In this document: piece after piece, positions 1-64,000 of the stretch
How positions within the stretch are numbered: position 1 is the first letter of the stretch
How the letters are laid out: each line of letters begins with the position of its first letter
DNA from: Spirochaetia bacterium
GTDB taxonomy: Bacteria; Spirochaetota; Spirochaetia; CAKZLE01
NCBI GenBank assembly: GCA_963677595.1
Contig: OY782041.1
Coordinates: forward strand, 864,001-928,000
DNA: 64,000 nt
Reading direction: 5' to 3'
Program-made: the position numbers and the translations under genes
Notes under the pieces: model-generated
Database searches by the model: none
Seen by the model: the letters and a program-made list of their open reading frames with translations, nothing else
What the model was told of the DNA's origin: nothing

Positions 1-2
1 CA

Positions 3-317
3 AGGGCTGGATGGGTCGGTGACTACCAGGATCCGAACACCTTCCTCGATATGTTCATCACCGGCGCAGGCATGAACGGTGGTCAGTACTCCAACGATGA
101 TTACGACACACTGATCAGCCAGGCTGCACGAATGGATCCGGGTGCTGCACGATTCGCAACCCTCCTTTCTGCAGAGAACATCATCATCAACGAAGACATG
201 GCTATCATGCCACTCTACTACTACGTTACTCTCAACATGATCGACACTGACAAGTGGGGCGGCTGGTTTACAAACACCATGGACTACCACCCAACCAAGG
301 ACATCTACCTGAAATAG
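3..317 (+). CDS. Oligopeptide ABC transporter substrate-binding protein (OppA family), C-terminal part; 5' end is outside the window
   Basis: Frame is open from the window edge: RAGWVGDYQDPNTFLDMF...NDDYDTLI...AENIIINEDMAIMPLYYY, a typical SBP family 5 C-terminus. Confidence 0.88.
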   Translation, partial: RAGWVGDYQDPNTFLDMFITGAGMNGGQYSNDDYDTLISQAARMDPGAARFATLLSAENIIINEDMAIMPLYYYVTLNMIDTDKWGGWFTNTMDYHPTKDIYLK

Positions 318-348
318 TCAGTAGATAGTTAAGTTAGATTGATTATCG

Positions 349-376
349 GCGGATCACTTCGGTGGTCCGCTTTTTT
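349..376 (+). terminator. Rho-independent terminator after oppA
   Basis: GCGGATCAC-TTCG-GTGGTCCGC hairpin followed by T6. Confidence 0.9.
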
Positions 377-439
377 GTGCTCTTAGAACAAGGTTTACTG
401 TTTTGGCTAGACTTGTTATTACTAGATGAAACTTGGGCT

Positions 440-1780
440 TTATCGACTGATCCGCTCCAAAGCGATCCGAATCAGGCGGTCTGTCTGGTCTGCAAGGAAC
501 AGCGGGATGTTCAGAACTGTCCCGTCGAGATGAAGGTTCTTAAGAGAATAGCGGATACGCAGTCTTGTGGTATCAGCAAAGAGCTTCCCATAGGTATTCA
601 AACTTGGGCTTGCGACCTGCACCCCGGCTTTCACTTCCACCGGGAAGATATCATTGTCCCTCTGGAGGATGAAATCAACCTCGGCACGCGATCTCCCATC
701 GTTCCAATAGCGCAGCGGGACTTCATAGATGTGGCTGAGAGCCTGCAGGATATAGTTCTCGGTCAAGGCCCCCTTGAACTCAGTGAACAGCCTGTTCCCT
801 TCCCCGAAAGCTGCAGGAGAAAGCAGTGAAAGCTTCCTGAGGAGGCCGGTATCAACCAGATACAGTTTGAATGCTGACAGGTCATCATAGGCCGTCAGCG
901 GTAATCGGGGAGTTGATGACCGATACACCCGTTTGACCAGGCCTGCTGCGTTCAACCACTGCAGTGCATCCTCATATTCCCGTGCCCGTGCCCCCTGCTT
1001 GATCAGCTGGTATACGAACTTCTTGTTCTCCTTAGCCAACTGCGAAGGTATTGACCGCCAAGCCAGCGAGATCTTCGGGAACTCCCTGCGGTCCGGGTAT
1101 TTCATGAAGTCCCGTTCATACATCTCGAGTATATTGCTTAAGCCCGATTGGATGAGTGCTATATCCTTCTCCGTTGCCCACCGGTACACAGCTTCAGGCA
1201 TCCCGCCTATGATGAAGTATGCTTTCAACTGATCATATAGCCGGCTGAACAGCACTTCAGGAACAGGATCGAATTCCTGTATCGACTCGCAATACTCCCT
1301 GAGGCTGTCCTCCCCGCATGCGGAAAGGAATTCTGAAAATGTCATGGGGTCCATGTGCAGGATATCGACCTTCCCGACGGGGAATGAAGTCGGTTGTGAA
1401 AGGTAGACTCCCAGCAGGGAACCGGCACAGACGACATGATACCCCGGGGCCTGCTCACAAAAATATTTTAACGATGTTACGGCCTCAGGGCATGCCTGGA
1501 TCTCATCAAGGATGATCAGGCTGCTCTGTTCCTTGATGACTACCCCTAACGTGAATCTCAAGGTATTCAGGATACGCTCAGGCTCCCTTGTCGCTGAGAA
1601 TACCTGCTTCAGGTCCGGGTTCTCCTCAAAATTGACATAGGCGACCTGTTCATACCAGCGTGCCCCGAACTCTCTCAACAACCAGGTCTTACCGACCTGA
1701 CGTACCCCCTGAAGGATCAGGGGCTTCCTGAATCTTGAGTCCTTCCACTGTACCAGCTTTTGCAGGATATCGCGTTCCAT
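440..1780 (-). CDS. AAA_14 ATPase with C-terminal DUF4143 (PD-(D/E)XK-like) domain
   Basis: Walker A GVRQVGKT, Walker B ILDEIQ, GGMP motif, C-terminal EVDF...PVEVKAG. Start placed at MERDIL, 7 nt below a TATAAT box. Confidence 0.9.
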   Translation of the reverse strand: MERDILQKLVQWKDSRFRKPLILQGVRQVGKTWLLREFGARWYEQVAYVNFEENPDLKQVFSATREPERILNTLRFTLGVVIKEQSSLIILDEIQACPEAVTSLKYFCEQAPGYHVVCAGSLLGVYLSQPTSFPVGKVDILHMDPMTFSEFLSACGEDSLREYCESIQEFDPVPEVLFSRLYDQLKAYFIIGGMPEAVYRWATEKDIALIQSGLSNILEMYERDFMKYPDRREFPKISLAWRSIPSQLAKENKKFVYQLIKQGARAREYEDALQWLNAAGLVKRVYRSSTPRLPLTAYDDLSAFKLYLVDTGLLRKLSLLSPAAFGEGNRLFTEFKGALTENYILQALSHIYEVPLRYWNDGRSRAEVDFILQRDNDIFPVEVKAGVQVASPSLNTYGKLFADTTRLRIRYSLKNLHLDGTVLNIPLFLADQTDRLIRIALERISR

Positions 1781-1787
1781 ACTGCTG

Positions 1788-1816
1788 ATTATAGGCTCAT
1801 TCTGACCTTCTGTCAA
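1788..1816 (-). promoter_or_regulatory. Consensus sigma70 promoter for the leaderless AAA_14 gene
   Basis: Minus strand TTGACA-N17-TATAAT; ATG 7 nt downstream with no Shine-Dalgarno. Confidence 0.8.
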
Positions 1817-1821
1817 AAGTT

Positions 1822-1879
1822 ATCACATTATTCGCCACGATTATGTGGAAATAATCACACTTTTTCCGATAATTATGTG
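1822..1879. repeat. Two tandem 26-bp ATCACA...TTATGTG units (period 32); the block recurs at 2650-2708
   Basis: ATCACACTTTTTCCGATAATTATGTG (1854-1879) versus ATCACACTTTTCCCAATAATTATGTG (2683-2708), 24/26 identical. Confidence 0.8.
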
Positions 1880-1988
1880 TTTGTTTCAGAACCCTAGAAA
1901 TATTGTTCTCCAAAGACAAATTCGTTTGCTGCTCTATTGCATTTACGTACGTATTGCTTTAAATCTATTTCAGTTGTACAATGTACAT

Positions 1989-2381
1989 ATGTTGGTTTTA
2001 GTTGATGCAAACATATATTTAGCGGTAATCCTTGATGAACCAGAAAAGGGCAGAATCATTGAGGCAACACAAGAAGATGACCTGATATCACCGGTTGTTT
2101 TACCTTTCGAAATTGGGAATGCTCTTTCTGCTATGTTCAAGCGGAATAGATTACATAGAAAACAGATAATCGAATGCTATTCAATCTTTCAAAAAATTCC
2201 GGTCCGACTGATTGATGTTAATATTCAAGCATCATTGAAGATTGCAGTAGATTATGGAATTTATGCTTATGATGCTTACTATTTAGAAATTGCAAAGCGG
2301 TTTACATGCAGCTTATTGAGTTTAGATAAACGTATGCAGGAAGTGGCTGCCGATCTTGGTATTCACGTATTGGAGGTTTAA
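1989..2381 (+). CDS. PIN-domain (VapC-like) toxin
   Basis: N-terminal VDAN, central E, YDAYYL and SLD acidic residues of the PIN fold; 130 aa; AT-rich. Confidence 0.85.
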   Translation: MLVLVDANIYLAVILDEPEKGRIIEATQEDDLISPVVLPFEIGNALSAMFKRNRLHRKQIIECYSIFQKIPVRLIDVNIQASLKIAVDYGIYAYDAYYLEIAKRFTCSLLSLDKRMQEVAADLGIHVLEV

Positions 2382-2609
2382 TTGAGAGTTTTCAATTATT
2401 CAGAAGCAAGACAGAATTTCGCCTCAATTTTAAATTTGTCATTAGAAGAAGATGTGATCATTGCAAAGAAAGATGGAAGTAGGTACAAGATTGTCCCGCT
2501 CAGAGAAAAAGAACGTAAATCCCCATTTGATATAGCTGGAATTTCTAGTACGATAACTACTGAAGAGATTCTTGATATCATACGTGAGACACGTGAGAGC
2601 AACGGATAA
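2382..2609 (+). CDS. Phd/YefM-family antitoxin
   Basis: N-terminus NYSEARQNFASIL...DVIIAKKDG typical of Phd/YefM; TTG start with a GGAGG RBS inside the toxin 3' end. Confidence 0.8.
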   Translation: MRVFNYSEARQNFASILNLSLEEDVIIAKKDGSRYKIVPLREKERKSPFDIAGISSTITTEEILDIIRETRESNG

Positions 2610-2649
2610 GATTCCGCTGGAGAACTGTCTTAAGAAGCTATGCTTCTCC

Positions 2650-2708
2650 ATAACAATTTTTTGCTACGATAATATGGTGTTTATCACACTTTTCCCAATA
2701 ATTATGTG
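2650..2708. repeat. Second copy of the ATCACA...TTATGTG repeat block
   Basis: Matches 1822-1879; the first unit is more degenerate. Confidence 0.75.
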
Positions 2709-2742
2709 ATCACTTTATTCTGTCAACAGTGTCCGGGCATAG

Positions 2743-2768
2743 TGAAGCCGCCCTCTCGGGCGGCTTCA
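2743..2768 (-). terminator. Hairpin downstream of ilvB, possibly a bidirectional terminator
   Basis: TGAAGCCGCCC-TCTC-GGGCGGCTTCA perfect 11-bp stem; no clear U tract. Confidence 0.7.
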
Positions 2769-2793
2769 TCGTGTGATTGATCTCTCTTACTCC

Positions 2794-4488
2794 CTAGTTC
2801 CCGATATCATCCATGATGGGGTCCACGGAGAGTATCACATCCTCTATAGGAGCCCCAGGAGCGACCATGGGGAACGCTTTATCATCGATCGGTATCTCGC
2901 AGTCGATAAGGACCGGTCCGTTCGCTGAGAGCGCTTCTCGCAGTGCTGGCTCGATCTCTTCGGTGGCACTCAGGCGCATGCCCTTCACCCCGAAGGCCTC
3001 TGCGAGCTTGACCCAGTCGATCGGGTGATCGAGGGTGGTTGCCGCATACCGCTTCTCATAGAAGAGCGTCTGCCACTGCCGAACCATACCCAGGGTGTGG
3101 TTGTTCAGCAGGACGATGACCACCGGTATGTTGTATTTCGCGAGGGTCCCGAGCTCGTTGCAGTTCATCTGGAACGAACCGTCTCCCGCTATGCTCACGA
3201 CCTTCTTGTCAGGCATCCCCATCTGGGCACCCATCGCCGCACCGGTGCCGAAGCCCATGGTCCCCAGCCCACCGGAGGTGACGAAGGTTCCCGGCTTGGA
3301 GAACTTGTAGAACTGGGCGACCCACATCTGGTGCTGCCCTACCTCGGTCACGATGATGTCATCCTCGGCGAGCAGTTCATGGAGCTTCACGATGATGTCC
3401 CGAGGCCGCTTGTTCTCGGTGGTAACCCTGATCGGGTACTTCACCTTCCAGGCCTGGATCTGGTCCATCCACTCCTTGTGGTCATAGGTCCCTTCCATGA
3501 GACTGTTCATCCTCTCGAGGACGACCTTGACATCACCGATCACGTGGTGATAGGTCTTGATGTTCTTGTTGATCTCAGCCGGGTCGATGTCGATGTGCAG
3601 GATCTTCGCGTTCATCGCGAACCGGTCAGCACGGCTGACGACACGGTCGCTGAAACGAGCACCGATAACGATCAGCAGGTCCGACCGTGATACCGACATG
3701 TTCGAGACCTTCGACCCGTGCATACCGATCATACCGGTATACTGGTCATGAGCAGCAGGGAACGCGCCCTTGCCCATGAGCGATACCCCGACCGGTGCCT
3801 GGACCTTCTCAGCAAACTCGAAGAGTTCCTCTGATGCCTTGGAACAGATGACCCCGCCGCCGACGAAGATGAACGGCTTCTTCGCTTCCTTGATCAGTTT
3901 GAGGGCTTCTTCGATCTCATCATCCTGCACGAGTTCGGCATGACGCTCGATCTCCTTCGGCTCCTGGTACTCATAGTCAGCTTCGAGGGCCGTGACATCC
4001 TTCGGGATATCGATGAGGACAGGACCGGGTCGTCCTTCCTGTGCAATGTAGAAGGCCTCACGGATCGTGTCAGCAAGCTGTGAGACATCCTTGACGATGT
4101 AGTTGTGTTTGGTGATCGGCATCGTCACCCCCGCGATATCGACCTCCTGGAAGCTGTCCTTGCCCAGCAGCGGGACCGGGACGTTACCGGTGATCGCCAC
4201 CATCGGGGACGAGTCCATATACGCTGTCGCGATGCCTGTCACCAGGTTTGTGGCCCCCGGGCCTGAGGTGGCGATACAGACGCCGACCTTCCCGGTCGCC
4301 CTCGCATAGCCATCAGCGGCATGGGCTGCCCCCTGCTCGTGGGCTGTCAGGATATGCTTGATCCTGTCGCTGTTCTTGTAGAGTTCATCATAGATGTTCA
4401 GGACCGCACCACCCGGAAAACCGAAGACGGTATCGACACCCTGCTCCTTCAGACATTCTATAAGGATTCTCGCTCCTCTCATTCTCAT
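2794..4488 (-). CDS. ilvB: Acetolactate synthase large subunit
   Basis: FGFPGG, HEQGAAHAADGYAR, TSGPGATN, GQHQMW and GDGSFQMN (TPP motif). Confidence 0.96.
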   Translation of the reverse strand: MRMRGARILIECLKEQGVDTVFGFPGGAVLNIYDELYKNSDRIKHILTAHEQGAAHAADGYARATGKVGVCIATSGPGATNLVTGIATAYMDSSPMVAITGNVPVPLLGKDSFQEVDIAGVTMPITKHNYIVKDVSQLADTIREAFYIAQEGRPGPVLIDIPKDVTALEADYEYQEPKEIERHAELVQDDEIEEALKLIKEAKKPFIFVGGGVICSKASEELFEFAEKVQAPVGVSLMGKGAFPAAHDQYTGMIGMHGSKVSNMSVSRSDLLIVIGARFSDRVVSRADRFAMNAKILHIDIDPAEINKNIKTYHHVIGDVKVVLERMNSLMEGTYDHKEWMDQIQAWKVKYPIRVTTENKRPRDIIVKLHELLAEDDIIVTEVGQHQMWVAQFYKFSKPGTFVTSGGLGTMGFGTGAAMGAQMGMPDKKVVSIAGDGSFQMNCNELGTLAKYNIPVVIVLLNNHTLGMVRQWQTLFYEKRYAATTLDHPIDWVKLAEAFGVKGMRLSATEEIEPALREALSANGPVLIDCEIPIDDKAFPMVAPGAPIEDVILSVDPIMDDIGN

Positions 4489-4671
4489 ACATCACTCCTT
4501 TGGGCAGATCGTCAGGATCGCGATCCATCCGATTCGCCATGGAAGTTTTTCATTCATACTCACACCATCAATATAGTCAGTAATCACGAAAAAACAAAAA
4601 ACTTCTTCTCAGTGGAAAGGAATCCCTTGTGGAGTTCCTCCCTCTTACATACCTAGGACGATGACAGCTTC

Positions 4672-6336
4672 CTAAAACTTGAAAACTGCCCCAGTACTTG
4701 CAGATGTCACCATCTTCGCATATCGGGCAAGGTAGCCTTCGACCTTTCTCGGTTCAGGCTGTACCCAGGCCTCTTTACGTGCCTGCAGCTCAGCATCTGT
4801 AATATCGAGCTGGATCAGGCCGTTCGGGATGTCGATGTTGATCGTGTCCCCCTCCTGTACGAGTCCGATCGGTCCGCCCTCTGCCGCTTCCGGCGAGATG
4901 TGGCCGATGGATGCCCCGCGGGTAGCGCCGCTGAACCGTCCGTCGGTGATGAGCGCGACATCCTTGTCGAGGCCCATCCCCGCGATAGCGGAGGTCGGGG
5001 AGAGCATCTCCCTCATCCCGGGACCGCCCTTTGGTCCCTCGTAGCGGATGACGACGACATCACCCTTGTTGATCTTCCCGCCGAGGATCGCCTCATTGAC
5101 AGCCTCCTCAGACTCGAAGACCCGGGCAGGGCCGCTGTGCTTGAGCATCTCCTTCGCCACGGCTGACTGCTTCACGACACAGCCGTCCGGCGCGATATTC
5201 CCCTTGAGGACCGCGATACCGCCGGTCACGCTCCAGGGAGCGTCGATCGGCTTGATGACGTTCGTGTTGCGGTTCACGGCACTGCTGATGTTTTCAGCCA
5301 CGGTCTTACCCGTTACCGTGATGCAGTCGAGGTTGAGAAGGTCCTTCTTCGAGAGCTCCTTCATGACTGCCTGCACACCGCCGGCAGCATAGAGGTCCTC
5401 GATATGGTCATCGCCCGCGGGGGAGAGATGGCAGAGGTTCGGGGTCTTCGCCGACACTGCGTTCGCGATATCGATGTTCAGGGTGACCCCTGCCTCATGT
5501 GCGATCGCGGGGAGGTGCAGCATGCTGTTGGTACTGCAGCCGAGGGCCATGTCCACTGCGAGTGCGTTCATGAACGCCTTCTCGGTCATGATGTCCCTCG
5601 GCCTGATGTCCGCTTTCAGCACTTCCATCACCTGGTGTCCCGCCTCCTTGGCAAGCCTGTCGCGTTCAGAGTAGACTGCGGGGATCGTCCCGTTCCCGGG
5701 AAGCCCGAGTCCAAGTACCTCAGTAAGGCAGTTCATGCTGTTCGCCGTGAACATTCCTGAACAGGACCCGCAGGTCGGGCAGGCATTATTCTCATAGGAT
5801 TTGAGTTCTTCCTCAGTCATCTTTCCGGCTGAATACGCCCCTACAGCCTCGAAGGTCGTGGAGAGGCTGAACGCCCCCCGTTTATCGTGGTGACCTGCCA
5901 GCATGGCACCGCCACTGACGACGACGGTCGGTATGTTCAATCGTGCGGCAGCCATCAGCATGCCCGGCACGACCTTGTCGCAGTTCGGGATCATGACCAG
6001 TGCATCGAAGGCATGGGCCATTGCCACAGCCTCGATGGAGTCGGCGATCAGCTCCCTGGTACAGAGGGAATAGCGCATCCCCTCATGCCCCATGGCGATG
6101 CCGTCGCAGACACCGATCGCGGGGAACTCCATGGGAGTCCCCCCATTGGCACGGACGCCAGCCTTGACGGCATCAACGATCCTCTGCAGGTGGATATGGC
6201 CAGGTATGATCTCATTCTTCGAGTTCACGATCCCGATGAATGGTTTCTCTATCTCACGGTCAGTAAGACCGAGGGCCTTCAGCAGTGACCTGTGCGGTGC
6301 ACGGGTCACCCCTTTCTTTGCTCTGTCACTTCTCAT
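4672..6336 (-). CDS. ilvD: Dihydroxy-acid dehydratase
   Basis: [42 protein letters not shown]. Confidence 0.97.
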
Positions 6337-6348
6337 ATCATGCTTCTC

Positions 6349-7419
6349 CTATAACGCTTCGCGTATCAGACGGCCCATCTCGGCAGTCCCGATGAGCTTC
6401 ATCCCGTCACTCATGATGTCCCCGGTCCGGTATCCGTTCTCCAGGGCATTGTCTACAGCCTTCTCGATATCGGCAGCCTCCTCGAGGAGCCCGAAGGTAT
6501 AGCGGAGCATCATAGCCACGGACAGGATCGTCGCGATCGGGTTGGCCTTATCCATCCCGGCGATGTCGGGGGCTGAGCCGTGTACCGGCTCGTAGAGCCC
6601 GAAGCTTCCCTCCCCGAGGCTGGCCGATGGGAGCATCCCGATCGAGCCGGTGATCATGCTCGCCTCGTCGGAGAGGATATCCCCGAACATGTTGGTCGTG
6701 ACGATCACGTCGAACTGGTGCGGGTTGCGAACCAGCTGCATGGAGGCGTTGTCCACATACATGTGGTTGAGCGTCACTTCGGGGTAATCCTTAGCGACCT
6801 CTTCCACGACTGCCCTCCATAACCTCGAACTCTCGAGGATGTTCGCCTTATCGACGCTGGTCACCCGCTTGTCGCGCTTCATCGCGATCTCGAATGCCAG
6901 CTTCGCTATCCTTCTGATCTCAGGTTCAGTATAGGCGAGGGTATCATAGGCCTTGGTGCCGGAGGGGAGTTCCTCCCTACCCTTCTCGCCGAAGTAGATA
7001 CCGCCGGTCAGCTCACGGACGACGCAGATGTCGAGTCCGTCACCGATGATGTCGGGACGAAGAGGGCAGGCATCGATGAGCTGCTTGTAGAGGATGGCAG
7101 GTCTCAGGTTGGCATAGAGCCCAAGTCCGGCGCGGAGCCCGAGCAGGGCCTGTTCCGGCCGCTTGCTCCCCTCGAGGTCATCCCACTTCGGTCCGCCCAC
7201 GGCACCGAGGAGGACTGCATCACTTGCCTTGCAGGTATCAAGGGTCTCCTGCGGCAAGGGGATGCCGTGCACATCGAGGGCTGCACCCCCGGCAAGCACT
7301 TCGGTGTAGCTGAAGGAGTGGCCGAACTTCTCCCCGATCATGTCGAGGACGAGCTTGGCCTCCTTCACGATATCGGGGCCGATCCCGTCTCCGGGTACTA
7401 CTGCAATCTGTATGTCCAT
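6349..7419 (-). CDS. leuB: 3-isopropylmalate dehydrogenase
   Basis: [45 protein letters not shown]. Confidence 0.97.
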
Positions 7420-7460
7420 ATCTCTTTTCTCCTTATCAAGAATATCTATTCGTCAGCCGC

Positions 7461-9029
7461 TCAGGCATGCAGCAGGCGGTACTCCAGGGAGTCCACCAGC
7501 GCAAGCCAGCTGGCCTGTATGATGTCCGTCGAGACCCCGACCGTAGTCCAGGTCCTCATGCCGTCCGTCGATTCGATCAGGACCCGTACCCGTGCAGCCG
7601 ATGCCTGCTTGGAATCGAGCACCCGCACCTTGAAGTCTGTGAGGCTCACATGCTTGAGCACGGGGTAGAAGACCTCGAGTGCCTTGCGGAGCGCCCTGTC
7701 CAGGGCGTTGACCGGTCCGTCACCCTCAGCTGCCGTGATCTCCTCTGCCCCGTCAACAGAGATCTTGATCATGGCTGAGCTGCTCATCTCCTTCTTGTCG
7801 CTCGGCTGCTCCCCAATGATCTTGAAGTGGTCGAGCTCGAAGAACGGCCGGTACTTCCCGAGGTGCTTCCTGATCACCAGCTCGAAGGAGCTCTCTGCTG
7901 CCTCGAACTGGTAGCCTTCCATCTCGAGCTCCTTGAGCCGCTTGATGATGGCTTTCGTCTCAGGGGAGTCCTTGTCGAGGTCAGGGGAGATCTTCTGGAT
8001 CTTCTTGAGGATCATCGACCTCCCTGAGACCTCGCTCATCAGCAGCCGCCGCTCGTTGCCGACCAGGTCGGGCTGGATATGCTCAAAGGAGAGCGGGTTC
8101 TTGTTGATCCCGTCGATATGCATCCCGCCCTTGTGGGCGAAAGAACTCTTCCCGACATAGGGCATACCGTGCGGTATCCTGATGTTGGCGATCTCGGCGA
8201 TGATCGTCGCCGTGCTCGTGAGCATCTCCAGGTTGCCTTCCGGCAGGCAGGGGATGCCCATCTTCTGCTCGAAGGCAGGGATCAGGGAGGAGAGGTTGGC
8301 GTTCCCGCACCGTTCCCCGAAGCCGACGAATGTCCCCTGCACATGGCAGGCTCCTGCTTCTACGGCCTGTACCGAGTTCGCGACCGCCATCCCCCCGTCA
8401 TTATGGGCATGGATGCCGATCCTGGACCCGGGGCAGTGCTCGAGGGCAACCCTCGTTGCCTTATGGACCTGGGAAGGGAGCGCCCCGCCGTTCGTCTCAC
8501 AGAGGACGAGCGTCTTCGCCCCTCCTTCGATCGCGGCATCGAGTGTCCGGAGGGCATACTCGGGGTTGCTCTTGTACCCGTCGAAGTAGTGCTCGGCATC
8601 GAAGATGACCTCCTTCCCCTTCTCCTTGAAGAAGGCGATGGTCTCCCTGATCATCGCAAGGTTCTCCTCGAGGGTAGTCCTGATGATGTCAGTGACATGG
8701 AAGTCCCAGCTCTTGCCGAAGATCACCACGACCGGGGTGTTCGCCACGAGCAGGGACTGCACGTTCGCATCATCCTCCACCTTGATGTCCCGCCGCCGGG
8801 TACTCCCGAAGGCCGCGAGTCTCGCATGCTTCAGGTCCATCTTCTCGGCATAGCTGAAGAACTCGAGGTCCTTGGGGTTGGAGCCGGGGTTCCCGGCCTC
8901 GACATAGGAGACCCCGATCGCATCGAGTGCCTCGAGGATCTGTATCTTGTCATGGACGCTGAAGGAGATCCCCTCTCCCTGTGCACCGTCCCTCAGTGTC
9001 GAATCGAAAATCTCTACTGTTCTACTCAT
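7461..9029 (-). CDS. cimA: Citramalate synthase
   Basis: DSTLRDGAQGEG, EAGNPGSNPKD, FGKSWDFHV, DAEHYFDG, HKGGMH: CimA-type DRE-TIM with a regulatory domain. Confidence 0.9.
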   Translation of the reverse strand: MSRTVEIFDSTLRDGAQGEGISFSVHDKIQILEALDAIGVSYVEAGNPGSNPKDLEFFSYAEKMDLKHARLAAFGSTRRRDIKVEDDANVQSLLVANTPVVVIFGKSWDFHVTDIIRTTLEENLAMIRETIAFFKEKGKEVIFDAEHYFDGYKSNPEYALRTLDAAIEGGAKTLVLCETNGGALPSQVHKATRVALEHCPGSRIGIHAHNDGGMAVANSVQAVEAGACHVQGTFVGFGERCGNANLSSLIPAFEQKMGIPCLPEGNLEMLTSTATIIAEIANIRIPHGMPYVGKSSFAHKGGMHIDGINKNPLSFEHIQPDLVGNERRLLMSEVSGRSMILKKIQKISPDLDKDSPETKAIIKRLKELEMEGYQFEAAESSFELVIRKHLGKYRPFFELDHFKIIGEQPSDKKEMSSSAMIKISVDGAEEITAAEGDGPVNALDRALRKALEVFYPVLKHVSLTDFKVRVLDSKQASAARVRVLIESTDGMRTWTTVGVSTDIIQASWLALVDSLEYRLLHA

Positions 9030-10543
9030 CTGTTCATCTCACCTGCCAATCTGTTCACGGCATAGAGACATGCCTTGATGCTGGCCTCCACGACATCAGT
9101 ACTGACACCGCGGCCCTTGTATACCCGCTCATCCGACCGGATCCGTACCGAGACCTCGCCCTGGGCATCCTTCCCGCCGGTGACGGCATGGATGTTGTAC
9201 TCCTCGAGGGTGAAGGGGATGCCGGTGATACGTTCGATCGCCTTGAAGGAGGCATCGACAGGCCCGTCACCGGTAGCCACATCCTGGAACTTCTTCCCGT
9301 CCCTGCTCAAGGTCATGCAGGAGGTCGCCGTCATCATGTTGCCTGAGTTGATGACGAACCGCACGAGCTTGTAGGTCTCCCTGGTGTCAGTGGAGCGGTT
9401 CTCGATCAGCGCCTCGATGTCACGGTCGGAGACGACCTTCTTCTTGTCCGCAAGCACCTTGAACTGCTTGAAGACCTCATCCATCTCGGCCTTGTCGTCA
9501 GTCGGGAACCCGAGTGACTGCACCCGGTCGATGAAGGCATGGCGGCCGGAGTGCTTGCCGAGCACCATCTTGTTCTCATGGAGCCCGATCGATCCCGGGG
9601 TCATGATCTCATAGGTCTCGGTGTGTGCAAGGACACCGTGCTGGTGGATCCCTGACTCATGGGCGAAGGCGTTCGCCCCCACGATCGCTTTGTTGGGCTG
9701 GACCGACACACCGGTGATCGTCGAGAGCAGCCGGCTCGTCCGGTAGATCTCTGTGGTCTTGATGTTCGTCTCAAGATCATAGAAATCCTTCCTCGTATTG
9801 AGGATCATGGCGATCTCCTCGAGAGCCGCGTTCCCTGCCCGCTCCCCGATGCCGTTGATCGTGCATTCGAGCTGGGTCGCACCGGCCTTTGCCGCTGCGA
9901 GGGTGTTCGCCACCCCGAGCCCGAGGTCGTTATGGCAGTGGACCGAGATGATCGCCTTGTCGATGTTCGGGACATTGTTCCTGATCGCCGAGATGAGGGC
10001 GCCGTACTCGTCCGGGGTCGTGTACCCGACGGTATCGGGGACATTGATGACAGAAGCCCCTGCATCGATGACCGCCTCGAAGACCCGGTAGAGGAACTCC
10101 CAGTCACTCCGGGAGGCATCCTCGGCTGAGAACTCGATGTTGCCGCAGAGGTTGCGGGCATAGGCGACCATGTCGCGGGCCTGGGAGAGGACATCCTCCG
10201 GGTCCATCTTCAGCTTGTACTGCATATGGATCGGGGAGGTCGCGATGAAGGTATGGATCCGCGGGCTCACTGCCTTCTGCACAGCACCCCAGGATGCATC
10301 TATATCCTTCTTGAGCGCCCGTGAGAGCGATGCTACCGTACTGTTCTTCACGGCTGCGGAGACAGCCTCGATGGCTGCGAAGTCACCGGGGGAAGCGATA
10401 GCGAAACCGGCTTCCATGACATCGACCTGCAGGGCTTCCAGCTGTTTTGCCAACCGCACCTTCTCATCGAGGTTCATGCTGTAGCCCGGTGCCTGTTCTC
10501 CATCCCGTAATGTCGTATCAAAAATATAAACTCGTCCTGCCAT
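9026..10543 (-). CDS. leuA: 2-isopropylmalate synthase
   Basis: DTTLRDGEQ, PDTVG, HCHNDLG, GIGERAGN, HESGIHQHG, LGKHSG. Confidence 0.96.
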   Translation of the reverse strand: MAGRVYIFDTTLRDGEQAPGYSMNLDEKVRLAKQLEALQVDVMEAGFAIASPGDFAAIEAVSAAVKNSTVASLSRALKKDIDASWGAVQKAVSPRIHTFIATSPIHMQYKLKMDPEDVLSQARDMVAYARNLCGNIEFSAEDASRSDWEFLYRVFEAVIDAGASVINVPDTVGYTTPDEYGALISAIRNNVPNIDKAIISVHCHNDLGLGVANTLAAAKAGATQLECTINGIGERAGNAALEEIAMILNTRKDFYDLETNIKTTEIYRTSRLLSTITGVSVQPNKAIVGANAFAHESGIHQHGVLAHTETYEIMTPGSIGLHENKMVLGKHSGRHAFIDRVQSLGFPTDDKAEMDEVFKQFKVLADKKKVVSDRDIEALIENRSTDTRETYKLVRFVINSGNMMTATSCMTLSRDGKKFQDVATGDGPVDASFKAIERITGIPFTLEEYNIHAVTGGKDAQGEVSVRIRSDERVYKGRGVSTDVVEASIKACLYAVNRLAGEMNR

Positions 10544-10575
10544 CTCCTGTTCGCTCCTTACAATTCGACTTCACA

Positions 10576-10605
10576 TCTGTCCGGCAGGCGAACCTGCCGG
10601 GCAGA
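10576..10605 (-). terminator. Strong intergenic hairpin between ilvC and leuA (stabiliser or partial terminator)
   Basis: Minus strand TCTGCCCGGCAGG-TTCG-CCTGCCGGACAGA with a UUCG loop and no U tract. Confidence 0.6.
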
Positions 10606-10619
10606 CTACTCATGGTATG

Positions 10620-12135
<1,516 letters not shown>

Positions 12136-12221
12136 ACTCAACTCCTTTACGCATTGTCTCTCATGCTTTAAACATTCATGAACAGGGAGTGCCATGCCCT
12201 CACCACCCATGATATACGATT

Positions 12222-12258
12222 CCTAGGAGAGATGCATCAACAGACACCACTCCCTAGG
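12222..12258 (-). promoter_or_regulatory. Candidate attenuator hairpin downstream of the ilv-leu leader peptide
   Basis: Minus strand CCTAGGGAGTGGTGTC...GATGCATCTCTCCTAGG imperfect stem about 35 nt after the leader stop; lacks a U tract. Confidence 0.55.
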
Positions 12259-12291
12259 CCTTTTATCACTGACCTTTGGCTACGGTAAGCA

Positions 12292-12543
12292 CTATAGGCT
12301 GATAATTACGAGGTTAATAAGGGTAATAAGAATTACTAGAACGGGCAGAAGTACAATCACGGGAGTGACTGCAGATAGTATCAGGGAGATACTCACGACA
12401 GAGAGGAGGAGAAGAAGGGATACGATTAAGAACGCCTTGAAAGATTCGGGTTGTTGTCCTGTTTGCTCAGACCGCTTCGCCATCCAGTCACTGTATGAGG
12501 GACGACGACTCGTGCGGGAGCAATTCTCCATACACATTGTCAT
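12292..12543 (-). CDS. Putative ilv-leu operon leader peptide (83 aa, Ile/Leu/Val-rich C-terminal half)
   Basis: 33 of the last 45 codons are Ile/Leu/Val, many of them rare (CTA, TTA, ATA, GTA, ATT, CTT); AGAGGT RBS; lies between the promoter and ilvN. Confidence 0.78.
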   Translation of the reverse strand: MTMCMENCSRTSRRPSYSDWMAKRSEQTGQQPESFKAFLIVSLLLLLSVVSISLILSAVTPVIVLLPVLVILITLINLVIISL

Positions 12544-12573
12544 AATATACCTCTGTATATACGTATTTGTCTT

Positions 12574-12602
12574 AATGTATAACCCTGCGGTGAGATAGTC
12601 AA
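12574..12602 (-). promoter_or_regulatory. Sigma70 promoter of the leader/ilv-leu operon
   Basis: Minus strand TTGACT-N17-TACATT. Confidence 0.6.
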
Positions 12603-12702
12603 GAAGCATCATGAATTTTATCAGTATATTTCCTGCATAAATATTACCCTTTTTGCATAATTCATATTGCTAATCTTAATCCCGTGCTTTATGCTCCTGA
12701 CT

Positions 12703-14001
12703 ATGAACAAGACTATCGCACGACACAGCATCGGAGGAACGGTGCTCGTCCCCTCCTCGAAGTCCCAGACGATCCGGGCGCTGCTCATAGCGACTATGGC
12801 AGACGGGAAGAGCACGATTCTCAACCCACTCCGCTCGCAGGACACGCTCTCCTGCCTGGAGGCCTGCAGAGCCTTCGGGGCCGGGATTACCGAGATCTCC
12901 GACGGCTGGGAGGTCACCGGGATCTCCGCATCCCTCCCCTCTGCTGAACCGCTCGTGATAGATACCGGGAACTCCGGCACGACTCTCTACCTCGGGGCAG
13001 GGATCGCCGCTTCGCTCGGCAGGCCGGTGATCTTCACCGGGGACGAGCAGATCAGGAGCCGGCCGGTAGCTCCGCTGCTGAAAGCCTTCGAGGACCTCGG
13101 GGCACAGATCAGCTTCGAGATCGACCAGTCCCTCGGACTGGAGGAATCACTGAAGGAGGGCTGCCCCCCCTTCATGATCACCGGGCCGCTCAAGGGAGGG
13201 TTCACCTCCATCGAGTGCCCGACGAGCCAGTACCTCTCATCGCTGCTCCTTGCCGCCCCGCTTGCGGAGGACCAGTCGATCATAGAGGTGCCGCTGCTCA
13301 ACGAGCGGCCCTACGTGGGGATGACCGAGGCATGGCTTGCCGAGCAGGGCATCCGCTACTCATCCTCCCCGGACGATGTCTTCATCGTCGAACCGGGCCA
13401 GCACTATACCCCCTACAGCAGGGCGGTCTCCGGTGACTTCTCCTCCGCCTCGTTCTTCTTCTGTGCGGCGGCTATCACCGGATGCACCCTCACCCTCGAA
13501 GGACTCGACCCTGATGACACCCAGGGTGATAAAGATATCCTCCATGCTCTCGAACAGATGGGCTGCTCTATCTCATGGGAAGGCCACAGCGTGACGGTCA
13601 CCGGGCCGGAAGACGGGCTGAAGGGAGGTATCTCCCTCGATCTCAACCCGATCCCCGACACCCTGCCGGTCCTGGCAGCGACTGCCTGCTTCGCCGACGG
13701 TGAGGTTCGCCTGGAGAACGTGCCGCAGGCACGGATCAAGGAGACGGACAGGATCGCCGTCATGTGCAGCGAACTGGCGAGACTCGGTGCCGATATCTCC
13801 GAACTGCCCGACGGGCTCGTGATCAGGGGGACCGGTTCCCTCACCGGCGGGACCGTCTCAGGCCATGGGGACCACCGGGTGATCATGGCCTGTGCGACAG
13901 CCGCCCTTGCCTGTGATGAGGAGATCACCATCGAGGGAACAGATGCTGTCGATATCACTTGTCCCGACTTCTTTACTCTGTTAGACTCTATCATGAAATA
14001 A
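12703..14001 (+). CDS. aroA: 3-phosphoshikimate 1-carboxyvinyltransferase (EPSP synthase)
   Basis: PSSKSQTIR, GNSGTT, SQYLSSLL, GDFSSA, RIKETDRI, GDHRVIM; TTGCTA-N17-TATGCT lies 7 nt upstream of the ATG. Confidence 0.95.
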   Translation: MNKTIARHSIGGTVLVPSSKSQTIRALLIATMADGKSTILNPLRSQDTLSCLEACRAFGAGITEISDGWEVTGISASLPSAEPLVIDTGNSGTTLYLGAGIAASLGRPVIFTGDEQIRSRPVAPLLKAFEDLGAQISFEIDQSLGLEESLKEGCPPFMITGPLKGGFTSIECPTSQYLSSLLLAAPLAEDQSIIEVPLLNERPYVGMTEAWLAEQGIRYSSSPDDVFIVEPGQHYTPYSRAVSGDFSSASFFFCAAAITGCTLTLEGLDPDDTQGDKDILHALEQMGCSISWEGHSVTVTGPEDGLKGGISLDLNPIPDTLPVLAATACFADGEVRLENVPQARIKETDRIAVMCSELARLGADISELPDGLVIRGTGSLTGGTVSGHGDHRVIMACATAALACDEEITIEGTDAVDITCPDFFTLLDSIMK

Positions 14002-14019
14002 GAGCAACAGGAGTCTTAC

Positions 14020-15027
14020 ATGACAGATCTCAGAAGTGACACGACCACAAGACCCTCAAAAGCTATGAGGGAAGCCATGATGCATGCCGAGGTAGGCGAC
14101 GACGTCTACCGGGAGGATCCGACGATGAACCGCCTCGAGGAGACGGCCGCACGGATCACCGGCAAGGAGGCTGCCCTCTTCGTCTCGTCAGGTTCCATGG
14201 GGAACCTGATCTCGCTCTACATCAACGGCGGCCGGGGCAACGAGGTGCTGACCAGTCGCGACAGCCATATCCTCCTCCACGAGGTGGGTTCCCCCGCAGC
14301 CGTGGCAGGCGTCCTGCCGATCGGGCTTGATGCCGACCGGGGCATCCTCGATGCACGGACGATCGCGGCCCATCTCCATCCCAGCGATTATGCGGTCTCG
14401 CCTGTCACCCTCATCGAGGTCGAGAACACCATGAACGGTACCTGCTACCCGCAGGAGAACCTTCATGCGATACGGTCCCTGGCTGATACCCACGGGTTGA
14501 AGGTCCACATGGACGGGGCACGCCTCTTCAATGCCGTGGTCGCCCAGAAGACCTCTGCACAGTCCATCTGCCGCTATGCAGACACGGTGAGCTTCTGCCT
14601 CTCCAAGGGCCTCGGGGCACCGGTGGGCAGCATGCTCTGCGGCTCTCAGGAGTTCATCGACCGGGCCCTTGCCGTGAGGAAACTCCTCGGGGGCGGCATG
14701 CGCCAGGTCGGGATCCTCGCCGCTGCCGGTCTCTACGCCCTCGAGCACAATGTCGAGCGGTTGGCCGATGACCACCGGCGGGCACAGCAGATCGCAGAAG
14801 CACTTTCCGCATCCAGCTGGGCAGAGGTTGACCCGGCAACCGTCGAGACGAACATCATCTTCTTCCACACCCCGGACGTGGATGCCGCTGAGGCAGTGAG
14901 GCGGCTTGCCGAGAAGGGTATCCTCTGCTTCGCCATGAACGGTGAGGAGATCAGGATGGTGACCCATCTCGACATCACCGATGAGGATGTGGAGAAGACA
15001 GCCAGGGCCGTGAAGAGCCTCTTCTGA
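14020..15027 (+). CDS. ltaE: Low-specificity L-threonine aldolase
   Basis: DLRSDT, GDDVYREDPT, HMDGARLFNA, CLSKGLGAPVG (PLP lysine). Confidence 0.93.
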   Translation: MTDLRSDTTTRPSKAMREAMMHAEVGDDVYREDPTMNRLEETAARITGKEAALFVSSGSMGNLISLYINGGRGNEVLTSRDSHILLHEVGSPAAVAGVLPIGLDADRGILDARTIAAHLHPSDYAVSPVTLIEVENTMNGTCYPQENLHAIRSLADTHGLKVHMDGARLFNAVVAQKTSAQSICRYADTVSFCLSKGLGAPVGSMLCGSQEFIDRALAVRKLLGGGMRQVGILAAAGLYALEHNVERLADDHRRAQQIAEALSASSWAEVDPATVETNIIFFHTPDVDAAEAVRRLAEKGILCFAMNGEEIRMVTHLDITDEDVEKTARAVKSLF

Positions 15028-15168
15028 ACCTACCGAAACCCTATCTTGACACCACTCTATCAGACTGTATCAATATACTGTTTTTATACCGAAAACTGCA
15101 TATTGTGTGGACAAAACAGGTCTTCTACCGTATAGTGAAGTTTTAAGATTCATGGAGGTACTAAACGT

Positions 15169-16164
15169 ATGAAAAAGATTCTATCATTACTCATCCTGAT
15201 CACACTCATCGCCGCTCCAGTGTTTGCCCAGGGGGGCATGGAAGACGAAGGCAAGATCAAAGTCGGTTTCTCGAAGATCATCCAGCACCCGGCACTCGAC
15301 GCAGTCGAGCAGGGCGTCATGGACGTCCTCACTGAAGAGGGTGTCAATGTCTCATTCGATCTTCAGAACGCTAACGGCGATATGACCACCGCGAACTCCA
15401 TCGCCCAGAAGTTCAAGGCAGACAAGGTGGACTTCGCAGTCGGTATCGCGACCCCGACCGCACAGGCCCTTGCCAACGTCATCACTGACGGGGTGGTCAT
15501 CTACTCGGCAGTCACCGACCCGGTAGCTGCAGGACTCGTAGAATCATACGATAAAGGATATATGAACATCACCGGTGTCTCTGACATGACCCCGGTAGAT
15601 GCACAGGTCAAGATGCTCAAGGACCTTGCGGGCGTCACCAAGCTCGGCCACGTCTACACCAGCGGTGAGGCGAATGCAGTACTGCTCGCAGACATGACCA
15701 AGGCTGCCTGTGAGAAATACGGGATCAAGTTCGTTCCCGCAGCAGTCACCAACACCTCAGAGGTGAAGCAGGCTATTCAGTCCATCGCTGACAAGATCGA
15801 CGGTCTCTATGTCTCTACCGACAACACCGTCGTCTCAGCTATGCCTTCACTCGTGGATGTTGCGAACACCAAGGGTATCCCGGTACTTACCGCTGACCCG
15901 ACCTCCTCTACGGGTATCGGACTCGAAGTCCTGATCGCCTGGGGCTTCGACTACTACAAGGTCGGACGAGCTACCGGGTTCCTCATCAAGGACATCATCG
16001 ACGGTGCTAAGCCTGCTGACATCGGGACAGTCTTCATGACCGAGGCTTCTGACATCGAACTCTGGATCAACCTCGACAATGCCAAGAAACTCGGGATCGA
16101 GATCCCTGAGGAGATGATCAGGAATGCGACTGCCGTCATCGAGAATGGAGAGACCAAGTATTAA
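15169..16164 (+). CDS. ABC transporter substrate-binding protein (ABC_sub_bind, aromatic amino-acid type)
   Basis: Signal peptide; QHPALDA, NANGD, IATPTAQ, AVTDPV, TDNTV motifs. Confidence 0.88.
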   Translation: MKKILSLLILITLIAAPVFAQGGMEDEGKIKVGFSKIIQHPALDAVEQGVMDVLTEEGVNVSFDLQNANGDMTTANSIAQKFKADKVDFAVGIATPTAQALANVITDGVVIYSAVTDPVAAGLVESYDKGYMNITGVSDMTPVDAQVKMLKDLAGVTKLGHVYTSGEANAVLLADMTKAACEKYGIKFVPAAVTNTSEVKQAIQSIADKIDGLYVSTDNTVVSAMPSLVDVANTKGIPVLTADPTSSTGIGLEVLIAWGFDYYKVGRATGFLIKDIIDGAKPADIGTVFMTEASDIELWINLDNAKKLGIEIPEEMIRNATAVIENGETKY

Positions 16165-16166
16165 TC

Positions 16167-17063
16167 ATGATTGAAGGAATTATTGTCGACGGCCTGATCT
16201 TCTCATTACTGGCACTGGGAGTGTTCATCAGCTTCAGGATCCTGGACTTCCCGGACCTGACGGTTGACGGATCGTTTGCTACTGGTGCCGCGATTGCGGC
16301 TATATGCATCATCAACGGTCTCGGCATCCTCGTTGCCACGCTCCTCGCCTTCATCGGCGGGGCGCTGGCCGGGGTACTTACCGCTGCCATTCACACGAAA
16401 CTCAAGATCCCGAACCTCCTGTCCGGGATCCTGGTCATGACCATGCTCTACTCGATCAACATCAGGATCCTCGGGGGACGGGCGAATGTCCCGCTGCTCA
16501 GGATCGATACGCTGTTCACCAAGGTGATCAGTCTCGGCGGGGCCATGCCGAGGGAGTACAGCCTGCTGATCTTCATGGTCCTCTTCGTGGGGATCATCAA
16601 GGTGCTCACCGATACCTTCTTCCGTACGGACCTCGGCATCACGCTCGGTGCGCTCGGGAACAATGAGCAGATGATCAAGACCAACGGGGTCAACCCCGAC
16701 ACCATCAAGGTCATCGGCCTTGCCCTCTCGAACGGCCTGGTCGCCCTCTCCGGGGCACTCCTCGGCCAGTACCAGGGGTTCGCTGATGCGAAACTCGGGC
16801 AGGGGATGATCGTTGAGGGACTCGCGGCAGTCATGCTCGGGGAGTTCCTCCTCAGGTCCAACAAGATCTTCTACATCACGTTGAGGATCGTGCTCGGGGC
16901 TATCCTCTACAAGGGCATCATGTTCTTCGGGCGGTACTACGGGTACTACATCCACATGACACCAAGCGACCTGAAGATGATCACCAGTATCCTGGTCATC
17001 CTCTCCCTGGTCATCGCCAAGAGTCAGGAAGCCGCTGGACAGAGGAGGAAAGAACGAAAATGA
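16167..17063 (+). CDS. ABC transporter permease (BPD_transp_2)
   Basis: Hydrophobic; FRILDFPDLTVDGSF, SNGLVALSG, GQGMIV. Confidence 0.9.
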   Translation: MIEGIIVDGLIFSLLALGVFISFRILDFPDLTVDGSFATGAAIAAICIINGLGILVATLLAFIGGALAGVLTAAIHTKLKIPNLLSGILVMTMLYSINIRILGGRANVPLLRIDTLFTKVISLGGAMPREYSLLIFMVLFVGIIKVLTDTFFRTDLGITLGALGNNEQMIKTNGVNPDTIKVIGLALSNGLVALSGALLGQYQGFADAKLGQGMIVEGLAAVMLGEFLLRSNKIFYITLRIVLGAILYKGIMFFGRYYGYYIHMTPSDLKMITSILVILSLVIAKSQEAAGQRRKERK

Positions 17064-17854
17064 TCAGACTCGAATCAATCTCAAAAGTCTTTCATCCCGG
17101 TACGGTGAATGAGAACCTGGCAATGAACAAGGTCTCCCTGAACGTGAACCCGGGGGACTTCATCACGATCGTCGGAAGCAACGGGGCGGGAAAGACCACC
17201 CTGTTCAACCTCATCTCAGGATCGATCTTCCCCAGCGGGGGAACGATCCACATCCACGATGAGGAGATGACGAAGGTGCCTGAGTACAGGCGTGCGAAAT
17301 ACATCGGGAGGATCTTCCAGGACCCTACCCTCGGTACGGCTGCGAACATGTCTCTCGAAGACAATATGGTCATCTGCAGCAAGAAGGGGTTCAAGGGTAT
17401 CAGGATGAGCCTCAACCATGCACTTCGCAGGAAGTTCTCTGAAGAGCTCAAGCCGCTCGACATGGGGCTCGAGAACCGGCTGAAGGACAATGTCGGCCTG
17501 CTCTCGGGAGGCCAGAGGCAGGCCCTCACCCTCCTGATGACCGTCCTCTCCCGTCCTGACCTGCTGCTGCTCGATGAGCATACCGCAGCCCTGGACCCGA
17601 GGAACGCCCAGATCGTCCTGGACCTGACCCAGCAGTTCATCACTGATTACAACCTCACGGCTATGATGATCACCCACAACATGAAGCACGCCATCGACTA
17701 CGGCAACCGGCTGCTCATGATGGACAAGGGGGAGATCATCCTCGATGTCGCCGGCGAGGAGAAGGAACGGCTCACCGTCGATGCCCTCGTGAAGAAGTTC
17801 CACGAGATCAGGCGGGTCGAGTACGCGACCGACGAGGACCTCCTGGTGACCTGA
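17060..17854 (+). CDS. ABC transporter ATP-binding protein
   Basis: GSNGAGKT, LSGGQRQ, LLLDEHTAALDP, ITH. Confidence 0.93.
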   Translation: MIRLESISKVFHPGTVNENLAMNKVSLNVNPGDFITIVGSNGAGKTTLFNLISGSIFPSGGTIHIHDEEMTKVPEYRRAKYIGRIFQDPTLGTAANMSLEDNMVICSKKGFKGIRMSLNHALRRKFSEELKPLDMGLENRLKDNVGLLSGGQRQALTLLMTVLSRPDLLLLDEHTAALDPRNAQIVLDLTQQFITDYNLTAMMITHNMKHAIDYGNRLLMMDKGEIILDVAGEEKERLTVDALVKKFHEIRRVEYATDEDLLVT

Positions 17855-17882
17855 AGAAACCGGGATTAATTTTGGAACTATC

Positions 17883-17917
17883 GAAGCAGCAGGTTTGAAT
17901 CCTGCTGCTTCTTTTTA
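17883..17917 (+). terminator. Rho-independent terminator of the ABC operon
   Basis: GAAGCAGCAGG-N7-CCTGCTGCTTC followed by T5. Confidence 0.88.
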
Positions 17918-17951
17918 TATACTGACGGTAACGAGCAGCAGGAGTGATTAG

Positions 17952-18860
17952 ATGGATGTATTGAGGATCAGCGAAGAGATAGCGGAGGCCTTAAGAACCG
18001 GGAAGCCGGTCGTGGCCCTGGAGACGACGATCGTCTCCCATGGGATGCCCTACCCGGAGAACGTCGAGACAGCACGGCTGCTCGAGCGGACGGTCAGGGA
18101 GAATGGTGCAGTCCCGGCGACGATCGCCATCCTGGGGGGCAAGGTCCATGTAGGGATCACGGAGGATGAACTCGAGTTCCTCGCCACCAGCGATGCTATC
18201 ATAAAGGCCAGCAGGCGGGACTTGCCCGTTGTCTTCGCCAAGGGACTCCATGCAGCCACCACGGTCGCCACCACCATGATCTGTGCCAATATGGCCGGGA
18301 TCAGGATCTTCGCCACCGGCGGGGTCGGGGGCGTCCACCGCGGGGCCCAGCGGACCTTCGACATCTCGGCAGACCTCCAGGAACTCGGCAGGACGAATGT
18401 CGCCGTCATCTCGGCAGGCTCGAAGTCGATCCTCGACCTCCCCCTCACCCGCGAGTACCTCGAGACCCTCGGGGTCCCAGTCCTCGGTTACGGGACCGAC
18501 GAGCTGCCAGCCTTCTACACCCGGGAGAGCGGGCTTTCCGTCGACTTCCGGGTAGACTCCCCTGAAGAGGCCGCTGCCGTCCTCCATGCGAAATGGGACA
18601 ATAGCCTCGACGGCGGCGTCATGATCACCAACCCGATCCCAAAGGAGTACGCCCTCGACAAGGCCTATATAGATGCCATGATCGAGGAAGCCGTCTCGAA
18701 CGCCCGGGAGCAGGGGATCGAGGGCAAGGAGGTGACCCCCTTCCTGCTGGACCGGGTCAAGGAGCTGTCCGGGGGAAGGAGCCTGAAGGCGAACATCGAG
18801 CTGGTCAGGAACAATGCAGCCGTCGCGGCACGGATCGCTGAAGCATACTGGAGGGACTGA
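17952..18860 (+). CDS. psuG: Pseudouridine-5'-phosphate glycosidase
   Basis: VALETTIVSHGMPYP, ATTVATTM, ATGGVGGVHRG, DISADL, VTPFLL. Confidence 0.93.
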   Translation: MDVLRISEEIAEALRTGKPVVALETTIVSHGMPYPENVETARLLERTVRENGAVPATIAILGGKVHVGITEDELEFLATSDAIIKASRRDLPVVFAKGLHAATTVATTMICANMAGIRIFATGGVGGVHRGAQRTFDISADLQELGRTNVAVISAGSKSILDLPLTREYLETLGVPVLGYGTDELPAFYTRESGLSVDFRVDSPEEAAAVLHAKWDNSLDGGVMITNPIPKEYALDKAYIDAMIEEAVSNAREQGIEGKEVTPFLLDRVKELSGGRSLKANIELVRNNAAVAARIAEAYWRD

Positions 18861-20053
18861 TGGGACGATTTGACTTTGACCTGCCGATACACAGGGGCGG
18901 GACCGACTCGGTCAAGTGGGACCCGAGAACGCTCGAGCTGCTCACCGGGTCTGCGACTGCACTGCCCATGTGGGTTGCGGACATGGACTTCACCGCACCT
19001 GCGGAGGTGATCGATACCCTGAAAGAACGATCGCTACACGGCGTGTTCGGGTACCCGAGCGAGACTGCCGTCGAGGGGACCCTTGCATCCTTCCACAGGT
19101 GGGCAGAGACCCGTCACCAGTGGACTATCCCCTCAGGGGAAGCCCTCTACTCACCGGGATTGCTGACCTCGATCGCCATCCTCATGAACCAGCTGACCGA
19201 ACCGGGAGACGGGATCCTCATCCAGACCCCGGACTACAAGCCATTCTTCGACATGGTACACCGCAATGGGCGGATCTTCGTGGAGAATCCTCTCTCCTAC
19301 GACCGGGAGGGCCGACGGTTCACCCTCGATCTCGAGGATCTCGAAAGGAAACTCTCTTCGGGGAAGGTCAAACTCATGGTCTTCTGTTCCCCCCACAACC
19401 CGGCAGGCCGGGTCTGGACCGGGGAGGAGATCAGTGAGGTTCTGCTCCTCTGCGACCGGTACGGTGTGCAGGTCATCTCTGATGAGATCCATGCCGACAT
19501 GGTCCTTGATGCGCATACCCACATACCACTGGCAATGGCAGGGAGGGAGATGAGCCTCCCGCCCATCACCTGCATGGCTCCGTCGAAGACCTTCAACATC
19601 GCCGGGGAACATTTCTCCCTGACGATCATCCCGGACCCGAACGTCAGGGAAGGGTTCAGGAAGAACCTGCAGCGGCTGAACCTCTCGCATCCGGGAGTCC
19701 TCATCCTCAATGCAGCGCGGGCTGCATACGACCATGGGGGACCCTGGCTTGATGAGCTGCTAGGATACCTGCAGGGGAATATAGCGGTGATGGAGAAGAG
19801 ATTCAAAGGACTTCGGACGCTGAGGCTGATCAGGCCGGAAGCGAGCTTCATCGCCTTCATCGATGCTGAAGGCTTGCTGCAGGAGGCAGGGGACAGGAGC
19901 CTCGCCACCTATATCGCGGGGAGGTGTGACGTGGCCCTCCATGACGGGCTCTGGTTCGGGGAGAGGGGCCGGGGATTCGTCCGTATCAACTACGGGACCC
20001 AGCGGGACCGTCTCAAGGATGCCCTTGACCGGTTCTCGGCAGCCGGGCTATGA
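18860..20053 (+). CDS. PatB/MalY-family PLP-dependent C-S lyase
   Basis: SVKWD, PMWVADMDF, CSPHNPAGRVW, SDEIHAD, APSKTFNIAG. Confidence 0.92.
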   Translation: MGRFDFDLPIHRGGTDSVKWDPRTLELLTGSATALPMWVADMDFTAPAEVIDTLKERSLHGVFGYPSETAVEGTLASFHRWAETRHQWTIPSGEALYSPGLLTSIAILMNQLTEPGDGILIQTPDYKPFFDMVHRNGRIFVENPLSYDREGRRFTLDLEDLERKLSSGKVKLMVFCSPHNPAGRVWTGEEISEVLLLCDRYGVQVISDEIHADMVLDAHTHIPLAMAGREMSLPPITCMAPSKTFNIAGEHFSLTIIPDPNVREGFRKNLQRLNLSHPGVLILNAARAAYDHGGPWLDELLGYLQGNIAVMEKRFKGLRTLRLIRPEASFIAFIDAEGLLQEAGDRSLATYIAGRCDVALHDGLWFGERGRGFVRINYGTQRDRLKDALDRFSAAGL

Positions 20054-20296
20054 CCTGAAGAACCCCATCCCCTTCGGCGGGGTATACTCCCCGAGCACGG
20101 AGAGAGCCTCCTCCGCTGCCTCCACATCCTCCTCGAGGACGAGGATCCGGTAGCCGGAGGTGAAGGTCACCCCCGGGTAACTCCCGCCGGCATCGTCACT
20201 GGAGAGGAAACAGGTGATCTGTGCATCCTCCAGGAGCCCTTTTGCCGCATCAGCCTCGAACCGCTGTTTGTATTCCCGTATGACTACAGATCCCAT
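20048..20296 (-). CDS. DUF2007-like small protein (putative signal-transducing)
   Basis: EADAAKGLLEDAQI...RILVLEEDVEAAEEAL pattern; GAGGA RBS overlapping the addA end. Confidence 0.7.
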   Translation of the reverse strand: MGSVVIREYKQRFEADAAKGLLEDAQITCFLSSDDAGGSYPGVTFTSGYRILVLEEDVEAAEEALSVLGEYTPPKGMGFFRS

Positions 20297-23200
20297 CGTT
20301 CATCCTCCTCTTCACGCAGGTACCATATCCTGCCGCGGGCCGGTTTTCCCGTATAGCGCGAATACGCAGCTGCATACTGCTGCAGCTGGTACTGGTGGGC
20401 CTGGGGATACCGCACCGAATCTGTCTTGAAATCTATGATGGAGACCTCCCGCGGGGTCTCGATCACCAGGTCTATGACACCCCGGAGCAGTTCTCCCTCA
20501 TCTCCCTGCATCATGAAGGGGACTTCGGACTCGATCACGGCATCCCCTTCTGACCTGCAGGCAGTGAGGAACCTGGATGCGAGAAATCGTCCGGTCAGCA
20601 GGCGGGCATCCTCCTTGAGGGTCGCCTGCTGGGCAGGTGAGAGTTCCCCCAGCTCCCCGGGAAGGGATACCTCTTCATCCACTCCTGTCATGGCAGCCTC
20701 GATCAGGGCATGGCAGTAGGTGCCGAAGGCAGGGACTGCATCCCCGGAAAGGAACCGGTCAGAGGCAATTCTCTGCAGCCGTACCCCGTCACCACTGGTG
20801 TGCTCCAGCTCCCGGGCCTTCTCGGTGATCCCGAAGGTCCTCTGGTGTTCTGTATAGATGATCTGCCCAGCCTCGGTGTAGAGGCCTGCTGTCCGGCCCG
20901 ACTCATAGGCAGAAGCCCTCCCGCTTCGCATCTGCAGGACCTCACGCTCGGTCAGGCTGTCGAGGGACCTCAACTCGACCTCGACGTGCGAACTACTCTG
21001 CGGCAGTTCAAGGGTGGCCTGCCCTGCTGTCGGGTCACCCCGATCGAGGGAGAACCCGTCAAGGGCCAGGTCCAGGAGGTTGCGGGGTACCGATGGGTCA
21101 GCCTGCTTCCCCGGAGCCTTCCAGCAGCCCGAGAGATAGAGGTGGCCCTCCGCCCTCGTCATGGCCACATAGAGCAGCCGCTTCAGCTCGGCTGCGGCGA
21201 CCTGTTTCCTCAGCTCCTTGTCACGAAGGAAGAAGTAATCACCCCCCTTCGGGGTCTTCTCCGCACAGGTGATCACCGGAGCGGAGAATTCCGAAACCAG
21301 GGAGAGGACCTCCTCGGTATCACTCATGCCCTTGTTCCCCATATTGACCACGAAGACCACCGGGAACTCCAGCCCCTTGGACTTGTGGATGGTCAGGAGC
21401 TTCACGCCGCTGTTGTCGGTTTTGAGCAGTTCGATATCGGGGACCTTATCGCTGCTGCCGAGGTGGACCCTGATGCCGTCAAGGAACTCGGCAAGGGACT
21501 CTCCCTTACGATCTGACTGCAGGGCGAGCTCACGGGCGTACTCGAAGTACTCCAGGTACCGGTGGTTCTGGGTATGGTTCATGAGGAAATACCGGTAACC
21601 GCCCTCATACCAGAGGTACTCGACGAGCTCAGCCTTGCCCGCGGTACCGGCAAGGGCAAGCAGCCCTTCATAGAGCTCCCTGGCACTGCAGTACCGCTCC
21701 CAGGCAGGGTCCCCATCCCCAAAGAGATCGTCGAAGGAGGGGGCGAAGGAATGGAAGTCTTTCGCCCCGGAGAGCATCCTGAAGAGCAGGTCATCATCAA
21801 GGTGCACGAAGGGTGAGCGCATCAGGGCAGCGAAGGCATGCCGGTCGGTCGGGTAGACGATGAGCTGCAGCAGCTGGTAGATATCATTCAGCGGGGCTTC
21901 GAGGAAGAGTGCCCGCACAGTCTGTGCATTGAACGGGATGTTCAACCCCCTGAGTGCCTTCTCGAACCGCATCTGGTTCGAGAGACTCCTCATGAGGATC
22001 GCTATGTCATCATAGCGCACCGGGCGGACCTCACCGGAGGCCCCGTCGAAGACCGTTTTCGTCCCGTCAGACACGATCCGCCTGATCTCCCTCGCGACAT
22101 GCCAGGCCTCTATATCGGTATCGTGGAGAGGTGCGTCCTCTGAGATGAGGGAGTCATCGATCAGCCCGTCCTCACCGTCGCTCTTCTCTTTATCAGTCCC
22201 TTCCCTGATGAGCAGGGAGATCCCGGGATGGATCCCCTCCCTCGGTCCCCGGTAGGAGAGCGGCTCGAACTCTGCTTCGAAATCTGCCTGGGCATCTCCC
22301 ATGATGTTCTCGAAGATGAGGTTGAAACTCTCGATGAGTCCCGGTTCGCTCCGGTAGTTGGTATCGAGGGAGAGGGAGCTGCCGCCCATGCGGGAGATCT
22401 CTGAGGAGAGATGCTTGAAGACGCTGACATCCGCCCCGCGGAACCGGTAGATCGACTGCTTCTCGTCCCCGACGAAGAAGAGCTTCCCCTCAGAGAGCTC
22501 CTCTGCTGCCGGGATGCCCTCTGCATGGCAATCCTCCCGCTCCGAGAGCAGGTAAAGCAGCTGCCGCTGCAGGTCGTTGTTATCCTGGAACTCATCGATC
22601 ATGATGTGTGAGAATCGCTTCTTGTAGTAGTCCCTCAGCGGGAGGTTGACCGTCAGGATGTCCACTGCCATCTGTGCGATGTCGGCGAAGGAGAGCAGTC
22701 CTGCTGAGCGTTTCCTCGCCATGAATTCATCCTGGAACCGCCCGATGAGTGTATAGCAGGCTGCTGCCTGCTCCTCGTGGATGAGGAGGTTCAGCAGCAC
22801 CAGGTACGTTGGCAGGATGGTCTCCTTCACCTCGCCGATGAGCTCGTTGAGCATCGGCAGGTCCGGGTTCTTTGCCGAAGGCTTCGCCCCGGACTTGCGG
22901 GGCAGCGGCAGGGAACTGACGGCCTCATACAGCAAAGGAAAGTCATCGGTCTCATCGATGAGCCTCCTCACCTCAGTGGAGAATGCCCAGGCCTTTTCGA
23001 AGGTCGCACCCTTGCCGTTCAGCTCTGAGATCATACTGCAGCGCGAGATGAGGGTATCTTCGAGGATCCGGTACTCCCTGTGGTAGAACCCGTACTGTTC
23101 AGCACAGGCAGCCGGGTAGTCATGGGTCCTCGATGGGCACATGTGGTAGAGGGCAATCGGGACGAGGAGGTGCTCATAGACCCCGGTGAAGGAGTGGAGT

Positions 23201-23670
23201 GCGAGCAGGTGCTGCATGGCAGGGTCCTGCAGCTCCGCATGGATGAAGGAGAGGGCTGATGCCCCTGCCATCTCCCGGAGCGCCTCCTCATCCTGGAGGA
23301 AGGAGGCAGCATAACCGTATCGCCGGCAGTCGCTCCGGACGACCTGGGTGCAGAAACTGTCGAGTGTCGAGATCTGCGCCCGTTCGAGCAGGGGCAGGTT
23401 CTTCGCCACCACGGGGTCATCCCGGTGGGAGATGAGCATGCTGTGGATCCGCTCATACATCTCGGCAGCAGCCTTCCTCGTGAAGGTCAGCGTCAGGATC
23501 GAGTCCACCGTCGCCTTCTCCTCCATGACAAGGCGGAGGAAGCGGTAGGAGAGCACGGTGGTCTTGCCCGACCCGGCCCCCGCTGAGACGACGGTATTCC
23601 GGTCACTGAAGACAGCCTCCCGCTGGCGGGAGTCGAGTCCTTTCTGCTCTAGTATCTCGGCTATGTTCAT
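20284..23670 (-). CDS. addA: AddA-like UvrD helicase/PD-(D/E)XK nuclease
   Basis: AGAGSGKT, TFTRKAA, DEFQD, VGDEKQSIYRFRGAD, TIHKSKGLEF, YVAMTRA, C-terminal GVIDL..IIDFKT. Confidence 0.9.
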   Translation of the reverse strand: MNIAEILEQKGLDSRQREAVFSDRNTVVSAGAGSGKTTVLSYRFLRLVMEEKATVDSILTLTFTRKAAAEMYERIHSMLISHRDDPVVAKNLPLLERAQISTLDSFCTQVVRSDCRRYGYAASFLQDEEALREMAGASALSFIHAELQDPAMQHLLALHSFTGVYEHLLVPIALYHMCPSRTHDYPAACAEQYGFYHREYRILEDTLISRCSMISELNGKGATFEKAWAFSTEVRRLIDETDDFPLLYEAVSSLPLPRKSGAKPSAKNPDLPMLNELIGEVKETILPTYLVLLNLLIHEEQAAACYTLIGRFQDEFMARKRSAGLLSFADIAQMAVDILTVNLPLRDYYKKRFSHIMIDEFQDNNDLQRQLLYLLSEREDCHAEGIPAAEELSEGKLFFVGDEKQSIYRFRGADVSVFKHLSSEISRMGGSSLSLDTNYRSEPGLIESFNLIFENIMGDAQADFEAEFEPLSYRGPREGIHPGISLLIREGTDKEKSDGEDGLIDDSLISEDAPLHDTDIEAWHVAREIRRIVSDGTKTVFDGASGEVRPVRYDDIAILMRSLSNQMRFEKALRGLNIPFNAQTVRALFLEAPLNDIYQLLQLIVYPTDRHAFAALMRSPFVHLDDDLLFRMLSGAKDFHSFAPSFDDLFGDGDPAWERYCSARELYEGLLALAGTAGKAELVEYLWYEGGYRYFLMNHTQNHRYLEYFEYARELALQSDRKGESLAEFLDGIRVHLGSSDKVPDIELLKTDNSGVKLLTIHKSKGLEFPVVFVVNMGNKGMSDTEEVLSLVSEFSAPVITCAEKTPKGGDYFFLRDKELRKQVAAAELKRLLYVAMTRAEGHLYLSGCWKAPGKQADPSVPRNLLDLALDGFSLDRGDPTAGQATLELPQSSSHVEVELRSLDSLTEREVLQMRSGRASAYESGRTAGLYTEAGQIIYTEHQRTFGITEKARELEHTSGDGVRLQRIASDRFLSGDAVPAFGTYCHALIEAAMTGVDEEVSLPGELGELSPAQQATLKEDARLLTGRFLASRFLTACRSEGDAVIESEVPFMMQGDEGELLRGVIDLVIETPREVSIIDFKTDSVRYPQAHQYQLQQYAAAYSRYTGKPARGRIWYLREEEDERWDL

Positions 23671-26381
23671 CGTATGGAGAACCTTCCTCTGCAGATATCG
23701 CGGAAACGGCATTGCTGGCAGTGTTTCGGGGGAATCGAATCGATCCGGTAGTCGGCTGAGCCGATCCGGTCCACCATCACGCCTATCTCCTCGAGCATCT
23801 GGTCGATCACCTGCTCGAACCGCTCCCGGTCAATGAGGACATCCCTCCACGCATAGGGGAGGATGCTCACGTACTTCTCTTTCGTCACATCATAGTAGAG
23901 CGCGTTCACCACCTCTGTCGTTCCCGGGTCCTCCTGCTCGGCAAGGTAGGTGTAGAACGGCAGCTGGTAGGAATTCGGCGGGCCTGCGCCCTCAGCGAAG
24001 CTATTCGGCTTCACCCGGCAGTTCTTCTTGTAATCGATGATGGCAGTCTCCCGTCCCGGGAGCCTCCTGCTGACCCGGTCCTCCTGCCCCTCAAGGGTGT
24101 AGTCCCCCTCGTCAGGGGTGTAGGAGAGGCGGGTCTCGAGCTGATGCAGCGAGAAACCAGGGAGCGTCTCGAGTTCCCACTGAAGGAGGGATGGGAGCTT
24201 TTCATGGAGCAGACGAGCGATCTCCGGCACGACGGCAGGAGAGACCGCCTCACGCGTCTTCATATAGGCTGAGATCACCTCCTCGATGATCCCGTGGAGA
24301 CGTTCCTCAGCTTCATCAAGGGATCCTTCGGTCAGCAGCCCATCCCGCTCTTCGGAGAGCCACCGGAAGAACTGCTCACAACAGGAATGTATCAGGTTCC
24401 CGACCGCCATGGGGTCGGTGTATGCAGCCTCATAATCTACGTCCTGAATCTTGAGCCCGTAGTGCAGGTACCAGCTGAACGGACACTTCACGAACTTATC
24501 GAGGGATGTCGGGGAGACACTCACCCTCCCCCCCTCGGTATGGAATACCCTTCGGAGCGTCTCATACTGCGGTTCCACACTGCCAGCCCTGTTGGTGAGA
24601 TCCCTCCAGCTTCTAGCGAAGACCGTCTTCTCAGCACGCCGGAACCCATTGGCCTGGACCGGATAGAACCGGTGGAATGGTGATGGCTCCCCATCACCGG
24701 CCCAGAGTTCCAGTTCCCGGGTATAGGGATCATTCCCGTAGGCCGGGCCGCTGAAGGACTCGATCATGGAGGAGGCCATGAAGTAGTGGGGGGCGAGCTG
24801 GTCCCCGTCACGGGTCCTCCTGCTGTAGGAGAGGGCGGCAAAGCGGCCTGAACGCTGGTAGACGGTGAGGAAGTCCTCCGTCAGGTCGACCTGCACCGGC
24901 CCGAGGCTCTCACGGTCCCGCTCGGGGAGCATGGAGAAGGGGTCCACGGTCACGACGGCATGGTTCTGGTCCAGGCCGAGTATGAAGTGGTATTCAGGGG
25001 CGATACCCGCTGCTGCACCGTAGGGATAGACTGAGATCCCCCCTGATGAACCCTGCTGGACATACCGCGTATTCTCCATGAGGGTGAGCCAGGAGGCGTA
25101 GACCGGGAACCCCTTCGGCAGGTCGATACGCTCCGTGGCATCCGCGAAATCCTGCAGGGTCCCGATGCAGTAGGAGAGCACGGCACCTCGTTCATCCTCC
25201 GGGGAGAAGGGGTCGAGGAACTCCTTCTGGAACCCCCTCAGTCGTGCGAGGAGCTCTGCGGGGTCTACCGCAGAGGTGATCGAAGTGATCCAGTCCCGCA
25301 GTGAGAGATAGCGGGAGAGCTGCCCGCCCTGCCGGGGGAGCTTCTGCTCCCACACATCGACCGGCCTGCCTGAGGGCCCGGTATAATTCCTGATGCAGGA
25401 CCCCTCGATACCGGCAGCGACCAGCTGCCCGTTAAGCTCCCGGTCCCTCCAGGCATACCCCTGCTCGAGCAGGAGACGCTTCATTGAGACCAGGGAGAAG
25501 GAGTCCTGGACAACATAGCTGATATCGCGGAAGAGGCGGGAGACCGGGTAGTCCGAGAGCCGCTTCCCGCTCCGGAAGTGGATCGGCAGGCCCCGAAGGC
25601 GGGCCTCTGCGGCAAGGTCCTGAGCCATCCCCTCGTAGTCGCAGAGCGTGACCACGATATCTTCGGCAGGAATTCCTTCAGCAAGCAGCGCCTCGATCCT
25701 CCCGACGGTATTGACCACCTCCACCCGCGAGTTCTCGAACCCCATCAGGGGAAGTCCCGGATTCTCGTCATGGACTGAGATCATGGTGATCCGACCTGAT
25801 TCGGAGAGCTGCTCCCCGACCCGGTACATCTCGGTCATGATCTCGGGGAAGACGAGCACGAAGCGGCGGTCGGCCGAGCGGAGATACTCCTCATCAAGGA
25901 TCTCCGGCTCATAGAGCGGCTCGAACAGGTCATGTTCAGCGAGGAATGCATGGTATCGCTGCAGCAGCAGGCTTATATCATGCTGGAAGGCTGGATCGAG
26001 GGTCTCCATGCAGCCCTGCAGGGTCTGCAGGTGCGGGCACAATGCCGTGATGTCACGGGCGAAATGCTGTGAGTCCTCACTGCAGGAGGGCGGGACCAGA
26101 AAGGAGAGGAAGGGGACAGCTGCGTTATCGAGCAGGATGTTCACGGCGAAGACCAGCCGGTAGACACTGTTGGAGGGGGTCCGTTCGTCCTTCCTGGGGA
26201 AGAGGCGTGAGCGGCAGGTGTCCCACGATATGAACCGGTCCTCCCGCATGACGGGGAAGGGGGTACCCTCCATGCTGACGATCCGCTCCAGCCAGGAGCG
26301 TGCCACGGTCTCTGTCGGGAATACGCAGATCGTTCGGGGGTCCCTGAGGGCTTCGATCAGTCTTCGAGATAGTTCTTCCAT
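23667..26381 (-). CDS. addB: AddB-like PD-(D/E)XK nuclease with Fe-S cysteines
   Basis: SPTSLDKFVKCPF, GNLIH, IIDYKK, QLPFY, terminal CQQCRFRDIC; translationally coupled to addA. Confidence 0.82.
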   Translation of the reverse strand: MEELSRRLIEALRDPRTICVFPTETVARSWLERIVSMEGTPFPVMREDRFISWDTCRSRLFPRKDERTPSNSVYRLVFAVNILLDNAAVPFLSFLVPPSCSEDSQHFARDITALCPHLQTLQGCMETLDPAFQHDISLLLQRYHAFLAEHDLFEPLYEPEILDEEYLRSADRRFVLVFPEIMTEMYRVGEQLSESGRITMISVHDENPGLPLMGFENSRVEVVNTVGRIEALLAEGIPAEDIVVTLCDYEGMAQDLAAEARLRGLPIHFRSGKRLSDYPVSRLFRDISYVVQDSFSLVSMKRLLLEQGYAWRDRELNGQLVAAGIEGSCIRNYTGPSGRPVDVWEQKLPRQGGQLSRYLSLRDWITSITSAVDPAELLARLRGFQKEFLDPFSPEDERGAVLSYCIGTLQDFADATERIDLPKGFPVYASWLTLMENTRYVQQGSSGGISVYPYGAAAGIAPEYHFILGLDQNHAVVTVDPFSMLPERDRESLGPVQVDLTEDFLTVYQRSGRFAALSYSRRTRDGDQLAPHYFMASSMIESFSGPAYGNDPYTRELELWAGDGEPSPFHRFYPVQANGFRRAEKTVFARSWRDLTNRAGSVEPQYETLRRVFHTEGGRVSVSPTSLDKFVKCPFSWYLHYGLKIQDVDYEAAYTDPMAVGNLIHSCCEQFFRWLSEERDGLLTEGSLDEAEERLHGIIEEVISAYMKTREAVSPAVVPEIARLLHEKLPSLLQWELETLPGFSLHQLETRLSYTPDEGDYTLEGQEDRVSRRLPGRETAIIDYKKNCRVKPNSFAEGAGPPNSYQLPFYTYLAEQEDPGTTEVVNALYYDVTKEKYVSILPYAWRDVLIDRERFEQVIDQMLEEIGVMVDRIGSADYRIDSIPPKHCQQCRFRDICRGRFSIR

Positions 26382-27352
26382 ACACCTTTCGTGAGACTGA
26401 GATAGTACCGGTAGTACCGGTTCGCGGCGTCGATATCCTGCTCGATGAACCGGCAGTAGTCTCCGACGAGCTTGAATATCACATAGCACTTCGGGGAGTA
26501 GTGCTTGGGGTTTCCCCTGACTTTCTTCACCTGCTTCTGCAGCAGGGTGAAGGCCGCGTTGTTGTTCCCCGTCTGGAACCAGAGTTTCACCAGCTCGATG
26601 GAGCAGAGCACCTCATTGTTGTCCAGGCCATGGTTCTGGTCATACTGCAGCAGGGCCTTCATCAGCTTCTCGGCCTGGGAGCCCCTGTTCATCTTCAATT
26701 CCAGGGTCGCAAGCGTCAGGGTGGCAGTCGCGTACATTTCGTAGTTGTTCTCTTTCTCCGCATACCTGATCGCCTCGATGCAGCTGACCCTCGACTGCAC
26801 GATATCCTTCTGCTCCTCGTAGAGCAGTGCCGCGATATGGTAGATCCGACTCCTCGGTTCCTCGAGGTTCCAGCGCTCCACGACGGTGATCGCCTGCTTG
26901 ATGTAGTTGAGGGCAGTCTCGAAGGTCCCGTTCGACTGGTAGATCAGTGCCAGGTTGTAGAGCGGTTTATAGGCAATGGCACTGTTCTTTGATTTCCTCG
27001 CTTCCTGGACCGAGGCGAAGTAGTACGAGATCGCTTTCTTCTTATCCTTGCGCATCTGCCAGACAGCCCCGCGGGCATTGAGCACGGAGGACATCTGTTC
27101 ATGGTTCTCACGGAACTTGAACACTTTATAGGACTCATCGAACATGCGGTCTGCCAGGTCGAGCTGCTTCAGCCCAAGATATGCCTTCCCCATATATTCA
27201 AGCGCTGCACCGTAGAGTTCACGGTCGCCTGACGCCTGGGCCTGAGAAAGAAGATCCTTGCTCCCGGCTAAAGCCATCTCAGGGTTCTCTTTCAGGTCTC
27301 GTTCTATATGGAAGCGCAGCATGCGCTCCTGCGACATATCTAAGTCCTGCAT
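26357..27352 (-). CDS. Tetratricopeptide-repeat protein
   Basis: Repeated TPR-like helices (YMGKAY, NARGAVW, YNLALIY); TATACT lies 6 nt upstream of the ATG. Confidence 0.75.
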   Translation of the reverse strand: MQDLDMSQERMLRFHIERDLKENPEMALAGSKDLLSQAQASGDRELYGAALEYMGKAYLGLKQLDLADRMFDESYKVFKFRENHEQMSSVLNARGAVWQMRKDKKKAISYYFASVQEARKSKNSAIAYKPLYNLALIYQSNGTFETALNYIKQAITVVERWNLEEPRSRIYHIAALLYEEQKDIVQSRVSCIEAIRYAEKENNYEMYATATLTLATLELKMNRGSQAEKLMKALLQYDQNHGLDNNEVLCSIELVKLWFQTGNNNAAFTLLQKQVKKVRGNPKHYSPKCYVIFKLVGDYCRFIEQDIDAANRYYRYYLSLTKGVWKNYLED

Positions 27353-27473
27353 GGGTAAAGTATACAATCAATGCAGGATTAACACAATAAGAACAGGACA
27401 AATGCCCAATACCCCCATTCTCCACAGCTGTTCCCTGTGGACTAACGGGCAGGATCATATCATAATGGTTGGT

Positions 27474-28292
27474 ATGCAGCAGCGACAGCCGTTTCTTATG
27501 GGAGCCCTCATCATCATCGCAGCCTGGTGGGTCGGGGGTGCAGCCTGTGTACGACTCTTCTCACAGCTCCTCCCTGACACCCTCACAGGCAGGTACCTCA
27601 GCCTGAACAGCTCGTTCATCCCCTTCATCATCGCCCTGGTCCTAGTCATCAGGAAGCTCCTCTCCATGGACTGGGGAGAGTTCGTCGCAGATGGGAAACG
27701 GATGACTATAGGATGGCCCCTGCTCATCTTCCTCCTCTGGCTGCTGGTCTTCTCCCTGTCGACCTTCCTCGAGTACCGTCTGGACCCGGGCCGCTTCACC
27801 AGGGGGGCAGCCCTCCCCGACTGGGCACGGTTCCTCCCGATCCTCCTCTTAGTCACCCCGCTCCAGACCGCCGCAGAGGAGCTCCTCTTCAGGGCCTACC
27901 TCGCACGGTGGATGCAGCAGGCGAGGATCCACCGGGCACTGATCATCCTCTTCTCAGGGCTGCTCTTCCTCTCAGTACACCTGCTCAACCCCGAGATCTC
28001 CCGGTATGGGGATACCCTCTGGATCTATCTCTACTACCTGCTCTTCGGCTCATCGATGATGGCGATCGCCCTCGCAGAGGGGAGCTTCCTCCTCCCGATA
28101 GTCATCCATACGGCAAACAACCTCTTCTCCATAGCGATCGTCAACTATGAGGGGACCGTCCTTGCCGCCCCCTCCCTCTTCATCGACACAGTTCCCGACC
28201 CGATGGTCTCCTGCATCACCTTGAGTATCGGGGTCCTTGCGACCTTCGGCATCCTGAAACTCAGGATTGACAGAAGCGCCTCTTTACCGTAG
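27474..28292 (+). CDS. CPBP/Abi (CAAX protease-like) intramembrane metalloprotease
   Basis: QTAAEELLFRAYL, FLSVHLLNPE, HTANN motifs; multiple TM segments. Confidence 0.88.
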   Translation: MQQRQPFLMGALIIIAAWWVGGAACVRLFSQLLPDTLTGRYLSLNSSFIPFIIALVLVIRKLLSMDWGEFVADGKRMTIGWPLLIFLLWLLVFSLSTFLEYRLDPGRFTRGAALPDWARFLPILLLVTPLQTAAEELLFRAYLARWMQQARIHRALIILFSGLLFLSVHLLNPEISRYGDTLWIYLYYLLFGSSMMAIALAEGSFLLPIVIHTANNLFSIAIVNYEGTVLAAPSLFIDTVPDPMVSCITLSIGVLATFGILKLRIDRSASLP

Positions 28293-28315
28293 ATTTGCTC
28301 TTGTACGAGGTGTAT

Positions 28316-29008
28316 ATGTCCAGAAAGAATGATCTCTTAGAGGGTATGAGGGCAGGCCTGCCCATCTGCATAGGGTATTTCCCGGCAGCTATCGCCTTCG
28401 GCCTGGTGGCCAAGGACGCAGGGCTCCTCTTCGGGGAGGCTGCCTTATTCTCCATCACCAACTTCGCCGGTGCAAGCCAGTTCTTCGCGGTGAACCTCAT
28501 CGCGACCGGTGCCCTGATCTCTGAGGTAGCGATCGGTGTCCTGCTCGTCAACCTGCGATACCTGCTCATGAGCGCATCCCTCGCACCCAAGATACCAGAG
28601 AAGAACCCGGCCATCCGTGCCATGATCGCCTTCGGCAATACCGACGAGGTGTTCTCGGTGGCCTCCACCCGTAAGGGGCTGGTATCCAATGCCTATATGT
28701 ACGGGATCGAGACGATCTCCTGGGCTGGCTGGGTCAGCGGCACGATCACCGGCTACCTGGTGGGATCGGTCCTGCCTGCATCCATCCAGAACAGTGTCGC
28801 GATCACCCTCTACGCAATGTTCACCGCCCTGCTCACCGCTGAGGTGAAGCGGGAATACCGCTACCTGCTCATTGCAGGGCTGGCTGCCGTGCTCAACTCG
28901 CTAGCTGTCATCTATCTTGGACTCTCCACGGGCTGGGCATTCGCCTGCTCCATGACCATAGCGGCCCTCTTCGGAAGTCTTTTCATTAAGGAGGAAGCCC
29001 ATGAGTAA
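28316..29008 (+). CDS. azlC: AzlC-family branched-chain amino acid exporter
   Basis: LPICIGYFP, FAGASQF, VNLRYLLMS, TDEVF. Confidence 0.9.
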   Translation: MSRKNDLLEGMRAGLPICIGYFPAAIAFGLVAKDAGLLFGEAALFSITNFAGASQFFAVNLIATGALISEVAIGVLLVNLRYLLMSASLAPKIPEKNPAIRAMIAFGNTDEVFSVASTRKGLVSNAYMYGIETISWAGWVSGTITGYLVGSVLPASIQNSVAITLYAMFTALLTAEVKREYRYLLIAGLAAVLNSLAVIYLGLSTGWAFACSMTIAALFGSLFIKEEAHE

Positions 29009-29309
29009 GGAGATGCTTCCCTATATCCTGGTATCGGCTGTGGTGACCTTCACCCCGAGGCTCATCCCCTTCCTCATGAAGGGGCTCGACAGGCTCCCCT
29101 CCCCTGTGGCAAGGTTCCTCAAGCTGCTGCCGATCGCAGCCCTCGGGGCACTGATCTTCCCGGGAGTCCTGCTCGACTTCCAGCCGACGGTGATCGCCGG
29201 GATCTGCGGGATCGCAGCAGCGGCCCTGATCGCCTGGTTCAGGGGCGGCATGATCCTGCCGATCCTCATCAGCATCGCGGCGACCTTCACGGTGATGCAG
29301 CTCTTCTAA
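29001..29309 (+). CDS. azlD: AzlD-family small membrane subunit
   Basis: VTFTPRLIPF, LPIAALGALIFP; overlaps azlC. Confidence 0.87.
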   Translation: MSKEMLPYILVSAVVTFTPRLIPFLMKGLDRLPSPVARFLKLLPIAALGALIFPGVLLDFQPTVIAGICGIAAAALIAWFRGGMILPILISIAATFTVMQLF

Positions 29310-30136
29310 AAGATACCGAGCTTGAAGAAGTCATCAAGGAATCGCGCGACCCCATCCTCGGCATTGGAAGGCGCAGCGTAACGGGTCTTTGCCCTGACCT
29401 CATCCTCGGCGTTCGCCATGGCCACCCCAACCTCGGTCAACAGCAGCATCGGGAGGTCGTTATGGCCGTCCCCGAAGGACATCGCCTCTGCAGGGGAGAC
29501 CCCGAGGTCATCGAGCAGCATCGAGAGGGCTGTGCCCTTGCTGATGCTTCCATTCATCATCTCATAATAGAAGGGCAGCGAGTAGCACTGCTGCAGCCGG
29601 TCCCCGAATTCCTCGGCGAGCTTCCCTGCAGCAAGGCTGATCGTCTCCTTGTCATGTGAGATGTACATGAGCTTCGTCAGTTCGAGTGAGTCATAGGTGT
29701 CGAAGTCCACGACCTTCCCCTCGAACCCGATATGGTTCTGGTAGTTCTCGATCTCCGGCGTCGTCCGCTCATAGAGCAGCCCCTCATGGCGGAACCCGTG
29801 GAGTGCGAGCTCATAGGCTCTGCCGTACTCGATGATCCGCCGTGCGACATCCTCATCGAGGAGAACCTCATGGGTAGCCTTGCCCGTCATGCCGTCAAAG
29901 ACTGCTGCACCGTTATAGTTGATCGAGGGAGAATGGATCCCAAGCTGCACCTGGAGCGGGCGCATCGCCCGATAGCTCCTCCCCGTGGCGAGGACCAGCG
30001 CGATGTCTCGTGCCTTCAGGGCCTCGATGGCCTCGATCGTCTTCGGGGTGATCTGCTTCTTGGGGTCAAGCAGGGTTCCGTCGAAATCGAAGGCGATCGC
30101 CTTGATGTCGATGGTGGAGCAGTCGGTATGTATCAT
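29306..30136 (-). CDS. Cof-type HAD-IIB hydrolase
   Basis: AFDFDGTLL, ATGR, SKG, FGDGHNDLPM, NAEDGVA. Confidence 0.92.
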   Translation of the reverse strand: MIHTDCSTIDIKAIAFDFDGTLLDPKKQITPKTIEAIEALKARDIALVLATGRSYRAMRPLQVQLGIHSPSINYNGAAVFDGMTGKATHEVLLDEDVARRIIEYGRAYELALHGFRHEGLLYERTTPEIENYQNHIGFEGKVVDFDTYDSLELTKLMYISHDKETISLAAGKLAEEFGDRLQQCYSLPFYYEMMNGSISKGTALSMLLDDLGVSPAEAMSFGDGHNDLPMLLLTEVGVAMANAEDEVRAKTRYAAPSNAEDGVARFLDDFFKLGIF

Positions 30137-30187
30137 GGTATAGCCTCCCGGGAAGGTTCCTTCCCGGGAGAACTCTACCACTAATCC

Positions 30188-31732
30188 TTAGTGTGCTTCA
30201 ACCAGGCCCAGGACTTCAGCCTTGAAATCGGAGAACTCGATCCCGTTCTCCTCACAGAAGTCCCTGAGGATCACGGTCTTCGAGGGGACCTCCAAGCCGA
30301 GAGCCTCCTCGATGGTCTCGAGCGAGACCCCCATATCGATCACGTCAGCGACCGTGCTCTTACCCTTGATGTCAATAACCCCGGCAGCCGTAACGGTCTC
30401 TTCCTCATGCTCTTCTTCAGGCAGGTCCGTGACGGTCGTCCCCGGCAGTTCGAAGACGAAAGCCCCGCTGAGTTCTGCATACTGTGCATCGGTGATCTTC
30501 CCGGCTTCTTTGAGCATAGCAAGCCCCCGGTCAGTGAGGATCGACTCTTCACCGATGGTGAACGGCAGTCCTGCCCACAGGGCTGTCAGGTACCTGATGC
30601 TGTCAGTCCCTATCGCGACATAGAGCTCCTCGACATCCTTGGCCAGCACGGAATCTGCGATCGCGGTATCGTAGCCGTAGGCTTCTGCCAGGAACTCCGC
30701 GGGAATACCGAAGGCTGCCTCGACGTCAGCGAAGCTGTAGGAGCCCCTGATGTCGGCGGGATCGGAAGCTCCGGCGAACTCGCCTTCCGTGATCAGTTTC
30801 GGGATCTTCCCTCCTTCAGTCTGCCACCAGCCGATTGCCATGGTCAGGAAGATGCCTCCGAACATGATCACCAGGAGTACAGGGGCGATGACCTTCCGCG
30901 AGATGGCGAGGGTACTGCCGCTCTTCGGCCCGGTCACGTCCACGGTCTTCACCACGGGACAGGCAGCCTCGGAGGTACACTCCATACAGGAGATGCACTG
31001 GTGGTCACGTACCCGCTCCCCGGTCGAGACGGAGATGCCCATCGGGCAGGCACGGTCGCAGGCTCCGCAGTCGATGCAGGTGGCAGCCTTCCTCCTGACG
31101 GGGAAGATCCTGAACCAGTTCGTCATCCCGATCAAGGCTCCCATGGGGCAGGCATACCGGCAGAACGGCCGGGGGACGATGAGCGATAAGAGTATCACCA
31201 GTCCCAGGGTAACATAGCCGGTGATCGCGACCTCACCGGTCCAGAAGTTGAATAATGCATAGTAGGGGTCATAATCGGCGAAGATGAGGGTAGCTGACTT
31301 GGCGGTCATCACCACGACCCAGATGAGGACCACATACCTGAGGTATCGAAGGACCTGGTCCAGGGTGTTGGGGATGATCTTCCCGTACCGTTTCTTGAAG
31401 AGCTTCTTCCCGAGCTTCCCTATCCAGTCCTGGAAGGTCCCGAAAGGACAGACCCAGCCGCAGAAGAGCGGCCCGAAGAGGACGGCGCTGATTAGGACGA
31501 TCCCGGCAAGCACCAGTGATGATGCATGGATCTTACTGATGAAGGACCCTGCTGCGATCAGGTTATAGAGGGTGACGACCCCGCCGAAGGGGCATATGGC
31601 ATGCAGGGAAGCCCCTGCTATGAACGGGATGGTGATCCCGGACTCTGCCAGCGTATGTGCGACCGCGGTCAGTGCGATCAGTAGAAAGAAGAAGAGTTGG
31701 ATGCCCTTTCTCAAGCGGTTTCTCTTTTTCAT
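30188..31732 (-). CDS. NapH/MauN/YccM-like membrane 4Fe-4S protein with a soluble C-terminal extension
   Basis: CPFG, FCGWVCPFG, FCRYACPMG, CIDCGACDRACP, CISCMECTSEAACP. Confidence 0.85.
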   Translation of the reverse strand: MKKRNRLRKGIQLFFFLLIALTAVAHTLAESGITIPFIAGASLHAICPFGGVVTLYNLIAAGSFISKIHASSLVLAGIVLISAVLFGPLFCGWVCPFGTFQDWIGKLGKKLFKKRYGKIIPNTLDQVLRYLRYVVLIWVVVMTAKSATLIFADYDPYYALFNFWTGEVAITGYVTLGLVILLSLIVPRPFCRYACPMGALIGMTNWFRIFPVRRKAATCIDCGACDRACPMGISVSTGERVRDHQCISCMECTSEAACPVVKTVDVTGPKSGSTLAISRKVIAPVLLVIMFGGIFLTMAIGWWQTEGGKIPKLITEGEFAGASDPADIRGSYSFADVEAAFGIPAEFLAEAYGYDTAIADSVLAKDVEELYVAIGTDSIRYLTALWAGLPFTIGEESILTDRGLAMLKEAGKITDAQYAELSGAFVFELPGTTVTDLPEEEHEEETVTAAGVIDIKGKSTVADVIDMGVSLETIEEALGLEVPSKTVILRDFCEENGIEFSDFKAEVLGLVEAH

Positions 31733-31930
31733 CGTGATTCTCCCCTGTATTACGTAGTGGGGTAAGTATACCACCAAACCAGCATATTCCTCAAATTAAG
31801 TTTTCTCCATCTCACCTTAGCCTGAGGATAACACTGGTATCTGGAGGCGAATTTTCTTGAGGCTCACCGGATACATACAATCGATGAATCGTTGTTTTTT
31901 TCCAACAATTCAATACTGTCTCACTCATCA

Positions 31931-31983
31931 TGTGATTTTTTCACAAATAGAATGTTGAGTTTTCAATCTTAGTATAGTACGCT
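31931..31983 (+). promoter_or_regulatory. TGTGA-N5-TCACA palindrome plus promoter of rloA copy 1
   Basis: Palindrome at 31931-31945; TTGAGT-N17-TACGCT at 31955-31983. Confidence 0.55.
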
Positions 31984-32001
31984 TAGAACAGGAGAACTAC
32001 G

Positions 32002-33405
32002 ATGTTATCAAGATTCACTGTCGGGAACTTTCTTTCCTTTAAAAGACCGCAAACCTTTTCCATGATCGCCGGTCCCATACAAAAACACAAAGAACGGCTG
32101 TACCAGGCTCAGGACATGAAACTCTTGAAGTTCAGTTCGATCTATGGGGCTAATGCAGCAGGAAAGTCGAATCTCGTGAAGGCTATGAAGTTCGCGAGAG
32201 ATCTCATCGTACAGGGAACAGATAAGGTCCCTGATTCCAGCTGTTTCAAGCTTGATAGGACTTATCAGGATATTCCCTCGTACTTCGAGTTCGAGATCTG
32301 TATCTCCGGACTGATGTACAGCTATGGGTTCGAGATGCTTCTTGCAAAGAAGGAGATAACCGAGGAATGGCTGATCCAACTGGGAGATGGGAAGGACCAG
32401 GAACTATTCTATCGGAATACCGTCACTGGGAAATATGATCTTGATGAGACACTGCTCAGCCGTAACGAAGACATCGGTCGCCTTGGCATCTATATCAGCG
32501 ATCTGAGTGCTGTGAAGGATAGATTCTTCCTCAAGGACATCGTAACGAACAAAGAGACTGCGTACCTGGCGAATCCCAGGCTCAGGATCTTCAAAGAGAT
32601 CTTTCAATGGGTCTCCTCCCTGGATATCTCCTTTCCCAATTCCCCAGTTTCCGGGTATACCTGCTTCTTGGCAACAGCTACTGACCAGATCCTGGAAGCT
32701 GTCAGGACCTTCGCAACCGGCATCAGTCATGTAGAAGCAAGGGAAGTGAAGAAAGAGGCTGTCCTGGAAGATGCCGCCCCTGCTGCCAGAAAGGAGATAT
32801 CCAGGGTATTGGCAGACCTGCCCGGCAGTACAGCCAAGGGAGCGCGTTTCAACTGTAATGGGAAACTCTATCTTGTACACATGAACGGGGATGAGCAGGT
32901 CTTCAATGAGATTACCTTTGCACATGATAATCTCAAGCATATCCCCTTCACGCTGGCAGAGGAGTCAGATGGGACACAACGTCTGTTGGACATGCTGACT
33001 GTTCTTATATGTACGAAAGAGCCTGCGGTATTCATCATAGATGAGATCGACAGGAGCCTGCACCCGCAGATGACTGTCCATTTCGTCAAGAACTTCCTCT
33101 CCTTAGCGGCGAGCAAGGACATACAGCTCATCATCACCACACATGAAAGCCACCTTCTTGATCTCTCGATCCTCAGGCAGGATGAGATCTGGTTTGCTGA
33201 AAAGAACCATGCGGGAGCGACACTCCTGACACCCTTTGACCGGTTCAAGGAGCGATTCGACAAGAAGATCGAAAGGGCTTACCTCGATGGGAGGTACGGC
33301 GGAGTCCCTCTCTTTGATTCTTTCTACTTTCCTACGAGGTATACTCAAGAGGAAGAATCGGAGGACATGGTGGGAGAAGCTTGCAGATGGGGCCAAACCG
33401 AATGA
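32002..33405 (+). CDS. AAA_21 ATPase (RloA/AbiLi-like)
   Basis: NFLSFK, IYGANAAGKSN, ESDGT, IDEIDRSLHP, TTHE, DEIWFAEK, YLDGRYGGVP. Confidence 0.9.
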   Translation: MLSRFTVGNFLSFKRPQTFSMIAGPIQKHKERLYQAQDMKLLKFSSIYGANAAGKSNLVKAMKFARDLIVQGTDKVPDSSCFKLDRTYQDIPSYFEFEICISGLMYSYGFEMLLAKKEITEEWLIQLGDGKDQELFYRNTVTGKYDLDETLLSRNEDIGRLGIYISDLSAVKDRFFLKDIVTNKETAYLANPRLRIFKEIFQWVSSLDISFPNSPVSGYTCFLATATDQILEAVRTFATGISHVEAREVKKEAVLEDAAPAARKEISRVLADLPGSTAKGARFNCNGKLYLVHMNGDEQVFNEITFAHDNLKHIPFTLAEESDGTQRLLDMLTVLICTKEPAVFIIDEIDRSLHPQMTVHFVKNFLSLAASKDIQLIITTHESHLLDLSILRQDEIWFAEKNHAGATLLTPFDRFKERFDKKIERAYLDGRYGGVPLFDSFYFPTRYTQEEESEDMVGEACRWGQTE

Positions 33406-34127
33406 GAATCGAGCAACCGTATGGCTATCGATTCGATCAGGGATTAGGTCCCATCGAGCCGAAATATAAATATTTCATAGCATGTGAGGGGAAAAGAACT
33501 GAGTATGTGTATTTCAAAGGACTGATGAGAGCCAAATCTGAACTCGGTATTGATCCTTTGATAGATGTCATCCCTATACAACATGATTCTCAGACAGGCA
33601 GTCATCCATTGAGTATCCTTGATGAAACACAGGAAGTTCTGTACGACAGTGAACGATACTTCCCTGAAACAGATACTGTTTGTATTATTGTGGACAGGGA
33701 TGCCGGCAGTTTCTTTCCAACACAATATGAAGAAATGGTAGAGCAATCCGCATCATTGGGATTTAGATTGATCGTCTCCAATCCATGTATAGAGCTTTGG
33801 CTGTTGCTTCATTATACAGACCTTTCGAACTACGACCTCCAACAGATCCGTGAAAACAGGAAGAGGGGTAATCGAACGTATACCGAGATCCTGCTTAAAG
33901 ATGACCATCTCCAGGGAAGCTATAATAAACACCGCATTCAGTTCGATAGAAATTTCAAGCCGTATGTCCATAGAGCAATCAAGAACTCCAAGATGCATGC
34001 AACTGCACTAGACCAACTGAAGGTAAACGTCGGTACTAACATCGGGCTGCTCATCGGGGAGATGCTGAAAGAGCCTGCAGATCAAGCCGATACACACTCC
34101 CTAAGCTCCTGCACTCATAAATGCTGA
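33402..34127 (+). CDS. RloB-family (TOPRIM-like, AbiLii-like) protein
   Basis: IACEGKRTEYVYF, VDRD, SNPCIELWLLLH, TNIGLL; ATGA overlap with rloA. Confidence 0.88.
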   Translation: MRIEQPYGYRFDQGLGPIEPKYKYFIACEGKRTEYVYFKGLMRAKSELGIDPLIDVIPIQHDSQTGSHPLSILDETQEVLYDSERYFPETDTVCIIVDRDAGSFFPTQYEEMVEQSASLGFRLIVSNPCIELWLLLHYTDLSNYDLQQIRENRKRGNRTYTEILLKDDHLQGSYNKHRIQFDRNFKPYVHRAIKNSKMHATALDQLKVNVGTNIGLLIGEMLKEPADQADTHSLSSCTHKC

Positions 34128-34240
34128 ATCTATTTCCTCCGACTCTACCACTTTCCCATGGAAACATATTATAGTATAGAAGAACGTTGTAGACGATGAA
34201 ATGCAGAATATGATCAAGGACTATTGCAGGAGGACTAGGC

Positions 34241-35626
34241 ATGCCGGTATTCGTTAACAGGACCCTCAACATGAAGAAGATCAGGATGATCGGTTTCGAC
34301 ATGGACTATACCCTTGTCGCCTACCATACCGAGATCTTCGAGAAGCAGGTCTATGACCTGGTCATGCAGCGTCTTGCGGAACAGGAGGGGTATCCTGAGG
34401 CAGTCACCACCCTTCCCTTCGAGTTCGACCGCTCTATCGTGGGGCTCGTCATCGACCTGCGCAATGGGTACCTGCTCCAGCTGAGCCGGTACCATAAGGT
34501 GAAGCGCTCCTACTACGGGCTGGATGAGGTCCCGTTCCGGGAGCAGAACGCCATCTACCGTAACATGGCCATCGACCCCCGGGATCCCGACTATGTCAGC
34601 CTCGACACGGCCTTCGCCATCTCGACTGGCGTCATCTTCTCCCAGCTCGTCCAGCTCAAGAAGGAGGGTGCGGACCTCCCCGGCTATGCTGACATACTCT
34701 CCACGGTGGGATCCACGATGGACAGCATCCACCAGGACGGGACCCTCAAGGAGATCCTCAAGGCAGACTTACCCAGGTTCGTCATCAGGGATCCGAAGGT
34801 GGCACGGGTACTGGAACGGTACAAGCGCAACCATAAGCAGCTGATGATCATCACTAATTCCGATTACTCCTATACGAAGGCCCTGTTAGACTATGCCCTC
34901 ACCCCATACCTCAAGGATCACCAGAGCTGGAGGGAACTCTTCGACATCGTGATCACCTACGCCGACAAACCGAGGTTCTTCGAGCGGAACAACCGCTTCC
35001 TTGCCGTCGACCCCGATACCGGCCTGATGACCAACCACGAGGGGCCGATCACCAATGGCATCTACCAGGGCGGCTGCTCGAGCAGGCTCCAGGAGGACCT
35101 GGGGCTGCAGGGCAGCGAGATCCTCTATCTCGGTGACCACATCTACGGGGATGTCGTCTCGATCAAGAAGACCTGCAACTGGCGTACAGCCCTGGTCCTC
35201 GGGGACCTCGACCGGGAGATGGAGGGCGTACGCGCAGCGTACACCACCCAGGCACGGATCGATGAACTCATGGACCAGAAGGCAGTACTGGAGCAGGAGA
35301 TCAACGAGGCTGACATCAAGCGGTATGAATCGCAGGGACGGACCTACACCCCGCTCGACTCCCAGTACCAGCAGATCGACGGGATCAACAACGAGATATC
35401 ACGGCTCATCGGTGCATACTCCACCTTCTTCAACCCCTACTGGGGGGAGATCCTGCGTGCTGGGTCGGAGGAGAGTCGTTATGCTGACCAGGTAGAACGG
35501 TATGCCTGCATCTTCATGACGAAGGTCTCGGACCTTTATGACTATTCACCGAGGTTCTACTTCAGGCCTGGCAAGCGTATCCTGCCCCACGAGCAGGCAG
35601 TCATCGATGAGATGGGAACGGATTAG
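34241..35626 (+). CDS. HAD-IG family 5'-nucleotidase (cN-II-like)
   Basis: GFDMDYTL, ITNS, KPRFF, YLGDHIYGD, WRT, NPYWG, QVERYAC. Confidence 0.92.
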   Translation: MPVFVNRTLNMKKIRMIGFDMDYTLVAYHTEIFEKQVYDLVMQRLAEQEGYPEAVTTLPFEFDRSIVGLVIDLRNGYLLQLSRYHKVKRSYYGLDEVPFREQNAIYRNMAIDPRDPDYVSLDTAFAISTGVIFSQLVQLKKEGADLPGYADILSTVGSTMDSIHQDGTLKEILKADLPRFVIRDPKVARVLERYKRNHKQLMIITNSDYSYTKALLDYALTPYLKDHQSWRELFDIVITYADKPRFFERNNRFLAVDPDTGLMTNHEGPITNGIYQGGCSSRLQEDLGLQGSEILYLGDHIYGDVVSIKKTCNWRTALVLGDLDREMEGVRAAYTTQARIDELMDQKAVLEQEINEADIKRYESQGRTYTPLDSQYQQIDGINNEISRLIGAYSTFFNPYWGEILRAGSEESRYADQVERYACIFMTKVSDLYDYSPRFYFRPGKRILPHEQAVIDEMGTD

Positions 35627-36309
35627 ATTGAATCAGTGACGAAGGGGTGCCTCAGGTACTCGAAGATCGCCGCGACCTTGTCGCTCAGCGAGACGATGAA
35701 GCTCTCTGAGTACTTCGGGAGCTGGCGTGTCTTCGGGAACATATGCTTCACGATGATATCGGCCTCACGGTGTGAGACTTCGAAGTGGAGCCGTGCATTC
35801 TCCAGCGCGATATGGGGATGCTCCTTCCCGTGGGTAAGACGGGAGGCATCAGCCTTCTTCTTCTCCCTCCAGTCATAGAGGAAGAAGTCATGGAGGAGCC
35901 CGCCCCGGGCTGCGGCATGGTAGTCTATGCTGAGCAGCTTGGAGATCGCATACGCGATGAAGGAGACGCGCTGCACATGGTCGTAGATGTGGCCTGAGTG
36001 GTGGTGGTAATCCTGCAGCTTGAGGAACTCCTCATGGTAGAGGATATCACCGACGAGCGAATGGTGCTCCAATCGGGTCGGCCTCAGCTTCGTGAAGGTG
36101 GTATGTTCCGCACGCACGGAGATATAGAAGAGATGCAGTCCGTACAGGAGCGCAGCAAGCGCAGAGATACTGATCATCAGAGATACATGGGATAACAGAA
36201 GGCTGCTGGTCACCGTCACTGACAGCAGGATAAGCACCAGGTAGAACAGGCGTCTTACAGTACGACGATCGAGCCATGAATGTTTCTGGCCGTCAACTCG
36301 TATACACAT
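35623..36309 (-). CDS. HD-domain phosphohydrolase with N-terminal TM segments
   Basis: HHSGHIYDH, GLLHDFFLYDW, HPHIALENA, HMFP, SDK. Start codon uncertain. Confidence 0.8.
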   Translation of the reverse strand: MCIRVDGQKHSWLDRRTVRRLFYLVLILLSVTVTSSLLLSHVSLMISISALAALLYGLHLFYISVRAEHTTFTKLRPTRLEHHSLVGDILYHEEFLKLQDYHHHSGHIYDHVQRVSFIAYAISKLLSIDYHAAARGGLLHDFFLYDWREKKKADASRLTHGKEHPHIALENARLHFEVSHREADIIVKHMFPKTRQLPKYSESFIVSLSDKVAAIFEYLRHPFVTDSI

Positions 36310-36423
36310 TGTTCAGGTAATATACTGGCAAACCGTTGACAAGTCAAGAGATGGACCGGCCATCCGGGAGAGATTCCCTTAGGAACCAGGGTTTGAGAAA
36401 AATCTTTTAGAAACTCAACTTTG

Positions 36424-36465
36424 GTAACCTGCGTTACTTTCACGATCCGCCCCTTCCGTTATATT
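36424..36465 (+). promoter_or_regulatory. GTAAC-N4-GTTAC palindrome at -41.5 plus -10 box (class II Crp/Fnr-type activated promoter)
   Basis: Palindrome 36424-36437 (centre 36430.5), TATATT at 36460-36465, ATG at 36472, no good -35 box. Confidence 0.65.
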
Positions 36466-36471
36466 CTACCT

Positions 36472-37695
36472 ATGATGAAAGCAAAGATAGAGTTGACAGA
36501 TACGTTATATACGATCATAACGACCTACCCGCAGACGCGGGAGGTCTTCGTCGCAAACGGCTTCCCCCAGTTCGCCGATGATGCGCAGCTACAGGGGATG
36601 GGTAAGATGCTGACCTTCAAGGCAGCCATGCTCGCGAAGAAGAAGAACCCCGAGATCTTCCTCTCCCTGCTCGATGAGGTAATCGAGCAGCATGCCATGA
36701 TGGCTGAGGAGGGGGTCCAGGCACCGGCTGTCAGGCAAAGTGCCTGCTCGATCGCGGGGATCCTCCCCTGCCCGGTGAAGATCCCGCTGCTCGACGGGTT
36801 CGGCGAGTTCCTCAAAGGCTATGAAAAGGAACGGGGCAAGACCATCAGCTACCGGCTCAAGTCCGCCTCCGGCGGCCTCGGCTGGCTGGAGGAGGAGATA
36901 CGGGACGCGAAGGGCCCTGAGGACCTTCCTGACCTGGTCATCTCCGCAGGTTTCGAGCTCTTCTTCGACCGAGAACGCTACGGTGCCTTCCGGGATGAGG
37001 GCATGTTCAAGGACCTCTCCTCCTTACCTGAGTTCAACCGCAGTTTCGACGGCCTCGGGCTGAAGGACCCGAAGAAGAACTACTCCATCGTCGGGGCGGT
37101 ACCAGCGATCTTCCTCGTGGACACCCTGGAACTGAAAGGACGTAAGGTCCCAAAGACCTGGGACGACATCCTCTCCGAGGAGTTCGCAGGCTCGATCAGC
37201 CTGCCGGTCGAGGACTTCGACCTCTTCAACGCGGTCTGCCTGACCCTCTACCGGGAACGGGGGATCGAGGCGATCAAAGCCCTGGGACGGAACATGCTCT
37301 CCTCGATGCACCCCGCCCAGATGGTCAAGAACCGGAGGAACGAGGAGAAGCCTGCCGTGACCGTGCTCCCCTGGTTCTTCACCAGGATGATCTTCGGCAA
37401 CACCAGCCTCCAGGTCGTATGGCCCGAGGATGGGTCCATCCTGAGCCCGATCTTCGTCGCGGCGAAGGAGGAGAAAGCCGAGGAGCTCGCACCGGTGGTG
37501 GAGTTCTTCGAGTCAGAGGCAGTGGGAAAGATCTTCATGGAGCGGGGATTCTTCCCGAGCGTGAACCCGCAGGTAGACAACACGATCTCGGCAGACCAGA
37601 AGATGCAGTGGCTCGGCTGGGACTTCATCTACGACCATGACCTCTCTGCACTCATCAGGGAGTGCACGGAGGCATTCGAAGGAGCACAGGCATGA
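36472..37695 (+). CDS. DUF1858-like domain fused to an SBP-fold domain; no signal peptide
   Basis: N-terminus TLYTIITTYPQTREVFVANGF (DUF1858-like); LPCPVK; PKTWDDIL and WPEDG of PotD/AfuA-type SBPs; no hydrophobic leader or lipobox. Confidence 0.78.
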   Translation: MMKAKIELTDTLYTIITTYPQTREVFVANGFPQFADDAQLQGMGKMLTFKAAMLAKKKNPEIFLSLLDEVIEQHAMMAEEGVQAPAVRQSACSIAGILPCPVKIPLLDGFGEFLKGYEKERGKTISYRLKSASGGLGWLEEEIRDAKGPEDLPDLVISAGFELFFDRERYGAFRDEGMFKDLSSLPEFNRSFDGLGLKDPKKNYSIVGAVPAIFLVDTLELKGRKVPKTWDDILSEEFAGSISLPVEDFDLFNAVCLTLYRERGIEAIKALGRNMLSSMHPAQMVKNRRNEEKPAVTVLPWFFTRMIFGNTSLQVVWPEDGSILSPIFVAAKEEKAEELAPVVEFFESEAVGKIFMERGFFPSVNPQVDNTISADQKMQWLGWDFIYDHDLSALIRECTEAFEGAQA

Positions 37696-38396
37696 ACCTG
37701 GTAACCGTATCGGGCCCTCCGTCATCGGGGAAGACCTCGGTCATCCTCAAGACGCTGGCCTCCCTGAAGGACCGCTCGCTCAAGCCGGCAGTCGTCAAGT
37801 TCGACTGCCTCTATACCGATGATGACCAGCTCTACGAAAGAGCCGGCATCCCGGTGCGCAAGGGGCTCTCCGGCTCTCTCTGCCCCGACCATTACTTCGT
37901 CTCGAACATCGAGGCCGTGGTGGACTGGGGCGTGGAATCTGAGTTCGACCTCCTGATCAGCGAGTCGGCAGGCCTCTGCAACCGGTGCTCACCCTACATC
38001 AAGGGGATCAAGGCGGTCTGCGTCATCGACAACCTGAGCGGGATCAACACCCCGAAGAAGATCGGCCCGATGCTCAAGACTGCCGACATCATCGTCATCA
38101 CCAAGGGGGACATCGTCTCCCAGGCTGAGCGAGAGGTCTTCGCCTCCCGGGTCCAGGCAGTCAACCCGAGGGCCGTCATCCTGAACGTCAACGGGCTCAC
38201 CGGCCAGGGCTGTTATGAGCTGAGCACCCTGCTGCTCGATGAGGATATGCAGATCACCTCCCTCAAGGGGAAGGAGCTGCGCTTCAGCATGCCATCAGCA
38301 CTCTGTTCCTACTGTCTCGGTGAGAAACGGATCGGCGAGAGCTACCAGATGGGCAACGTGAGGAAGATGGATATGGAAGGGGGGAAGCGGTCATGA
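37692..38396 (+). CDS. HypB/UreG/CobW-like (G3E) GTPase, Cys-rich
   Basis: GPPSSGKT, LCPDH, ESAGLCNRCSPY, ITKGD, C-terminal CSYC; ATGA overlap with the upstream gene. Confidence 0.85.
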   Translation: MNLVTVSGPPSSGKTSVILKTLASLKDRSLKPAVVKFDCLYTDDDQLYERAGIPVRKGLSGSLCPDHYFVSNIEAVVDWGVESEFDLLISESAGLCNRCSPYIKGIKAVCVIDNLSGINTPKKIGPMLKTADIIVITKGDIVSQAEREVFASRVQAVNPRAVILNVNGLTGQGCYELSTLLLDEDMQITSLKGKELRFSMPSALCSYCLGEKRIGESYQMGNVRKMDMEGGKRS

Positions 38397-39397
38397 TCTA
38401 CGAACCACTCAAGACCCTGCTCGAAGCGCACCCCTACATAGACAGCTTCCTTCAGGACAACCATATACCAATCGAGGGGAATGAGGAGAGGAATGTCAGG
38501 GAGATCATCGAGAGCCTCCCGGAAGAGACCATCGAGGAGTTCGCCTACGACATCGACGCCATCGAGCAGAATCTCGTCCTCTTCATCACCCAGATGCAGG
38601 AGTTCCTCCAGGATGATGAGCAGGCAGTCACCTCGATCACCATCTTCCCCGGGACTGACAAGAGCGGAACCCCGGAGGGGTTCGAGCGCCTCGAGCTCAT
38701 CCCGGGACAGATCATCTCCATCGTGGGACCGACCGGGTCCGGCAAGAGCCGGCTCCTCGCAGACATCGAGTGGGTCGCACAGGCAGACACCCCGACCAAC
38801 CGCACAGTCTACGTGAACGGGGAGATCCCCGAATCCAAGTGGCGCTTCTCGATCTCGGACAAGCTCGTCGCACAGCTCTCGCAGAATATGAACTTCGTCA
38901 TGGACCTGAGTGTCGAGGAGTTCGTCAGGATGCATGCGGAGAGCCGCATGCTCGAGCATATAGACACGGTCGTCGACGGGATCATCGCGAAGGCTAACGA
39001 CCTCGCAGGCGAGCAGTTCACCCCCGACACACCGATCACCTCCCTGAGCGGCGGGCAGAGCCGGGCCCTGATGATCGCCGATACGGCGGTCCTCTCACGC
39101 TCCCCGGTCATCCTCATCGATGAGATCGAGAATGCGGGGATCGACCGGAAGCGGGCACTCGAGCTGCTCCTTTCCGAAGACAAGATCGTCCTCATGGCGA
39201 CCCACGACCCCGTCCTCGCACTGCTCGGGGACAAGCGGCTCGTCATCAGGAACGGCGGGATAGAGAAGGTCATCGAGACCACCGAGGAGGAGAGGTCGAT
39301 CCTCTCCGAACTCGAGGAGCTCGATGAACGGGTACAGACATTACGGAATCTCCTCAGGGCAGGAGAACTGTTACATGAGAACAAGAGGAGTAATTAA
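38393..39397 (+). CDS. ABC-type ATPase with an N-terminal DUF1858-like extension; no cognate permease
   Basis: GPTGSGKS, LSGGQ, ILIDEIE, ATHD; ~75-aa N-terminal helical domain (TLLEAHPYIDSFL). Confidence 0.85.
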   Translation: MIYEPLKTLLEAHPYIDSFLQDNHIPIEGNEERNVREIIESLPEETIEEFAYDIDAIEQNLVLFITQMQEFLQDDEQAVTSITIFPGTDKSGTPEGFERLELIPGQIISIVGPTGSGKSRLLADIEWVAQADTPTNRTVYVNGEIPESKWRFSISDKLVAQLSQNMNFVMDLSVEEFVRMHAESRMLEHIDTVVDGIIAKANDLAGEQFTPDTPITSLSGGQSRALMIADTAVLSRSPVILIDEIENAGIDRKRALELLLSEDKIVLMATHDPVLALLGDKRLVIRNGGIEKVIETTEEERSILSELEELDERVQTLRNLLRAGELLHENKRSN

Positions 39398-39398
39398 T

Positions 39399-39638
39399 AT
39401 GCACGAAGGATGTTCAGCACAGTTTACAGGCGGGTCTGAAGTAGTGGACAAATTGAGGATGATGGGATTCTCGCAGGAGAGCCTCCCCTCCCCGTTCGTC
39501 ATCGAATGTGAGCATTGCGGCACGTCGTTCATCATGAGGACGTTCGAGGCTTCCTGCCACTGCGGCATGGTCTACGGGGTGACCCCCTGCCATGCATCTG
39601 CAGCAGAGAACGTGAAGGCTGCAGGCGTAGGCTACTGA
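39399..39638 (+). CDS. Small Cys/His-rich putative metal-binding protein (79 aa)
   Basis: MHEGC...CEHC...CHCG...TPCH; GAGGAG RBS; starts 1 nt after the ATPase stop. Confidence 0.75.
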   Translation: MHEGCSAQFTGGSEVVDKLRMMGFSQESLPSPFVIECEHCGTSFIMRTFEASCHCGMVYGVTPCHASAAENVKAAGVGY

Positions 39639-40390
39639 TCCCGGACTTCATCCAAGAGGTGCCTTGCACCCTGGATGAGGAACCCGAAGTCCGAGGAGAG
39701 AACGGCATACCGCATCCCCAGCTTCCGGTACTCCAGGAACTGTTCAGCATTCCCGACCACCGTCCCGAAGGGGATGCCGCAGTTTCGGCAAGTACCCATG
39801 GCCGTACGGAGGACCTCCTGTACAGCTGGATCTTCCGGATGGCCTATCCTGCCGGCAGACTGCGACATATCCATGGGGCCGAAGAAAACCGCACTGGTAA
39901 TCCCGAGGGAGAGCTGCTTCTCCAGCTGCCGGGCACTCTCAACTGTCTCGCAGTGGGTGACGATCATCGTGTCCTGCTGTACATGGCTGACATAGTCATC
40001 AATCGGGAACAACCCATACGCTGCTGCACGGCTGGTAGTGGCAAAACCTCGCTTTCCTTTCGGGCTGAAGAACACGGCATCTGAAACTGCCTTGAGATCT
40101 TCAGGGGTATCCACGTTCGGGACCTGGATGCCTGCTGCACCGGCGTCGAGGGTCTGGAGAATTTCCTGCACGTCCCGGCTCCTGACCCGGACAATCGCCT
40201 CGACACCTGAGAGCTCGGCAGCTCTCAGCAGGTTCGTGAGCGTCTGCTTGCTCATCCCTATATGTTCATTGTCAATGATGATGAAGTCAAGACCGACCTT
40301 CCCGAGAATCTCCACCACTGCAGGGTCCGTGGACTTCACGAAAGTCCCGAAGACCGTCTCCCCCTTCCCCATCCGTTCCTTGATTGTCAT
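39632..40390 (-). CDS. HpcH/HpaI-family class II aldolase
   Basis: IIDNEH, IVRV, LDAGAAGIQVP, PKGKRG, ET, GPMDMS. Confidence 0.9.
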   Translation of the reverse strand: MTIKERMGKGETVFGTFVKSTDPAVVEILGKVGLDFIIIDNEHIGMSKQTLTNLLRAAELSGVEAIVRVRSRDVQEILQTLDAGAAGIQVPNVDTPEDLKAVSDAVFFSPKGKRGFATTSRAAAYGLFPIDDYVSHVQQDTMIVTHCETVESARQLEKQLSLGITSAVFFGPMDMSQSAGRIGHPEDPAVQEVLRTAMGTCRNCGIPFGTVVGNAEQFLEYRKLGMRYAVLSSDFGFLIQGARHLLDEVRDQ

Positions 40391-41088
40391 GAGAACTCCT
40401 CCTCCAGCCAGAGATTGATCGCCTCACTCACCAGATAGGGCTGTTCTACCGATGAGAGATGTCCGCAGTGCGGTATCACGTCCACCTTCGCACTAGGCAG
40501 CAGGGAGGCCAGGTGGTCCTGCCTCGGCTTCGGGGTCAGCCTGTCCTGCTCTCCGTAGATAATCATTGCCGGTTTTCGGAACCCTTTCAGCACCCGGGAG
40601 TAATCGCGTCTGCCGGCAAGTGCATCAGCATGGAGCGCATAGGTTTCTGAACCTACCCGGTCTGCCATCTTCCAGACCAGCTTGACCATGTCCTGGTCCT
40701 CAACGTGGTCAGGATGGACAAGACTGTCCATCAGGTACTCAGCCGACATCCTGCCGGTACCCAGCTCCCCAGCACGGGAGACCAGGTCATACCGATTTCG
40801 AGAAACCTCTTCGCTCTCGCTGAGGGCATTGGTATCCATGAGGATCAGACCGGAGACCAGGTCCGGCCTCTGCCGTACAATCTCCATTGCCAGGATGCCG
40901 CCGAAGGAGAGACCGCAGAGGATCGAGGGCTCCCTGATCGACCCGATGAGAGATCGTGCTATTGATGAGGCTCTCCCCGCAGGCGGGATCTCAGCACAAG
41001 CCGCCCGAAATCCGTTTGGGAGGTGGCTGACCTGATAGGAGAACAGGTCGCAGGTACACAGCAGCCCCGGCAGGAACATGATATCCAC
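40387..41088 (-). CDS. Alpha/beta-fold hydrolase
   Basis: LPGLL, GLSFGG nucleophile elbow, GEQD, CGHL. Confidence 0.88.
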   Translation of the reverse strand: MDIMFLPGLLCTCDLFSYQVSHLPNGFRAACAEIPPAGRASSIARSLIGSIREPSILCGLSFGGILAMEIVRQRPDLVSGLILMDTNALSESEEVSRNRYDLVSRAGELGTGRMSAEYLMDSLVHPDHVEDQDMVKLVWKMADRVGSETYALHADALAGRRDYSRVLKGFRKPAMIIYGEQDRLTPKPRQDHLASLLPSAKVDVIPHCGHLSSVEQPYLVSEAINLWLEEEFS

Positions 41089-41097
41089 GGGCGTGCC

Positions 41098-42102
41098 CTA
41101 GACCAGTTCAGGGGCAGAAACGGCATCGCCCTTCACCACGCAATAGGTATAGCTCCTGCCGCGGATGCAGTCGATGCGGACCCCCAGCCCGGTGGGAAGG
41201 TTATAGGTATCGCCGGGACCGAGGACGATGGGCATCAGTTCCGTATCGCTGAAAGTCAGCCTGACATCACCCCAGTAGTTGATCAGGACCTGGTTCTCTG
41301 ACCGGCGATGCATCGGCACGTACCCGCCGGTCTCCATTTCATAGGCATAGACGCAGAGCCCGTCACGGCTCTTCGCCTCGAAGTCATCGGGATGGTCCGG
41401 GCTGCCGGATACGTGGTGACATGAGAAATCGCCAGAAGAGGAGAACCTTCTCACTCTCGGTGTCCGGTCCTTCCTGAACGAGACGAACTTCAGCATCTCC
41501 TCGACGGAATAGGAGTCAAACTGCCGTACCTCTTCCATGCTGAGGGGCTCGAACAGTTCATCGTCAGCAGGTACGGGGTCACCGAGCACCGTATCTGCAA
41601 GGGTGTTATCCCTCTTGAGGTAGAGACCGTACTTCTGTCCCTCAGCGAGGATCGACGGGTGCCATACGATACCGCCCCCGCAGTCGTCTCCCCCGAGGGC
41701 GACGAACATGAAACCGCTCTCGGTTCCCACGACCTCGAAGCCCCTGAAGCAGTGGACGGGGACGGTTATGAGGTCCCCGGGACCAAGAAGCGCCTCATAC
41801 TCCCCTTCAGCTCCCCAGTAGATCCGGAATGTACCTTTATAGACCATGAAGACCTCAGCCGAGTTGTGGCTGTGCAGGGAGTTGAGGATTCCCGGCGGCT
41901 GCCCCGCCGCCCCGATGTGGAACCCGTCGGTCTCCATGATATGGACGGGCTGTCTCGTGTCCTGGGACACCCCCCTCCCCACGATGCAGTAATTCTCCTT
42001 CAGGTGGCTGCCCGGAATCCTCGCATCCACGAAGGCGGCCCTGGCATACCTGAGGTCGGCGAACCGTACAAGCGGTTTATTCGAATCATAGTTCATACCC
42101 AT
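41098..42102 (-). CDS. Tandem cupin-domain protein
   Basis: NSLHSHNSAEVF...LGPGDLITVPVHCFRGF, and a second cupin PMHRRSENQV...LGPGDTYNLP. Confidence 0.82.
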   Translation of the reverse strand: MGMNYDSNKPLVRFADLRYARAAFVDARIPGSHLKENYCIVGRGVSQDTRQPVHIMETDGFHIGAAGQPPGILNSLHSHNSAEVFMVYKGTFRIYWGAEGEYEALLGPGDLITVPVHCFRGFEVVGTESGFMFVALGGDDCGGGIVWHPSILAEGQKYGLYLKRDNTLADTVLGDPVPADDELFEPLSMEEVRQFDSYSVEEMLKFVSFRKDRTPRVRRFSSSGDFSCHHVSGSPDHPDDFEAKSRDGLCVYAYEMETGGYVPMHRRSENQVLINYWGDVRLTFSDTELMPIVLGPGDTYNLPTGLGVRIDCIRGRSYTYCVVKGDAVSAPELV

Positions 42103-42111
42103 CTCCTTTAC

Positions 42112-42266
42112 TGACTACGTAATCAACTATACTCAACAACTCTTTCAATATTGTACTCGAAACAGGGAGAAAATCCAGTAAAAAGTGTATGATTGCGTAA
42201 TTATTTACCTAAATCGTAGCCAATCGAAGCAGTTTCTTAGCCTACCCTTGTGTGATTACGTAAACA
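42112..42266. promoter_or_regulatory. Three copies of the palindrome TGATTACGTAATCA (candidate repressor operators)
   Basis: TGACTACGTAATCA 42112-42125, TGATTGCGTAATTA 42190-42203, TGATTACGTAAACA 42253-42266. Confidence 0.72.
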
Positions 42267-42297
42267 GGCAGTCCATATTCCAACAATAATTACCCCC

Positions 42298-42522
42298 TCA
42301 CATAATAGATAAGGTATTTTGCCCCAATCCCTCGATTTCTATATCCACAGTATCCCTTGGTAGATGTTTCTTGAATGATTCGAAGTAATTCGGTTCTGTC
42401 TTTGTTCCTTCACAGAGAATCAAGAAATATTCCCTATACTTCTTGAAACCAGTTCTTCTTGTTCTGGATTGCTTCACATATTTATGTTGTGTTTCTTTAT
42501 TGAACGTGTGGCTTCTACTCAT
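42298..42522 (-). pseudogene. Truncated RloB-family gene (N-terminal 74 aa only)
   Basis: FLILCEGTKTEPNYF motif present, then a stop; no DxD or SNPCxE motifs and no room for them before the cupin promoter region. Confidence 0.8.
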
Positions 42523-43748
42523 TCAACTCCCCAAACCTTCCGAAAATCCCCGATGAATGGGATCGCCCCATACCGTCCTTGAATATAATCATTCTCAAAA
42601 GAAGCATCATTACGTACCTTCTGCCCTTTTGGCATGATATAGTCGCTTAGTGAATACAAGTCAGTATCCTCAGAAGGGGTCTTTTCTGTGAACCATATCT
42701 GATCACGTCGAAAGACTTTCGTACGGAGCAGATTGGTATCATGAGTCGCAAAAATGAATTGTGCCTTATGTTGATTAGTCAAGCTGGAGTTGAACAATCT
42801 CACGATGGCAGTGGTAAGCTTTGGATGTAGTCTTGCATCTAATTCATCAACAACAAGCACCTTCCCATCCAGTAACGCAGCAAGTACCGGGCCCATCAGC
42901 CGAAAGAATTTTTTACTCCCTTCCGATTCCTGTGATTCAAAATCCAAATCTGTGCTGCCAACAATTCTGTTCTTTTCATCATATAGATTATGATAGGTCG
43001 AAATACGGGAGTTCTCCTTGCCCATCTCATGTTGGATATCAACATTCTTGATCCCCAGGTCAGCGATCTTCAACAGTTCGATTATTCTTTCTTTGTGCTC
43101 AGGAGACTGCAGCATCATCTTTTCAGTAAACTGCTGATAAACCCTATCCTCGATACCAGAAATGATAGTGAGATCATGGAACCAGTTAATGATTTTCCCG
43201 CTGATCTCTCCATTCAGTTGAGCACAGACTGAAAGGAATAATGCGTTGTTCCTTGTTCTTCCCTCTAATCCACTTCCTTCTGGAAAGAGTTTACTGAACA
43301 CCTGGATGTTCTCACCTTCCCTGATGAATAATGGATACTCTTTGATCTTACGACTGCTCAGTAACCACTCTGCTTGTATCGCAGAATCATCAGCTTCAAA
43401 TCCATATCGGTATTTTACCTGCCCGATCAGGAATGTGATCTCAAACTTAGATGGTTGGTGCAGGGTCTCCGTACTCAACCTGAAACAATCGATATGCAAT
43501 GGTTCGCCAAGTTGTACATCTTTTGACGAATTGAGAACTACCCATTTCATCTTCCCCAAAGCTTCAAGCAGATTCGATTTCCCACTCGCATTCGCCCCAT
43601 ACAGAACAGCACTCTTCAGGACCTGGTACCTGCCTGTGTCAATGATATTCTCTTCCCAATACTCCTTGATTGGGTTTGCAGCAATAAGATCAAGGGTCTT
43701 CTCATCCTTGAAGGATTTAAAATTACTACAGGTGAAATTGATTAACAT
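42519..43748 (-). CDS. AAA_21 ATPase (RloA/AbiLi-like), copy 2
   Basis: NFKSFK, YGANASGKSN, ESEGS, VDELDARLHP, ATHD, DQIWFTEK, YIQGRYGAIP; AT-rich. Confidence 0.9.
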   Translation of the reverse strand: MLINFTCSNFKSFKDEKTLDLIAANPIKEYWEENIIDTGRYQVLKSAVLYGANASGKSNLLEALGKMKWVVLNSSKDVQLGEPLHIDCFRLSTETLHQPSKFEITFLIGQVKYRYGFEADDSAIQAEWLLSSRKIKEYPLFIREGENIQVFSKLFPEGSGLEGRTRNNALFLSVCAQLNGEISGKIINWFHDLTIISGIEDRVYQQFTEKMMLQSPEHKERIIELLKIADLGIKNVDIQHEMGKENSRISTYHNLYDEKNRIVGSTDLDFESQESEGSKKFFRLMGPVLAALLDGKVLVVDELDARLHPKLTTAIVRLFNSSLTNQHKAQFIFATHDTNLLRTKVFRRDQIWFTEKTPSEDTDLYSLSDYIMPKGQKVRNDASFENDYIQGRYGAIPFIGDFRKVWGVE

Positions 43749-43788
43749 ACTACGCTCCTACCTGATCAGCATCTTCAATCTATGTATA

Positions 43789-43839
43789 AGAATACTGCTA
43801 AATAGTACATATTTCAACATATTTTGAGATAATTTCACA
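43789..43839 (-). promoter_or_regulatory. TGTGA-N5-TCTCA palindrome plus promoter of rloA copy 2
   Basis: Minus strand TTGTGAAATTATCTCAA, then TTGAAA-N17-TATTCT. Confidence 0.55.
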
Positions 43840-44026
43840 ATAATCATAAGAATTATAGCGATATCAAGAAAAAACAGAATGTCTCATCCATTAGGATGCA
43901 GCTGATCCCTGGCTGCTCGATACAGCAGGAGGAGTTACCCCTCTGCCGTGTTGAACCCAGTTATTCAACAGCCCTATTCTCATATTCTGTGATCCATAGT
44001 ATTCTGTTTGGCGGAGGTTTGTAGAT

Positions 44027-44239
44027 ATGCCATTCTTTCACTCACGTGATGACCTGGGGAATCCATACAACGCGATATCAGAGATTTGTCATCGCTGTCC
44101 TGAACCGGTATGCATCACAAAGAACGATAATATGGAGCTCTACCGCCTGCTTGATGATGGGTTGAACTCGATGGAAGCCGGGGGACTTAGAACCTCCGAG
44201 GAAGTGTTCTCAGAGATCCGCCAGAAGCTGCACCGTTAA
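44027..44239 (+). pseudogene. Orphan Phd/YefM-like antitoxin, apparently with an internal deletion
   Basis: DLGNPYNAISEICHRCPEPVCITKN matches a Phd N-terminus; the usual G-x-G-DLxVMS strand is missing; GGAGG RBS; no toxin follows. Confidence 0.6.
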
Positions 44240-44280
44240 CAAGATGGTCATCACCCGCTGTGCAGGTGACGACCAGTCTC

Positions 44281-45963
44281 TTAGTCCCTCGTCAGTGCCC
44301 GGTACTTGAGCCGTTTGGGGATGATGGAATCCACCCCGAGTCTCCGTCTCTTGTCTTCCTCATACTCACTGAACGATCCCTCATACCAGAAGAGCGACCC
44401 GTCATCCTCGAATGCGAGGGTATGGGTGCAGATCCGATCGAGGAACCAGCGGTCATGGCTGATCACCACCACGCAGCCGGCGAAATCGAGGATCGCGTCC
44501 TCGAGGGCCCTGATGGTGTTCACATCCAGGTCGTTCGTCGGCTCATCGAGCAAAAGGACGTTCGACTCCTCCTTGAGGGTAAGGGCGAGGTTGACCCGGT
44601 TCCGCTCCCCTCCGGAGAGTACGTCCAGCTGTTTTTGCTGGTCGGCACCGACGAAGTTGAACTGTGCGCAGTAGGCACGGGAGTTTATCAGCCGCCCGGC
44701 GATCCGGATCTGCTCCTGCCCCCCTGAGAGGCACTGCCAGATGCTGTCCTTGGGGTCGAGGTTCTCCCGCATCTGGGTAGCATAGCCGAGGGCTACGGTC
44801 TCCCCCCTCCTGACAGCACCGGAGATCGGTTCAAGCTCACCGGTCAGGAGTTTGAGGAAGGTCGTCTTCCCCGCCCCGTTTGGACCGATGATCCCGACGA
44901 TCCCGCCGGGAGGCAGGGAGAAGTCGAGGTTGTCGATCAGGAGCCTGTCCCCATAGCCGGCACTGACCCCGGTCCCCTCGAACACGAGGTTCCCGAGTCT
45001 CGGGCCCCTCGGGATCCTGATCTGCAGCTCCTTGTCCTGGTCCCTGCTGTCGGAATCGGCAAGGGCCTGGTAGGCCCCGATCCTCGCCTTCGACTTGTCA
45101 TGCTTGGCACGAGGTGACATGCGGATCCATTCGAGCTCGCGCTGCAGGGTCTGCTGTTTCCGTGACTCCTGCTTCTGTTCCACCCGCAGCCGTTCCTGTT
45201 TCTGTTCCAGCCAGGAGGAGTAGTTCCCCTTCCAGGGGATCCCCTCCCCGCGGTCGAGTTCCAGGATCCAGCCAGCGACGTTGTCGAGGAAGTAGCGGTC
45301 GTGGGTCACGGCGATGACGGTGCCGGCATACTGCTGGAGGTGGTGCTCGAGCCAGGCGACCGACTCGGCATCGAGGTGGTTGGTCGGCTCATCGAGCAGG
45401 AGTATATCGGGCTTCTGCAGCAGCAGCCTGCAGAGGGCTGTCCTCCTGCGCTCCCCTCCTGAGACCTTGTCGAGCGGCATATCACCGGGGGGACAGCGAA
45501 GGGCATCCATCGCCATGTCGAGACGCGACTCGATATCCCAGCCGTCGAGCTGCTCGATGCGGTCCTGAACCTTCCCCTGCCGGTCGAGCAGGGCGTCCAT
45601 CTCCTCGTCAGTCATCTCTGAAGCGAACCTCTCGTTGATCTCCTCGAACTCCCGGAGCAGGGAGAGGACCTCAGAGGCCCCCTCCTCGACCACTTCCCGC
45701 ACCGTGCGTGTCTCAGCCTTGAGCGGTTCCTGCTCGAGGTAGCCGATGGTAAAGCCTGCTGAGATGACGGTCTCGCCGTCGAAATCCTTTTCGACCCCTG
45801 CGAGGATCTTCAGCAGGGTACTCTTACCCGACCCGTTCAGTCCCAGGACCCCGATCTTCGCCCCGTAGAAATAGCTCAAGTAGATATCCTTGAGGATTAT
45901 CTTGTTCTGGTATCTCTTCGAGACACCAACCATTGAATATATGATCTTCTTGTCGTCTGCCAT
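44281..45963 (-). CDS. ettA: Energy-dependent translational throttle protein (ABC-F)
   Basis: Two ABC domains; SYFYGAKIGVLGLNGSGKS, AMDALRCPP, LELDRG, ELEWIR, SRAYC. Confidence 0.94.
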   Translation of the reverse strand: MADDKKIIYSMVGVSKRYQNKIILKDIYLSYFYGAKIGVLGLNGSGKSTLLKILAGVEKDFDGETVISAGFTIGYLEQEPLKAETRTVREVVEEGASEVLSLLREFEEINERFASEMTDEEMDALLDRQGKVQDRIEQLDGWDIESRLDMAMDALRCPPGDMPLDKVSGGERRRTALCRLLLQKPDILLLDEPTNHLDAESVAWLEHHLQQYAGTVIAVTHDRYFLDNVAGWILELDRGEGIPWKGNYSSWLEQKQERLRVEQKQESRKQQTLQRELEWIRMSPRAKHDKSKARIGAYQALADSDSRDQDKELQIRIPRGPRLGNLVFEGTGVSAGYGDRLLIDNLDFSLPPGGIVGIIGPNGAGKTTFLKLLTGELEPISGAVRRGETVALGYATQMRENLDPKDSIWQCLSGGQEQIRIAGRLINSRAYCAQFNFVGADQQKQLDVLSGGERNRVNLALTLKEESNVLLLDEPTNDLDVNTIRALEDAILDFAGCVVVISHDRWFLDRICTHTLAFEDDGSLFWYEGSFSEYEEDKRRRLGVDSIIPKRLKYRALTRD

Positions 45964-46084
45964 GGAAGTGAGTATGCCAGAAAACGGGGAATCTGGTAAG
46001 AGGGAAAAACGCCTCTTTTCATCTTCCATGCTACACATCCGCGTTCTCTTACGGTATGATGTTCCAAAAGACAAGGAGTCCATT

Positions 46085-47125
46085 ATGTGCGCGCAGTACT
46101 ATTACCCTGAAGGCTACCGTTCGATCCTTTCCCTGTCGGAGACAGAACTGGCCATCTCGAAGATCAAGGAGTTCTTCCAGACCTATCTCTCAGCCCAGCT
46201 GAGACTCAGGCGGGTCACGGCCCCCCTCTTCCTGGAGGCAGGGACGGGCGTCAACGACGACCTCAACGGGGTGGAAATGCCCGTCTCGTTCAAGCCTAAG
46301 GGGATGGACGGCACCATCGCCGAGATCCCGCAATCTCTGGCCAAGTGGAAGAGGATGATGCTCGGAGACTACCGCATTCCTATCGGTTACGGCCTCTATA
46401 CCGACATGAATGCCATCCGACCCGATGAAGAACCGGACAATCTCCACTCCTACTACGTCGACCAGTGGGACTGGGAGCGTTCTATATCAGCAGAGCAGCG
46501 CAGCCTGGAGTTCCTCAAGAGCACGGTTCGCAGGATCTATGCGACCCTCACAGCCACGGAGTTCATGGTCTATGAGAGCTACCCGGAGATAGAGCCCATC
46601 CTCCCGGAGAAGATCACCTTCATCCAGGCTGAGGATCTCTGCAGGAAGTACCCCGGCCTCACTCCCACCGAACGGGAGTCAAAGGCGGCTAAGGAGTACG
46701 GTGCCCTCTTCGTCATCGGCATCGGTGCAAATCTCTCGGATGGGCAGCCCCATGATGGGCGTGCCCCGGACTATGATGACTGGAGCAGCCTGACCGAAGG
46801 CGGATACCGCGGCCTCAACGGGGACATCATCCTCTGGAACCCGGTACTGAACCGGACCTTCGAGATATCCTCCATGGGAATCCGGGTGGATGAGGAAGCG
46901 CTGCTCAGGCAGCTCGGGCTCAGGGGATGCATGGACCGCAAGAGCCTCCACTTCCACAAGCGGCTGCTGGCCGGTGACTTCCCCCTCTCCATCGGGGGCG
47001 GGATCGGCCAGTCACGGCTCTGCATGTTTCTACTGCGCAAAGCCCATATCGGGGAGGTGCAGGCAAGCCTCTGGCCGGAAGAGGTCAGGCGGGAGTGCAT
47101 GCTCCACTCCATAGAGCTCATGTAA
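46085..47125 (+). CDS. asnA: Aspartate--ammonia ligase
   Basis: NDDLNG, SLAKWKR, YVDQWDWE, RAPDYDDW, SSMGIRV, GGGIGQSR. Confidence 0.96.
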   Translation: MCAQYYYPEGYRSILSLSETELAISKIKEFFQTYLSAQLRLRRVTAPLFLEAGTGVNDDLNGVEMPVSFKPKGMDGTIAEIPQSLAKWKRMMLGDYRIPIGYGLYTDMNAIRPDEEPDNLHSYYVDQWDWERSISAEQRSLEFLKSTVRRIYATLTATEFMVYESYPEIEPILPEKITFIQAEDLCRKYPGLTPTERESKAAKEYGALFVIGIGANLSDGQPHDGRAPDYDDWSSLTEGGYRGLNGDIILWNPVLNRTFEISSMGIRVDEEALLRQLGLRGCMDRKSLHFHKRLLAGDFPLSIGGGIGQSRLCMFLLRKAHIGEVQASLWPEEVRRECMLHSIELM

Positions 47126-47142
47126 CGAGCACGATTTTTTAT

Positions 47143-47203
47143 TTGACTACACCTCACCTCCTCGTGTACAATCATGATAACAACAAATACACACGTGTGT
47201 ATT
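47143..47203 (+). promoter_or_regulatory. Promoter plus perfect 18-bp LacI-type operator
   Basis: TTGACT-N18-TACAAT, followed by the palindrome AATACACACGTGTGTATT (47186-47203). Confidence 0.78.
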
Positions 47204-47218
47204 GATAGGAAAAGGCAA

Positions 47219-48271
47219 TTGGGAACGAACCGGGTCACGATCAAGGACATCGCAAAGAAAGCAGGGGTCACCCACTCCACCGTCTCACGGGCACTGAACG
47301 ACAGCCCCCGCGTGAAGCAGGAGACGAAGGAGTTCATCAAGCAGCTCGCCGCTGACATGGGGTTCCAGTTCAATGCGGCAGGCAGGTCCTTAAGCACCGG
47401 GACCAGGGGGATCATCGCCGTCATCCATGACGGCGAATGGGACGGGTTCGGGACGAGCCAGTACTTCAACCTCCTCTTTGCGAGCCTGCGCAGGACCCTG
47501 GAGTCCTTCGCGCTCGATGCCCTGGTCCTCGAGGCCAGCAATCCCGAGACCGGGGAGAGCAGCATCCAGAGGCTGATCATGCAGAACAAGGTGGATGGGT
47601 TCATCCTCGTCCACTCGAAGATACCTCAAGCAGACTACCGGTACCTTGCAGAGCACGGCGTCCCCTTCGTCCAGCTCCATTCCCGGCCGAAGTATGTACC
47701 TGCCGGGGGTTTCCCCTCCTTCTTCACCGACAACATCACCGGGGGCCGTATCGCGACCGAGCACCTCATCGCCTGCGGCTGCCGCAGGGTCATCGACATG
47801 GTGGGGTACAAGCGCCCGGCCGGTGAGTTCGCTGACCGGCTGCAGGGATACCGCGAGGCTCTCGCAGCCCATGGGCTTCCCTATGATGAGGGGCTCATCC
47901 TCTTCACTGACTGCTCCTTCCAAAGCGGGTACCGCCGGGTCATGGAGCAGAGGGAGCTGTTCAGGGCCGGTGACGGCATCTTCTGCCAGGCGGATGTGGT
48001 AGCCTTCGGGGCGATCACGGCCCTGAAGGAGCTCGGCTGGAAGGTCGGTGAGGAGATCCAGGTCGTCGGGTTCGATGACACCCCGATCTGCGGGCTGCCG
48101 ACCCCGTCCATCACGTCGGTACATCAGCCGGTCGACGAACTCTCCCGCAAGGCCTGCCGGCAGCTCCATGGGATGATCCATGGGACGGGAGATACCAATA
48201 CCATACAGGAAGAACTGCACCCATGGCTCGTTGAGCGGGGGTCCACATCCAACGATATGAGGGTAAGATAA
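47219..48271 (+). CDS. LacI-family transcriptional regulator
   Basis: VTIKDIAKKAGVTHSTVSRALN HTH; VVGFDD, ITSVHQP; TTG start assumed. Confidence 0.92.
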   Translation: MGTNRVTIKDIAKKAGVTHSTVSRALNDSPRVKQETKEFIKQLAADMGFQFNAAGRSLSTGTRGIIAVIHDGEWDGFGTSQYFNLLFASLRRTLESFALDALVLEASNPETGESSIQRLIMQNKVDGFILVHSKIPQADYRYLAEHGVPFVQLHSRPKYVPAGGFPSFFTDNITGGRIATEHLIACGCRRVIDMVGYKRPAGEFADRLQGYREALAAHGLPYDEGLILFTDCSFQSGYRRVMEQRELFRAGDGIFCQADVVAFGAITALKELGWKVGEEIQVVGFDDTPICGLPTPSITSVHQPVDELSRKACRQLHGMIHGTGDTNTIQEELHPWLVERGSTSNDMRVR

Positions 48272-49638
48272 TGAAGATCGTACTGATCGGCGCAGGAAGC
48301 GCACAATTCGGCTACGGGATGCTCGAGGATATCTTCCAGAGCAAGAGACTGCAGGGAGCACACATCGCCCTGCTCGATATTAACCGTGAGACGGTAGATA
48401 CGGTCTACCGGAAGAGCGACCGGTTCATCACCGAACACGGGCTCCCCTACACCATCTCGGCGGGAACGGACAGGAAGGAGGCCTTGGCCGGGGCCGACTT
48501 CGTGATCATCTCCATAGAGGTCGGGGACCGGTTCGAGCTCTGGGACCAGGACTGGAAGGTCCCGCAGCAGTACGGGATCCGGCAGGTCTACGGGGAGAAC
48601 GGGGGACCTGGGGGCGTGTTCCACGCCCTGAGGATCATCCCGCCGATCCTCGAGATCTGCGATGACATCATGGAGATCTGCCCCGATGCGGTCGTGTTCA
48701 ACTACTCCAACCCGATGACTGCCATCGTCACCACAGTGAAGCGCAAATACCCTGACCTGCAGTTCATCGGCATGTGCCACGAGATTGCCTCCCTGAAGCG
48801 CTACCTCCCGGCGATCATGGAGACCCCGCTAGAGAACATCGCCTTCCGTGCCGCAGGCCTCAACCACTTCAGCGTGTTACTCGATGTCCACTACGCAGAT
48901 TCAGGGAAGGAGGCCTACCCGCTGGTCATGGAGAAGGCCCCTGCCCTCTTCTCCACTGAACCGGGTTACAGCGATGCCCTCGCCTTCGCTAAGAAGACGG
49001 GCATCACGATACAGACCGAAGGAGCCGTCGAGCGGTTCTTCTCCGAGGTGAAGGAGAGCTCCCGCCCCTGGACGGACAGGACCCTCTTCCGGGAGATCAT
49101 GGAGCGGTTCGGCCTCCTACCGATCACCTCTGACAGCCATATCGGGGAGTACATCCCCTGGGCCTATGACGCTGCCGACCACCAGGGGATCCTCGACTTC
49201 TACACCTTCTACCGCTTCTCGCTCTCCCAGGAGTACCCGGAGCTCAAGCTCCGGGATGACGGGGCCCACGAGCGGACGGTCCCGATCATCGAGGCCATCC
49301 TCGAAGACTCATGTATGGAGGAGGCTGCGGTGAACATCCTCAACGACGGGTACATCCCCGACCTGCCGCAGCGCATCGCCGTGGAGGTCCCGGGTATCAT
49401 CTCCGGCAAGGGTATAACCGGGGTGGCCTTCCCAGACTACCCGAAGGGCTTCGGCGCCCTCCTGCGAAACTACACCGGGACCTACGACCTGCTTGCAGAT
49501 GCCGTCCTCGAGGGCAGCCGGGAGCTCGTGATCCAGTCACTGCTCGTCAACCCGGTGGTCGACACGGTGAGGAAGGTCCCCGAGCTCGTCGATGTCATGC
49601 TCAATTACCAGGAGAGGTGGCTCGGCTACCTGAAATAG
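48271..49638 (+). CDS. GH4 NAD-dependent alpha-galactosidase/alpha-glucosidase
   Basis: IGAGSAQF, GENGGPGG, NYSNP, GMCHE, GLNH, VEVP. Confidence 0.9.
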   Translation: MKIVLIGAGSAQFGYGMLEDIFQSKRLQGAHIALLDINRETVDTVYRKSDRFITEHGLPYTISAGTDRKEALAGADFVIISIEVGDRFELWDQDWKVPQQYGIRQVYGENGGPGGVFHALRIIPPILEICDDIMEICPDAVVFNYSNPMTAIVTTVKRKYPDLQFIGMCHEIASLKRYLPAIMETPLENIAFRAAGLNHFSVLLDVHYADSGKEAYPLVMEKAPALFSTEPGYSDALAFAKKTGITIQTEGAVERFFSEVKESSRPWTDRTLFREIMERFGLLPITSDSHIGEYIPWAYDAADHQGILDFYTFYRFSLSQEYPELKLRDDGAHERTVPIIEAILEDSCMEEAAVNILNDGYIPDLPQRIAVEVPGIISGKGITGVAFPDYPKGFGALLRNYTGTYDLLADAVLEGSRELVIQSLLVNPVVDTVRKVPELVDVMLNYQERWLGYLK

Positions 49639-49643
49639 GAGAC

Positions 49644-49673
49644 TTGAGTCGCGGGAGGCTCCCCGCGACTCAA
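49644..49673. terminator. Hairpin between convergent genes (probable bidirectional terminator)
   Basis: TTGAGTCGCGGG-AGGCTC-CCCGCGACTCAA 12-bp perfect stem, overlapping the stop of the AAA_14 gene. Confidence 0.75.
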
Positions 49674-50878
49674 CGCTCCTTCCCAAGCAGGAAATCGAGT
49701 GCGTTCATACAGGTGATACCCTGAATCGCCGTAAGAGGATCCTCATCCATAGTAAGGATATATTTGGGGTAATGGTCGTTCACGGAAAGCAGCGGGGCAA
49801 GCTCACGATTCAGGACCGATTCATCCCGTATGGTCAGAGAAACCTGGTAATAACGGGTCCCATACTGGTCTTGGGCAATGAAATCGATCTCCTTGTCCCC
49901 TGACTTCCCGACGAATACCCGATACCCCCTCCTCCGCAGTTCCAGATAGATGATATTCTCCAGCATATGGCCCAGATCACGTCTGGTATCCCCGAGCAGC
50001 AAGAACCGCAGCCCAAGATCTGAGGCATAGTATTTCTCCAGCGTCTTCAGGTACTGTTTTCCCTGGATGTCATATCGATGGACCCGATAGAACAGGAAGC
50101 TGTTGAGCAGTGCAGTCACATACTTTTCTACGGTGGGGGCGGAGGTCCTCCTTCCTGCCGAAGTCAGCGTGTCAGAGATCTTCTTCATAGACACAGGATT
50201 ACCGATCGTGTCAAACAGGAATCGTACCACACTCTCAAGTATCATCGGGTCAGAGATCCTGGTCCTCTCAATGACATCTTTCAGGATCACCGTGCTGTAG
50301 ATTCCCTGCAGGTAATCACGAATAGTATCATTCTTCCCCCGCAGCAAAAGCGTATAAGGAAACGAGCTGAATGAGAGGTAATCCGCATATTTCCGCTGCA
50401 GATCCCCTTCCCCCAAGAAGGAGACATATTCTGCGAACGACAATGGCAGCACCTCGATCTCGATATATCGTCCAGAGAGAAGCGTAGCCAGCTCTCCCGA
50501 CAGGAGATACGCATTGGATCCTGTGATGTAGAGATCCAGCGATTCATTGAGCTGCAGGCTGGCAAGAACTCTCTGGAAATCAGGGACCTGCTGGATCTCA
50601 TCAATGAACACATAGGTCATGGCATCCTGGTCCATGGTATCAAGAATATAAGCATGCAGAGCATGTGGATCCAGCAGTGCCTGGTTTCTCATATCTTCAA
50701 GATTGACCCAGATCACTTGTGCCGGTGTCACACCGGTTCCCAGAAGGTATTCCCTATAGATCTCCAACATGGTGGATTTACCACATCTTCGTATCCCAGT
50801 GAGAACTTTTATTACTCTCGTCCCTTGTGCTTCAATCAATCGCTTCAGGTAAAGCGGTCTTGGTATATAGCTGCTCAT
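49670..50878 (-). CDS. AAA_14/DUF4143 ATPase, copy 2 (divergent from copy 1)
   Basis: GIRRCGKS, FIDEIQ, TGSN, LSGRY, KYYASDLG, LENIIY, EIDF, YQVS. Confidence 0.9.
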   Translation of the reverse strand: MSSYIPRPLYLKRLIEAQGTRVIKVLTGIRRCGKSTMLEIYREYLLGTGVTPAQVIWVNLEDMRNQALLDPHALHAYILDTMDQDAMTYVFIDEIQQVPDFQRVLASLQLNESLDLYITGSNAYLLSGELATLLSGRYIEIEVLPLSFAEYVSFLGEGDLQRKYADYLSFSSFPYTLLLRGKNDTIRDYLQGIYSTVILKDVIERTRISDPMILESVVRFLFDTIGNPVSMKKISDTLTSAGRRTSAPTVEKYVTALLNSFLFYRVHRYDIQGKQYLKTLEKYYASDLGLRFLLLGDTRRDLGHMLENIIYLELRRRGYRVFVGKSGDKEIDFIAQDQYGTRYYQVSLTIRDESVLNRELAPLLSVNDHYPKYILTMDEDPLTAIQGITCMNALDFLLGKER

Positions 50879-50887
50879 AACACCTAC

Positions 50888-50984
50888 AGTATAGCAGAAA
50901 CTGATGAGGTATGCAATTTTTTTAAAATACATTTTTAAAAGTTTGTTTATAGGCATAGTTTTTAAAATCCATTTTAAAAACTTT
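50888..50984 (-). promoter_or_regulatory. Promoter plus two tandem palindromic units (period 40)
   Basis: Minus strand TTGCAT-N17-TATACT; upstream units TTTTAAAATACATTTTTAAAA and TTTTAAAATCCATTTTAAAAA. Confidence 0.65.
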
Positions 50985-51107
50985 CAACATTGTCCTGATG
51001 AACCACCTACACCCTTAACTTCTTGTACTTTTATTACTCAAACCACTTTTTCGCGACAAGCCAATACATAAATCTTTAAAATATAAGGAGAAATAAACGG
51101 TTTTCAG

Positions 51108-51158
51108 TTGAATTCCAGGCCCAGGTCTGCTATACTTAAGGTATAAAGTATTACTCAA
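51108..51158 (+). promoter_or_regulatory. Transposase promoter with an internal copy of the IR core
   Basis: TTGAAT-N17-TATACT with an extended TG; TATTACTCAA (the IR inner end) is repeated at 51149-51158. Confidence 0.6.
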
Positions 51159-51173
51159 TACGAGGTGAATATC

Positions 51174-52901
51174 ATGTACCTAAAGACCCTGGTTGACCTG
51201 CCGGATGTCCCCGGTAAAATCGTGATTCAGACGAAGAATAATTCGTCCTACGTGCACTTCGAATACGATCGGATCTATGATGCTGACAGGAAGTTCAATG
51301 TCCCCAAGCGGGTTGTCATCGGCAAGATTGCTGGCAACGATAAGCACAAGATGTATCCGAATCCAAATTTCCTGAAGTACTTTCCTGCCGTTGATGTTTC
51401 GCCTAGTCGTACGACTGATCCAGACCGGAGCTGCTGCCTGAAGATCGGTTCCTGGTTGGCGATCCGCAGCATCATCGAGCACTATGGGATCGAGAAGACC
51501 CTCAACCCCATCATCGACAAGGATACCGGGTTCTTCCTGGACCTTGCCGCATATTCCCTGATCAGCGAGAACAATGCCGGTCAGTACTATCCTGACTATG
51601 CTTATTGCCATCCGTTGTTTACCAACGCCATGCATATCTACAGCGACTCTAAGGTCTCAGACTTCCTTAACACCATGCCTGAGCACTGGAGTGTGGAGTT
51701 CCTGAATGCGTGGAATGGACGTAGGGATCACCGAGAACGGATCTACATCTCCTACGATTCCACGAACAAGAATTGCCAGGCCGGGGACATCGAGATCGTC
51801 GAGTTTGGGCATCCAAAGGATGAACAGGGGCTTCCCGTTTTCAATTATTCGATTGCCTATGACAAGACGAACCAGGTCCCCTTGTTCTATGAGGAGTATC
51901 CCGGCAGTATCGTAGATGTCTCACAGCTCCAATTCATGCTGGAGAAAGCACTCAGCTATGGATACCGGCATTGCGGGTTCATACTTGACCGAGGATACTT
52001 CTCCAAGGCGAATATCCAGTACATGGACGCCTGCGGCTATGAGTTCGTCATCATGGTCAAGGGCATGAAGGACCTCGTCTCCGGCTTGGTTCTGGAGCAT
52101 CAGAGGAGCTTTGAGACTGACCGGAGATGTTTCATTCGTGGGCACCGGGTGTATGGGAAGACCATCAAGGCACCGCTGTACGCTGATGATACACGAGAGC
52201 GGTATTTCCACATCTTCCATTCCTCAACGCTTGAATGCAGCCAGAGAGGCAAGCTTGAGGCTAAGCTGGAGCGGATGGAGAAGAGTCTCCTCAAGCATCG
52301 GGGACAGGCGATCACGTTCCCGAAATCGTACTCCCAGTATTATGAGCTCTATTTCAATGAGCAGGATGGATCAGCTAAGACCCTGGTCCACTGGCGGGAA
52401 CGGAACGATGTGATCCAGCGGGAATTGTCCCTATGCGGCTACTTCGCCATCGTCACCTCTGAGCAGATGACGGCCCAGGAGGCTATGGATCTCTATCGGA
52501 GCAGAGATGCTTCGGAGAAGCTGTTCAGAAGCGACAAAACCTTTTTGGGCAACAAGAGCCTGCGTGTCCATTCCGACCAGGCTGCGGATGCCAAGGTGTT
52601 CATCGGGTTTGTCGCTCTCATCATACGCAATCGTCTCTACAACCTGCTTAAGGATGCGATGGCGCGGATGGAAAAGAGGCCAAACTACATGACAGTCCCG
52701 GCGGCAATCAAGGAGTTGGACAAGATCGAGATGGTACGCCAGTTTGACGGCATCTACCGGCTCGATCATGCCGTAACGAAGACCCAGAAAGTGATCCTGG
52801 AGGCCCTGGGCTTAGATCCTGCCTCGGTACAGACTACAGCTCAATCCATTAGTGGGGTATTGGCTGCAACAGGCACATCTGACAAACAGGAGGGATCGTG
52901 A
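51174..52901 (+). CDS. IS1634-family DDE transposase
   Basis: YDSTN (D1), FGHPKD, LDRGYFS (D2), YRSRDASEKLF (E); intact 575-aa frame. Confidence 0.88.
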   Translation: MYLKTLVDLPDVPGKIVIQTKNNSSYVHFEYDRIYDADRKFNVPKRVVIGKIAGNDKHKMYPNPNFLKYFPAVDVSPSRTTDPDRSCCLKIGSWLAIRSIIEHYGIEKTLNPIIDKDTGFFLDLAAYSLISENNAGQYYPDYAYCHPLFTNAMHIYSDSKVSDFLNTMPEHWSVEFLNAWNGRRDHRERIYISYDSTNKNCQAGDIEIVEFGHPKDEQGLPVFNYSIAYDKTNQVPLFYEEYPGSIVDVSQLQFMLEKALSYGYRHCGFILDRGYFSKANIQYMDACGYEFVIMVKGMKDLVSGLVLEHQRSFETDRRCFIRGHRVYGKTIKAPLYADDTRERYFHIFHSSTLECSQRGKLEAKLERMEKSLLKHRGQAITFPKSYSQYYELYFNEQDGSAKTLVHWRERNDVIQRELSLCGYFAIVTSEQMTAQEAMDLYRSRDASEKLFRSDKTFLGNKSLRVHSDQAADAKVFIGFVALIIRNRLYNLLKDAMARMEKRPNYMTVPAAIKELDKIEMVRQFDGIYRLDHAVTKTQKVILEALGLDPASVQTTAQSISGVLAATGTSDKQEGS

Positions 52902-53122
52902 TGGCTCGCACAAGGACGATGGCATCGATTGATGCAAAGATCAAGAAGGCCCAAGATGCAGTGGAACAAACGAAAGACCGGTATGATGCTGCCGTAACTG
53001 AACTGGAACGATGGTACGAAGAGAAGAAGAACCTTCAGCTGCAGGAACTTGCCCAGGCGCTCAACAAGAGTGATAAGAGTTTTGAAGACGTGATGCGATT
53101 CATCAAGGATGGTACCCGCTGA
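52901..53122 (+). CDS. Small coiled-coil passenger protein inside the IS
   Basis: TGATG coupling to the transposase, AGGAGG RBS, heptad pattern; ends 16 nt before the right IR. Confidence 0.75.
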   Translation: MARTRTMASIDAKIKKAQDAVEQTKDRYDAAVTELERWYEEKKNLQLQELAQALNKSDKSFEDVMRFIKDGTR

Positions 53123-53237
53123 GGCCTCGATGTAGACCTTGAGTAATAAAAAGTCAGGAAGTTAAGTTACACACATCCCTATTCACATCCAACCCTTTCT
53201 TCATATATAATATATGATATAACGATTCGAGGGGTGT

Positions 53238-54326
53238 ATGATGGACCATATCCAACAGGGAATAACAGTGATCTACGGGGAAGACGATCTGCAGCAGATG
53301 ACGGTGGACCTGCTCGAGACGGTCGAGCTGGCACAGAGGATCCCAAAGGGTTCCCGGATCTGCCTGAAGCCGAACCTGGTAGTCGCGAGCCCTGCAGACG
53401 GGGGAGCCACGACTCACCCGGAGATCGTCGAGGGGGCCATCCAGTACCTGCAGTCCCACGGATTCGACTCCATCACCATCGCGGAAGGTTCCTGGGTCGG
53501 GGACAGGACTGACCGGGCTTTCAAGCGCTGCGGTTACACCGACCTCTCGAAACGGTATCAGGTACCCCTGATCGATACCCAGAAGCTCAGCTATGACTCT
53601 GTCTACACCGATGACTACAACCTCAAGATCTGCGACTGCATGAGTGAGTTCGATGTGCTCGTCAACATGCCGGTCCTCAAGGGCCATTGCCAGACCTGGT
53701 ACACCGGGGCATTGAAGAACCTCAAGGGCTGCATCCCAAACAGCGAGAAACGGAGATTCCATTCCGAAGGGCTCCATGAGCCGATCGCACAGCTCAACAC
53801 GGTGCTCAGGCAGGACTTCATCATCATGGACGGGATCTGCGGGGACCCGACCTTCGAGGAGGGGGGATCCCCCTCGGACATGCACCGGATCCTCTTCTGT
53901 ACCGACCCCGTCCTGCTCGACAGCTATGCCGTGACGCTCCTCAACATGGAACCTGAAGAGGTGCCCTACATCACGCGCTCAGCGGAACTCGGGGTCGGCG
54001 AACTCTGGGACCCTGCTGAGGCTATCAGGGAGATCAATGAACCGGAAGAACGAAGGGACTCCTTCAGCAGGGACCCCATCCTCGGACAGATCGCCGCGCA
54101 GATAGACCAGCGGGATGCCTGCTCCTCCTGCTATGCCAATCTGGTGGAGGCAGTGAAGAGGACAGGGACTGACAAGCAGTTCGTCATCGGCAGGGCGTTC
54201 AGGGACAAGGAGGCCTGTGAGCATACTGATGGCAAGGTCGGCATCGGTAACTGCACCTCCAAGTGCACGAACTTCATCAAGGGCTGCCCCCCATCAGTGG
54301 AGGAGATCATGGGGAGGATCTCCTAA
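53238..54326 (+). CDS. DUF362-domain Fe-S protein
   Basis: LKPNLV, TTHPE, PVLKGH, LKNLKG, DPVLLD, C-terminal ACSSC, GNC, GCPP. Confidence 0.85.
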   Translation: MMDHIQQGITVIYGEDDLQQMTVDLLETVELAQRIPKGSRICLKPNLVVASPADGGATTHPEIVEGAIQYLQSHGFDSITIAEGSWVGDRTDRAFKRCGYTDLSKRYQVPLIDTQKLSYDSVYTDDYNLKICDCMSEFDVLVNMPVLKGHCQTWYTGALKNLKGCIPNSEKRRFHSEGLHEPIAQLNTVLRQDFIIMDGICGDPTFEEGGSPSDMHRILFCTDPVLLDSYAVTLLNMEPEEVPYITRSAELGVGELWDPAEAIREINEPEERRDSFSRDPILGQIAAQIDQRDACSSCYANLVEAVKRTGTDKQFVIGRAFRDKEACEHTDGKVGIGNCTSKCTNFIKGCPPSVEEIMGRIS

Positions 54327-54958
54327 GTCTTTGATACAAACCATTCAGGTGGACAGGTTATTGTAATTCCTTTATAGGTTATTTCTTTAGGGAATATACT
54401 ATTAATAATATGCGACTGTTTCATTTTGATAACGAAATCTGCGTGTTTACGTAAATCATTACTCCATTTACCATAGGGAGGAAAAATCCCAATATCTTTA
54501 TTAGGAAAACACTTTTTTACTTCTTTGATAGCATTCAAGATATCAGAATCACCTGAAACAACTACAGCTTTATCATATTCATCTAAAAATGCATTCTTGA
54601 ATAATGTAATTGCTAAATTGACATCTGTGTTTTTCTCTTCTGCGCTACGGAATACTGATCTGCATTTTGGACAGAATCGATCTTTCTTCTTGAATTCTCC
54701 CTCTATAATATTGACACCTTTACTCATAAGAGCCTTTATATACACTCTATGTCTCTTTATCGTTCCTTGGCCATTGAAAGGATATATTGCTGTAAAATAG
54801 TTTATACTGGCTAACTCTTCATTGGGTCTCAATAAACTTGAGAACAAGCTGTATAAGTCAAGCCACTTCACAGAAGAGTTCTGTTTTTCTTTGGCTAGAT
54901 TGCGCAGAGAGTAATAAAGATTGAATCCATCTACAAAGAATGATACTTTTGTTTTCAT
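54323..54958 (-). CDS. NYN-domain (LabA/DUF88, PIN-like) ribonuclease with a CxxC insert
   Basis: FVDGFNLYY, CPKC, EEKNTDVNLA, VSGDSD; strongly AT-rich. Confidence 0.88.
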   Translation of the reverse strand: MKTKVSFFVDGFNLYYSLRNLAKEKQNSSVKWLDLYSLFSSLLRPNEELASINYFTAIYPFNGQGTIKRHRVYIKALMSKGVNIIEGEFKKKDRFCPKCRSVFRSAEEKNTDVNLAITLFKNAFLDEYDKAVVVSGDSDILNAIKEVKKCFPNKDIGIFPPYGKWSNDLRKHADFVIKMKQSHIINSIFPKEITYKGITITCPPEWFVSKT

Positions 54959-55004
54959 AAAAAAACCCAGGCCTAACCTGGGGGTCTATGAGTCAAACTC
55001 ATAG
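54959..55004 (-). ncRNA. Candidate structured leader or small RNA (two hairpins plus U7) directly upstream of the NYN gene
   Basis: Minus strand CTATGAGT-TTG-ACTCATAG, then CCCAGG-TTAGG-CCTGGG-TTTTTTT-ATG; upstream TTGACG-N17-TATTTT at 55022-55050. Confidence 0.55.
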
Positions 55005-55155
55005 GGATGTTTTCTAATTATAAAATATAATATAGTCGCACATACGTCAAGATATCCTTCAAAAGAAATCCTGATTTGCGCAAGGCATTACAAAATCGAG
55101 ACAAACCTCTTATAAATACTGAAACAGTAGCAACGTGTTTGCTCTTTCTCAACAC

Positions 55156-55752
55156 TCAAGATCTCTCTCTGGTATAGATCTCGATCCACTCCGGGGTCTG
55201 CTCATCAAGGAAGGCCTTGAGCTCCCTGAAGTGCCCCGTCTCCTCTGTATGCTGCTTGAACCAATCACAGATCAGGTGGTCAGCGAACGTCTCGCTGTCA
55301 TCCTGCAGGTACTCGTGCATGTCAGTCATGGCATCCTCATCGAACATCTGCAGCCCGAGGATTATTCCTTCGAGATGTACCAGTTCCTCCTTATGCTTAC
55401 CGAGCCTGCGGCACTGGTCCATCTCACTGGTATACCCCCTTACAACCTCTTCCATCATCTCGTAGGCTACATCTATCGGGTCACTGTACCCGCCGCCCCG
55501 CTGCGGTCCTGAGGCATCCCAGCAGTCCTCGATCTCCAGGGAACACAGTTCATCATACAGACGATCTGCTATCCCGGAAGGATCCACCTCCGAGATGACA
55601 ACATCTGCCTCCTTGACCACTGCTGACGCAATAGAGGCATCCCTGCTTACGAGGGTATAGAGTATGCGCAGCGCCTGATCCCCGTTCAGGTTCCCGGCGA
55701 TCTTCTTCCCCTTCTCGATAATCTCCTTACTCTTAGGCTTAGCGGCCATCAT
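55156..55752 (-). CDS. Hypothetical acidic helical protein co-transcribed with the SWIM protein
   Basis: GAGGAGG RBS, 9 nt after the SWIM gene; host-like codon usage. Confidence 0.7.
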   Translation of the reverse strand: MMAAKPKSKEIIEKGKKIAGNLNGDQALRILYTLVSRDASIASAVVKEADVVISEVDPSGIADRLYDELCSLEIEDCWDASGPQRGGGYSDPIDVAYEMMEEVVRGYTSEMDQCRRLGKHKEELVHLEGIILGLQMFDEDAMTDMHEYLQDDSETFADHLICDWFKQHTEETGHFRELKAFLDEQTPEWIEIYTRERS

Positions 55753-55761
55753 CCCTCCTCA

Positions 55762-57492
55762 TCAGACCTTGCTCACTTCATCCTTGAAGGCAGGCTTGTT
55801 GGAATAGGTTACCAGCAGATACGTCTTGACCTTCTCGGCCATCACAACACCACCGATACTCTTGAGCCTGGTGATCAGGCTGCAGACCTTCCGATACCCT
55901 GCACGATCCCAGGCGCGCGAGGCATCATGCAGGATCAGCTTCGCATACAGTTCATATACTTCATCGGGATACTCTTTGACCAGGATCTCATCATAATCCA
56001 GGAGCTCGTGGGGCGACGCCGCCACGAGCGACAGGAGCCTCCCATATTCTTCCTCAGCGATGTAGACCCTGGCTGCATACTTCTGCATCAAGAACCCCGA
56101 AGTGACCTGGACCAGGTCATCCAGCTGGTCCAGGAACAGTGGCGCTGCCTGTTTCCACTGATCGTCAGGGAAGCAGGCCTTATACCGGAGGAAGTCATCG
56201 AAATCCTTCGATATGAAGTACAGGTCAGACAGTGCCGACTTCAGCTCCTCGGGCTTCCCGGCTGCTTCATAGATGCGGCAGCGTTCCTTGATATACGCTA
56301 TCTCAGTTCGTTCGTCATCCTTCTTACGAGCCAGTTTCTCTCCCTCACGTGCCAGGGCTTCCGCATCCTCGAACCGGCCGGCATCAAAGGCACGTCTGAT
56401 CAGGCGTTTCCTCATCTTCGGGTACTGGATATATCCTTCCAGCAGGGCAGTGACTTCCTCATCTGTCATATAGGTGCTGTACAGCCTATAGAGGACCTCC
56501 AGAAGCTCGTATGTCAAGAAGGGGACCTGATGACTTGCCGCTCCTTTCAGACTCGAGCGCAGGCAGGAGGCAAGGAGATCGACATGCTCCCTATTCCGAC
56601 AGAGGTGTTCAGCCAGCTTCAGGAACTCCACCTCCCGGTCGGCCATACCATGGGCTCGTACCTTCTCTACCTGCTTGATGAAGCAGCTGATGTACTCAGT
56701 ACGTACCCCGTCGGTGAGATCATCGAGGGTGCAGACCTGCTCCATGATCTCCGGCAATTCATACAGGGGATCTATCAACTCATCAGGGAACTCCTCCAGC
56801 TCATAATAGGCTTTAGCCAGGGGAAAGAAGACGGCAAAGGAGAGGTCGAGCACCTCCCGGGGTTCCATACGATCGTATGCGGCATACACATAGCCCATGG
56901 CCTGGTCGATCAGTTCTTTGTGGTACTCCGCCGTCTCCTGCGCTTCAACGGGCTCCTCAGTGAGTTCATATAAGTCTATCAGGTCATCCATGGCGGTCTC
57001 AACCAGTTCCCTGACGGTATCCAGGCTCGTTTCCTTGGTCTCGGGGGCATTGCTGCCTGCGATAAAGGAACGGACCAGCATCCCGTTGTCGGGATCCTGC
57101 CTGATCAGTACCTTCAGGAGTTTAAGCAGCTGCTCACGGTCGAGGGCCTCCAATGCCTCGATAGTCTGCCCCGCCCAGTCCAGGGAGACCTCACCGTCAC
57201 TATCCTTGATCCCAAGCTCCTCCTGGAGCTCATACAGCACGGCAGCCATATGCTTACAGTTGTCCTCTTCGGCGTAGGGACAATCGCAGGTGATGCTGGT
57301 GATCTCATAATCGGAAGTCAGGGTGAGGGAAACCTCATACGGGTTCGACCCGTATACCAGGGCAGTCCAGGAATCCCCTGAATGCTCAAGGTCCTGCACT
57401 CTCCCGTCATCGTAATAGCCTTCCCCGCGTTTCAGGATATGGGGCTGGAACAGGTCTTCGAACTCGTCAAGGAATACGCTCTTATGCTTCAT
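55762..57492 (-). CDS. SWIM zinc-finger protein with a helical/TPR-like C-terminus
   Basis: RGEGYY..GRV, VYGSNPYEV, CDCP..CKHMAAV; GGAGG RBS. Confidence 0.88.
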   Translation of the reverse strand: MKHKSVFLDEFEDLFQPHILKRGEGYYDDGRVQDLEHSGDSWTALVYGSNPYEVSLTLTSDYEITSITCDCPYAEEDNCKHMAAVLYELQEELGIKDSDGEVSLDWAGQTIEALEALDREQLLKLLKVLIRQDPDNGMLVRSFIAGSNAPETKETSLDTVRELVETAMDDLIDLYELTEEPVEAQETAEYHKELIDQAMGYVYAAYDRMEPREVLDLSFAVFFPLAKAYYELEEFPDELIDPLYELPEIMEQVCTLDDLTDGVRTEYISCFIKQVEKVRAHGMADREVEFLKLAEHLCRNREHVDLLASCLRSSLKGAASHQVPFLTYELLEVLYRLYSTYMTDEEVTALLEGYIQYPKMRKRLIRRAFDAGRFEDAEALAREGEKLARKKDDERTEIAYIKERCRIYEAAGKPEELKSALSDLYFISKDFDDFLRYKACFPDDQWKQAAPLFLDQLDDLVQVTSGFLMQKYAARVYIAEEEYGRLLSLVAASPHELLDYDEILVKEYPDEVYELYAKLILHDASRAWDRAGYRKVCSLITRLKSIGGVVMAEKVKTYLLVTYSNKPAFKDEVSKV

Positions 57493-57726
57493 CACTGATG
57501 GAACCTCCTGCAACAGGTACATATACTTGAAGTATAGCTGAAAGTGAGTACATCCGCCACAAGAACCGAATACTTTCCATTACCGGCCGGCAGAGTAGTA
57601 AGAGTCATGCATATCGTTTGTGGCATGGACACCCTCTGGAATCTGCAGTATCATAGATACGTGGTTCCTCTCTTTATACGGTCATGAGGATTCTGGTGAA
57701 CATGATCAGTACCAGGAGGAGACACC

Positions 57727-58035
57727 ATGTCAAACCATTACTCATTAGCAACAATCAATTCAGCACACACGCATACCTTCCAGAACGAGGCAGAGATCAG
57801 GAGAAGCTCCCAGGTCGTCTGCTGTTTCTGCGGGGCCCTCTATGACCCTCACAGGGAAGAGATGGACTGGTTCGAGGACAGGGATGCACGGACGTACGTC
57901 TGCAGCCGCTGCGGGATCGATGCAGTCCTCGGGGACGCTTCAGGCTTCCCCATAAAGGATCTCCAGTTCGTCCGTGCATGCTGTGCTGACTGGTTTGCCG
58001 GCAGAGAGATCAAGATCTTGAGAACAGATATGTGA
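57727..58035 (+). CDS. Small zinc-ribbon-like hypothetical protein
   Basis: CCFC...CSRCGIDAVLGDASG; AGGAGG RBS. Confidence 0.75.
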   Translation: MSNHYSLATINSAHTHTFQNEAEIRRSSQVVCCFCGALYDPHREEMDWFEDRDARTYVCSRCGIDAVLGDASGFPIKDLQFVRACCADWFAGREIKILRTDM

Positions 58036-58105
58036 TCTGCATGCAGCAGACTGCTTCTCACGATAGCCTCTTCCCATAGCACGGATGATTCATAGTACAC
58101 ATACG

Positions 58106-58180
58106 ATGTAATGATTTTTCACTTTTTCTCTCATATATAAGCATTTTTCAGTATTCTTCTGAAATATAAGCATTTTTCAG
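58106..58180. repeat. Three 17-bp direct repeats with a 29-bp period
   Basis: ATATAAGCATTTTTCAG exact at 58135 and 58164; a 13/17 copy at 58106. Confidence 0.75.
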
Positions 58181-58255
58181 ATAGAATAACCGTTATTCAG
58201 GTAGCCTCGGCCTAAGTCTTGTGGAGATGCTTCCCCCTATCGATAGACAGCTTGA

Positions 58256-58522
58256 GCAGAATTCCTCTATCAGTGTGTCCAGGATACCATCGAGCATGAC
58301 CTGCCTGAAGAAGCGGATCATCTCATCCACTATGATCGATTTCGAGTCACGATACAGAAGCAGATCGCGATGCCTGACAAGACGGTATATCTGCTCTACA
58401 GGTTCCTATCCCAGAACAAGGGAGTCCTCTCTAAGAGGGCACGGGAGAAAGAGTTCTCCCTGTTGACCGATGATGAGATCGATGGGATCGAGCGTCTGTA
58501 TATGGTCATATTCGGGGATTGA
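58256..58522 (+). pseudogene. C-terminal remnant of a Fic-family gene (not in the ORF track)
   Basis: Start-less frame AEFLYQCVQDTIEHDLPEE...YDRF...MPDK...FLSQNKGVLSKRAREKEF...LTDDEI resembles the C-terminus of long Fic proteins (recognised from memory). Confidence 0.65.
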
Positions 58523-58534
58523 ACCATGCGTAAG

Positions 58535-59422
58535 CTATGAGATCCTCCTGGTGATCCCTGTCCCGTTATGCTTCCTGAACGCAGTGGGACTGCTGCCGGT
58601 ATGTTTCTTGAAGACCACATTGAAATAAGAGATGTTCTGGAACCCGACCGCCAGGGCGATCTCGGTGACGTTCCCGTCAGTGGAGATCAACAGGTTCTTT
58701 GCCGCGAACACCCGTTTTGTCGTGATGAACTCCGTGATGTTCACCCCAAGCTTCTTCTTGAAATGCCTGCTGAGGTAGGAGGGGTTAATATTGAGGTGCT
58801 GGGCTATCCTGTTCAGGTTCATATCCTGGTCATAGTTGTTGTTGATGAAATGGATCGCCCGCTTCACCACCCGGGACTGCTCGATCTGGCTCACTTCACA
58901 GCTGTGTTCCTTCAGGACAGGGTTAGCGGTCCGGTACAGCGGGATGATCTCCTTCATGATGATACTGATGAGCGAAGCCTTGTAGAAATCATGCTTGAAG
59001 GTCTTCTCAACACACTCACGATAGAGCCGCTGCGCTGCCATGAAGATCAACTGTGAAGTCTCTGAGATGATGTCAACGATCGAGGTCTTCTTGATCTCAT
59101 CGAAGAAATGGAGGGCGATCTTCGAGTCATTCGCATCGAAGAACTGCCCGATACAGCTATCGACGAGCAGCAGGACACACGCATACTTCCCATGCTCGCA
59201 GTCACGGATCCTGAAGACCTCGTCTGCAGAGATGATGGCAATCTGGGACTCCTGCAGGATGGTCTGCATCGAGGAGGTCTCGAAGAGGCAGGTCCCGGTC
59301 ATGCAGAAGAGCATACCCGTCTGCCGGAAGGTGTTCCATTCAGCTTCCTTCTCCTTCAAGGAATCCTGGTAGAGACTGATCCGGTAGTGATCCTTATGAC
59401 TGAAGCACGTATTGATTGCCAT
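58535..59422 (-). CDS. AraC-family transcriptional regulator
   Basis: C-terminal INPSYLSRHFKK...EIALAVGFQNISYFNVVFKKHTGSSPTAFR. Confidence 0.92.
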   Translation of the reverse strand: MAINTCFSHKDHYRISLYQDSLKEKEAEWNTFRQTGMLFCMTGTCLFETSSMQTILQESQIAIISADEVFRIRDCEHGKYACVLLLVDSCIGQFFDANDSKIALHFFDEIKKTSIVDIISETSQLIFMAAQRLYRECVEKTFKHDFYKASLISIIMKEIIPLYRTANPVLKEHSCEVSQIEQSRVVKRAIHFINNNYDQDMNLNRIAQHLNINPSYLSRHFKKKLGVNITEFITTKRVFAAKNLLISTDGNVTEIALAVGFQNISYFNVVFKKHTGSSPTAFRKHNGTGITRRIS

Positions 59423-59437
59423 ACCGTTTTAACGATC

Positions 59438-60388
59438 TCACTCCCCTGCCCAGCAGAGGCTGGCAGAACCGCAGATCTCAAGATCATCCTTACTCAGGTA
59501 GGAGTAGGAGACCCCCTGGATCCCATTCAACGTCGCGATATACCCATTCTCATAGAGATAGTCATGGACCCGGTCGAAAAACCACCGGTTCTCGATCACC
59601 TTGCCCGTGAAGATGATATACTCAGGGTTCAGGATATTGATGAGATTGACCACCCCGATCCCCACAGCCCGCAGAGCCCTGTCTACGACCTTCCGAGCCA
59701 GGGGATCTCCCTGCTGAGCTTCTGAGAATATCTCATTCGATGAGAGCAGGCCCATCATCTCATAGGCCTTCAGGCGGGACTCGGGGTAGAGGGGAAGCGC
59801 CTTAACCACCTGCTTGACCAGGGCAGACTCACTGGCTATCCGTTCCAGGCAGCCCCGGTGCCCGCACTCACAGGGCTCCCCATTGTATTCGACACTCATA
59901 TGGCCGATCTCACCAGAAGCATTGTTGGCCCCGCTCACCGGCCTCCCCTCGCTGACGATACCCATCGAGATGCCGTTGTCGATATTGACGAGGATGAAGT
60001 TCTTCGTGATGCGGCCGATCCCGAAATAGTTCTCTGCATAGGTGGCGGCATGGATGTCATTGTCTATGAAGATGGGGATGGATACGCAGCCTTGCAGCAG
60101 CTCTACCAGCTTCACCGGGGTGGAGATCATGGCCAGGATCGAGTTCAGCCAGAGACCCTTCTCCCGGTGGATCTGGCCTGGAAGACTGATCCCGATCGCA
60201 GCGGGAGGTGCTCCTTCCCAGTCTGCCAGATACCCCGTGATCGATGCCTCCAGGGCGGAGACTGAATCCTGTTGATGCCGTATGGCGATAGGCTTGACCC
60301 GTTTGTTTCGGATCTGCCCTTTGGTATCGACCAGCCCCATGACGATCGTGTCGATATTGAAGTTAACTCCCAGATACAGTCTGTCCAT
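59438..60388 (-). CDS. ROK-family protein without HTH and with a degenerate ATP motif
   Basis: DNDIHAA, GEIGH, CECGHRGCLE; N-terminus GVNFNIDT instead of DxGGT. Confidence 0.85.
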   Translation of the reverse strand: MDRLYLGVNFNIDTIVMGLVDTKGQIRNKRVKPIAIRHQQDSVSALEASITGYLADWEGAPPAAIGISLPGQIHREKGLWLNSILAMISTPVKLVELLQGCVSIPIFIDNDIHAATYAENYFGIGRITKNFILVNIDNGISMGIVSEGRPVSGANNASGEIGHMSVEYNGEPCECGHRGCLERIASESALVKQVVKALPLYPESRLKAYEMMGLLSSNEIFSEAQQGDPLARKVVDRALRAVGIGVVNLINILNPEYIIFTGKVIENRWFFDRVHDYLYENGYIATLNGIQGVSYSYLSKDDLEICGSASLCWAGE

Positions 60389-60497
60389 GCATCACCCTTC
60401 TTGCCTGAAGATTTCGTTGTCCAGTATCAGTCAAAGCAGTGTATACTGCCTTGGCTGACACTGCAACAGATTTCCCCGCTACGTGTGAGCCCATGCC

Positions 60498-61637
60498 CTA
60501 TGCCAGGGGCTCCCCGGTCGGGTCGTAATGGGCTGCGAAGTCTATATCCTTCGCCCTGACATCATGACGCGGGGTCCCGACCTCCACCCCGAGCTTCAGT
60601 CCCATGAAATAGCCATACAGCCAGAAGGGGATGACGTACAGGAGGGGGGTCACATACTCATCAAGCCCTCCCGGCATCCGGATGATGTGTGAGGCGAGTT
60701 TCCCCAAGGGTTCACTCACCACATCGGTCAGGACGATGGTCGGGGTCTTTGCCTTCGCCGTACCGGAGAGGATGTCGAGGACCTTGGATGACGAGGTACC
60801 ATTCGGGGCTATGATGAACATTGGGGTCTTCTCGTCGACCTCCCTGAACCGTCCGTGTGCGAACTCCTCGGTCTCCTCGCCCTCACCAAGGATCCAGGCG
60901 AACTCGGTGATCTTCAGGGCTCCCTCTTCCATGATCCCCCGGTTCGGTCCTGTCCCGAGGACGAAGACATTCTGTGCCCCGATCTCATGCATGACGGCTG
61001 CCTTCTCCTCGATCTCCTCGGAGATCCCGGGCAGGGCTCCCAGAGCCCCGTACAGCAGTTCCAGCTGTCCCATCCAATATGCTTTGTCTTTCTTGTTATC
61101 GGGGTCAGTGACGTTCCCGATCTCTACTGCCAACAGGTACAATGCCAGAAGCAGCTGGCTGAACGAGGTCGTCCTCGCCCGTCCGACACTCTCGTTCCGG
61201 GAGTCGGTCTCTACTGCATAATGGGCAGCCATATGGCAGGGAAGGTCCCCTTCTCCGGAGATCGAGATGGTCAATGCCCCATGCTCACGGGCGAACTTCA
61301 GGGACTCCTCGACACTCTTCGTCGTCCCGAAGGCGGTGACACCGATGACCAGCTCCCGTTCCCCCTTCAGGATCTTTGGGTCCACGTAGTTGCGGAAGCA
61401 GAATGCCGGTATCGCCTTCGCGGAGATCTTCGCGATATGCTCGAACCAGGCCTCCCCGACATAGGCATCTGCAAGCGACGAGCCATGGCCGACGAGATAG
61501 ACGTGGTCTATCATGCCGAGGTTCACTTCCCTGATGATATCGGAGATCCCCCTTGCAGAGATCCTGCCCGACTTCTCCCAGGTCTCACGATCACTGAGTG
61601 ACATGATCCTCTGGTACAACTTCTCATTCCCATTCAT
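60498..61637 (-). CDS. SIS-domain protein (GlmS/FrlB/AgaS-like sugar-phosphate isomerase or deaminase)
   Basis: VGHGSS, GTTK, LGTGPN, EGALKITE, EEFAHG. Confidence 0.85.
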   Translation of the reverse strand: MNGNEKLYQRIMSLSDRETWEKSGRISARGISDIIREVNLGMIDHVYLVGHGSSLADAYVGEAWFEHIAKISAKAIPAFCFRNYVDPKILKGERELVIGVTAFGTTKSVEESLKFAREHGALTISISGEGDLPCHMAAHYAVETDSRNESVGRARTTSFSQLLLALYLLAVEIGNVTDPDNKKDKAYWMGQLELLYGALGALPGISEEIEEKAAVMHEIGAQNVFVLGTGPNRGIMEEGALKITEFAWILGEGEETEEFAHGRFREVDEKTPMFIIAPNGTSSSKVLDILSGTAKAKTPTIVLTDVVSEPLGKLASHIIRMPGGLDEYVTPLLYVIPFWLYGYFMGLKLGVEVGTPRHDVRAKDIDFAAHYDPTGEPLA

Positions 61638-62626
61638 ACTTCAAGCTCCTGATTGTATAGTGTTTCCCAACCGAGGCAGGCAGCCCCCAGGACCCCGACG
61701 AATCTGGATCCAAGGGCTGACACACGCAGCTCTTTGGGTTTCTTCTTGGTATTCTTCCTCACATATCGGCGGACGACAGCCTCGACCTTCGGCAGCAGCC
61801 ACCCGTCGCTGACGACTCCTCCCCCGAGGATGACCGCACCCGGGTCGAGGAGGTTGATGAGGTTCACGATCCCTACAGCCAACCCTTCTACAGCCTTGTT
61901 CACGACCAGGCGTGCAAGTTCATCACCGTCATCATAGGACATGAAGACGATGGGCATGCCGATCTTACCATCCCGTATATGCTTCCCCAGCGATGACTGG
62001 GGAAACTCAGAGATGCGCTTCAGGACCTGTGTCGAGATACCGTTCCCGGATGCTATCGGCTCCAGGCAACCGTAGAACCCGCAGGTACACCGCTCCCCGT
62101 TGGAGTCGACGAGGGTATGCCCGAACTCCCCGGAATAGTTCGACTCTCCCCGGACCAGTCTCCTGTCGCTGATGATGCCGACAGCGATTCCCGTACCGAT
62201 ATTCATATAGACGAAATCATCATAGGACTTGCCGACACCGAAATAGAGTTCGGCCAGTGCAGCACAGTGGATGTCGTTATCAATGGCCGCAGGGATCTTG
62301 AACTGCTCTTCAATGATTGCCTTCAGGGGTACCGAGGAGAGGGTCGGTATCATGGTATCACTCAGCCACATACCCTTCCGGTTGTCGATATGGCCCCTGA
62401 TCCCGACTCCGATCATGACGGGAGGATGCTCACAGTACGCATCAAGGAAGTGGGCTATACTGCTCATGATCGTATCCACTGCCGCCTCCGGGCTGGATTG
62501 GTCAGATACATAGAAATCAGTATGGAGCCGGTCTCCCCCCCGTGTGACACTGCTGATGCATATCTTCGTCCCCCCGACATCTACGCCAAGTACAAATTCT
62601 GTCTGTTCAGGATGTTTAGCAATCAC
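61634..62626 (-). CDS. ROK-family sugar kinase
   Basis: GVDVGGTKI, DNDIHCAALAE, IGTGIA, GEFGH, CTCGFYGCLE, LGGG. Confidence 0.88.
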   Translation of the reverse strand: MIAKHPEQTEFVLGVDVGGTKICISSVTRGGDRLHTDFYVSDQSSPEAAVDTIMSSIAHFLDAYCEHPPVMIGVGIRGHIDNRKGMWLSDTMIPTLSSVPLKAIIEEQFKIPAAIDNDIHCAALAELYFGVGKSYDDFVYMNIGTGIAVGIISDRRLVRGESNYSGEFGHTLVDSNGERCTCGFYGCLEPIASGNGISTQVLKRISEFPQSSLGKHIRDGKIGMPIVFMSYDDGDELARLVVNKAVEGLAVGIVNLINLLDPGAVILGGGVVSDGWLLPKVEAVVRRYVRKNTKKKPKELRVSALGSRFVGVLGAACLGWETLYNQELEV

Positions 62627-62891
62627 CAGTACGCTCCATATCTTTACAAAGGTTACTTAGTAGTAGCATGCAGCAGGAACTGCCCGCAAACACTATTTTT
62701 ACCAATAGTTTTGTTATTTTTACGTAGGGACTCTCAGGAACCTGCTACCATGGATCATATAAAAAGAGGACCCTTCCCGTACGCGGTATCGTGCAAGCTC
62801 ACACTACCCGGGAAGGGCCCAACATCCTGAAGTTGTATCATGAACCCTGAGCTTAGGGATGGTACGCTATGGGGTAGGAGAACGTTCGAAC

Positions 62892-63998
62892 CTATTCCTG
62901 CTTCAAGGCCATCGCCAACAAGAACCAGCTCGCATGGGGGATCCACTGCTCACCCCAGCGCCAATTGTCATCGACCCGTTCGTCAGGCTCAGAGACGAAC
63001 TCTATGCCATGCTCATCCTCGATGCCGCTGGTGATGCCGTTGACGATCCCTCCGGGGCAGTTGAGGAAGTCATACCGTCCCTTGAAGAAGTACTGGATGT
63101 TGTTCCTGCCGTAGCCCTCGATCATGGAACTGTCATAGGGGTTGAGCCCCATGATCCAGTCGAGGGGGTCCTGGGCCATCTTCTTACAGTCGGCAGAGAG
63201 CCTCTCATCATCCGTGACGGAAGCCACCAGCATCGCAGCTGAAGCCAGGGATGACAGCCGTGCGTTATCACCCTGCCACCAGGGTGCCGCGGCACTGGTA
63301 TGGGGGAAGAAGAACCGCCCGACGAGCTTCCCCTCCTCCAGGCACTCCAGTCTGGGATAGCCGAAGGGGTTCGTCACCGACTTGGTGAGGTGGATCTTCC
63401 ACCGCATCAGCTCTTCAGCAGTCCTGATCACCGTCTGGCGCCTCCTCTCGTCAGTCTCCAGCTCGACATAGCCGAGCAGGGCGACGATCGGCAGCCCCTC
63501 ATCCGAGGCATGGTAGAAGGGGATCCCGTCTGCAACCTCGAGCCTTCGCATACCGTCTGCCACTTCGACTGAGCGCCCAATGATCCGGCGAGCCATGGTC
63601 CTCGCTGAGACGAGGTACTCATACTCCTTCGTCGTCTTATAGAGCTCACTGGCCGCGGTCAGGGCACAGTATTCGTCGACCAGGTTCCACTCACCATCAT
63701 TGGTGTAGCGTTCATTATGGGCAAGCAGGTGATGCCATGCCTGTTTAGCGCACTGGAGGTACTCCTCCTGGGAGTAGTCGCTTGAGGGGAGCCAGTTTCT
63801 ACCGGCAGCTGCCAGGGCGGCTATCGCCATGCCTCCGCCGCTTCTGAGACTGGCCTCGTACCGCTCATCGGTAATGACCTCCTCATCGGCCTCTGCAGTC
63901 TTCGCCCATACCTTGTTGCTGCTCTTCCGGTACTCGAAGTCGATCATCCGCGAGCCCTGCACGGGTCCCAACGGGTTGATGCGCTTGATCGAGAGGAG
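62892..63998 (-). CDS. Glycoside hydrolase family 9 (exo-beta-glucosaminidase-like), C-terminal part; 5' end is outside the window
   Basis: GGGMAIAALA, FYHASDEGLP, NPFGY, FFPH, WWQGDNARL, WIMGLNPYD, GGIVNGIT, WRWGEQWIPH; frame is open to the window edge. Confidence 0.8.
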   Translation of the reverse strand, partial: LLSIKRINPLGPVQGSRMIDFEYRKSSNKVWAKTAEADEEVITDERYEASLRSGGGMAIAALAAAGRNWLPSSDYSQEEYLQCAKQAWHHLLAHNERYTNDGEWNLVDEYCALTAASELYKTTKEYEYLVSARTMARRIIGRSVEVADGMRRLEVADGIPFYHASDEGLPIVALLGYVELETDERRRQTVIRTAEELMRWKIHLTKSVTNPFGYPRLECLEEGKLVGRFFFPHTSAAAPWWQGDNARLSSLASAAMLVASVTDDERLSADCKKMAQDPLDWIMGLNPYDSSMIEGYGRNNIQYFFKGRYDFLNCPGGIVNGITSGIEDEHGIEFVSEPDERVDDNWRWGEQWIPHASWFLLAMALKQE

Positions 63999-64000
63999 GA

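Follow-up and report, generated by a model that had tools for sequence, protein, structure and literature searches.

A long Ile/Leu/Val-rich leader upstream of ilvN in Spirochaetia, a predicted attenuator without a U-tailed terminator

The ilvN operon and its leader ORF

The window, the whole 64,000-nucleotide stretch of DNA analyzed here, carries a branched-chain amino acid (BCAA) operon on its minus strand, where all features described below also lie. The first gene of the operon is ilvN, encoding the acetolactate synthase small subunit (11620..12135; over the cut-off for TIGR00119 and NF008864), with the Shine-Dalgarno (SD) sequence AAAGGAG at 12142..12148. It is followed in order by ilvC (11615-10620), leuA (10543-9026), the citramalate synthase gene cimA (9029-7461), leuB (7419-6349), ilvD (6336-4672) and ilvB (4488-2794), each over its NCBIfam cut-off, and aroA is divergent. 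The presence of cimA in the operon implies that Ile would be made independently of threonine. The 183-nt gap between ilvD and ilvB (4489-4671) contains a hairpin and a U-rich run, together with an ORF of 21 codons (four Ile, two Leu) that ends at the ilvB SD; this gap is not conserved, measuring less than 45 nt in the three relatives read out of five fetched. The hairpin at the end of the operon, after ilvB, is U-less. A leuC/leuD-like pair is located far from the operon in the host genome (G000:C1:2607912-2610400, minus strand), behind an ORF that by eye resembles an XRE-cupin regulator; in the relatives G016, G102 and G458 the leuC-like gene is instead found some 5 kb (approximate) 3' of ilvN.

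Between a promoter and ilvN lies an ORF of 83 aa (12543-12292, from ATG at 12543 to TAG at 12292). Its SD sequence AGAGGT (12554-12549), 5 nt before the ATG, was invariant in the six leaders from its own family. A sigma70-type promoter, TTGACT-17-TACATT, was identified at 12602-12574 (-35 box 12602-12597, -10 box 12579-12574). An earlier note on this DNA had placed a promoter before the leader; the window site by itself is not above chance (2 sites versus 1.5 ± 1.2), and the proposal is upheld by a matching promoter at a median of 64 nt 5' of the start in 76 of 86 homologues, a raw count that carries no shuffle baseline. Gene callers have been misled by the leader, which was entered as a hydrophobic hypothetical protein; the entered protein is a 106-aa form that begins at an in-frame upstream ATG (12612) lying 5' of the -35 box.

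The ORF falls into two parts. Codons 1-38 (12430..12543) form a polar 'runway' with zero Ile, Leu or Val codons, and codons 39-83 (12295..12429) form a pyrimidine-rich, G-poor regulatory tract (41 C, 16 G) that is a candidate loading site for Rho. The last 45 codons comprise 15 Leu, 9 Ile, 9 Val, 6 Ser, 2 Thr, 2 Pro, 1 Ala and 1 Asn, so that the Ile/Leu/Val counts given in the earlier note, together with its 83-aa length and ribosome-binding site, are exact. When all stop-free 45-codon windows in the six frames of the 4.33-Mb genome were compared, 33 Ile/Leu/Val codons out of 45 was the genome maximum, and the runner-up frame reached 31. The same note had described these codons as often rare in neighboring genes, and this was also borne out: 19 of the 33 are CTA, TTA, ATA, GTA, ATT or CTT, codons seldom used in the operon (CTA 0%, ATT 3%), and the remaining 14 are CTC, ATC, GTC, CTG, GTG or GTT. 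The stop codon TAG (12292..12294) follows the rare Leu codon CTA, and CTA or CTC was the last codon in 60 of 70 long-type leaders (defined below). The scarcity of Thr in the tract fits threonine-independent Ile synthesis via cimA.

Degenerate half sites resembling an ARG box lie 5' of the promoter (12632..12669). The window copy scores poorly (1.6 bits); among the 86 homologous upstream regions, 43 contain an ARG-box-like site of at least 10 bits, compared with 0.6% of shuffles. In the window and in the relatives these half sites lie 30-70 nt above the -35 box. The host genome has an argR-like gene just under the cut-off, and palindromic boxes were seen in it before ORFs read by eye as argG, argC, carA and gltB. 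These ARG-box-like sites might provide the ilv operon with a further layer of control, at the DNA level.

The leader is conserved directly upstream of ilvN

To examine the distribution of the leader, the regions 5' of ilvN were examined at 100 genome loci, 80 metagenome loci and 79 loci from targeted family and order searches. Left out of the last 79 were 10 duplicates, L240 (no upstream DNA), L241 (an internal second ilvN) and L256 (no leader). The curated set contained 86 homologous leaders from the Spirochaetia families f1, f12, f19, f20 and f25, all located directly 5' of ilvN. The best-sampled picture came from f12, where ilvN was found in 132 of 201 genomes; 71 of these loci were read and a leader was present in 70. 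Just 3 leaders were found in the 80 metagenome loci, most of which are non-spirochaete ilvN genes. One locus recorded as Sphaerochaetaceae (L031) was placed inside f12 on a tree of IlvN and IlvC. Leader length ranged from 20 to 86 codons and the frame was always kept. Sixteen leaders of 20-30 aa, those of genera g45 and g103, are referred to below as short; the other 70 (69 of 38-86 aa and one of 31 aa) are referred to as long-type. As kin are not independent, the pooled leader counts in this study overstate significance.

When 401 genomes of the class were searched with a leader profile, 25 matches reached E ≤ 0.01. Those at E < 1e-3 (14 in number), and one more at 0.0025, were all before ilvN; the other 10 weak ones were elsewhere. 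The leader is thus not a sequence conserved away from ilv genes. A covariance model of the f12 element found one copy each in G016 and G414 and none in G000, G458 or G244; the leader RNA is too diverged across groups, so that one covariance model is insufficient. No Rfam model matched at its gathering score in eight loci, nor at E ≤ 5 in the window, and no Pfam or NCBIfam family was matched by the leader. A comparative attenuator survey reportedly published in 2010 by Lopatovskaya, Seliverstov and Lyubetsky may list these ORFs. No report of the element was found in a search of openly accessible papers; the supplementary leader-gene tables of PMC4833913, which include Spirochaetales, may list such ORFs.

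L256 (genome G509), a g45 locus, has a promoter directly before ilvN and neither leader ORF nor switch, and the attenuator appears to have been lost. The 205-nt spacer of L027 (2796-3000) holds a short tandem-like repeat between hairpin H2 (described below) and the ilvN SD. One contig from a sequencing run spans the region and differs at one leader position, within the 5' arm of H2, where pairing is preserved; that run may be the source sample and was given no weight as evidence.

The leader ORF is very likely translated and biased to starvation-sensitive codons

The three reading frames were compared over the opening 25 codons of every leader of at least 55 aa (46 leaders). These 1150 codons include 36 for Ile, Leu or Val in frame, compared with 190 and 191 in the other two frames. 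This in-frame purge of Ile/Leu/Val from the N-terminal extension makes it very likely that the leader ORF is translated. Met was four to six times commoner in frame (90) than off frame (15 and 20) in the extensions. We take this enrichment, and that of Phe, to be a by-product of purging Ile/Leu/Val from NTN codons; it could also represent a Met signal. A Cys motif in the extension was dropped as not clearly selected (59 in frame versus 53 and 21 off frame).

Codon usage in the final 30 codons of each of the 70 long-type leaders was compared with that of their own ilvN genes. Among Leu codons, CTA made up 27% in the leaders versus 4% in ilvN, CTG 4% versus 29%, and TTG 2% versus 16%. Among Val codons, GTA accounted for 60% versus 17% and GTG for 5% versus 29%, and ATT made up 74% of Ile codons in the leaders compared with 32% in ilvN. 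The Leu codons CTA, CTT and CTC are described as starvation-sensitive in E. coli, and CTG, TTA and TTG as robust, in bioRxiv 10.1101/492207 and PMC1183508. The Leu-codon bias of the leaders would match this hierarchy, on the assumption that it carries over to spirochaetes. The leader is an ORF with a ribosome-binding site, located between a promoter and the first biosynthetic gene, in which codons for the end products of the pathway cluster near the stop and appear biased to those that respond to starvation.

Two mutually exclusive hairpins are predicted after the leader stop

Folding of the spacer predicted two competing structures downstream of the leader stop. H1, an antiterminator-like fold (12245..12287; -11.4 kcal/mol), begins 5 nt past the stop and takes up the 5' arm of H2. 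H2, the predicted OFF structure, is the CCTAGG-closed hairpin of the earlier note (12222..12258), which is real at -19 kcal/mol and has a tail of mixed A and U with 3 U in 9 nt. A further predicted hairpin, H3 (12176..12212), lies between H2 and the ilvN SD. Competition between an H1 that starts no more than 9 nt past the stop and a stronger H2 was found in 73 of 86 spacers, compared with 122 of 430 dinucleotide shuffles. In an alignment of 30 f12 leaders, H2 showed covariation, with 24 cells changed on both sides, and 0 of 500 shuffles scored as high. The alignment of regions upstream of ilvN proposed in the earlier note thus revealed both an Ile/Leu/Val leader, kept at the 86 loci, and a covarying hairpin. 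The H1 core (CCACGG/CCGUGG) was paired at all six core pairs in every row of the same alignment; despite this conservation, H1 showed no covariation above shuffles in the f12 leaders. H1 is also weaker in the window than in most relatives. These analyses point to a pair of mutually exclusive hairpins, the first of which a ribosome at the stop could cover, with the qualification that H1 does not covary and is weak in the window.

The form of H2 varies. In f19 and in some of the f12 leaders its stem is long and irregular, and in groups g92 and g164 H2 is short. It ends 40-130 nt 5' of the ilvN SD. The pairing of the leader end (AGCCTA) with the TAGG arm put forward in the earlier note did not hold up: it amounts to no more than 4 bp and differs from the predicted fold, and the conserved switch is H1 versus H2. 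AGCCTA itself is found at the end of 5 of 6 leaders of the window's own family and is absent from other families. A pause hairpin in the N-terminal extension, convincing by eye, does not rise above dinucleotide shuffles in the window (folding z -0.4); over 47 leaders the folding z of the extension had a mean of -0.8, with 12 of 47 at or below -1.5. A GCAC motif recurs 15-30 nt 5' of the ilvN SD in f12 leaders such as L008, L126, L213 and L219 and could pair with a GGUGC bulge in H2.

A U-tailed form is nested among U-less forms

There is no terminator-like U tract after H2 in the window. A strict scan for a hairpin plus U run flagged 20 of the 86 leaders, namely the 16 short ones and four long ones; a looser terminator scan that flagged 48 of 86 was dropped as too permissive. 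All 16 short leaders share the H1 core and have a GC-rich terminator with a U run, and in these g45 and g103 leaders that core serves as antiterminator in an attenuator of textbook U-tailed form. Of the long-type leaders, 66 fail the hairpin-plus-U test. On our reading of the four that were flagged, L229 and L231 have U runs inside an arm of H2, L127 has one in a downstream loop, and L207 looks genuine. The tails of H2 contain a mean of 2.6 U per 9 nt in the long type versus 6.4 in the U-tailed form. Because the long form fails the U-tract requirement, we do not file it as a classical member of its class.

The history of the two forms was examined on a tree of IlvN and IlvC, built by a quick method from 85 rows with the root set on f1 and with L111 omitted as incomplete. 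The 16 short forms group in a single clade (SH-aLRT 97) surrounded by U-less forms, and f1, f19, f20 and f25 lie outside it. Given the root placed on f1, the U-tailed form would be derived. Leader length and the U tail change together once on the tree, and a test of independent pairs was uninformative. Terminator style genome-wide did not differ between genomes with short-type and long-type leaders, in small samples of 28-79 ends each. The host genome also holds two attenuators of classical form. One precedes hisG (G000:C1, about 1159395-1159540, minus strand; 17-aa leader with four His) and the other precedes trpE (2714860-2715028, plus strand; 19-22-aa leader with two Trp); each has a GC hairpin and a perfect U tract.

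A model for attenuation and its alternatives

Taken together, these sequence data suggest that the leader is a BCAA-sensing, ribosome-mediated attenuator, a reading to which we assign a probability of about 0.93. The earlier note's view of an attenuator that lacks a U tract and encodes a long leader peptide, extended by polar residues at the N terminus, is retained, with the addition that such leaders are kept only in front of ilvN. The order of events would be as follows. A ribosome crosses 38 codons free of Ile/Leu/Val and then 45 codons dense in them, an order that can be read from the ORF itself. When charged Ile, Leu and Val tRNAs are plentiful, the ribosome would reach the stop and cover the first 9 nt or so beyond it, blocking H1 and allowing H2 to form; this step follows established attenuator logic. 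H2 would then hold RNA polymerase, the ribosome would leave, and Rho might load on the emptied G-poor, C/U-rich tract and bring about termination before ilvN, which is the weakest step of the model. Under shortage, stalled ribosomes would shield the tract, H1 would replace H2 and the operon would be transcribed. We consider it probable that the output of the leader is premature transcription termination.

Rho may well be needed for this termination, as the predicted stop hairpin has no U run, and assistance by Rho is our leading reading, at a little short of even odds. A further proposal, which we regard as more tentative, is that one stretch of RNA may do two jobs, as an Ile/Leu/Val sensor when read and as a Rho loading site when empty; this arrangement would be ancestral in at least four Spirochaetia families, with one turn to the short U-tailed form using the same antiterminator. 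Such a dual tract would explain why the leader is two to three times longer than any classical ilv leader. An optimal Rho utilization (rut) site spans 60-90 nt, with more C than G and weak structure, and the rut of cruR lies within its uORF, according to PMC12360218. Of the 70 long leaders, 50 contain a C-rich, G-poor segment of at least 60 nt; none of the 16 short ones does, and their length alone leaves no room for one. G was avoided at non-regulatory fourfold sites (5% versus 22%). Compared with synonymous recodings, the window tract is low in G (P = 0.008), lower in C (41 versus 48.0) and ordinary in folding energy. Its C-rich segment measures 57 nt, and 20 of 108 membrane-segment controls equal or better it. 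Third-position C is above background in 13 of 25 genus-level groups only, and eight leaders (seven g164 leaders of 39-40 aa and the 31-aa L009) have neither a U tract nor a long C-rich segment. The rho gene is present in the host genome and in 78 of 80 relatives with both leader types, and does not discriminate between them.

The same H1/H2 switch might instead terminate transcription at a U-poor H2 without Rho, through polymerase alone or with NusA or NusG, and the long leader would then be a timing runway or neutral growth; we regard this as less likely than Rho-assisted termination, though a serious contender. Gene ends speak for it. At the first 120 of 202 convergent gene ends in the host genome, a strong hairpin was present at 84 and was accompanied by at least 5 U in 8 nt at 13; U-poor hairpins are thus the norm there, and H2 may be the usual terminator of the lineage. 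Strong gene-end hairpins with 6 U in 9 nt are likewise a minority in five genomes (5/44 in the host; 3/12, 3/20, 6/18 and 5/17 in the others), and the operon's own end hairpin is of the U-less kind. Such gene-end hairpins may, however, merely protect ends made by Rho. The A/U-rich H2 tail of the window and the absence of a long C-rich segment from g164 and L009 also favor termination without Rho, whereas the GC-rich H2 tails of many f12 leaders and the perfect U tracts of the host his and trp attenuators argue against it. So does the behavior of purified mycobacterial systems, in which RNA polymerase did not terminate at U-less hairpins, even with NusA and NusG (PMC3993855). Alternatively the output could be post-transcriptional, either as a switch in ilvN translation initiation (with downstream Rho polarity), as the earlier note had entertained, or with H2 as a ribonuclease III-type processing site that destabilizes the message. 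This appears rather unlikely. It would account for the missing U tract and for the long, irregular H2 of f19 and part of f12, and in mycobacteria, amino-acid-rich uORFs are known to attenuate translation (PMC13236596, PMC1262725). Against it, the ON fold does not expose the ilvN SD: the mean unpaired fraction was 0.44 with H1 and 0.49 with H2, among 68 long leaders the ON fold made the SD more open in only 5 and less open in 10, and the window values (0.35 versus 0.71) run in the wrong direction. The distance from H2 to the SD (40-130 nt), the shortness of H2 in g92 and g164, and a sister form that is a transcription terminator also tell against a post-transcriptional output.

The earlier note further suggested that the hydrophobic product might have a role in the membrane, and the peptide could in principle have a job of its own, for example as a small tail-anchored membrane protein, with regulation secondary or absent. 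Its 45 mostly hydrophobic residues, its listing as a protein by gene callers, and pN/pS values below 1 in 15 close pairs (extension 0.51, tract 0.40, compared with 0.08 in ilvN) are in keeping with this idea. Synonymous sites are constrained too, however (pS 0.26-0.32 in the leader versus 0.52 in ilvN), and the two measures together fit composition and RNA constraints, not a folded protein. Compared with 298 membrane segments from the same genome, the tract is nearly devoid of Gly (0.6 versus 5.7%), Phe (0.8 versus 4.1%), Trp (0 versus 0.7%) and Met (0.3 versus 2.2%). The occurrence of the leader only before ilvN, its variation in length from 20 to 86 aa, the want of a Pfam or NCBIfam family, and nine non-self protein matches that are all leader-type sequences likewise argue against a peptide function, which we judge very improbable. 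The chance that the ORF is an accident of pyrimidine-rich intergenic DNA is negligible: shadow frames elsewhere in the genome do reach 31 Ile/Leu/Val of 45, but 86 leaders of varied length share the frame, SD, promoter spacing, Ile/Leu/Val tract and position of the stop, which refutes it.

Comparison with known attenuators

The E. coli leaders ilvL, ivbL and leuL are about 28-32 aa. The uORF of Corynebacterium ilvB-II (15-17 aa; PMC10272879), the leader of S. aureus ilvD (26 aa; PMC5794164) and the uORF of M. tuberculosis ilvB1 (PMC13236596) are each coupled to an intrinsic terminator, and in the last a ribosome at the stop is described as blocking the antiterminator. The spirochaete leader resembles such classical BCAA attenuators in having a short Ile/Leu/Val-rich ORF before a BCAA operon, rare Leu codons of the starvation-sensitive kind, and an antiterminator that would be blocked by a ribosome at the stop, and the g45 and g103 relatives are outright members of the class. 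It differs in its length (83 aa; 38-86 aa in the long type), its extension free of Ile/Leu/Val, its 33 regulatory codons, an OFF hairpin that no U tract follows, and an operon that begins with ilvN.

Another related group consists of uORFs linked to Rho. In tnaC, speFL, mgtL, corL and Bordetella cruR a uORF is likewise found with no intrinsic terminator, and the position of the ribosome decides the outcome; in mgtL and corL, uORF translation is coupled to refolding and polymerase pausing. These systems sense free Trp, ornithine, Mg or Cu, mostly by arrest peptides, unlike the spirochaete leader, for which Rho is a prediction. The only amino-acid biosynthetic uORF that we noticed in Table 2 of PMC12360218, the source for these systems, is his, for which Rho may act in addition to an intrinsic terminator. 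The actinobacterial cys leaders and the leuA LEU element are also amino-acid-rich leaders of biosynthetic genes without an intrinsic terminator, and Rho was proposed for the cys leaders (PMC1262725); those of mycobacteria were later shown to act on translation (PMC13236596). The actinobacterial leaders are short, cys without a conserved terminator-like hairpin and leuA acting by a pseudoknot (PMC1262725), and the spirochaete leader differs from them in the covarying H2 of its hairpin pair and in its U-tailed sister form. The Leptospira ilvB motif and the ilvB-OMG motif are BCAA-rich uORFs that precede ilvB; one of the two occurs in a spirochaete genus, and both are predictions only (PMC8632094, PMC10272879). 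The ilvN leader has another gene context and no Rfam match. Mapping of 3' ends in Borrelia revealed both types of termination in a spirochaete (PMC10319736).

One family contains a natural pair of leader forms, with a shared antiterminator and with or without a U-tailed terminator. This pair makes two ideas directly testable, namely that U-less hairpins could serve as regulated terminators and that Rho could execute classical tRNA-sensing attenuation of a biosynthetic operon. If the dual use of the tract by the ribosome and Rho is correct, both ends of a change between Rho-dependent and intrinsic attenuation would survive side by side in one family.

Follow-up and report, generated by a model that had tools for sequence, protein, structure and literature searches.

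A membrane-free operon pairing a G3E-type GTPase with an ABC ATPase: a candidate nitric-oxide-induced metal-handling machine in anaerobic bacteria

In SufBC2D, a membrane-free ABC ATPase drives a soluble partner in metallocluster handling. ABC ATPases are described as coupled to permeases (PMC3971661). G3E GTPases are defined by a G-domain with a Walker A motif and a Glu in place of Asp in G3; those characterised are metallochaperones, described as acting with their own accessory proteins, and COG0523 (CobW, ZigA, Nha3) is defined by a CxCC motif and a C-terminal domain (PMC9164220). Within their available text, neither PMC3971661 nor PMC9164220 contains a case of an ABC ATPase coupled directly to a G3E GTPase. 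An operon in which the two are encoded side by side is described here, and no published description of its four genes was found in the literature searched, mostly that outside subscription journals. It lies in a window of 64,000 nucleotides from a Spirochaetia bacterium (contig OY782041.1), with the following features.

36424..36437, palindrome without strand: perfect HcpR2-type operator GTAAC-N4-GTTAC (sequence; consensus in PMC1274295)
36460..36465, + strand: -10-like hexamer agreeing with TATAAT at 5/6 positions, 22 nt past the operator
36472..37695, + strand: gene 1 (407 aa), cytoplasmic class II solute-binding-fold protein (SBP) with N-terminal DUF1858 (Pfam, model)
37692..38396, + strand: gene 2 (234 aa), G3E-type GTPase of an unnamed family, with GPPSSGKT, CPDH, ESAG, TKGD and seven conserved Cys
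38118..38135, + strand: SQAERE helix of the GTPase, predicted coupling helix, invariant in 154 unique family members
38393..39397, + strand: gene 3 (334 aa), ABC ATPase whose Walker A, Q-loop, LSGGQ, Walker B and H-loop are intact, plus an additional helical domain at the N-terminus
39399..39638, + strand: gene 4 (79 aa), Cys-rich accessory protein with MHxGC N-terminus, putative four-Cys zinc ribbon and C64/H65

The four genes are tightly coupled, as a sequence-only reading of this DNA had stated, through the junctions ATGA, ATGA and TAA-T-ATG. Position 36424, from which that reading counted the operon, is not the start of a gene but the first base of the palindromic operator. Pfam domains are DUF1858 and SBP_bac_6 in the first protein, cobW/HypB/UreG in the second and ABC_tran in the third, with none in the fourth. 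The claim that no membrane protein is encoded was borne out by a hydrophobicity scan, in which all 19-residue windows remained below 1.7 in alignments of 51 SBP, 49 GTPase, 44 ATPase and 48 gene-4 proteins. The SBP was likewise found to be without signal peptide or lipobox: the lipobox occurs in 0 of 51 homologues, and an N-terminal hydrophobicity of 2.2 is reached, as a borderline case, in one of the 51. This is a crude proxy, by which six of six exported control SBPs reach 2.2 and the lipobox pattern catches only four of the six. Four coupled genes with no membrane subunit and no signal peptide are confirmed. The set, with its invariant Cys and His residues, is kept across anaerobic phyla; one record in the plasmid collection matches, 2.1 Mb long and unannotated in the region concerned.

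The N-terminal DUF1858 proposed for the SBP is matched by Pfam at residues 6-63, and SBP_bac_6 spans residues 151-388. C100 of the LPCP motif is present in 73/73 homologues, H280 is also invariant, and Cys and His are among the invariant residues of the cleft. The top structural match of the model (pLDDT 89) is the ferric-binding protein 1mrp (Z 22.8, rmsd 3.4, 287 residues aligned). This match is tied with other class II SBPs, and sugar-phosphate and PLP binders, with identities of 9-15%, trail it by no more than about 1 Z unit, so the fold does not fix the ligand. Since residue 91 of the model aligns with residue 1 of FbpA, C100 would lie near FbpA His9, which we take to be an iron ligand. 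Three apparent fusions of SBP and GTPase (P0296, P0360 and P0373) were set aside for linkers that looked off-frame in the two inspected.

The GTPase falls within the G3E superfamily, scoring 50.6 bits against PF02492 (cut-off 20.7) and carrying GPPSSGKT and an invariant E91. Its G4 motif reads TKGD, aligned with NKID and NKTD, where the canonical form is NKxD; we infer from its sequence that the enzyme is probably specific for GTP. The extra cysteines noticed earlier are conserved, with C64, H67, C96, C99, C110, C205 and C208 present in 80/80 homologues. HypB and UreG share with it the G3E-type G-domain, whose Walker B position holds Glu (ESAG here), as well as a Cys/His motif, CPDH being aligned with CH of HypB and CPH of UreG. 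However, the protein scores below the cut-offs of both the HypB equivalog TIGR00073 (52.2 against 121.2 bits) and UreG TIGR00101 (26.3 against 204.2 bits), differs in G4, has extra Cys pairs and a SQAERE helix missing from the aligned HypB and UreG, and has as its partners an ABC ATPase and a solute-binding fold. Neither does it belong to COG0523: its single domain contains no CxCC and has no CobW_C match. The family is large, comprising 6481 clusters (90% identity) at E<=1e-20, and in a Bacteroidota sample the GTPase occurs in 13 of 251 genomes.

The ATPase meets the definition of a nucleotide-binding domain (NBD), with 54.2 bits against PF00005 (cut-off 25) and motif residues invariant in 154 sequences. 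The DE of Walker B is present, and the D-loop is NAGID, not SALD. Its N-terminal domain may be related to DUF1858 (hhalign probability 4.8%, E 0.008), which was not among the best 25 of 35 families in a search with 48 members.

That the proteins interact, as had been suggested, is supported for the GTPase and the ATPase by a predicted complex with a score of 0.84, the best control reaching 0.02. The mark applied to this score is reached by 116 of 157 solved pairs and 2 of 215 mismatched pairs, a calibration that holds only roughly for the alignments used here, which were built for this analysis; the model comprises the GTPase-ATPase pair, 1:1. At least 95% of contacts recur between runs, and the partners have pLDDT of at least 85. 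The contacts of lowest error are made by the SQAERE helix, and the ATPase side of the predicted interface consists of the Q-loop (160-170), the helical subdomain (177-185) and the post-signature helix (227-235), which is the cleft described for coupling helices (PMC3971661). Conservation of the interface residues SQAERE, F177, H181 and D230 is 99-100% across 154 sequences. Among solved structures, no relative of the pair was found; the pairing is supported by natural fusions, with 73 of 91 longer relatives being full GTPase-ABC proteins. The complex very probably forms, and in it the SQAERE helix is predicted to occupy the groove normally taken by the coupling helix of a permease.

With type I importers such as FbpABC, the operon has in common the class II binding fold, a complete set of ATPase motifs and, by prediction, a short partner helix in the Q-loop groove. 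It differs in having no permease, in a cytoplasmic SBP that bears DUF1858, in a groove predicted to be filled by a GTPase, and in its D-loop. Similarly, it resembles SufBC2D in being a soluble ABC machine, but the partner is a GTPase rather than the beta-helix of SufB/D, and the operon has no desulfurase gene. Neither the operon nor the rest of this genome has a PF01458 match. Of 30 carriers, 19 have SufBD and 11 gave no match to it, so that the module neither requires nor replaces SUF; no anti-correlation with SUF was seen among these 30. By these comparisons the operon falls outside HypB, UreG, COG0523, ABC importers and SUF.

The small protein encoded by gene 4 was earlier credited with the motifs C, CxxC, CxC and CH. 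Its cysteines are indeed conserved, with H2, C5, C37, C40, C53, C55 and C64 found in 65/65 homologues, but the CxC reads CPxC in homologues, and the protein is therefore better regarded as a four-Cys zinc ribbon. It is present in 65 of 80 loci and absent from six whose sequence reaches far enough to show it. The HypB/HypA pair likewise includes a small partner that has a zinc ribbon and begins MH[ED], and 45 of 49 members match Pfam HypA weakly (best E 2.7e-5). The window protein itself has no such match, and one homologue reaches 21.7 bits against a cut-off of 28.9, over the ribbon only. The best structural Z was 2.1, Foldseek gave no hit at E<=0.001, a PDB sequence search gave nothing better than E 0.05, and the atlas neighbours are all hypothetical proteins.

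In the HcpR2 regulon (hcp, frdX and hemerythrin-like genes; Rodionov 2005, PMC1274295), a Crp/Fnr protein with an R-P recognition helix is tied to the motif GTAAC-N4-GTTAC. Both elements are found here. The genome encodes a Crp/Fnr protein with an R-P recognition helix, and its 4.33 Mb contain four exact copies of the motif against 0.43 expected; two of the other copies precede hcp and a DUF438-hemerythrin-PAS gene, which thus have their operator in common with the operon. In contrast to the members described, this operon does not appear under the HcpR2 profiles of Table S1, where a Fusobacterium site is filed under FN0127 (PMC1274295). The letters of that site are those of the site before the four-gene operon in F. 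vincentii, where TATAAT lies 22 nt downstream and points into the operon. FN0128-FN0130 are presumably this operon in Fusobacterium. In the available part of PMC4234264, FN0130 appears in transporter lists only.

A hexamer of at least 5/6 match at the 22-nt spacing occurs in 9 of 12 homologous loci having the exact site; at hcp itself the hexamer at this spacing matches only 3/6. Operator and hexamer would together constitute a class II activator promoter with a start near the first ATG, and the transcript is possibly leaderless. Among 50 loci in which the SBP gene is apparently first, 12 have the exact site within 260 nt of it, compared with 6 of 2241 control windows, and 33 have no site within one mismatch. 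Control of the operon by HcpR2 is likely on this sequence evidence.

The association with hcp, hemerythrin and Crp/Fnr genes, anticipated from the sequence, is seen in a neighbourhood survey as well as in the shared operator sites. The loci were selected for their similarity to two queries, and many of them are related; neighbours in 80 of them include Rrf2 (34), hcp (24), cupin (21), Crp/Fnr (11) and ferredoxin (9) genes. No conserved permease cluster was found among these 80 close loci, in keeping with the consistent absence of permeases that the earlier reading had suggested looking for. Only 6 of this clade's 104 loci have importer parts within 7 kb, and in five of the six the distance is at least 1.9 kb.

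The view of the sequence-only reading that the operon encodes a soluble metal-handling machine and not an importer is thus supported by the lack of a permease cluster and of an export signal, by the conserved Cys, and by the predicted GTPase-ATPase docking. That it is no importer is held with high confidence. We lean slightly toward a soluble, NO-induced metal-handling machine, in which the GTPase would replace the permease and pass iron or Fe-S to cluster enzymes, Hcp among them; that the cargo is iron or Fe-S is held a little more firmly. Under nitrosative stress, an HcpR2-type Crp/Fnr protein would activate the operon together with hcp. Because HypB and ABC ATPases act as dimers, the GTPase-ATPase complex may contain two copies of each protein (2:2). 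Closure of the ATPase dimer, driven by ATP, would move the two GTPases as permease subunits would be moved, and this movement would open the docked binding protein and load the Cys/His site of the GTPase with iron or an iron-sulfur fragment taken from the cytoplasmic binding protein. GTP turnover and the small zinc-ribbon protein would then release the cargo to a client, a cluster enzyme such as Hcp, to which iron would be handed over or whose cluster would be repaired.

Other readings of the operon deserve comparison with this one. CooC, CooJ and CooT serve CO dehydrogenase, which is related to Hcp, and by analogy the module might serve solely to mature the hybrid cluster of Hcp. The common operator would suit this, as would the proximity of hcp, which lies no more than 7 kb away in 34 of 103 loci and about 6 kb away or less in 8 of 10 Bacillota carriers, and its presence in 28 of 29 carrier genomes tested. 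Yet the remaining carrier (G125) has no hcp match, the module is lacking in 61 of 75 hcp-positive spirochaete genomes, and clades that use the same GTPase-ATPase core have an hcp neighbour in 0 of 58 loci; we consider such a maturase unlikely. Co-occurrence with hcp in Bacillota was dropped as evidence because of its background of 221/301 (73%). Alternatively, no metal may be moved at all, the ligand of the SBP being a nitrosylated species or a small organic molecule, and the GTPase with its many Cys an ATPase-driven redox or Fe-S enzyme or sensor. By sequence, the SBP domain comes closest to a PLP-binding protein, sugar-phosphate and polyamine binders have the same fold, the seven conserved Cys of the GTPase exceed those aligned in HypB and UreG and could hold a resident cluster, and methyltransferases neighbour 16 of 55 loci of a sister clade. 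The Cys and His of the SBP cleft speak against this, as do the metal-cluster or metal-uptake genes that neighbour all three clades and the metallochaperone role of characterised G3E GTPases (PMC9164220), and the reading appears rather improbable.

Nickel and molybdenum are unlikely cargoes here because many carriers are without the enzymes concerned. A molybdenum or tungsten chaperone is what the sister clade appears to be, with mod-type genes in 17 of its 55 loci, nif genes in 8, and a fused GTPase-ABC form between modA(BC) and nifH-nifI-nifDK. In contrast, the 104 loci of this clade have no mod-type gene nearby, MoaC was not found in 15 of 30 carriers, five of which were tested and also lack the nitrogenase alpha subunit, and the nif-mod cluster of this genome is far from the operon with no second copy; there is little probability in this reading. 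The proteins might also be a nickel insertase pair of the HypA/HypB kind, joined by additional subunits; the CPDH alignment and the HypA-like ribbon would suit this reading, which fares slightly worse. The GTPase is far under the HypB and UreG cut-offs, the HypA match covers only the ribbon where its range is shown, and the nickel enzymes surveyed ([NiFe]-hydrogenase, CODH and urease) have no matches in 18 of 30 carriers, this genome included; [NiFe]-hydrogenase (PF00374) is found in nine of the 30 and urease in two, neither of them in this genome. Least probable of all is an ordinary ABC importer that relies on a permease gene at another locus and in which the GTPase is a bystander. The intact SBP fold and ATPase motifs would allow it, 39 of 55 sister-clade loci adjoin importer genes, and the basal member L146 is embedded in an importer locus. 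Nevertheless, the SBP has no export signal by the proxy used, the permease groove of the ATPase is predicted to be occupied by the GTPase, to which natural fusions also link it, and the adjoining sister-clade importers inspected by eye bring their own ATPase and exported SBP.

The surroundings of the sister clade point to molybdenum and metal-chelate import, not nitric oxide. Tentatively, and with more doubt than for the soluble iron-handling machine itself, the whole family may be seen as an importer rebuilt without a membrane, in which the GTPase dimer acts as the permease and a swap of binding protein is a swap of cargo. A single ancient platform would then supply iron to Hcp and damaged Fe-S enzymes here, and in the nif-linked sister clade it would bring molybdenum to the assembly of the nitrogenase cofactor. 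To our knowledge, the anaerobes of that clade lack NifQ.

Should the docking prove real, an ABC motor would here be used in a new way. The family is large, and its members are annotated as components of transporters, ureases or hydrogenases in genomes devoid of such systems. Each of the four proteins is small and soluble, and the residues to be substituted can be read from the predicted interface. They are testable candidates for the means by which metal centres damaged by nitric oxide are rebuilt in strict anaerobes and, by way of the sister clade, for molybdenum delivery in anaerobic nitrogen fixers.

The sequence-only reading placed four genes here, with ATGA overlaps at the first two junctions and a one-base gap at the third, and both the placement and the junctions are borne out. 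It began the operon at 36424; that coordinate belongs to a palindromic operator, and the first gene starts at 36472.

36424-36437: operator, perfect palindrome GTAAC-N4-GTTAC, the HcpR2 consensus
36472-37695, plus strand: SBP, Pfam DUF1858 plus SBP_bac_6
37692-38396, plus strand: GTPase, Pfam cobW/HypB/UreG domain
38393-39397, plus strand: ABC ATPase, Pfam ABC_tran
39399-39638, plus strand: 79-aa protein without Pfam match

The genes on either side are unrelated: one, divergent, encodes an HD-like protein, and the other, convergent, an HpcH aldolase. The former (35623-36309, minus strand; 228 aa) has a hydrophobic N-terminus, an HD-like motif and no Pfam match at E<=0.001. Farther off lie a membrane polyferredoxin (Fer4_5; 30188-31777, minus; 529 aa) whose long acidic C-terminal region matches no family, and, in low-GC stretches, two AAA_21 (AbiEii-like) ATPase loci; that at 32002-34127 (plus) has an intact RloB partner, while that at 42298-43748 (minus) keeps only a 74-codon RloB-like start.

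The absence of a membrane protein appears to hold across the family members screened. A hydropathy proxy finds zero membrane segments in 51, 49, 44 and 48 members of the four families, a proxy screen of the same proteins finds no lipobox, and a borderline hydrophobic N-terminus occurs in 1 of 51 SBPs versus 6/6 exported controls. The 80 closest genomic loci (77–84% GTPase identity) span Spirochaetota, Cloacimonadota, Fermentibacterota, Bacillota, Bacteroidota and others. In them the gene order SBP-GTPase-ATPase-small protein is retained, and, as had been predicted, no more than 4 share any one permease cluster. Of these loci, 77 have a detected SBP, 78 an ATPase and 65 the small protein. Contig ends account for every SBP and ATPase miss and for 9 of the 15 small-protein misses, so the small protein is accessory. 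The cysteines on which a metal-handling role was proposed are conserved: among homologues, SBP C100 and H280, GTPase C64, H67, C96, C99, C110, C205 and C208, and the six cysteines plus H2 of the 79-aa protein are invariant. The GTPase family comprises 6481 clusters at E<=1e-20 and is present in 15/251 spirochaete, 29/301 Bacillota and 13/251 Bacteroidota genomes; a feature search also gives, as a lead only, a mostly Methanobacteriota cluster.

The operator matches the HcpR2 consensus of Rodionov et al. 2005 (PMC1274295). Four exact copies occur in the genome versus 0.43 expected, whereas other spacings from 0 to 10 give 0–2 copies each. The genome also encodes a Crp/Fnr protein whose recognition helix is of the R-P type associated with this motif. 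The four copies precede the operon, hcp, a DUF438-hemerythrin-PAS gene and an unrelated ATPase gene. At the hemerythrin locus (L168, contig C1 of the same genome G000, 1660000-1661926) the site lies between that gene and a nitroreductase, with a -10 hexamer facing the hemerythrin gene. In Desulfovibrio desulfuricans NO induces a hemerythrin-PAS protein (PMC5701242), and in Clostridioides difficile exposed to NO, hcp is activated by HcpR (PMC12915319).

Across 50 loci where the SBP is apparently the first gene (including two near-duplicate pairs and three with Rrf2 actually upstream), 12 carry the exact site versus 6/2241 control windows, and 17 carry it within one mismatch versus 19/2241; 33 have neither. 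Nine of the 12 exact sites are followed on the operon side, at a distance of exactly 22 nt, by a hexamer matching TATAAT at 5 or 6 of 6 positions, which is how a class II activator promoter is laid out. The operator lies in the intergenic region shared with the divergent 228-aa protein, but the -10 test favours the operon side. The Fusobacterium vincentii operator is identical in letters to a site filed in the 2005 table under the divergent gene FN0127; because a perfect TATAAT stands 22 nt downstream of the HcpR2 site in a Fusobacterium locus (L087, 7719-7760), pointing into the operon, the target of that site is probably the operon and not the radical-SAM-like gene. At 36424-36472 the spacing of operator, -10 and ATG would put the transcription start at or beside the first ATG, before which no ribosome-binding site is found; the mRNA is possibly leaderless. 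The two closest loci, L001 and L002, share this short spacing.

Recurrent neighbours in the 80 loci are Rrf2 (34), hcp (24), cupin (21), Crp/Fnr (11) and ferredoxin (9) genes. The exact site is absent next to the SBP in all 43 loci where Rrf2, cupin, Crp/Fnr or hcp comes first, so Rrf2 is probably an alternative regulator. Co-occurrence with hcp, also anticipated, is seen in 14/15 spirochaete carriers, 8 of them one genus, versus 75/251 overall. The hcp background in Bacillota is too high to inform co-occurrence; there, hcp lies within about 6 kb in 8/10 close carriers.

Co-folding of GTPase and ATPase scored 0.84 versus 0.02 for the best control, with at least 95% contact agreement over three runs and partner pLDDT of at least 85. 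The docking mark is reached by 116/157 solved complexes and 2/215 mismatched pairs, counts that are only rough with our own alignments. The model supports binding, without showing it. Its best contacts join GTPase 143-149 (SQAEREV), directly after the TKGD motif, to ATPase 160-170, 177-185 and 227-235, which by alignment with the solved ATPase MJ0796 are the Q-loop, the first helix of the helical subdomain and the helix following LSGGQ. The cleft that takes a permease's coupling helix lies where the RecA-like and helical subdomains meet and contains the Q-loop (PMC3971661). The model may be reusing such a generic ATPase groove. That it reproduces a similar pair already known to it is less likely, since neither protein has a close solved relative and aligned HypB and UreG lack the SQAERE helix sequence. 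SQAERE is unchanged in 154 unique sequences from all three clades. Interface columns of the ATPase are more conserved than the rest (0.93 vs 0.77; distant clades 0.80 vs 0.65), while the GTPase interface differs only slightly. Evidence independent of the model comes from 73 of 91 longer relatives, which are full GTPase-ATPase fusions, including a Clostridium beijerinckii cluster of 61 members with many accessions; in 8 loci the fusion is a single open frame.

The cargo was approached through 30 carriers of the operon's clade, some incomplete and many kin, with four or more single-contig and 99% complete. Nine have a match to [NiFe]-hydrogenase, 7 to CODH and 2 to urease, and 18 to none of the three; MoaC is matched in 15, and all four are missing in 10, of which the 5 tested also lack the nitrogenase alpha subunit. 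With so many carriers lacking matches to these nickel enzymes and MoaC, nickel and molybdenum are unlikely cargo, and iron or an Fe-S fragment is the best remaining choice. SufBD is matched in 19/30 and hcp in 28/29 carriers. The module is missing from most genomes that have hcp, so it is more likely to assist in supply or repair than to be an obligate Hcp maturase. The present genome has a nif cluster with modAB (C1, 33210-43720) and no sister-clade module; NifS/NifU-like genes are present and SufBD is unmatched. NifS/NifU genes also lie 2–4 kb upstream, on the opposite strand before an Rrf2 gene, in L061, L063, L070 and L074. Downstream of the operon in L020, L022, L031 and L033 are a small ABC ATPase and a UPF0014 membrane protein, the make-up of the FetAB iron-export pair.

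The SBP model (pLDDT 89) matches class II binding proteins. Ferric-binding proteins come top (1mrp, Z 22.8, rmsd 3.4, 287 aligned), with sugar-phosphate and PLP binders tied or close behind. Residue 91 aligns with FbpA residue 1, which puts C100 near FbpA His9, an iron ligand.

That the operon encodes an NO-induced GTPase-ATPase machine passing metal from the SBP to Hcp or damaged Fe-S enzymes is a proposal we hold at slightly better than even chances. It builds on the observed genes, motifs, operator, neighbours and fusions and on the predicted docking; we infer the remaining steps. NO would activate HcpR2, and operon and Hcp would be produced together. A 2:2 GTPase-ATPase core would receive the loaded SBP, ATP binding would close the ATPase dimer, and two SQAERE helices would relay the closure, rearranging the GTPases like permease subunits. 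Metal would pass to the GTPase Cys/His site. From there it would reach Hcp or damaged Fe-S enzymes upon GTP turnover, perhaps by way of the zinc-ribbon protein. Such working would resemble that of HypB/UreG chaperones and of the soluble ABC machine SufBCD; the operon lacks the tested membership features of HypB, UreG, COG0523, HypA, ABC importers and SUF. No description of it was found in the literature searched, which takes in few subscription papers.

In a midpoint-rooted tree of 154 GTPases, without outgroup and with loci picked by closeness to two queries, the high-scoring GTPases form one group (local support 0.93). Within 7 kb, hcp, Crp/Fnr, Rrf2 or cupin genes are found at 60 of its 104 loci, importer parts at 6 and mod-type genes at none, whereas the 55 sister-clade loci have such regulators in 3, importer parts in 39, mod-type genes in 17 and nif genes in 8. 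In L127 (2130-7618) a NifH-like reductase (under the cut-off for nifH), a partner of 400 aa and a FecCD importer come directly after a high-scoring-clade member. Sister loci retain signal-less SBPs, at most 3 per locus. In L083 (311-13600) and L117 (4923-13292), two or three differing signal-less SBP paralogues lie among TonB-dependent receptors or FecCD-type importers. The fused GTPase-ATPase form is located between modA(BC) and nifH-nifI-nifD-nifK, and further members lie among nifB, nifV and modB. Sister-clade modules within molybdate-uptake/nitrogenase clusters, often as GTPase-ABC fusions, are seen in L128, L129, L133, L134 and L136 (each at about 7000-19500) and in L135, L152 and L155. 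In a third, distant group of 3 loci the core is paired with an FeS-domain protein: L105, L106 and L107 encode a short ABC ATPase, the GTPase and a PF04060 protein without SBP, L105 amid Cys/Met metabolism genes. In P0155 and P0171 the GTPase is itself fused to a Cys-rich tail similar to the PF04060 protein. Judged from this gene content, what runs through the family is metal uptake together with complex metal clusters; the GTPase-ATPase pair is the part that stays constant.

Follow-up and report, generated by a model that had tools for sequence, protein, structure and literature searches.

A GTAAC-N4-GTTAC palindrome in front of a four-gene operon probably marks an ordinary class II sigma-70 promoter, activated by an HcpR2-type Crp/Fnr protein and giving a leaderless mRNA, so that the operon is switched on with hcp under nitrosative stress. 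We assign this reading a probability of about 0.78. It is the most likely explanation because the same site precedes hcp and a hemerythrin-domain gene, the 22-nt spacing to the -10 element is conserved, and the genome encodes a regulator with the Arg-Pro recognition residues. In the proposed mechanism, an HcpR2 dimer responding to NO or nitrite would bind the palindrome, cover the weak -35 region, and contact and recruit RNA polymerase from the class II position. Transcription would then begin with the A of the ATG at 36472 or an adjacent base, producing leaderless mRNA, and the four-gene operon would be turned on together with hcp. Neither the motif nor the class II position is new, and leaderless genes are known as well. 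What is newer is the membrane-free four-gene operon as a target; the promoter itself is of an ordinary type, and its value lies in pointing to that operon.

All positions refer to the window, the whole 64,000-nt stretch analysed here, unless a contig is named. The palindrome, which is the predicted HcpR2 binding site, reads GTAACCTGCGTTAC at 36424-36437. The -10 element TATATT (36460-36465, + strand) lies 22 nt 3' of the palindrome end, and the ATG at 36472-36474 (+ strand), which is both start codon and predicted leaderless transcription start, follows 6 nt 3' of the -10. Each element is present where the first-pass annotation had placed it, and the palindrome center, recomputed with the A of ATG 36472 as +1, falls at -41.5 as that annotation had calculated. 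It had also described a start lacking a Shine-Dalgarno sequence and a good -35 box. Indeed, no Shine-Dalgarno word was found 5' of ATG 36472, and the -35 position, 17 nt before the -10, reads CTTTCA, only a 3/6 match to TTGACA. The palindrome overlaps this -35 position by one base, and a consensus promoter scan yielded no + strand promoter at the site. The site combines 22 nt to the -10 with a weak -35, as in a class II promoter, and it has the features used for leaderless genes in PMC3160421, namely no Shine-Dalgarno sequence and a TAnnnT located roughly 12 nt upstream of the start codon. The earlier statement that -41.5 is the class II activating position agrees with PMC3688515, where FNR is described as usually activating from this position. 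The window promoter resembles E. coli class II FNR/CRP promoters in its -41.5 center and overlapping weak -35 (PMC3688515), while differing from them in half-site, in regulator branch and in a predicted transcription start that coincides with the start codon.

The window contains a single exact copy of the motif, and 0 of 100 shuffles produced one, while a match with one mismatch allowed appeared in 37 of 100 shuffles. The GTAAC-type HcpR motif named in the first-pass annotation proved to be correct: GTAACnnnnGTTAC is the predicted HcpR2 consensus of Rodionov et al. 2005 (PMC1274295), and the window site matches it exactly. In that study the HcpR2 branch comprises clostridia, Bacteroides, Thermotogales and a treponeme, and the site is linked to a Pro replacing Glu181 in the recognition helix. 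The system described here shares with the HcpR2 regulon the identical consensus, the Pro at 181, an hcp target and hemerythrin-like additional targets. It differs in that hcp is the only target listed in the paper for Treponema denticola, and in that the regulator gene here is unlinked to hcp. Sites in PMC1274295 are positioned from the start codon, and the excerpt contains no class II or leaderless geometry. Within its Table S1, with CAC0362, CTC00439 and a Desulfuromonas 'ABC transporter ATPase component' set aside, we recognized the operon in no row.

We then asked how the motif is distributed in the window's genome (G000, 4.33 Mb, 54.6% GC). The bare palindrome occurs in 4 exact copies, whereas 60 permuted half-site palindromes averaged 5.1, and a reversed-pattern control equaled or exceeded the motif count in 12 of 14 genomes. 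The bare palindrome is therefore not over-represented genome-wide. Raw palindrome counts, for which a product estimate gave 0.43 expected versus 4 seen, were discarded as evidence because the permuted and reversed controls show no enrichment. When a TAnnnT at offset 22 was required in addition, 3 of 8 oriented sites qualified, versus 9 of 602 in the permuted controls. The above-chance signal is the palindrome combined with a -10 element spaced by 22 nt.

All four exact sites in the genome are intergenic, and three of them carry TAnnnT at offset 22: those before the four-gene operon, before hcp and before a DUF438-hemerythrin-PAS gene. A genome scan had been proposed with the expectation of hits upstream of genes such as hcp or hemerythrin genes, and the other copies do precede hcp and a hemerythrin-domain gene. 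The hcp site (C1:1218240) lies 98 nt before a gene with a Prismane match in Pfam and has its -10 at offset 22, and the hemerythrin-domain gene is preceded by the exact site at C1:1661298. The latter is also upstream of a divergent, leaderless-looking nitroreductase gene, a pair found again in G001. A one-mismatch site at C1:1647445, with a -10 at offset 23, precedes a gene for a 119-aa product that we labeled cupin-like from reading its sequence. The distance from this gene to the second Crp/Fnr gene is about 1 kb, and in many Cloacimonadota records the operon begins with a similar cupin gene. At the fourth exact site, C1:2681457, a -10 is absent from both offset 22 and offset 23. This site is the top-scoring palindrome, located 31 nt before an ATPase_2/DUF234 (archaeal-type ATPase) gene with a TATAAT directly after it on the other strand, and may be a chance or a repressive site. 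A weight-matrix scan of this genome revealed no convincing target other than the five sites above, only the weak candidates C1:3197780 and C1:708080. Immediately upstream of the hcp site, a small conserved gene (C1:1217873-1218223) without a Pfam hit was also found in G003. Separately, about 6.2 kb of C1 (5693-11881) is identical to the last 6.2 kb of the contig, probably an untrimmed circular assembly overlap.

A clear orthologue of the first operon gene was found in 13 of 61 genomes searched, the window's genome included; seven weak matches with E above 1e-6 (L026-L032) were dropped as non-orthologues. Loss of the motif upstream of orthologous operons had been named as grounds for abandoning the proposal. 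Instead, the motif is conserved there: the five closest (L014-L018) of the 12 orthologous loci carry it without mismatch, centered at -41.5 or -42.5 relative to the ATG. Two further loci of the 12 have a one-mismatch site followed by a leader, two have an exact site about 600 nt upstream, before an Rrf2-like gene, and three have no site before the first gene. In total, 10 of the 12 loci have a site at the operon or close to it. In G038 (L148, 5505-9968), the first gene stands back to back with hcpR, with hcp beside it and no site before the first gene; an exact site with TATATT at offset 22 and an ATG 6 nt later precedes the GTPase gene. Judging from this sequence, control of the operon may be split in G038, with the internal site driving a leaderless-looking GTPase gene.

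This conservation bears on the idea that the palindrome arose by chance, belongs to a coding frame or serves the divergent HD-domain gene, which we consider to have a negligible probability. About five such palindromes are expected per genome by chance, and the ORF list opens the 36472 frame at TTG 36421, upstream of the palindrome. However, the palindrome is exact in the five close orthologues while its flanks have diverged and the upstream frames close at different stops, so that conservation largely refutes both a chance and a coding origin. The divergent gene (35623-36347, - strand), whose product has a hydrophobic N-terminal stretch, possesses its own near-consensus promoter, TTGACT-17-TATATT, and no -10 element is present at offset 22 on that strand.

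Across operon promoters the distance from site to -10 is fixed while the distance from site to ATG varies. TAnnnT was found at offset 22 in 15 and at offset 23 in 3 of 22 operon sites, including the window's own locus, compared with 2 (offset 22) and 3 (offset 23) in the opposite-strand control. For hcp, 121 genomes of the class gave 67 matches, of which we took the best 30, the window's genome among them. A site with at most one mismatch was present at 29 of these 30 loci, and its -10 lies at offset 22 in 21/29 and at offset 23 in 4/29. Because the genomes are in part kin, both the hcp and the operon counts overstate the number of independent events. Named records with the arrangement come from four phyla, including Spirochaetota, Bacillota, Aminicenantes and Labilibaculum. 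A literature search with partial coverage found no description of HcpR2 promoter geometry or of the 22-nt spacing. This spacing, present at most hcp promoters of the class, supplies a precise geometry that can be tested, for a motif that we encountered in print solely as a prediction.

A fixed spacing is not what a repressor would need. A regulator that covers the -35 region and leaves it under stress would fit the one-base overlap of the site with the -35 position, and a repressor model has been proposed for an Fe-S protein named HcpR2 in Desulfovibrio desulfuricans (PMC5701242). Yet the 22- or 23-nt distance is kept at 25/29 hcp sites and 18/22 operon sites, the poor -35 would leave little basal activity to repress, and the regulator encoded here has one Cys. 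Additionally, HcpR activates hcp in C. difficile, where hcp expression is lowered on loss of hcpR (PMC12915319). We regard repression as highly unlikely, and read the fixed spacing as that of class II activation.

The predicted start at the ATG itself was examined across the genome. Using crude first-ATG starts for 2,491 long ORFs, TAnnnT peaks 6 nt before the ATG, with 113 occurrences compared with 21-52 at gaps 1-5 and 7-10; the count is 85 at gap 0 and 30-71 further upstream. Counting chance matches, about 195 of these ORFs carry a TAnnnT whose distance to the first ATG is 5-7 nt. Only 11 of the 195 carry a Shine-Dalgarno word, versus 1,324 of the 2,296 others, a comparison affected by competition between the two features for the same bases. 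A class of leaderless genes can be seen in the genome of this spirochaete. Similarly, 8 of 9 operon promoters with the site at -41.5 or -42.5 lack a Shine-Dalgarno word, while such a word is present in 14 of the 15 operon promoters whose leaders are longer.

The site and class II activation could be real even if the mRNA is not truly leaderless or begins from a different pair of elements. TATTCT at 36462-36467, which overlaps TATATT and lies at offset 24 from the palindrome, could be paired with a second in-frame ATG at 36475, and in three close promoters the offset-22 position is followed by the ATG after 7 nt, or the -10 lies at offset 23. However, the single ATG of the close orthologues is in register with 36472, evidence against a start at 36475, and the genome-wide TAnnnT peak 6 nt before the ATG matches the TATATT and ATG 36472 pair. 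We give such a different start only a very slight probability, and retain the predicted leaderless start at 36472.

The activator had been proposed to be a Crp/Fnr protein encoded elsewhere, and a fitting Arg-Pro protein is found about 1.8 Mb away from the operon. The genome encodes two Crp/Fnr proteins, one with Arg-Pro and the other with Arg-Glu recognition residues. The candidate regulator (G000:C1:2705952-2706635), linked neither to hcp nor to the operon, has the helix ARPSLSR, giving Arg180-Pro181-Arg185 in CRP numbering. It contains a single Cys and no FNR cysteine motif, and therefore cannot hold an FNR-type cluster. Its best solved relatives are 1o5l (E 3.5e-26) and then 9DAY, the HcpR of P. 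gingivalis (E 2.3e-23), both well ahead of CRP and DNR. In a tree of only the 37 Crp/Fnr proteins fetched here, built without the 2005 reference proteins, it falls within a 96/95 clade of 12 Arg-Pro proteins, 5 of which adjoin hcp. Although P. gingivalis HcpR is its second-best solved relative, that protein has Arg-Gln in place of Arg-Pro, and its motif is GTCGC-N4-GCGAC (Table S1, PMC1274295) rather than GTAAC-N4-GTTAC. P. gingivalis HcpR activates hcp in response to NO, with Met68 assigned as a heme ligand (PMC12750200). Met68 aligns with Phe64 of the candidate regulator, so the heme ligand is not kept and the sensing chemistry may differ. A His follows at position 65, which is not kept in G004.

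It is thus worth considering that the same site and regulator act by class II activation in response to a signal other than NO or nitrite, such as general redox, sulfur or metal status. The replacement of Met68 by Phe, the single Cys without an FNR-type cluster, the metal-related look of the operon products and the Rrf2-like gene heading the operon in other lineages would each be compatible with another signal. In contrast, the co-targets are hcp and a hemerythrin-domain gene, and the NO response is kept in the HcpR of C. difficile, a distant member (PMC12915319). Furthermore, hcp lies within the operon locus in 25 of 80 records (the best 80 of 554), many of them kin and from one phylum. A different signal is unlikely, and we continue to favor NO or nitrite.

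To define how far the link extends, we took the best 80 of 554 operon loci from the species collection as a distant set. Five of the 80 were left out of scoring since the gene start was missing, leaving 75. A GTAAC-type site with at most two mismatches stands at class II spacing in 16 of these and a TGTTG-N6-CAACA-type site in 5, while 54 have neither Crp-type site at class II spacing, a few of them for missing upstream DNA. Many distant copies are headed by an Rrf2-like or a cupin gene. Five site-less genomes were searched for the regulator: three gave no match, one gave distant matches only, and one (G136, identical to G034) has it. G034 thus combines an Arg-Pro regulator with a leaderless-looking operon, yet has no site. 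In two of the three site-less genomes without a regulator match, hcp directly follows the operon.

In five genomes the operon carries a variant motif. The same variant is found at hcp in three of them (G130, and G127 and G131, which are kin), while the hcp motif differs in G129 and is absent in G128. G129 encodes two Arg-Pro regulators and has a GTAAC site at hcp, a hint of a split regulon. At L090, L100, L107 and L109, the operon lies next to a Crp/Fnr gene and is preceded, at class II spacing, by a GTATC-N4-GATAC variant.

The operon consists of four + strand genes whose ends overlap or nearly touch. The first (36472-37695) encodes a 407-aa protein with DUF1858 and SBP_bac_6 matches in Pfam and no hydrophobic N-terminus, and is predicted to be cytoplasmic. 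The second (37692-38396) encodes a 234-aa CobW/HypB/UreG-type GTPase (Pfam cobW) with six Cys that are invariant in the alignment. The third (38393-39397) encodes a 334-aa ABC-type ATPase (Pfam ABC_tran) without a transmembrane-like stretch, and the fourth (39399-39638) a 79-aa Cys/His-rich protein with no Pfam hit that contains MH[D/E]GC, two Cys pairs and PCH. In this small protein H2, C5, C37, C40, C53, C55 and C64 are invariant. Among 86 loci selected on the GTPase, the four genes are present, in operon order, in 84, 86, 85 and 71. None of the four proteins has a signal-peptide-like or membrane stretch (the highest 19-residue Kyte-Doolittle mean was 1.33), and the operon contains no permease gene. 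Thus it lacks the exported binding protein and the permease that define an ABC importer.

Comparison with known proteins gave partial resemblances. The model of the first protein resembles ferric-ion (FbpA) and PLP (P5PA-type) binding proteins at a TM of about 0.5 and 10-16% identity, a model-based likeness that does not name its ligand, and a search against sequences of solved structures gave one weak match, 6wce. HypB and UreG are metallochaperone GTPases. The operon GTPase is like them in its CobW/HypB/UreG nucleotide-binding domain, its conserved Cys/His motifs and its small Cys-rich neighbor. However, it fails the HypB family cut-off, scoring 52 bits against 121, and is also far below that of UreG, and its partners are an ABC ATPase and a protein with a binding-protein fold. 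No HypA match was found for the 79-aa protein. Its model has a pLDDT of 90, and a wide fold search returned a single row (Z 2.1, rmsd 3.6, 38 aligned), a weak result that shows neither novelty nor absence of a relation to HypA.

From the parts of these proteins and the co-regulation with hcp we infer, less firmly than for the promoter, that the operon products form a cytoplasmic, nucleotide-driven system supplying or repairing metal centers. Somewhat short of even odds, in our estimate, is the more specific proposal that this membrane-free operon under an HcpR2 box is an accessory arm of anaerobic NO defense. Its products might then act as a GTP- and ATP-driven cytoplasmic builder or repairer of the metal cluster of Hcp or of other damaged enzymes, kept in step with hcp by the same operator, by a co-changing operator or by placement in one operon. 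Should the operon indeed serve to mature or repair Hcp or other metal enzymes, it would supply a missing piece in the account of NO survival by strict anaerobes. A literature search, with most subscription papers and RegPrecise outside its scope, found no paper that names the operon as an HcpR target, and the excerpts of PMC4585668 and bioRxiv 10.64898/2026.07.09.736866 contain nothing on it. The site draws attention to an unstudied, highly conserved four-gene operon tied to the nitrosative-stress response of anaerobes.

Other genes in the window were noted in passing. A gene for a 529-aa membrane 4Fe-4S (Fer4_5) protein (30188-31777, - strand) lies about 4.6 kb upstream of the operon, in palindrome-free surroundings. 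Lastly, two AAA_21 (AbiEii-type) ATPase genes are present at 32002-34127 (+ strand) and 42298-43748 (- strand). The first is followed by an RloB-like gene and the second by a short, similar-looking frame, and both are probable defense or toxin-antitoxin pairs.
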